20,000 nucleotides of DNA from an uncultured virus (IMG/VR IMGVR_UViG_3300044617_001027). Lineage: Duplodnaviria; Heunggongvirae; Uroviricota; Caudoviricetes. The notes below the pieces were generated by a model that saw only the letters and a list, made by a program, of their open reading frames with translations, had not been told where the DNA came from and searched no databases. Of the stretch, positions 1-20,000 are shown one piece after another. The DNA lies in IMG/VR virus record IMGVR_UViG_3300044617_001027. One strand, written 5' to 3'. Both the position numbers and the translations under genes were made by a program. The stretch's first letter is position 1; each line of letters starts with the position of its first letter.

Positions 1-2421
1 GTAGTCCTTATATGCTTGTAAAAATCCTCTATATCTACTTGCTCTAACTCCTGCGTGTTGACTACCCGTAGATCCTCCTAATATGATATTGTGAGGAGTA
101 GACAAAGAACTTGTAGAACCCCAAGAAAATGCTATATCAGAAGATGCAGTAACAATCATGGAACCAGAAAAACTAATCCAATTTTCAAAATTACCGCTAG
201 ATTTTTTCCATTCAATATGTATTGAACCTGTTTTTTTAGTATTTGTTATATTTCTATCTGTATATATCCTAACATTCCAAGCGTCTCCATCAAAAAATGG
301 ATAATATTGGGATTGTATTGTTTTTATAGAAAAAGAAGATGTTGAATTAGATGTGCTTTGTGCGTTCTTATATCTTAAAAAGCCGTAAGCATAACTTCCA
401 CTCCTCGATGAAGTAGAAAAAGCTCTGTAACTTACTAATTCTAAATTACTATATACTTTATTACTATTTTTAGAATCCTCTATAGACCATAAACTCATAC
501 TAAGACTAGATGAATTCGATGTATTGAATCTAAATTCTGAAACTCTAGGGGCGGATACTTGATTTTCGTTAGGGGATATAGATTGTCCCCACGGAATTTT
601 AACGAATTGATTTCCGTCAAATTTTAACAAGTATTGATACCTATAACTTTTATGCGTAGGATTATATTTAGGAGGTCTTGCTCCGCCATACTCCTTAATA
701 CTAATTAATGTTTGAGGAATACCATATATAGATAGTAATGATTTTAAACTTCGTTCCGTACCTTTTGTTTTTAGGAGAGTAGGTATATTATTTACTATTC
801 TCCTCCAAATTTGATGTGTTAAATATTCATGGGCCTGAGAAGCTAAAGTTCCTGTCTCTAAAAAACTTCCTGTATTATCTGTTCCTAATTTATATAACCA
901 AAGATTACTAAGTTGATATCCATTATTTACCTCCCAACCTAAAGACTTAGCATAGGTCTTTAAAAGTTCATTAGGAATACCTCTTTTAGGATGTTCGTCT
1001 CTCCTGTGAATGGATGTTAATTCTTTGGTGAAAGCATACAAATTATCAAAATGCTGACCAATCATATCAAGAAAAACAAAGTATTCCGAATTGTCTGAGT
1101 CATTGACAATGTGACCTGGAGTTGCTTCGTATAATGTGTTGTAATTTGTACTATCAAACTTTCTAGCTTTCGACAAAGATGACGAATACCAATAATTGTA
1201 TGCAGAAGATGTTATATGATAATTGTAATATTTATTTTGAGCTATATACTTTGGCGCCGGAGTAATACTGCCTGTTATGTCATAGGAAAAAATACTTCCA
1301 GAAGAATAGTATAGATAATTCTCAAATTCATCGAAACTATTCTTAACTTGATAAGATCTTTTTACTATTTTGTTATGGTCCGCAATACCAAAATTACTTC
1401 CTGAAGAATTGCTTGATTTTATTGCATTACTTTGACTATTGTAAAATTCAATTAATTGTAGTTTATAATTATAGTTTTTTAACCTTTCTTGTGCTGATCC
1501 GTAAAATACAAAATTAGAAAACGTAGAGTAATCTATATTTAAAGGAACAGAAGCTGATGAAGATATAACTCTATTTATAATTGTATTAGCTGTTTCATAA
1601 TTTGAATCTAATAGAGTATCCCAATAATGGTAAATATTTTCGTCTTTAGAAGGGAGTAAGCTATTCCATGTATTATAATTAGTAGATTCACCACTTGGAG
1701 TATTTACGGAATAATTAGGTGTTAAAGTCCTAGGCTCACTAACTATTTCAGGAGAAGTAACCGTAAAGGAATCAAAATAATCCTCGGCTACTTTATAGCA
1801 AATATGTAATAAATTTCCTGTTTTTAAATTTTCTATAGGCCTTAATAATTTAACATAAATAACATACTCATTATCACAATCAACTTTTATGTTTATAATT
1901 GAGTAAATTTTATTTTCTCCTAAATTTAGTACAATATTATTAATAAAGCCTAAAGTTCTTAAATAAGAAACTTTATTTTTGAATAATTCTAGTTTACTTA
2001 TTACATCCGGATTATTTTTTAAATAGGTCGGCCGAATAGCTAATTTTAATTCTAACTCATCTGGGCTAATCTCTTGAATATAAAAATACTGATTATCTAT
2101 GTTTCCAAAAATGTTATAAAGAAAGTTAAAACAAATTTTATAAGTTCCCTCAAATATTTCTGAATCAAAAAATAATTTACATACATCAAAATTTATATCA
2201 TCGTAAGTAGAATCAAAATCATTTCTTACATTATAAGCTGACTTAACTAAATCATAACTTGTATTATAAACATGGGAATCTATGGAGAATGGATTTTTTA
2301 TTTCATCTACTATTGCTTTTGATATGTCCAAACTCATGAATGGCTCATAATCGAATGATACTCCTTCAATTAATGATGACGAATCTTTTATCTTATCTTT
2401 ATTTACGAATCTATCTATCAT
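1..2421 (-). CDS. Baseplate wedge protein, T4 gp7/P2 gpI-like; partial, continues past the left edge (>=807 aa)
   Basis: Not in the ORF track because it has no stop in the window. Translated by hand from ATG at 2421: MIDRFVNKDKIKDSSSLIEG...FLDMIGQHFDNLY...IWRRIVNNIPTLLKTKGTERSLKSLLSIYGIP...LQAYKDY, open to base 1. The 'KTKGTxxSLxxLL' segment resembles the conserved YKxKGT motif of gp7/gpI wedge proteins. It lies downstream of gp25- and gp6-like genes. Confidence 0.7.
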   Translation of the reverse strand, partial: MIDRFVNKDKIKDSSSLIEGVSFDYEPFMSLDISKAIVDEIKNPFSIDSHVYNTSYDLVKSAYNVRNDFDSTYDDINFDVCKLFFDSEIFEGTYKICFNFLYNIFGNIDNQYFYIQEISPDELELKLAIRPTYLKNNPDVISKLELFKNKVSYLRTLGFINNIVLNLGENKIYSIINIKVDCDNEYVIYVKLLRPIENLKTGNLLHICYKVAEDYFDSFTVTSPEIVSEPRTLTPNYSVNTPSGESTNYNTWNSLLPSKDENIYHYWDTLLDSNYETANTIINRVISSSASVPLNIDYSTFSNFVFYGSAQERLKNYNYKLQLIEFYNSQSNAIKSSNSSGSNFGIADHNKIVKRSYQVKNSFDEFENYLYYSSGSIFSYDITGSITPAPKYIAQNKYYNYHITSSAYNYWYSSSLSKARKFDSTNYNTLYEATPGHIVNDSDNSEYFVFLDMIGQHFDNLYAFTKELTSIHRRDEHPKRGIPNELLKTYAKSLGWEVNNGYQLSNLWLYKLGTDNTGSFLETGTLASQAHEYLTHQIWRRIVNNIPTLLKTKGTERSLKSLLSIYGIPQTLISIKEYGGARPPKYNPTHKSYRYQYLLKFDGNQFVKIPWGQSISPNENQVSAPRVSEFRFNTSNSSSLSMSLWSIEDSKNSNKVYSNLELVSYRAFSTSSRSGSYAYGFLRYKNAQSTSNSTSSFSIKTIQSQYYPFFDGDAWNVRIYTDRNITNTKKTGSIHIEWKKSSGNFENWISFSGSMIVTASSDIAFSWGSTSSLSTPHNIILGGSTGSQHAGVRASRYRGFLQAYKDY

Positions 2422-2441
2422 ATCTAATTATTGAAGTAATT

Positions 2442-4694
2442 TTAATTATTCTTTCGGGAGAATGGATCGTAAGGAGGATTACCTCTACTACCTCCTGTAC
2501 CACTACTGCCACCTGTACTACGGCCATTCGTTCGCATGAATGGAATGGGTCCACCACCGCCCGTGCTACCACCACCTGTGCCACCACCACCTGTATTATC
2601 ACCGCCTGTATTATTACCAATATTTTGATAACTTAGAAAGTCTATGGTATTTCCCGGAATGCCTCGTGTTAAATCTATGGAACTAGTATCTTGTCCTCCA
2701 CTACCTCCCCCTCCGCCAGGAGTTTCTGTTGTAGGGCAGTTAAAATTATTTAAATCTATGAAAACATTAACTAAAGGAGGAGCTTGATTTCTATCTATAA
2801 GAGTAGAATTACCTCTATATTGGTAACTCTTATTTCCGCTATTTAAAAATAAAGTGCAGATTTGATTAATACTACCTATACTTAGAGAAGTGTATATTTT
2901 ATCATTTTCGTCAGTACAAGATACAAGTTCATATATTACTATTTTAGTAGTATCTCCGCCGCCGCCTGAAGGGCCTCCACCTCCAATGCCCGGACAATTT
3001 GTAACTCCTTTTATTTCTAGTAAATCAGTAAGTATTGCTATAGCTAGTGTGGTGGGATAGAAATTTGGTTCTAATTCATCCCAATAATAAGAAAGACGTT
3101 TTGTAACGCTATAATAAATTTGATTAGCTTTAGGTTGTGTGGCGATATACCCAGGTATATCATTTGAATTACATGGAATCATTCTCCAGTATTTATTACC
3201 TGCTCCTGTACTAGTACCTCCTGTTCCTCCACCTGTATCTGTTCCTCCTCCGGTACTAGGACCTGTTCCTCCACCTGTATCTGTTCCTCCTCCGGTACCA
3301 GGACCTGTTCCTCCACCTGTATCTGTTCCTCCACCTGTATTTCCTCCTCCGGTACCAGGACCTGTTCCTCCACCTGTATTATCTTTAGGGCATTCAGGAC
3401 AAAGAGAATTAGTTCCAGATGCTCCTGTAGGTCCAGCAGGTCCTTGCGGTCCTATGGGACCAAGTCCGCCAAGTTGACCATTTTGTCCCGGCTGACCATT
3501 CTGTCCGGGTAATCCGTTAGTTCCATTCTGTCCATTAACTCCGGGTTGTCCATTAGCTCCAGCAGGTCCATTAGCTCCATCTTTACCATCCTTGCCATCT
3601 TTACCATCTTTACCGGCGGGTCCAGCAGGTCCTTGAGGTCCAGGTAAAGGTATTGAGCCTCCTCCTACTACATTCAATCCATCTTTACCGTCTTTACCAG
3701 GTCTTCCTTCAGAGCCACTAACGATAATAACAAAAGGTTCTGCCGGGATGTTATTAATAATTGTCGAAGGTATGTTATTAATAATTGGAACCATAGGGTC
3801 AATAATGTTTCTTACTTTTTTCCTAACAGCAGGTGTCCAAGATGAAGATAAGTCAAGACAATTCCCATTATTATTTGTGTTTATAAAATAGTAAGTGTAT
3901 CCTTCCAAGGGTCTTGCTCCAACTTCAGCAATTTTAACAAATGTACCTAATGGGTAAGTAGCTAATTCGGAGAAATCTACTCGTTCAATAGATACTACGT
4001 CGTTATATGTTTTATTTCTTTCAAACATCATAACTTCTAATGTCTCATTGTTAGGAATAAGACATACCGAGATATCTGTTAATGCTTGATTATTACCTCC
4101 AATAAAATAATTAAAATTTGCATCAATTATTTTAGAAAGTATAAAATCAGAAACGATAACTTTTTCAGGTCTTATAAAATAATACCCAGGATCTACAGAT
4201 AAGGTAGTCCCTTGTAATTTGTAACTTATTGGAACATATTTTATTCCTTTAAGATTTACTTTTAATTTTGGTTTATTGGCTTTTTTTATATCTTCAGTGG
4301 AATATCTATTTTTATTTTGTCCCTCTATTTCAGGCAATCTTTCATTTATTGTTCCGAAGATGACTTTTTCTACATTCCCTTCGTATCTTCTAACAATTTT
4401 ATAATTTACATAATCATCAGTTTCACTAGATGTGTTAATTTCATTTTTTGGGACGGGAAGAGATATTTCTAATTTATTATTTACATCTAATGCATCTCCA
4501 ATTTTTATTAATTCTTTAGACTCTTCCGTAGTAAATCTTCCGGACATGTATTTTCCATACTCGTCTACATGATATTGACCTTTATATATGTCTCCATTTA
4601 AATAAGTAAAATCTCCAGTAGATAAGTTAGGACCTGATCTTTTATTGTTTGGATCTGATAATCTATGTATATTTATGATATTATTCTCTTCCAC
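2442..4694 (-). CDS. Virion structural protein with collagen-like triple helix, Gly/Thr-rich repeats and two Cys-bounded C-terminal modules (750 aa)
   Basis: 26 consecutive GXY triplets (3408-3641) followed by CPECP; TGGGT repeats; stop/start coupling with the upstream gene at 4694; located in the baseplate cluster. Confidence 0.7.
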   Translation of the reverse strand: MEENNIINIHRLSDPNNKRSGPNLSTGDFTYLNGDIYKGQYHVDEYGKYMSGRFTTEESKELIKIGDALDVNNKLEISLPVPKNEINTSSETDDYVNYKIVRRYEGNVEKVIFGTINERLPEIEGQNKNRYSTEDIKKANKPKLKVNLKGIKYVPISYKLQGTTLSVDPGYYFIRPEKVIVSDFILSKIIDANFNYFIGGNNQALTDISVCLIPNNETLEVMMFERNKTYNDVVSIERVDFSELATYPLGTFVKIAEVGARPLEGYTYYFINTNNNGNCLDLSSSWTPAVRKKVRNIIDPMVPIINNIPSTIINNIPAEPFVIIVSGSEGRPGKDGKDGLNVVGGGSIPLPGPQGPAGPAGKDGKDGKDGKDGANGPAGANGQPGVNGQNGTNGLPGQNGQPGQNGQLGGLGPIGPQGPAGPTGASGTNSLCPECPKDNTGGGTGPGTGGGNTGGGTDTGGGTGPGTGGGTDTGGGTGPSTGGGTDTGGGTGGTSTGAGNKYWRMIPCNSNDIPGYIATQPKANQIYYSVTKRLSYYWDELEPNFYPTTLAIAILTDLLEIKGVTNCPGIGGGGPSGGGGDTTKIVIYELVSCTDENDKIYTSLSIGSINQICTLFLNSGNKSYQYRGNSTLIDRNQAPPLVNVFIDLNNFNCPTTETPGGGGGSGGQDTSSIDLTRGIPGNTIDFLSYQNIGNNTGGDNTGGGGTGGGSTGGGGPIPFMRTNGRSTGGSSGTGGSRGNPPYDPFSRKNN
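3220..3379. repeat. Intragenic tandem repeat, ~42-bp unit, ~3.5 copies (encodes TGGGTDTGGGTGPG)
   Basis: Unit cctgttcctccacctgtatctgttcctcctccggtac(t/c)agga starts at 3220, 3262 and 3304 (the last with an extra 15 bp), with a partial copy at 3361. Confidence 0.9.
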
Positions 4695-5818
4695 TATTTA
4701 CTAACTTTAAAATATATAGAATCATCAATTGTTTTTTCAATGTCTCCTCCATCCATCTTCACTTTAATTAGAACTTTATAATATCGATTAGGAAGGAATG
4801 TATTAAAATCTAATTTGAAATAATTTCCTTTATTGTCACAACTTATTACATTTCTATCATCAAATGGAACAACATACATAGATGTTTGTTCATCTTGTAT
4901 TGCATAATAAGAAGATGTTGGTAATCTTTTACTTGACATGTAATTTGATGATGTAGAATATGTCTTAACTGGGATTCTATCTCTTACTAAGAATCTAAAC
5001 TTTGTTTTATCTGTTGGGTAGTAAGATGCTTTTTTATTTTTGAAATGTAGAATGAAATCTTCGTTTGGTACTTGAGAGAATAAGGATGTTCCTGAAAAGT
5101 CTGTATCATTCCATACAATGTCTAATCTTGGAATGAATATAGTATTAGTTTCCCTGCTGAAAAATTTAATAGATCCCATTACTTCACAACTTTTCTCATC
5201 GCTGTCACTTCTTTTTAAGATAAGACCATTATTCGGAATGGAGCCTGAAATCCATTTATGAACAATTCTAGTGATATCCATTCTTAAATCCGGACTTTCT
5301 TGATCAAAAGATTGCGACGCTACGAAACCACTTTGATGATACCACGTACCACCTCCCTTTTGTGTTACGTATGAGCCGGTAGTTCCTGCGACAAATGAAC
5401 CGGAAGTCCACCGTTTACCTGTCATATTAAAAGAGCCATTTCTATAAGTCCATGAAACACCCTCTTTAATTTGAGGAGAAGAGTTGTAGTATCCTTTTCC
5501 TTGACTCCAAGATTCGCTAACAGGATATGCGTATAAAGAGTAAGTCAAAGCTAAATTATCGGCCTGTGCTGAAAATAAATTTAAATAGTATTTGCTTGAC
5601 TTTCCAATAGTTCCATTCTGAATTAATTTATTTATTTCGTTAGAATCTATTTGGAGTAATATCCTAGAATTATAATTGTAATTATAGAAAATATCATTAG
5701 CATCTGCAACATTATGAGATATCTTTTCTAACTCTATTATTGAATCTAAACCTGAATTTAAATCAGGTTTCCCTTCATATATAGTGGCGTCTCTTATTGG
5801 ATATACTGAATACTGCAT
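4694..5818 (-). CDS. DNRLRE/disaggregatase-like beta-sandwich domain virion protein (374 aa)
   Basis: Pattern DATIYEG.P..N.G ... SRILLQ ... YLNL ... DIT.IV..W.SG...NNGLIL ... F.SRE....PRL.I.W is typical of DNRLRE-type domains. Lies directly after the gp6-like gene. Confidence 0.6.
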   Translation of the reverse strand: MQYSVYPIRDATIYEGKPDLNSGLDSIIELEKISHNVADANDIFYNYNYNSRILLQIDSNEINKLIQNGTIGKSSKYYLNLFSAQADNLALTYSLYAYPVSESWSQGKGYYNSSPQIKEGVSWTYRNGSFNMTGKRWTSGSFVAGTTGSYVTQKGGGTWYHQSGFVASQSFDQESPDLRMDITRIVHKWISGSIPNNGLILKRSDSDEKSCEVMGSIKFFSRETNTIFIPRLDIVWNDTDFSGTSLFSQVPNEDFILHFKNKKASYYPTDKTKFRFLVRDRIPVKTYSTSSNYMSSKRLPTSSYYAIQDEQTSMYVVPFDDRNVISCDNKGNYFKLDFNTFLPNRYYKVLIKVKMDGGDIEKTIDDSIYFKVSK

Positions 5819-5819
5819 T

Positions 5820-7706
5820 TTATGTCAAATTTACTACTCTTCCTAATATGTCTCTGTTCTTATACTTAACTTCAAAAATTGAAGGATCTAATGCGGGGTA
5901 TAATATATTATTCCTAGTTGCTGTAGCTATATCATAGTAATTACCGGAATATCCTTCATCCTCCTTGTATTTATTATGTATATCAAATGCTAGTATATTT
6001 TTCACTCCCTGTACATCTTTGATTAAGCACATAACTTCACTTATATAAATAGGTTGACCTATCTGCATTTTATCATTAGAAAAGTAATCTCTAAGATTAG
6101 ATAAGCATTGTAAAAGAACTTCATTTGAATTATATGTAGCGGATGTTAATATTTCAAAACTTATAGCTATGTTTATAATAAAAGCATCTCTTATATTTAT
6201 AGCGTCAGTTAACATCCTGTATTGTAATAGATAATTTTTAAGATTCATTTTTACTGCCATATTTAAAGGGCTAAAGTTCTTATTATTATCGTATCCTAAT
6301 AAATACAAATTAAGTGATAATGGATTTGGAATAAAATCAAATGTTCCATAAGCTCTAGTTTGAGCATCCCTTTCAATGTGAGCTTTAGCTACTGCTCCAA
6401 ACTTCGGAGGCAAAGTGTAACATCTGACCATGTAGTCATCTTTTGTTACTGCTCTGTTCTGAGAAGCAAAGTGATTTATAGCTTCTTCTCTTAATGTTTC
6501 TATTGGTTTATCTGATATACCTCCTCTAGCTGGTTCCGGATTGTTTATGACAAGGGAACCTATAGATGCATTATATAAAGTCGAGTCTAAAGCACCTAAA
6601 GGAGTTAGTACGTTTATTGATGATATAGTAGTTATTGAGTTTGCTGAAACGTTATCCGGAATACCGCCTCCGATGGCGTATTGTACTGTAAGAGTGGTGT
6701 TAGAAGGAGCTGACCCGTAAGTTTTTGTGTATAAAAAATTTTCCGGGGATATACTTAAATCAACAACTCTTTCAAAATAATTTAATCCAGACCCTACATT
6801 AAAAGGATTAGGAACAATTTCTTCATCGACTTCACTGCTAACGCCACCTCCAAATTGTATTTCAGTTCTATCATCTAATCTAAGCCTAGTTACAAATCTT
6901 CTTTCTGTTTGTAAATAAGTTAATAAGTAAGGTGCAGAATCTCTGTATTGCGACAAATTTTGGTCGTTATGCGGTAAATTTTGTACAGGAATTGGTATGG
7001 TATCTTGAGCTAAATAAGGCACTTCATACCACTTATTTCCATCTGAATCTGTTACGCTTAATATTTCAAGAACATTATTTTCAGGTAAGGTGATTTTATC
7101 ATAAGGTTTAGGTGCTGCAAAACTAAACTGTCTTGATAAAATAGTTCCAGATACTGCTTTTACTTTTTTCCTAAATAGATAATTTTCTACTTCTCCTGCA
7201 TTATCAATAGAATAAACAGATATTTCGGTAGGGTCTAAAGAAGAACTGTACCTAAAATCGACAGATTCAATTGTTCTAAATGTTATATTTTCTCCACTTG
7301 TAGCTACTAAACTAGAATCTATAGATAAAGCATACTTGAAATCAGGTTTGTTATTAGGTCCATTTCCGGTAGAAGGAACTACTTGATAGATATCTAAATC
7401 TACTGATGCTCCTGTTATTAAAGATGGCTTAAATCCTAAAGAGTTAGCAATATTGTATAAATTTATTTTTTCTTGTACAGTGGATAATAATGATTCTCTT
7501 AACTGAATATCAGTGTAAAATGATAGAACATCTCCTACATAAGAAGCTAGTTCTATAAACATCATACCTGGAGAGGCTTCATTAAAATCATTATATGTAT
7601 CAGGAAAGTAATTTTTAGAAAAATCTATTAAAGATTGTCTGAATTCTCCAAAATCTTTATTTACATATTTTACATCCTTACTAATTAAATTACTTCTTTT
7701 ACTCAT
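5820..7706 (-). CDS. Baseplate wedge subunit, T4 gp6 / Baseplate J-like (628 aa)
   Basis: N-terminal KDF..FRQSLI...KNYFP..YNDF.E.SPGMMFIEL.SYVGDVLSFY.D...ES.L; later FGGG, A.GG...E.LRE.A...F.SQNRAVT..DY, all hallmark gp6/BplJ motifs. Adjacent to gp25. Confidence 0.9.
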   Translation of the reverse strand: MSKRSNLISKDVKYVNKDFGEFRQSLIDFSKNYFPDTYNDFNEASPGMMFIELASYVGDVLSFYTDIQLRESLLSTVQEKINLYNIANSLGFKPSLITGASVDLDIYQVVPSTGNGPNNKPDFKYALSIDSSLVATSGENITFRTIESVDFRYSSSLDPTEISVYSIDNAGEVENYLFRKKVKAVSGTILSRQFSFAAPKPYDKITLPENNVLEILSVTDSDGNKWYEVPYLAQDTIPIPVQNLPHNDQNLSQYRDSAPYLLTYLQTERRFVTRLRLDDRTEIQFGGGVSSEVDEEIVPNPFNVGSGLNYFERVVDLSISPENFLYTKTYGSAPSNTTLTVQYAIGGGIPDNVSANSITTISSINVLTPLGALDSTLYNASIGSLVINNPEPARGGISDKPIETLREEAINHFASQNRAVTKDDYMVRCYTLPPKFGAVAKAHIERDAQTRAYGTFDFIPNPLSLNLYLLGYDNNKNFSPLNMAVKMNLKNYLLQYRMLTDAINIRDAFIINIAISFEILTSATYNSNEVLLQCLSNLRDYFSNDKMQIGQPIYISEVMCLIKDVQGVKNILAFDIHNKYKEDEGYSGNYYDIATATRNNILYPALDPSIFEVKYKNRDILGRVVNLT

Positions 7707-7708
7707 TT

Positions 7709-8221
7709 TTATAATATTTCAGCGGCTAAATCATTACCCGAATTATAGATTACTACTGTTCTATTGGCGCCTCGTTCTGTAACAGAAAATGTTATTCTCA
7801 CATTAACTGAATTTTCTTGCTCTGAATACCCGTAGTTTTGATTACCTCCAATACCTACACTTAAATCTTTAAGAACTATATAAGGAAGCCAAAATCCTAT
7901 ATCTTCCTCTAGTGAAGACTCTAAAAAACCTCTATTAAACGAACTGTTTTGCTCAAAAACAAAATCTCTGAGAATTGTTCCAAAATTAGGTTGCATATAT
8001 CGCTCACTTTTTCTAGTCATTAGTAAATTTATTAAATTACTAATTGCTTGCTCTTCGGTAGTGTAGGATAGTTTAAAAGGTCCTACATCTCTTGATGGTT
8101 TTTTGTTGTAAGCTTCTAAAGCACTTTTAACAAATGTATTTCTATTAAAAGGTAATAAAATTCCAACGGCTTTGTCTAATTTCGTATCAGGCGGATATGC
8201 CTTGTATATTATTCTAGCCAT
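7709..8221 (-). CDS. Baseplate protein gp25/GPW-like (sheath initiator) (170 aa)
   Basis: NLINLLMT.K.ERYMQPNFGT.L...VFE ... I..WLPYI.L matches the GPW_gp25 family pattern. Confidence 0.9.
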   Translation of the reverse strand: MARIIYKAYPPDTKLDKAVGILLPFNRNTFVKSALEAYNKKPSRDVGPFKLSYTTEEQAISNLINLLMTRKSERYMQPNFGTILRDFVFEQNSSFNRGFLESSLEEDIGFWLPYIVLKDLSVGIGGNQNYGYSEQENSVNVRITFSVTERGANRTVVIYNSGNDLAAEIL

Positions 8222-8619
8222 TATTTTATTTTTTCTGCTTTTTTCAATATCGGTGTATAATTTCTAGAAAGTAATTTACTCATTAGATTACCTCCTTCTG
8301 ATGAAGGTAATACAACTTTTCCATCCATATCAACTAAAGGTTCGTGTGAATAGTTAGATATACTCATATTTTCAGTAGTTACTGAAGGACCATAATCCAT
8401 ATCCGAACTGTTAAAAGGCGTAGTTCCTGATAGAAGAGAGTCTAAAGAACTATTAGATTTAATTGGTCTTTGTTCTCTAGTATAAGTATTTTCTACTACC
8501 TTGCTTGTATTTTTACTATTTAAATTATTAAATTCTTCTCTAATTATAGATTTTATCTCCTTTTTTAATTCTTGAGATATTTCTTTTACTAAGTATTTTA
8601 TAAGTGAATTCTTTTCCAT
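8221..8619 (-). CDS. Hypothetical phage protein (132 aa)
   Basis: Intact ORF translationally coupled to gp25 (TAATG overlap at 8221). N-terminal helical 'IKSIIREE' segment and C-terminal 'RNYTPILKK'. Confidence 0.7.
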   Translation of the reverse strand: MEKNSLIKYLVKEISQELKKEIKSIIREEFNNLNSKNTSKVVENTYTREQRPIKSNSSLDSLLSGTTPFNSSDMDYGPSVTTENMSISNYSHEPLVDMDGKVVLPSSEGGNLMSKLLSRNYTPILKKAEKIK

Positions 8620-8652
8620 GTTTATAATAAATATTTAAACTGTATAATAAAT

Positions 8653-10671
8653 TTAAAAATTAACCTCTACTATTTTATTTAAGTCCACTAATTCGTGAGA
8701 TAAATGAGCGTAATTATCTTCGTATAAAGTAACTTCTAGTTCTTTTCTTATACAATCTGAATTAACTAATATCTTTTTTTCTACAAGCATTGATTCTTCT
8801 AGTATAAACAAGTTGGTTGAAAGTAATTTTTCTATATCTGTATTATACTTGAATTTATCTCCTACTATATACCAACCAGGTTTACAATTTTCTTTTATAA
8901 CTAATATCAAATAAACAACATCTGATACTATTGCTAAGGTTCTTTTACTTTTAAGAATAGAAACTATCTTAAATAAATGACCATAGCATTTACCATCAGG
9001 GTATATGAAATCTACCGGTATATTAATTAAATCAGTTTCCGGATTAAAAGGAGTACCGGGAAATCCAGGTCCACCCGGTCCGTTAGGTCCACCCGGTCCG
9101 CCGGGCTGTCCGGGAGCGCTATCCGGATTACCTGTTCCGGGTCCGCTAGGTCCTCCGGGTTCACTAGGTCCACTAGGATTTCCGGGAGTTCCAGGTGGTA
9201 TAGCTGTTCCTTCACCTTGAGGCGTATCGGGCAAATTAGCAGGAGAACCGTCCGGTTCCGTAGAGCTACCTGCGACTTCCGGAATAGGCTCTGTATTAGA
9301 ATTACTAGCACCTTCGGGAGTTCCCGGCGGTTTCATTTTGGGGAGAGCGTTGTTAGGATTAATAGAAAAACTAGGTAAGTCGACAGATGGATTACCTATT
9401 GAATTTGCAATAGAATCGGTACCTCCGGGCATATCAGGAGATGAGGTTATAGAACCTCCTGTTTTGCCATCCATTCCCGGTATGCTATTTGTAAAGCCTG
9501 TAGGAGCTACTCTAGATAATCCGTCAGTTCCTAATTTAAAATTTGTGGGTAATGAGGGAGGTTGTGGAAATCCTTGCGAACATCCCCCACCCCAAACACC
9601 TTTGCTAGGATTTAGAGTGTACTTAGGTCTTAATGATATAATACTAGGTAGTCGTGGGGAAACTAAAGAAGGCCCTCCAAGAGGTGATGTAGTTATACCT
9701 CCTGGTCCGGCTAATGCTTGTACTTCGCTATGTAAGCCTAAAACAAAATCTACAAGGTCATCAAAATCTACATCATGTTTATCTGTAGTTAGTCGTATTT
9801 TTGAAGCAGATAAATACATTGTTTTTTTTGCAATCAACATCATATTATCCGTCTTTGCTTGCATTACAATTCTATCCGCATTTGTAGCTGATTGAGCTTT
9901 AGTGGAACTTGGAATACTAGACAAAGGCGAAGGACATGCTCTAACCGAAACAAATCTTGATAAAGCTTGGTCAGAAGTCCAATAAGTAGTAGAGAAATCA
10001 TTAGCTGCGTCTTCTATGGCATAGGATAATGAATCTTTTATTTCTCTATTTGGTATATCTTTTACTTCATTGGGTAATGGTTTACTCGGTCCTACAGGTT
10101 TATTAGCCACTATAGTTATTGGATTTCCTGCTTTTCCTGATTTCCATGTGGGTTGAACCTCATGTTGTGGATGAGGACCCGAACCTATACCTAATCTTAT
10201 CGAAGACCCGCCTCTACCAGTGAAAGTAGTGTCACCTTCAAAGGGTTGCATAAAGTTGGCAGTATATGGTCTCTTAGGGAAAGTATTTCCAGGAGTAACA
10301 AAAGGAGGTGCCGGTTTATTATCAGATGACTTAGATCTATTAGAAGCGTGAGGTATTTGATTTATTACAGAATCATTAGTTGAATTAATAGGTAGAGGAA
10401 TATAGTATAGTACTTTATCTAAATTTGGAGCATCTGTACCATCATATCCAGTAAGCTCAAAAACAACTACATGTTCTCCTCGTAAAGGTATATTTCTAAA
10501 GTTAGTGAATAAAGGTCTAGCATAGTGAGCGCGAACATTACCTATTAAAGAATTGGGATGTAATTTAATTTTTACAGAGCCTAATGGAAGTGTTCTACCT
10601 TTTTCATCTTTTTGATTTTTACCATACGCCTTAGAGGTCTCTATCACTTCCGCCGATACTAAATAGCCCAT
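8653..10671 (-). CDS. Baseplate central spike/hub, gp5/GpV-like, with Pro/Gly-rich linker and extra C-terminal domain (672 aa)
   Basis: N-terminal OB-fold-like pattern (LGSVKIK...ARP......P..GE.V.V), EGD....GR.GSSIRLG, and beta-helix-like repeats ([31 protein letters not shown]). Located upstream of gp25/gp6. Confidence 0.65.
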
Positions 10672-11083
10672 CTTCTAATTGTTTATCTATGTCTTGAAAT
10701 TCATCTAATAAGTTATCTTCCGCTTTTTGTAGCATCTTTAATTCAGTCAACTCCTTTTGCGTTTCTTGAGATAACTCTTGAAGTAGCATTTCTTTTTCTT
10801 CTTCTGTTAAGTTAAAATCGCCACTTGAAATAGATGCTGCTTTACTATACATTCTTTGTACAATAGCTGCCATTTTTATAAGTTGATCGTCATTTTTAAC
10901 CATCACATCAAAAAATTCTTTAACAACCGGTAGAATAACTACTGCATCATTTACACTTTGTACAACTCCATCTAATCCTTTTAATGTCTTATCTAATTCT
11001 TTTGATCTTTTTTTAGAATTGCCATAAATTTCTTTCAAGAGATTTGACATGCTAAAATCATCAAATAATTTTATATCTTCCAT
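10631..11083 (-). CDS. Hypothetical helical phage protein (150 aa)
   Basis: Intact ORF starting 1 nt after the sigma gene's stop and overlapping the spike gene by 41 bp. Contains P..KE..DV.VKNDDQL.KMA.IVQR and 'LTEEEKEMLL'. Confidence 0.75.
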   Translation of the reverse strand: MEDIKLFDDFSMSNLLKEIYGNSKKRSKELDKTLKGLDGVVQSVNDAVVILPVVKEFFDVMVKNDDQLIKMAAIVQRMYSKAASISSGDFNLTEEEKEMLLQELSQETQKELTELKMLQKAEDNLLDEFQDIDKQLEDGLFSIGGSDRDL

Positions 11084-11084
11084 A

Positions 11085-11765
11085 TTATTTCTTCATGTAT
11101 TTATTAAATTGCAAATCAAAATCTTCTTTAAATATTTTTACTATCTTAGTGATTCTGTTTGTATTTGTCATGGGAATATTGGATCTTTCTCTTATTAATA
11201 CATATAATGCTTTCTTATTAAATGCGTATAAAGATTTTCGATGCTTAAAAATGTCAATGATAGAATCTGCTATGGCTTTATCTAAATTATTTTTAAAAGT
11301 GCATCTTAATTTTTCATATAATTCTTCGGTCCATAAATTCATAAAGTCATCTAAAGAATCTTTATAATGTCTAGTGACTACTTCATTTATTATATCTCTT
11401 TCTTCATCTATTTCCCACAATTCCGCTTCTCCGACTCTATTCTTATACCCTTTCTTATTTTCCATGATAAGATAATTTATAGCAATCCGGGTAAAAAAAG
11501 AATACGCTTTAGCCCTTTCTTCATTATATCTGTGCATTTTTATAGTCAGCATGGAAACTACTTGACAATGTAAATCCTCATACGGTAAATCAATGTACAT
11601 ATATTTACCCATGTTTATTAAATTCTCAGCTAGTTTACAAAATGCAGGATATATATTTAATTCGTATAAGTTATTTTTTTCTTTTTGTGAATCTAGTTTA
11701 TTATATTCTACTATTGCATTTTGTACTGTGTCATCAAAGTACATTTTTTTCTTTAATTTTTTCAT
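11085..11765 (-). CDS. Phage RNA polymerase sigma factor, T4 gp55-like late sigma
   Basis: YF......AIVEYN...IY.AF.KLAEN.I ... EDL ... RYN.ER.KAYSFFT.IA.NYLI resembles sigma region 2 of gp55-type factors. Start moved to ATG 11765 because the ORF-track start (11789) lies inside the hairpin. Confidence 0.7.
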   Translation of the reverse strand: MKKLKKKMYFDDTVQNAIVEYNKLDSQKEKNNLYELNIYPAFCKLAENLINMGKYMYIDLPYEDLHCQVVSMLTIKMHRYNEERAKAYSFFTRIAINYLIMENKKGYKNRVGEAELWEIDEERDIINEVVTRHYKDSLDDFMNLWTEELYEKLRCTFKNNLDKAIADSIIDIFKHRKSLYAFNKKALYVLIRERSNIPMTNTNRITKIVKIFKEDFDLQFNKYMKK

Positions 11766-11776
11766 ATTATATCTAT

Positions 11777-11807
11777 AAAAAAAAGCCATCTTAAAAGATG
11801 ACTTTTT
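11777..11807 (-). terminator. Rho-independent terminator-like hairpin
   Basis: Minus strand AAAAAGTCATCT-TTTA-AGATGGCTTTTTTTT: stem with one G-U pair followed by a U8 tract, 6 nt after the TAG stop at 11814. Confidence 0.7.
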
Positions 11808-11813
11808 GTGTTA

Positions 11814-12116
11814 CTACTTCTTATCTGCTGTAAAAAGTAAATCTAGTTCCTCTATTGTATGACTTAATTGCTTAAATACTGTTCCAACTTCATCGTCTGA
11901 TTCAAATGCACCTATTCTATCTAAGGTTCTCATTGTGTCTAGCGAATCTCTTACTCTTGATCTTATGGATAGTATTATATTAAAGTAATTATCATTTTCT
12001 TTTTCTAAATCATTTAAGTATTTCTCTGACTCAATTAGTAATTTTTCATTTTTAGAGAAGTTTACTATGGCTATGTATAAAAGTATTATGTTTATTATTA
12101 TTGATAGTATTAGCAT
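11814..12116 (-). CDS. Small membrane-anchored coiled-coil protein (~100 aa)
   Basis: Hydrophobic N-terminus MLILSIIINIILLYIAIV, then a heptad-rich region and 'D..GAFESDDEVG.VF..L'. Start at ATG 12116 avoids overlap with the upstream gene. Confidence 0.7.
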   Translation of the reverse strand: MLILSIIINIILLYIAIVNFSKNEKLLIESEKYLNDLEKENDNYFNIILSIRSRVRDSLDTMRTLDRIGAFESDDEVGTVFKQLSHTIEELDLLFTADKK

Positions 12117-12126
12117 GTTTTGTTTT

Positions 12127-12726
12127 TTATGAAGAAACCATTTGTCTTGCTGCATCTGTAGATGCCATGATGATAGATCCTAAAGTTACTTTTTTTGTTT
12201 CTGGGATTTGTAAATATTTGGATGCTGAATCATCGTATAGCCCCGCTTGAATTTTTATTGCCACGTATTCATTGTATGATAAAGTCACATATTTTTGAAG
12301 TAAGTATAGGGATTTATCAGAAGCTACTAAGAATTTAGCTGCATCGTTAAATTTATATCCTCTGTTTAGATTTTTTTTATGCCAGTCAGAAGTTTCCTCT
12401 ACAAAGAAAGGGTCTTCGTCTACTCCGCACAACCCGATAGAATTAAACAATGAAGCTACCGTAAATTCCTCTAAATTAAAATCTAATGCAATGTCGGTAG
12501 ACTTATACAATTTACAAAGACCTAATCCAAAATTATAGGTATTAATTGAAAACTGCAACAATCCTCCTTCGTAACAATAGTTATTGTCTAAAAACATTGA
12601 AGCAGGAGCGCTTTTTAATGTAGTTTCATAGTCTGCTAGTAACTTTAGGAAGTTTTCTTTTCTTCCGCCGGCTACGCGTAAATCTAATAAATCTGTAAAT
12701 TCTTTAAACAATTCTTCCGATTTCAT
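12127..12726 (-). CDS. HD-domain (YhaM-like phage family) protein with degenerate catalytic motifs (199 aa)
   Basis: Scaffold motifs APAS......YEGGL, ASLF..IG..G, W.....G.YKFN, DKSLYLL and E.VAI....GLYD are recognisable, but the expected His/Asp ligands are replaced. Confidence 0.65.
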   Translation of the reverse strand: MKSEELFKEFTDLLDLRVAGGRKENFLKLLADYETTLKSAPASMFLDNNYCYEGGLLQFSINTYNFGLGLCKLYKSTDIALDFNLEEFTVASLFNSIGLCGVDEDPFFVEETSDWHKKNLNRGYKFNDAAKFLVASDKSLYLLQKYVTLSYNEYVAIKIQAGLYDDSASKYLQIPETKKVTLGSIIMASTDAARQMVSS

Positions 12727-12808
12727 AAAACTTTTTTTTGTGTAACAATTTATTATAAGATTTTGTTTATTTCATTCCACTCTTTTATCTGAGCTGGAGA
12801 CATGTTTC

Positions 12809-14314
12809 TTAGCTCCGATTCAGAAAGTTTTTTTTTACATTAGCTTTAGGCTCTCTATAATTTCTACTTTTTGATTTATTTATAGAAGGTATTATTATAA
12901 TTTCTTCTTCCGGTTCTCCTGAAGATATATCGTAATCTTCATCTATTGCCTCAAATGTAATATCTTCTACTACATCTGATTCTATTTCTTCTTGTGTAAT
13001 GTTTTCAAAACTTCCGGTAACTACTTCTTCTAATCTAACTTGTTCTGCAAGTGCTGTATCGGAATATGAGTAAACTTCATTAAAAGATCCTTTTACTATG
13101 GTCATATCTTCAAATTCATTAATAGACTCTATACTATTATTTTTTACTTTATTCTTACTTCCTGTAGGTCTTCCTCTTCTTTTTGGTTTTAGGAATGCCT
13201 TCATTGACCTCGACCATGAAAAATCACCTTGGAAGTTATTTGGATTTGTAGGAACTATTGAACCTAATGTCGGTTCTTCAATAGAACTTGTAAAATCTGA
13301 AAAAGAACTAGTGAATTTTACCTTTTCATTAAAATCATCAATATACTTTGTATCTTCTTTTGTCAAATCATCCGAGTAAAATTCTGCTAAAGGGCTTCTC
13401 TCTTTCGGTTTTTCTGGAATAGGATTCTCTTCAATATTATCAGAATCTTTTTCATCTTCTTCTAGTATTACTTTTTGTGTGAAATGATAGGCGGTTAAAA
13501 GAGCAATAGCCAAGGGGTCCGCTAAAAATACAATAACCATTAGAAACCAAAATAGTACCTTGTCTAAACTTGTATTAGTAACTTCGGAAAGGTAAATTAG
13601 AGGACCAAGTTCTACAGCTACTTCATTACTTGATTTTATTTCTATAATCTTTGTTTCGTAGCTAAATATAGAATCGGAAATGTTTGTGATGTCCACATAT
13701 ACTCCGTCTCTTCTGCTCTCCATTTTTCCAATGTCAGAGTTAAGACCTTCTACTTGTTGTAAATAATCCTTTCTTGTGGATGCATTTGATTTTGATGATG
13801 TCCTTCCTCTGCTATCTACATAAACATCTTTTGAATCACTCATCATTCCAGAGGATGTTGTGTTCCTTTGCAATCTTGTTTGAGCAATGTCAGAAATAAT
13901 TTGCTTATATTCATTTTGCAGATCATTCTTTTTATCGATGAAGAATTTCTTTTTCTCTTCAACTAATGCAACTTCCGATTTAGATGCCATGAGCTTATTC
14001 TTATTCTCGGTATATGCTTGAGAAAGAATGCCATAGACTCCGGAAGATGTTACAAAGATGACAAGGAATAAGAAAATTAATCCCCCCACTTTATATCCTA
14101 ATGTTAGTTTATGCCAGTATCTATGAAGGAATGATGCGATGACAAGTTTTGATATTTCTATTCCGGCGCCTAAAAGAATTATTGCCATGCCTGCTCCGGC
14201 GAAAACTTGGGCTAATCCTTTTACAGAGAAAAAACCTACAACGGAAGCTAGGAAAATAGCGCAGGTTAAAAGAAGATAAGATATTCTTTTTTGTGTTTTT
14301 AAGTCTTTGGTCAT
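12809..14314 (-). CDS. Multi-pass membrane protein with coiled coil, acidic tail and AT-hook (~501 aa)
   Basis: Three N-terminal hydrophobic segments, a long coiled coil, a fourth TM region (VLFWFLMVIVFLADPLAIALL), then an acidic low-complexity tail with KPKRRGRPTGSKNK. ATG 14314 preferred over TTG 14353 because a promoter lies between them. Confidence 0.8.
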   Translation of the reverse strand: MTKDLKTQKRISYLLLTCAIFLASVVGFFSVKGLAQVFAGAGMAIILLGAGIEISKLVIASFLHRYWHKLTLGYKVGGLIFLFLVIFVTSSGVYGILSQAYTENKNKLMASKSEVALVEEKKKFFIDKKNDLQNEYKQIISDIAQTRLQRNTTSSGMMSDSKDVYVDSRGRTSSKSNASTRKDYLQQVEGLNSDIGKMESRRDGVYVDITNISDSIFSYETKIIEIKSSNEVAVELGPLIYLSEVTNTSLDKVLFWFLMVIVFLADPLAIALLTAYHFTQKVILEEDEKDSDNIEENPIPEKPKERSPLAEFYSDDLTKEDTKYIDDFNEKVKFTSSFSDFTSSIEEPTLGSIVPTNPNNFQGDFSWSRSMKAFLKPKRRGRPTGSKNKVKNNSIESINEFEDMTIVKGSFNEVYSYSDTALAEQVRLEEVVTGSFENITQEEIESDVVEDITFEAIDEDYDISSGEPEEEIIIIPSINKSKSRNYREPKANVKKNFLNRS

Positions 14315-14327
14315 GTTATTTTTTTTA

Positions 14328-14358
14328 CAAAGGTAGTCAATTTTTTTGAACAATCAAC
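14328..14358 (-). promoter_or_regulatory. Bacteroidota housekeeping-sigma promoter (-33 TTG / -7 TAnnTTTG)
   Basis: Minus strand GTTG-N19-TACCTTTG, 13 nt upstream of ATG 14314. Matches the Bacteroides/Flavobacterium consensus TTTG-N19-21-TAnnTTTG. Confidence 0.65.
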
Positions 14359-14380
14359 TTTTTTTGCATTTTTTTTTAGT

Positions 14381-14749
14381 ATCTACATGTTTTTACATGA
14401 ATGCTATGTAATATAAAGAAAACAATTACATATATAATTATGTTAGATTTGCATGTTATTGATGTTATCATTTTGTTTTAAAGATATAAAAGAGCATTAA
14501 ACATGAATATACATTTAGACATGGTGCATGTTAACATAATTTTTTTGACAATGGTTGACTGTTGATGTATAATCATGAAATTTTAACATTTTATTAACAT
14601 GTAGATTTTTGGAGGGGATGCTAAAAACAAAATCATACCCCCCAGTAAAATAAAAAAAAATTAAAAAAGACATGTAAAATCTATTTATAGTAAAACATGT
14701 AACAAACATTTATTGATAATTGATTATAAATTAAAACACATTACACATT
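14381..14749. repeat. AT-rich divergent intergenic region with dense ACAT/ATGT motifs and ACATGT palindromes
   Basis: About 20 ACAT/ATGT sites counted by eye; perfect ACATGT at 14385, 14597, 14670 and 14695; 11-bp inverted repeat atctacatgtt (14381) / aacatgtagat (14596). Confidence 0.6.
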
Positions 14750-15109
14750 ATGACAACAATGATAAAAGCATTATCAGATTTTGAACACATGGGCCACATG
14801 GTATATCTAAAAAAGATATTCCCGGAAGCATTCTTTAAAATAAAATCATTTACAGTACATTTTAAAGAGAAAGAAAATTTAATACCCGTAGGAGGAGACG
14901 ATGGAGAGGTTAGAGCAGAAATAACATTATGTCCATCTATAAAATGTCAATTCTACATTTATGCGAATAAAGATGTTTTTGACAATAAGGGAAACGCCCT
15001 GGTACCGTACCTTATAGATTTGGATGTAGATGAGAACAATGATGTAGAAGATTTGTTAGATAAACTAAAACAAATGCTACAGGATGAATTTAAAGAAAAA
15101 ATTGAATGA
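14750..15109 (+). CDS. Hypothetical protein (119 aa)
   Basis: First ORF after the strand switch; ATG in A-rich context; no recognisable motif. Confidence 0.7.
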   Translation: MTTMIKALSDFEHMGHMVYLKKIFPEAFFKIKSFTVHFKEKENLIPVGGDDGEVRAEITLCPSIKCQFYIYANKDVFDNKGNALVPYLIDLDVDENNDVEDLLDKLKQMLQDEFKEKIE

Positions 15110-15122
15110 CACATTATCTTTC

Positions 15123-15644
15123 ATGTCGGAGCATGATAGAGTATTGTTTCTTTACAACAACATCTTACTAAAAAATCCCGACGAAAATTTTGATTTAAAT
15201 AGGGAGACATTTAACATGCTATTTTCTGCTGATCCCGAGAATTCTGACATTTTTGACAACATGTCGGGAGATGCCACTGAAGCAGATGACTTTTTTACAT
15301 TCTTAGACGACAATGAGGAGTCTTTTGATGCTTTCTCTTACTCTGATGAAGAACTAGATGGTTTTTTAGATGGGATTGATGATGAATTAGATTATATAGA
15401 GTCCGAAGATGATGTACAAGTAGAAGTTTTAGTACATGGAAACATCTTGGTTTTGTTTTCCAATTCCGAAGATGACATAAATTCATATATCTATAATTAC
15501 TGCTTTTTAGAAGGGTATATTTTCACAAAGATAGCTGATTCTGAAGTAAAAAACATAAAGTCTTTTGATGTAGTAACCGGATACAAGCATAAAACAGTTT
15601 TAAAAGTACACGGAAAATTAGAAGATGATATATGTTACAATTAA
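15123..15644 (+). CDS. Highly acidic hypothetical protein (~173 aa)
   Basis: About 43 D/E versus about 10 K/R residues by hand count. Start placed at ATG 15123 (MSEHD) to avoid overlap; the ORF track starts at 15084. Confidence 0.7.
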   Translation: MSEHDRVLFLYNNILLKNPDENFDLNRETFNMLFSADPENSDIFDNMSGDATEADDFFTFLDDNEESFDAFSYSDEELDGFLDGIDDELDYIESEDDVQVEVLVHGNILVLFSNSEDDINSYIYNYCFLEGYIFTKIADSEVKNIKSFDVVTGYKHKTVLKVHGKLEDDICYN

Positions 15645-15656
15645 TTTAACATAAAA

Positions 15657-15672
15657 TGGCATATAATTTGAA
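15657..15672 (+). promoter_or_regulatory. Possible sigma-54-type (-24/-12) promoter
   Basis: TGGCATATAATTTGAA: TGGCA with GG-N10-GA spacing (consensus TGGCAC-N5-TTGC), about 45 nt upstream of ATG 15717. Confidence 0.35.
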
Positions 15673-15716
15673 CATCTCAATATAGTTATTATTAGTTAAC
15701 TCTTAAAATTAATAAA

Positions 15717-16097
15717 ATGGCAAATTTTGATGATTTAGGTTACGACGAAGTGGTAGACACTATCTGCGACGTAATTGACTTAGGAAAAAATGTAAAAAAC
15801 GTATTTGCTGACGGATTCCAAGTAATTCCTGATCTTATCGCGTTGACTCCTGAATTCTTTAAAGTTCAAGAGATTATTTCTGACGCTCCCTTGGCAATCA
15901 ACCAACTTAAAAATTTGAGTGTGGAAGAAGCTAAAAAGGCACACGCAGAAATTTCAAAACGTACAGGTGTAGCTCAAGACAAAGTAGTTGATACAGTTAC
16001 TAAGGGCTTCGGCATTGTAGTAGAATTGTATGAAGTATTCGCTTGGAATCAGGCGAAGTTCTATGCAATCAAGACAAAAATACAGGACTTAGCTTAA
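15717..16097 (+). CDS. Hypothetical helical protein (126 aa), apparently its own transcription unit
   Basis: Intact ORF followed by a strong terminator. Frequent GAC/ATC/TTC/AAC codons, unlike its neighbours. Confidence 0.8.
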   Translation: MANFDDLGYDEVVDTICDVIDLGKNVKNVFADGFQVIPDLIALTPEFFKVQEIISDAPLAINQLKNLSVEEAKKAHAEISKRTGVAQDKVVDTVTKGFGIVVELYEVFAWNQAKFYAIKTKIQDLA

Positions 16098-16115
16098 CCT
16101 AACGACTAACTTTAC

Positions 16116-16146
16116 GCCCCGCTAAAAAAATTTGGCGGGGCTTTTT
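16116..16146 (+). terminator. Rho-independent terminator
   Basis: GCCCCGCTAAA-AAAA-TTTGGCGGGGC followed by TTTTT, 18 nt after the stop at 16097. Confidence 0.85.
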
Positions 16147-16185
16147 AATTAATACATTATGCAATATTTATACTAAAGGTTAATC

Positions 16186-17322
16186 ATGCTAATTTACAGG
16201 CCTACTATTATTTCTGGTTCGGGATATTACTCCGGGTCTTTTGATGGAGACGGGTCTAGGTTATATAACATACCATCATCTTCCTACGCTATAACTGCCT
16301 CCTATGCTTTAAATGGAGGAACCGGAGGTGGTGAAAAAGGTGATAAAGGAGAAATGGGAGATTCTGTTTTTACCTCCTCTTTACAAGGAGTATTAGTAAC
16401 AGTTAATCACAATTTAGATTTAGAATATCCTGTTTACAATATTTATGATAATTTAGGAAAAGAGGTAATACCTAAGGAATTTACCATAATTAATCCAAAT
16501 TCCGTACAAGTAAATTTCGGCATACCATTTACCGGCTCTATAAGTATTTCCGCTGGTCAACAAGGTTTTAAAGGACAAAAAGGGAGTAAAGGAGAAGTTG
16601 GTGTCAAGGGAAATAAAGGAGAGTTAGGAGAAGCTGTTTATAGTTCATCTATTCAAGGCACTGTTATTTCTGTGGCTCATAATTTAGATATTCAATATCC
16701 TGTTTTTACTATTTATGATAATTTAGGAGATAATATAATACCTAAATCTTTTTCTGTTATAAATGATAATACCGTTGAAGTTGATTTCGGTATTGGATTT
16801 ACTGGCTCTATAAGCATTGCAAGCGGTATAAAAGGGCAAAAAGGAGAACCTTACAATGGATCTGTAATATATGAGAGCGGTAGTAAAATAGGTATAGGCA
16901 TTCCAAATCCTACATTTCAATTACAATTATCTACAAATAGTGCAGGTAAACCAACTGGAGGATCTTGGTCGGATTCTTCGGATATAAGGTTAAAGACAGA
17001 TATAAAAGACATAGATAATCCACTACATATATTAAAAAAAATAAGAGGAGTTACTTTTAGATGGAAAGATGGTTTACGAGATGATTGTAACTCCGGAGGT
17101 TTTATAGCAGATGAATTAGAGAATGTATTCCCCTCTTGGGTCACAATACAAGAGTCTTCTGAGAAAGAAAAACTGTATATAGAAGACAATAAAGTAAAAA
17201 CTATCTCGCTACCCTTTTATTTTGATGCTATTATAGTTGAATCAATAAAAAAACAGCAAGAAGAAATAGAAATGCTAAAAACTAGTATTTTAGAATTAGA
17301 ACTACTTATTAAAAATACATAA
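16186..17322 (+). CDS. Tail/appendage fibre protein with short GXK collagen segments, two repeated beta domains and a C-terminal peptidase S74 intramolecular chaperone (378 aa)
   Basis: SDIRLKTDI...L..IRGVTFRW....GFIA.ELE.VFP.WV...+ terminal coiled coil is the S74 pattern. A duplicated ~76-aa unit (16330-16557 and 16600-16827) carries V.HNL...YP...IYD......IP.......N.V.V.F...FTG. Confidence 0.85.
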   Translation: MLIYRPTIISGSGYYSGSFDGDGSRLYNIPSSSYAITASYALNGGTGGGEKGDKGEMGDSVFTSSLQGVLVTVNHNLDLEYPVYNIYDNLGKEVIPKEFTIINPNSVQVNFGIPFTGSISISAGQQGFKGQKGSKGEVGVKGNKGELGEAVYSSSIQGTVISVAHNLDIQYPVFTIYDNLGDNIIPKSFSVINDNTVEVDFGIGFTGSISIASGIKGQKGEPYNGSVIYESGSKIGIGIPNPTFQLQLSTNSAGKPTGGSWSDSSDIRLKTDIKDIDNPLHILKKIRGVTFRWKDGLRDDCNSGGFIADELENVFPSWVTIQESSEKEKLYIEDNKVKTISLPFYFDAIIVESIKKQQEEIEMLKTSILELELLIKNT

Positions 17323-17327
17323 TTATA

Positions 17328-17681
17328 ATGAGGATACTATTCCCTACAATATTTTCTGGTTCTGGGTATTTTTCTGGTTCTTTTGATGGAAACGGGTCAA
17401 GACTTAAGGGTATATTGACATCTTCTATTGTTAATTTTAATCAAAACATAAAGAAAATAACTTTCCCTTACGCGGGTAAAGCTCAAGTAACAGGTTCACT
17501 AATTATAAAAGGATCTACTACAAGTTCAGCGGATTTTTTTTTAATACAATCAGGATCTTTTAATTCCGTAAAAGTTAATAATAAAGGAGTATTACAATTA
17601 GGTTCTTATGCTACAAAACCATCTGCTAGTGAAGGAGGAATTATATATAGCGATTATAGTTATTGGATTGGTTTAAATTAA
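17328..17681 (+). CDS. Small fibre-associated virion protein (117 aa)
   Basis: N-terminus (PTIFSGSGYFSGSFDGNGSRL) is paralogous to that of the upstream fibre; C-terminal P....GG..Y.....W.G is a fibre-like motif. Confidence 0.65.
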   Translation: MRILFPTIFSGSGYFSGSFDGNGSRLKGILTSSIVNFNQNIKKITFPYAGKAQVTGSLIIKGSTTSSADFFLIQSGSFNSVKVNNKGVLQLGSYATKPSASEGGIIYSDYSYWIGLN

Positions 17682-17728
17682 TATTAATCAATAACCTATT
17701 TATATAAAAGAAACTTAAAAAAAATGAA

Positions 17729-18667
17729 ATGGCAACTTGGAAAAAAATACTAGTTAGTGGATCTAGCGCACATGTATCAGCTGTAACGGCATCAAATCTT
17801 ACAGATACTAATATATTAATGTCCGGACCCGGTGGAAGGATAAAAAATACAGGATTTACTTATGGTTCCGGCAAACTTAACCTAGGAAATACTATCGTTT
17901 CCGGGTCTATTTTTTCTGGTTCTTTTGTTGGAAATGGTTCGGGATTAACAGGACTTGTAACTTCTTTGAAAATAAGCGGATCTACAGGTAATGATGTATT
18001 AGATTTAAAGGTAGATAAACTATCTGTATTAGGAGGCACAACTCCTATTACAACTACCGTAACAGATAATACCGTAACTATAAATATCGCTAATGCTGCT
18101 GCCGATGGAACAACAAAAGGTTTAGCTACTTTTGATACAGATGATTTTGATGCTAGTAGCGGATTAATAACTCTTGGCAATTCTGCCAATGGTGCTGTAC
18201 TACAAGTTTCAGGTACATTAAGCGAAATTGATATAACTAGAAGTAATGGTTTAGTTACCGTTGGTCTCCCTAATGATGTCGTTATAACTAATGATTTAAC
18301 TGTAGGAGGAGACTTGGTTGTAAATGGAGATTTGACGTACCTTAATGTAGCTAACCTAGCTGTTGAGGATGCTTTTATACTACTTAAATCCGGATCATCA
18401 ACCGTAGGAGATTCAGGTATTATTTTTGGAGGTAGTACAGGTATAGCCCAGAGTGGTTCTGCTTTAGTATGGGATGGTAGTTATAATACAAATGATGGTC
18501 GATTGTCTGTAGTAGGAAATCTAGGAGCTAATACAACCGGAACTGTTTCACCTTCTTATTATGTTGCTGGAGTTTATGAGGGTTCCGAAATTAATGCGGC
18601 AACAAATAAAGCAGACCATCCAGGAAATATAAGAATAGATAATTCAGAAATTTTTATATATGTTTAA
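17729..18667 (+). CDS. Fibre-like virion structural protein (312 aa)
   Basis: G/S/T-rich; MATWKKILVSGS N-terminus; SGSF.GNGSGLTGL; 'DLTVGGDLVVNGD......NL.VED..I.L' beta-repeat typical of large-phage fibre proteins. Confidence 0.65.
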   Translation: MATWKKILVSGSSAHVSAVTASNLTDTNILMSGPGGRIKNTGFTYGSGKLNLGNTIVSGSIFSGSFVGNGSGLTGLVTSLKISGSTGNDVLDLKVDKLSVLGGTTPITTTVTDNTVTINIANAAADGTTKGLATFDTDDFDASSGLITLGNSANGAVLQVSGTLSEIDITRSNGLVTVGLPNDVVITNDLTVGGDLVVNGDLTYLNVANLAVEDAFILLKSGSSTVGDSGIIFGGSTGIAQSGSALVWDGSYNTNDGRLSVVGNLGANTTGTVSPSYYVAGVYEGSEINAATNKADHPGNIRIDNSEIFIYV

Positions 18668-18677
18668 AAAATTAGTA

Positions 18678-18905
18678 ATGGGTATTATTCAAAAAGTTTC
18701 AAACAGAACAAAAGAAATTAATTCTTCTTATGATTTATCTAAAAAAATTAATTCTACAGTATCTTTAACGACAAGAGAAGTAGAGTTTATTTTAACTACA
18801 TTAGGAGAATCTAGTATGCAAATAAAACAAATAGACTTTGTTTATAGTTTAATATTAAAATTACAAAGTTATTACGAAGAATTAAAAAATAATAATGTAA
18901 AATAA
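18678..18905 (+). CDS. Small hypothetical protein (~75 aa), possible fibre assembly helper
   Basis: ORF between two fibre genes; helical C-terminus LT..EVEFIL..L......IDFVYSLILKLQ. Start at ATG 18678 avoids the overlap of the ORF-track start at 18660. Function inferred from position only. Confidence 0.6.
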   Translation: MGIIQKVSNRTKEINSSYDLSKKINSTVSLTTREVEFILTTLGESSMQIKQIDFVYSLILKLQSYYEELKNNNVK

Positions 18906-18913
18906 TTATAAAA

Positions 18914-18971
18914 TTTATTATTGGCCCTATGGGGAAGTGGGCTTCGAATAGAAGTAACCAACCATAATAAA
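18914..18971 (+). ncRNA. Candidate structured cis-regulatory RNA (three-way junction) in the leader of the collagen fibre gene
   Basis: About 50% GC core in an AT-rich spacer; nested stems TTTATTAT(T)GG/CCATAATAAA, CCC/GGG and TGG-GCTTC/GAAGT-AA-CCA; no U tract. Confidence 0.4.
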
Positions 18972-18981
18972 ACATAAATAA

Positions 18982-20000
18982 ATGCCAAACTGGAAAAAAG
19001 TTTTAGTTAGTGGCTCAAACGCAGAGCTTAATAGATTAAATATATCTACATCATTTACAGCAAGTGGTTTATTATACCCTACATCAGATGGAATTTCTGG
19101 ACAAGTTTTAGGAACTGATGGTTTAGGTAATTTATCATTTAGTAATGTAACAATAGCCCAGGTAAGTACTGTAGCTGCATCTTTTTCCGCTACCTCATCT
19201 ATAACAGTACCTCATAATTTCAATTCTAAAAATGTAATAGTATCGGCTTATGATAATTCTGATTTTTATTTTGTTCCCGAAACTATAAATTTACTTGATA
19301 ATAATAGAGTAAAATTAACATTCTCTAACCCATCTACAGGACATGTTGTAGTGGCTAAGGGAGGTCATATAGTTAGTGCAAGTATGCAAGGAAACCAAGG
19401 ACTTGTAGGCCCACAAGGATTTCAAGGACTTAGAGGTTTTCAAGGTTTTCAAGGTTTCCAAGGTATTCAAGGTATTCAAGGCCCTATAAGAGAAGTTAGC
19501 GAGGTATCCACAGTATCTGCATCTTTTTCCGCTACCTCTTCCATAACAGTAACACACAATTTTAATTCAAAAAGTGTCGTTGTTTCTGCTTATGATGCTT
19601 CTGATTTTTACTTCGTACCTAACCAAATTAAATTACTAGACAATAATAGAGTAAAACTATCTTTTACTAGCCCATCAACAGGATATGTAGTTGTAGCAAA
19701 AGGAGGACATATTGTTAGTGGTAGTTTATATATAGCCGGCCCACAAGGTCTACAAGGCACTACAGGAGCTCAAGGCTCACAAGGAAATCAAGGTATTCAA
19801 GGTATTCAAGGAACCAACGGAACAGTAGGCACACAGGGTTTTCAAGGCAATCAAGGCCCGCAGGGTAATCAAGGACCGCAAGGTAATCAGGGAATACAGG
19901 GCATACAAGGTACAGTAGGTACTCAAGGTTTCCAAGGCAATCAAGGACCACAGGGAAATCAAGGTCCGACAGGAGTACAAGGAACTAACGGAACGGTAGG
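18982..20000 (+). CDS. Collagen-like (GXQ) tail/appendage fibre protein; partial, continues past the right edge
   Basis: Not in the ORF track. Translated by hand: MPNWKKVLVSGSNAELNRL...YPTSDG.SGQVL.TDG.GNLSF..., two ~74-aa repeats (19162-19383 and 19504-19725; ITV.HNFNSK.V.VSAYD..DFYFVP..I.LLDNNRVKL.F..PSTG.VVVAKGGH) separated by GXQ triplets, then continuous GXQ/GXX triplets from 19738 to the end. Confidence 0.85.
   Translation, partial: MPNWKKVLVSGSNAELNRLNISTSFTASGLLYPTSDGISGQVLGTDGLGNLSFSNVTIAQVSTVAASFSATSSITVPHNFNSKNVIVSAYDNSDFYFVPETINLLDNNRVKLTFSNPSTGHVVVAKGGHIVSASMQGNQGLVGPQGFQGLRGFQGFQGFQGIQGIQGPIREVSEVSTVSASFSATSSITVTHNFNSKSVVVSAYDASDFYFVPNQIKLLDNNRVKLSFTSPSTGYVVVAKGGHIVSGSLYIAGPQGLQGTTGAQGSQGNQGIQGIQGTNGTVGTQGFQGNQGPQGNQGPQGNQGIQGIQGTVGTQGFQGNQGPQGNQGPTGVQGTNGTV

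Follow-up and report, generated by a model that had tools for sequence, protein, structure and literature searches.

Inactive domains of the HD type are already known. HDOD domains, for instance, are non-catalytic members of the HD superfamily. A further example is RelA, for which the accessible part of one report describes an inactive hydrolase domain (PMC13376610). Among solved structures, the closest in fold to the protein studied here is the HD domain of YhaM, a 3'-5' exonuclease of Bacillus and Staphylococcus (PDB 9h3f and 9o7t), and in the portion of the source available a B. subtilis YhaM mutant with both residues of the catalytic dyad exchanged (H193A/D194A) is inactive and dimeric rather than hexameric (PMC12107432). 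Homologous phage proteins are gathered in the family phrog_28876, which comprises gp150 of Flavobacterium phage immuto, gp21 and gp18 of the Streptococcus phages Dp-1 and MS1, and a protein of Clostridium phage Saumur. No biochemical characterization of members of this phage 'metal-dependent phosphohydrolase' family was found in the literature, and the accessible part of the immuto paper, which deals with 7-deazaguanine, makes no mention of the HD gene (PMC10516641). From a different side, the available part of a report on phage T4 describes that gp43, gp55, and gp33 bind the sliding clamp by means of a hydrophobic-acidic peptide at the C-terminus, which comes after a divergent linker (PMC2988020). 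Our literature search found nothing on a phage YhaM-like HD protein devoid of ligands, or on a cassette joining an HD gene to a sigma-like gene, and it is such a protein, within such a cassette, that we describe in this study.

The window, namely the whole stretch of 20,000 nucleotides that was analysed, is a portion of a 37.6-kb record of an uncultured virus with an estimated completeness of 22%. Positions 1–19951 are placed on the contig, the last 49 (19952–20000) being N or off the record. The window is AT-rich (GC about 27–44%), and its myovirus genes code for baseplate and tail-fibre proteins, with wedge proteins of the gp6 and gp25 types, fibres that are collagen-like, and a chaperone domain of the S74 type. 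On the minus strand the genes run in the order 514-aa membrane protein, HD-like protein, small membrane protein, 234-aa, 150-aa acidic, 672-aa, and 132-aa proteins, gp25-like, and gp6-like (Table 1). The HD-like ORF runs from ATG to TAA, and its minus-strand orientation had been absent from the first-pass annotation of this DNA, which had quoted five peptides as altered HD motifs (APASMFLDNN, GGLLQFS, SLFNSIGLCG, AIKIQAGLY, and IIMAST). All of them are found in the translation, as is the sole histidine, within DWHKK, and the description of the flanking ORFs as membrane proteins agrees with hydropathy, which gives one hydrophobic segment in the downstream neighbour and four in the upstream one. 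A-rich leaders without a Shine-Dalgarno-like sequence precede both the HD gene (12727–12760) and the small membrane-protein gene (12117–12126). Leaders of this kind are typical of Bacteroidota, which would fit a kinship to the Flavobacterium phage. Two collagen-repeat tail-fibre proteins (16186–17322 and 18982–19998, both on the plus strand), one of which ends in the S74 intramolecular chaperone domain, are transcribed in the direction opposite to the cassette, diverging from it. As a candidate T4-type late promoter, the word TATAAATA was rejected, since it is not enriched in the window (8 occurrences versus 6.3 expected).

Table 1. Coordinates of the HD-like gene and of its neighbours in the window.
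Feature	Position	Strand	Basis or remark
Baseplate wedge genes, gp6-like (5820–7706) and gp25-like (7709–8221), end of the conserved block	5820..8221	-	phrog_219/phrog_6; PF04965 GPW_gp25
672-aa protein, between the 150-aa gene and the baseplate genes	8653–10671	-	No family assignment
Acidic 150-aa protein	10631..11083	-	Kept after the sigma-like gene; in immuto, 39% identity
Sigma-factor-like protein, 234 aa	11085..11789	-	ESM Atlas; weak Foldseek/Pfam
Small single-pass membrane protein with coiled-coil-like C-terminal part	11814..12155	-	113 aa as listed
Ligand-less YhaM-like HD-fold protein, 199 aa	12127..12726	-	ORF and translation; AF2 model; YhaM match; ligand columns; dN/dS
514-aa membrane protein upstream of the HD gene, outside the conserved cassette	12809..14353	-	Four hydrophobic segments

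A number of searches place the 199-aa protein in the HD superfamily, in the vicinity of YhaM. The AlphaFold (AF2) model, obtained on an alignment of 133 relatives found by phmmer with a query that is itself ligand-less (alignment A2), reaches a pLDDT of 96.2 and a pTM of 0.92. Its best Foldseek match in the PDB is YhaM (9h3f_A, E 8.8e-4, TM 0.68), and VIA-align superimposes 170 of the 199 residues on the same protein (Z 17.2, rmsd 2.8 Å), the entries that come after it being all HD-type domains, from Z 9.8 down; the structure matches of the model in the PDB are HD proteins throughout. At the level of sequence, the protein matches the PHROGs entry phrog_28876, 'metal-dependent phosphohydrolase', at E 1.8e-6, an exhaustive phmmer search yields 384 cluster representatives at E ≤ 1e-3 (121 at E ≤ 1e-10), and a PDB search with the A2 profile finds the HD domain of YhaM (9o7t, E 1.4e-5; 9h3f, E 2.5e-5). 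PHROGs, profile, Foldseek, and VIA-align thus all agree with the HD fold claimed in the first-pass annotation, which had named a Foldseek search of a model against HD domains as one way to verify it.

Within the HD superfamily, the phage family forms a divergent branch that is YhaM-like and made of the HD domain alone. Single-sequence searches with the 199-aa protein give no match in the PDB or in Pfam (E ≤ 10), the gathering threshold of Pfam HD (PF01966) included, so that its homology is visible only via PHROGs, exhaustive phmmer, and the family profile. Even the ligand-intact relatives stay under the threshold of Pfam HD, with 16.8–19.7 bits for a cut-off of 22 in five of the 15 tested, and three of the 15 have sub-threshold scores against TraI_2; it is these low scores that mark the family as divergent. 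A search for longer or fused relatives, weak evidence in itself, found none, and the longer representatives P0080 and P0036 carry no additional Pfam domain.

The metal site of this scaffold has disappeared from the window protein. In the annotated orthologue used for the comparison, the 'phosphohydrolase' of phage immuto (30.6% identity, E 1e-16), residues H54, H64, H100, D101, H166, D167, H196, and D199 align to N49, F59, N95, S96, Q160, A161, M187, and T190. Accordingly read over the family, the seven core ligand columns (H,H,HD,D,H..D) appear as N,F,NS,A,M..T, the H...HD...D motif of the HD superfamily is absent, and the column of the YhaM catalytic dyad (H193/D194 in B. subtilis) is N95-S96. 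Among the 133 rows of A2 the ligands occupy their columns in the following numbers: H 97, H 104, H 110, D 99, H 65, D 86, H 87, and D 90. The lysine of HDxGK is found in 120 of the 133, and Leu99 takes its place in the window protein. It is the sole loss among the 11 near-invariant non-ligand columns of the family, the other ten (P41, G54, G55, G98, G101, W115, N127, E153, I157, and G162) being kept. The motifs which the first-pass annotation had given as expected agree with the consensus of the 133 relatives (APAS..H..FPGGY..H, AL.HDLGK.G, AI.L.DG.Y, and H.AD), and the loss of all apparent metal ligands that it had deduced from them is borne out by the alignment with phage homologues, both in immuto and in the A2 columns.

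A relative with 61% identity, P0003, is a second ligand-less protein and is likewise intact; its ligand columns read N,Q,S,S,Q,T,T,L, and its own locus was not found in IMG/VR, where the matches belong to the window clade only. Three of the eight ex-ligand positions are identical between the window subclade and the P0003 subclade, versus 61% identity overall, which speaks against the fixation of a new pocket chemistry at the old metal site.

Purifying selection on the ligand-less gene is as strong as on its intact orthologues and on the sigma-like gene. IMG/VR contains 19 full-length copies at 92–98% amino-acid identity, together with two edge fragments, and the 20 full-length copies, the window included, all have an open frame and no indels (11 distinct DNA sequences). 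The median dN/dS of the gene is 0.061 (Nei-Gojobori, 55 pairs, range 0.021–0.138, dS up to 1.15), to be compared with 0.070 for ligand-intact HD genes of other lineages (18 pairs, range 0–0.118) and, at similar divergence, with 0.053 for the sigma-like gene, 0.054 for the 150-aa gene, and 0.139 for the small membrane protein. The earlier remark that the ligands were lost without decay of the ORF is in keeping with these figures, and dN/dS, which had been put forward as its check, lies far below 1. Five related records, of which one is 82% complete, each contain exactly one match to the family profile, indicating that the ligand-less gene replaces the enzyme rather than accompanying it. An unrelated, canonical, ligand-intact HD protein of 177 aa, which falls in another HD family (27 bits to PF01966), is encoded about 36 kb from the ligand-less HD gene in one related record (G001; L031 1399–1932, minus strand), and is present in two relatives, including the 82%-complete record.

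Within a conserved cassette, the window gene occupies the position of its ligand-intact HD orthologues. By tblastn, phage immuto shares with the window the order HD gene, small protein, 234-aa protein (34% identity), and 150-aa protein, as well as the gp25-like and gp6-like genes. A wider view is given by 80 IMG/VR loci, of at least 593 matches, anchored on the HD gene and fetched with a 24-row ligand-intact alignment, which selects intact members. Of the 73 loci with enough downstream sequence, 66 have a co-oriented homologue of the 234-aa sigma-like protein 3' of the HD gene, with a median distance of about 0.5 kb; a homologue of the 150-aa protein, likewise co-oriented, follows in 63 of 70 eligible loci (tblastn). 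Further downstream in these 80 loci come the baseplate genes (gp25-like in 48, gp6-like in 45), and the small membrane protein, as far as tblastn detects it, follows the HD gene on the same strand in 33. A homologue of the 672-aa protein was seen by tblastn in 19 of 80 related loci.

In order to offset the bias towards intact ligands, a second sample of 80 IMG/VR loci, of at least 576 matches, was anchored on the 234-aa gene. An ORF of the HD family is found upstream of the sigma-like gene in 58 of its 60 eligible loci, and its 71 HD ORFs divide into 63 with intact ligands, four cut by contig ends, three of the window clade, and one further ligand-less case (L184). As a pair that follows the HD gene, those for the sigma-like and 150-aa proteins are deeply conserved. 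Two loci (L182 and L183) keep the small membrane protein and the sigma-like gene but lack the HD-family gene upstream, where short unrelated ORFs (189, 83, and 70 aa) stand instead (1500–5200 at L183); the role of the HD family is therefore not indispensable. Outside these samples, the Streptococcus phages Dp-1 and MS1 have a ligand-intact family member between the clamp-loader genes and an annotated sigma factor, and in Clostridium phage Saumur the family member adjoins a Holliday-junction resolvase.

The evidence that the 234-aa protein is sigma-like is modest. Its nearest clusters in the ESM Atlas are viral proteins named 'putative RNA polymerase sigma factor' (score 0.98), and the Foldseek list of its model (pLDDT 79.8) is headed by a SigH model, SigI6, WhiG, sigma-A, sigma-32, and sigma-E, with a best E of 0.23 and no match at E ≤ 1e-3. 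Pfam Sigma70_r2 is hit by five of 75 relatives, all at E ≥ 0.018, and the family profile finds no match in the PDB. In view of these weak results the name is kept at 'sigma-like' only. Many sigma-like homologues end in a conserved ...TGS[IF]F or ...GSFF, and the C-termini of the sigma-like/150-aa pair in the window are ...EDFDLQFNKYMKK and ...[14 protein letters not shown].

Pfam and PHROGs give no assignment for the 150-aa protein. The 672-aa protein contains a long Gly/Pro/Ser-rich low-complexity stretch with a local GC of 0.44, especially at 9000–10000. As for the small membrane protein, its true start is likely to be the ATG at 12116, which gives 100 aa and sets the gene 10 nt downstream of the HD gene; its single hydrophobic segment spans residues 15–33 by hydropathy, and its L183 homologue begins directly at this segment. 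The 514-aa membrane protein has no match in family searches.

Ligand loss recurs in the family, with at least one further case inside the cassette. Of the seven core ligands, six or more are kept in 84 rows of A2, three or fewer in 37, and 12 rows are partial (n = 133). This proportion comes from a list seeded with a ligand-less protein and over-represents such rows; in the sigma-anchored sample, four of 67 full-length HD ORFs are ligand-less. On a FastTree tree of A2 built without the ligand columns, in which many branches are weak, the ligand-less state needs 18–24 changes, at least six of which are imposed by branches supported at 95 or above, and two further ligand-less rows join the window clade with support 91. 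The independent in-cassette case, L184 2947–3738, matches the family profile at E 4e-80 and is placed 263 nt upstream of its own sigma-like gene; its ligand and lysine columns read N,H,C,Q,K,Q,E,H,I. The loci of three other ligand-less representatives (P0037, P0020, and P0034) were not found in IMG/VR.

A second variable trait of the family is its C-terminal tail. At least 30 residues follow the last ligand column in 56 of the 133 rows of A2, and 35 of these 56 carry a hydrophobic-x-x-[LIMF]-F motif, typically F-D-D/E-L-F, in their last 16 residues, where shuffling of the tails gives an expectation of 1.5 and never more than 7 in 1000 shuffles. Another six of the long-tailed rows end in a motif of the L-M-N-L-V-K-N-I type. 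The linker before the hydrophobic-acidic motif is divergent and mildly basic (e.g., P0007, P0011, P0017, P0020, P0033, P0038, and P0046). By ligand state, the tail motif is present in 26 of 39 ligand-intact rows and in five of 11 ligand-less rows. The window protein, which ends nine residues beyond the last ligand column, has no such tail. Tails are shorter in ligand-less members (median 14 versus 22.5 aa, Mann-Whitney p 0.0014), a comparison that ignores kinship and is not counted as evidence.

All together, these observations lead us to propose, with reasonable though not high confidence, that the encoded protein descends from a phage YhaM-like HD enzyme, no longer has catalytic activity, and is kept for a role that is independent of the metal centre. 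Such a pseudo-enzyme would most likely act by binding rather than by catalysis, and it may be a scaffold or a regulatory subunit, or bind nucleic-acid ends without cleaving them. The role retained might be a catalysis-independent function already common to the whole family in the cassette, and the phage's own transcription module would be its likeliest context, because the linkage of the HD gene to the sigma-like gene is near-obligate. This gene linkage, which does not show physical interaction, suggests a tie between the HD protein and the sigma-like factor, and our confidence in any particular partner is much less than in the general pseudo-enzyme reading. As regards the first-pass interpretation, its intact, selected, ligand-less pseudo-enzyme is retained on account of the fold and of a dN/dS of 0.06, and its two suggestions for what the protein does, a nucleotide sponge and an adaptor of both flanking membrane proteins, find no support.

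A more specific proposal, unlikely in our judgement, would make the whole phage HD family an accessory subunit of the phage sigma-like transcription module, many of its members being recruited via the clamp-binding-type C-terminal peptide, and the nuclease chemistry being dispensable and repeatedly discarded. If so, the window protein would represent a natural 'separation-of-function' allele, that is, an HD-fold co-factor of a viral sigma factor.

The sponge, an anti-defence binder whose emptied pocket would sequester a signalling nucleotide (cyclic oligonucleotide, (p)ppGpp, or dNTP) without hydrolysis, seems improbable to us. Such an activity would suit a fold that binds nucleotides and nucleic acids and whose pocket-forming scaffold is kept in the model, as well as the strong selection on a ligand-less gene. 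However, the gene is a positional orthologue within a core cassette, beside sigma-like and baseplate genes, and not part of a variable or accessory island, which counts against the idea; moreover, the ex-ligand positions differ between the two ligand-less subclades, with three of eight the same. The lysine of HDxGK, a residue that contacts phosphate, is lost, and no known sponge of the Tad1, Tad2, or Acb2 type appears in the Foldseek lists from BFVD or the PDB, which are filled by HD proteins and could therefore miss one.

We see an equally small chance that the HD-fold protein is an adaptor working with the small membrane protein, and perhaps with the 514-aa one, for example in lysis control or in superinfection exclusion. 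The 514-aa protein has a homologue in only three of the 80 HD-anchored loci, the small protein still accompanies the sigma-like gene at L183, a locus devoid of the HD gene, and the charge distribution of the small protein would put most of it outside the cytoplasm. What speaks for an adaptor is the tight packing of the genes and the co-conservation of the small membrane protein after the HD gene, in immuto too and in the 33 of 80 loci mentioned above, which leaves room for a link of the HD protein to this one neighbour.

There is likewise little to be expected from the idea that the protein is still an enzyme, in which other residues, e.g., D47, D165, and D166 with Mg2+, would support hydrolysis or other chemistry. 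These three acidic residues are still present in the window protein, so that its sequence would allow a Mg site of a non-HD type; D165 and D166 are conserved across the family and kept here, and the selection on the gene equals that on intact enzymes. Against it stand the loss of all histidine ligands, of the HD dyad, and of the lysine, with a single histidine left in the protein, and the inactivity of the equivalent YhaM dyad mutant in the available part of the report cited above (PMC12107432). The last alternative, a decaying gene whose ligand loss is a pseudogene in progress, would fit the complete loss of catalytic residues taken alone and is refuted, to a negligible residual probability, by the intact, indel-free frames of all 20 full-length copies, by a dN/dS of 0.06 with dS up to 1.15, by the equally intact P0003 relative, and by the very high confidence of the predicted model.

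Pseudo-enzymes point to second functions of enzyme folds. In this regard, a nuclease-type HD protein is found at a fixed place beside a sigma-like gene in at least several hundred contigs of uncultured aquatic myoviruses (at least 593 and at least 576 matches for the two anchors), and at least two lineages have shed the metal site with selection unrelaxed, which makes a catalysis-independent role directly testable. The cassette may thereby expose an overlooked component of phage late-gene control. Should the role be one of structural stabilization merely, the window protein would be an ordinary pseudo-enzyme; should the family prove to be a co-factor of the phage sigma factor, its significance would rise.

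The late-transcription set of T4 (gp55 sigma, gp33 co-activator, and gp45 clamp) offers one point of comparison. As in the cassette, a phage sigma-like gene stands beside small acidic proteins, and the tail of the HD family, with its divergent linker and hydrophobic-acidic peptide, resembles the T4 clamp-binding peptides, the window protein itself being tail-less. Unlike T4, which has the gp45 clamp, the five related phage records, two of them at least 96% complete, contain no clamp gene of the gp45 or beta type (PF02916, PF09116, PF00712, and PF02768), and T4 in turn has no HD protein in a late-transcription role. With the phrog_28876 proteins the kinship is direct, and immuto gp150 occupies the same genomic position as the window gene; in these proteins the H,H,HD,(H)D,H..D set is intact, whereas in the window protein it is not, and many relatives have the C-terminal linker and motif that it is without. 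YhaM shares with the phage family the motifs PAS..HH..GG...H and HDxGK at the profile level (E 1.4e-5), and its residues 107–283 align to residues 1–199 of the window protein, which is without the N-terminal OB domain of YhaM and has every metal ligand replaced. HDOD domains and the inactive hydrolase domain of RelA have no sequence kinship to the window protein detected by Pfam (E ≤ 10), and the latter is a stand-alone protein of the YhaM branch; in all of them the HD-type fold has likewise been kept after the loss of catalysis, in HDOD and RelA for regulation or binding.
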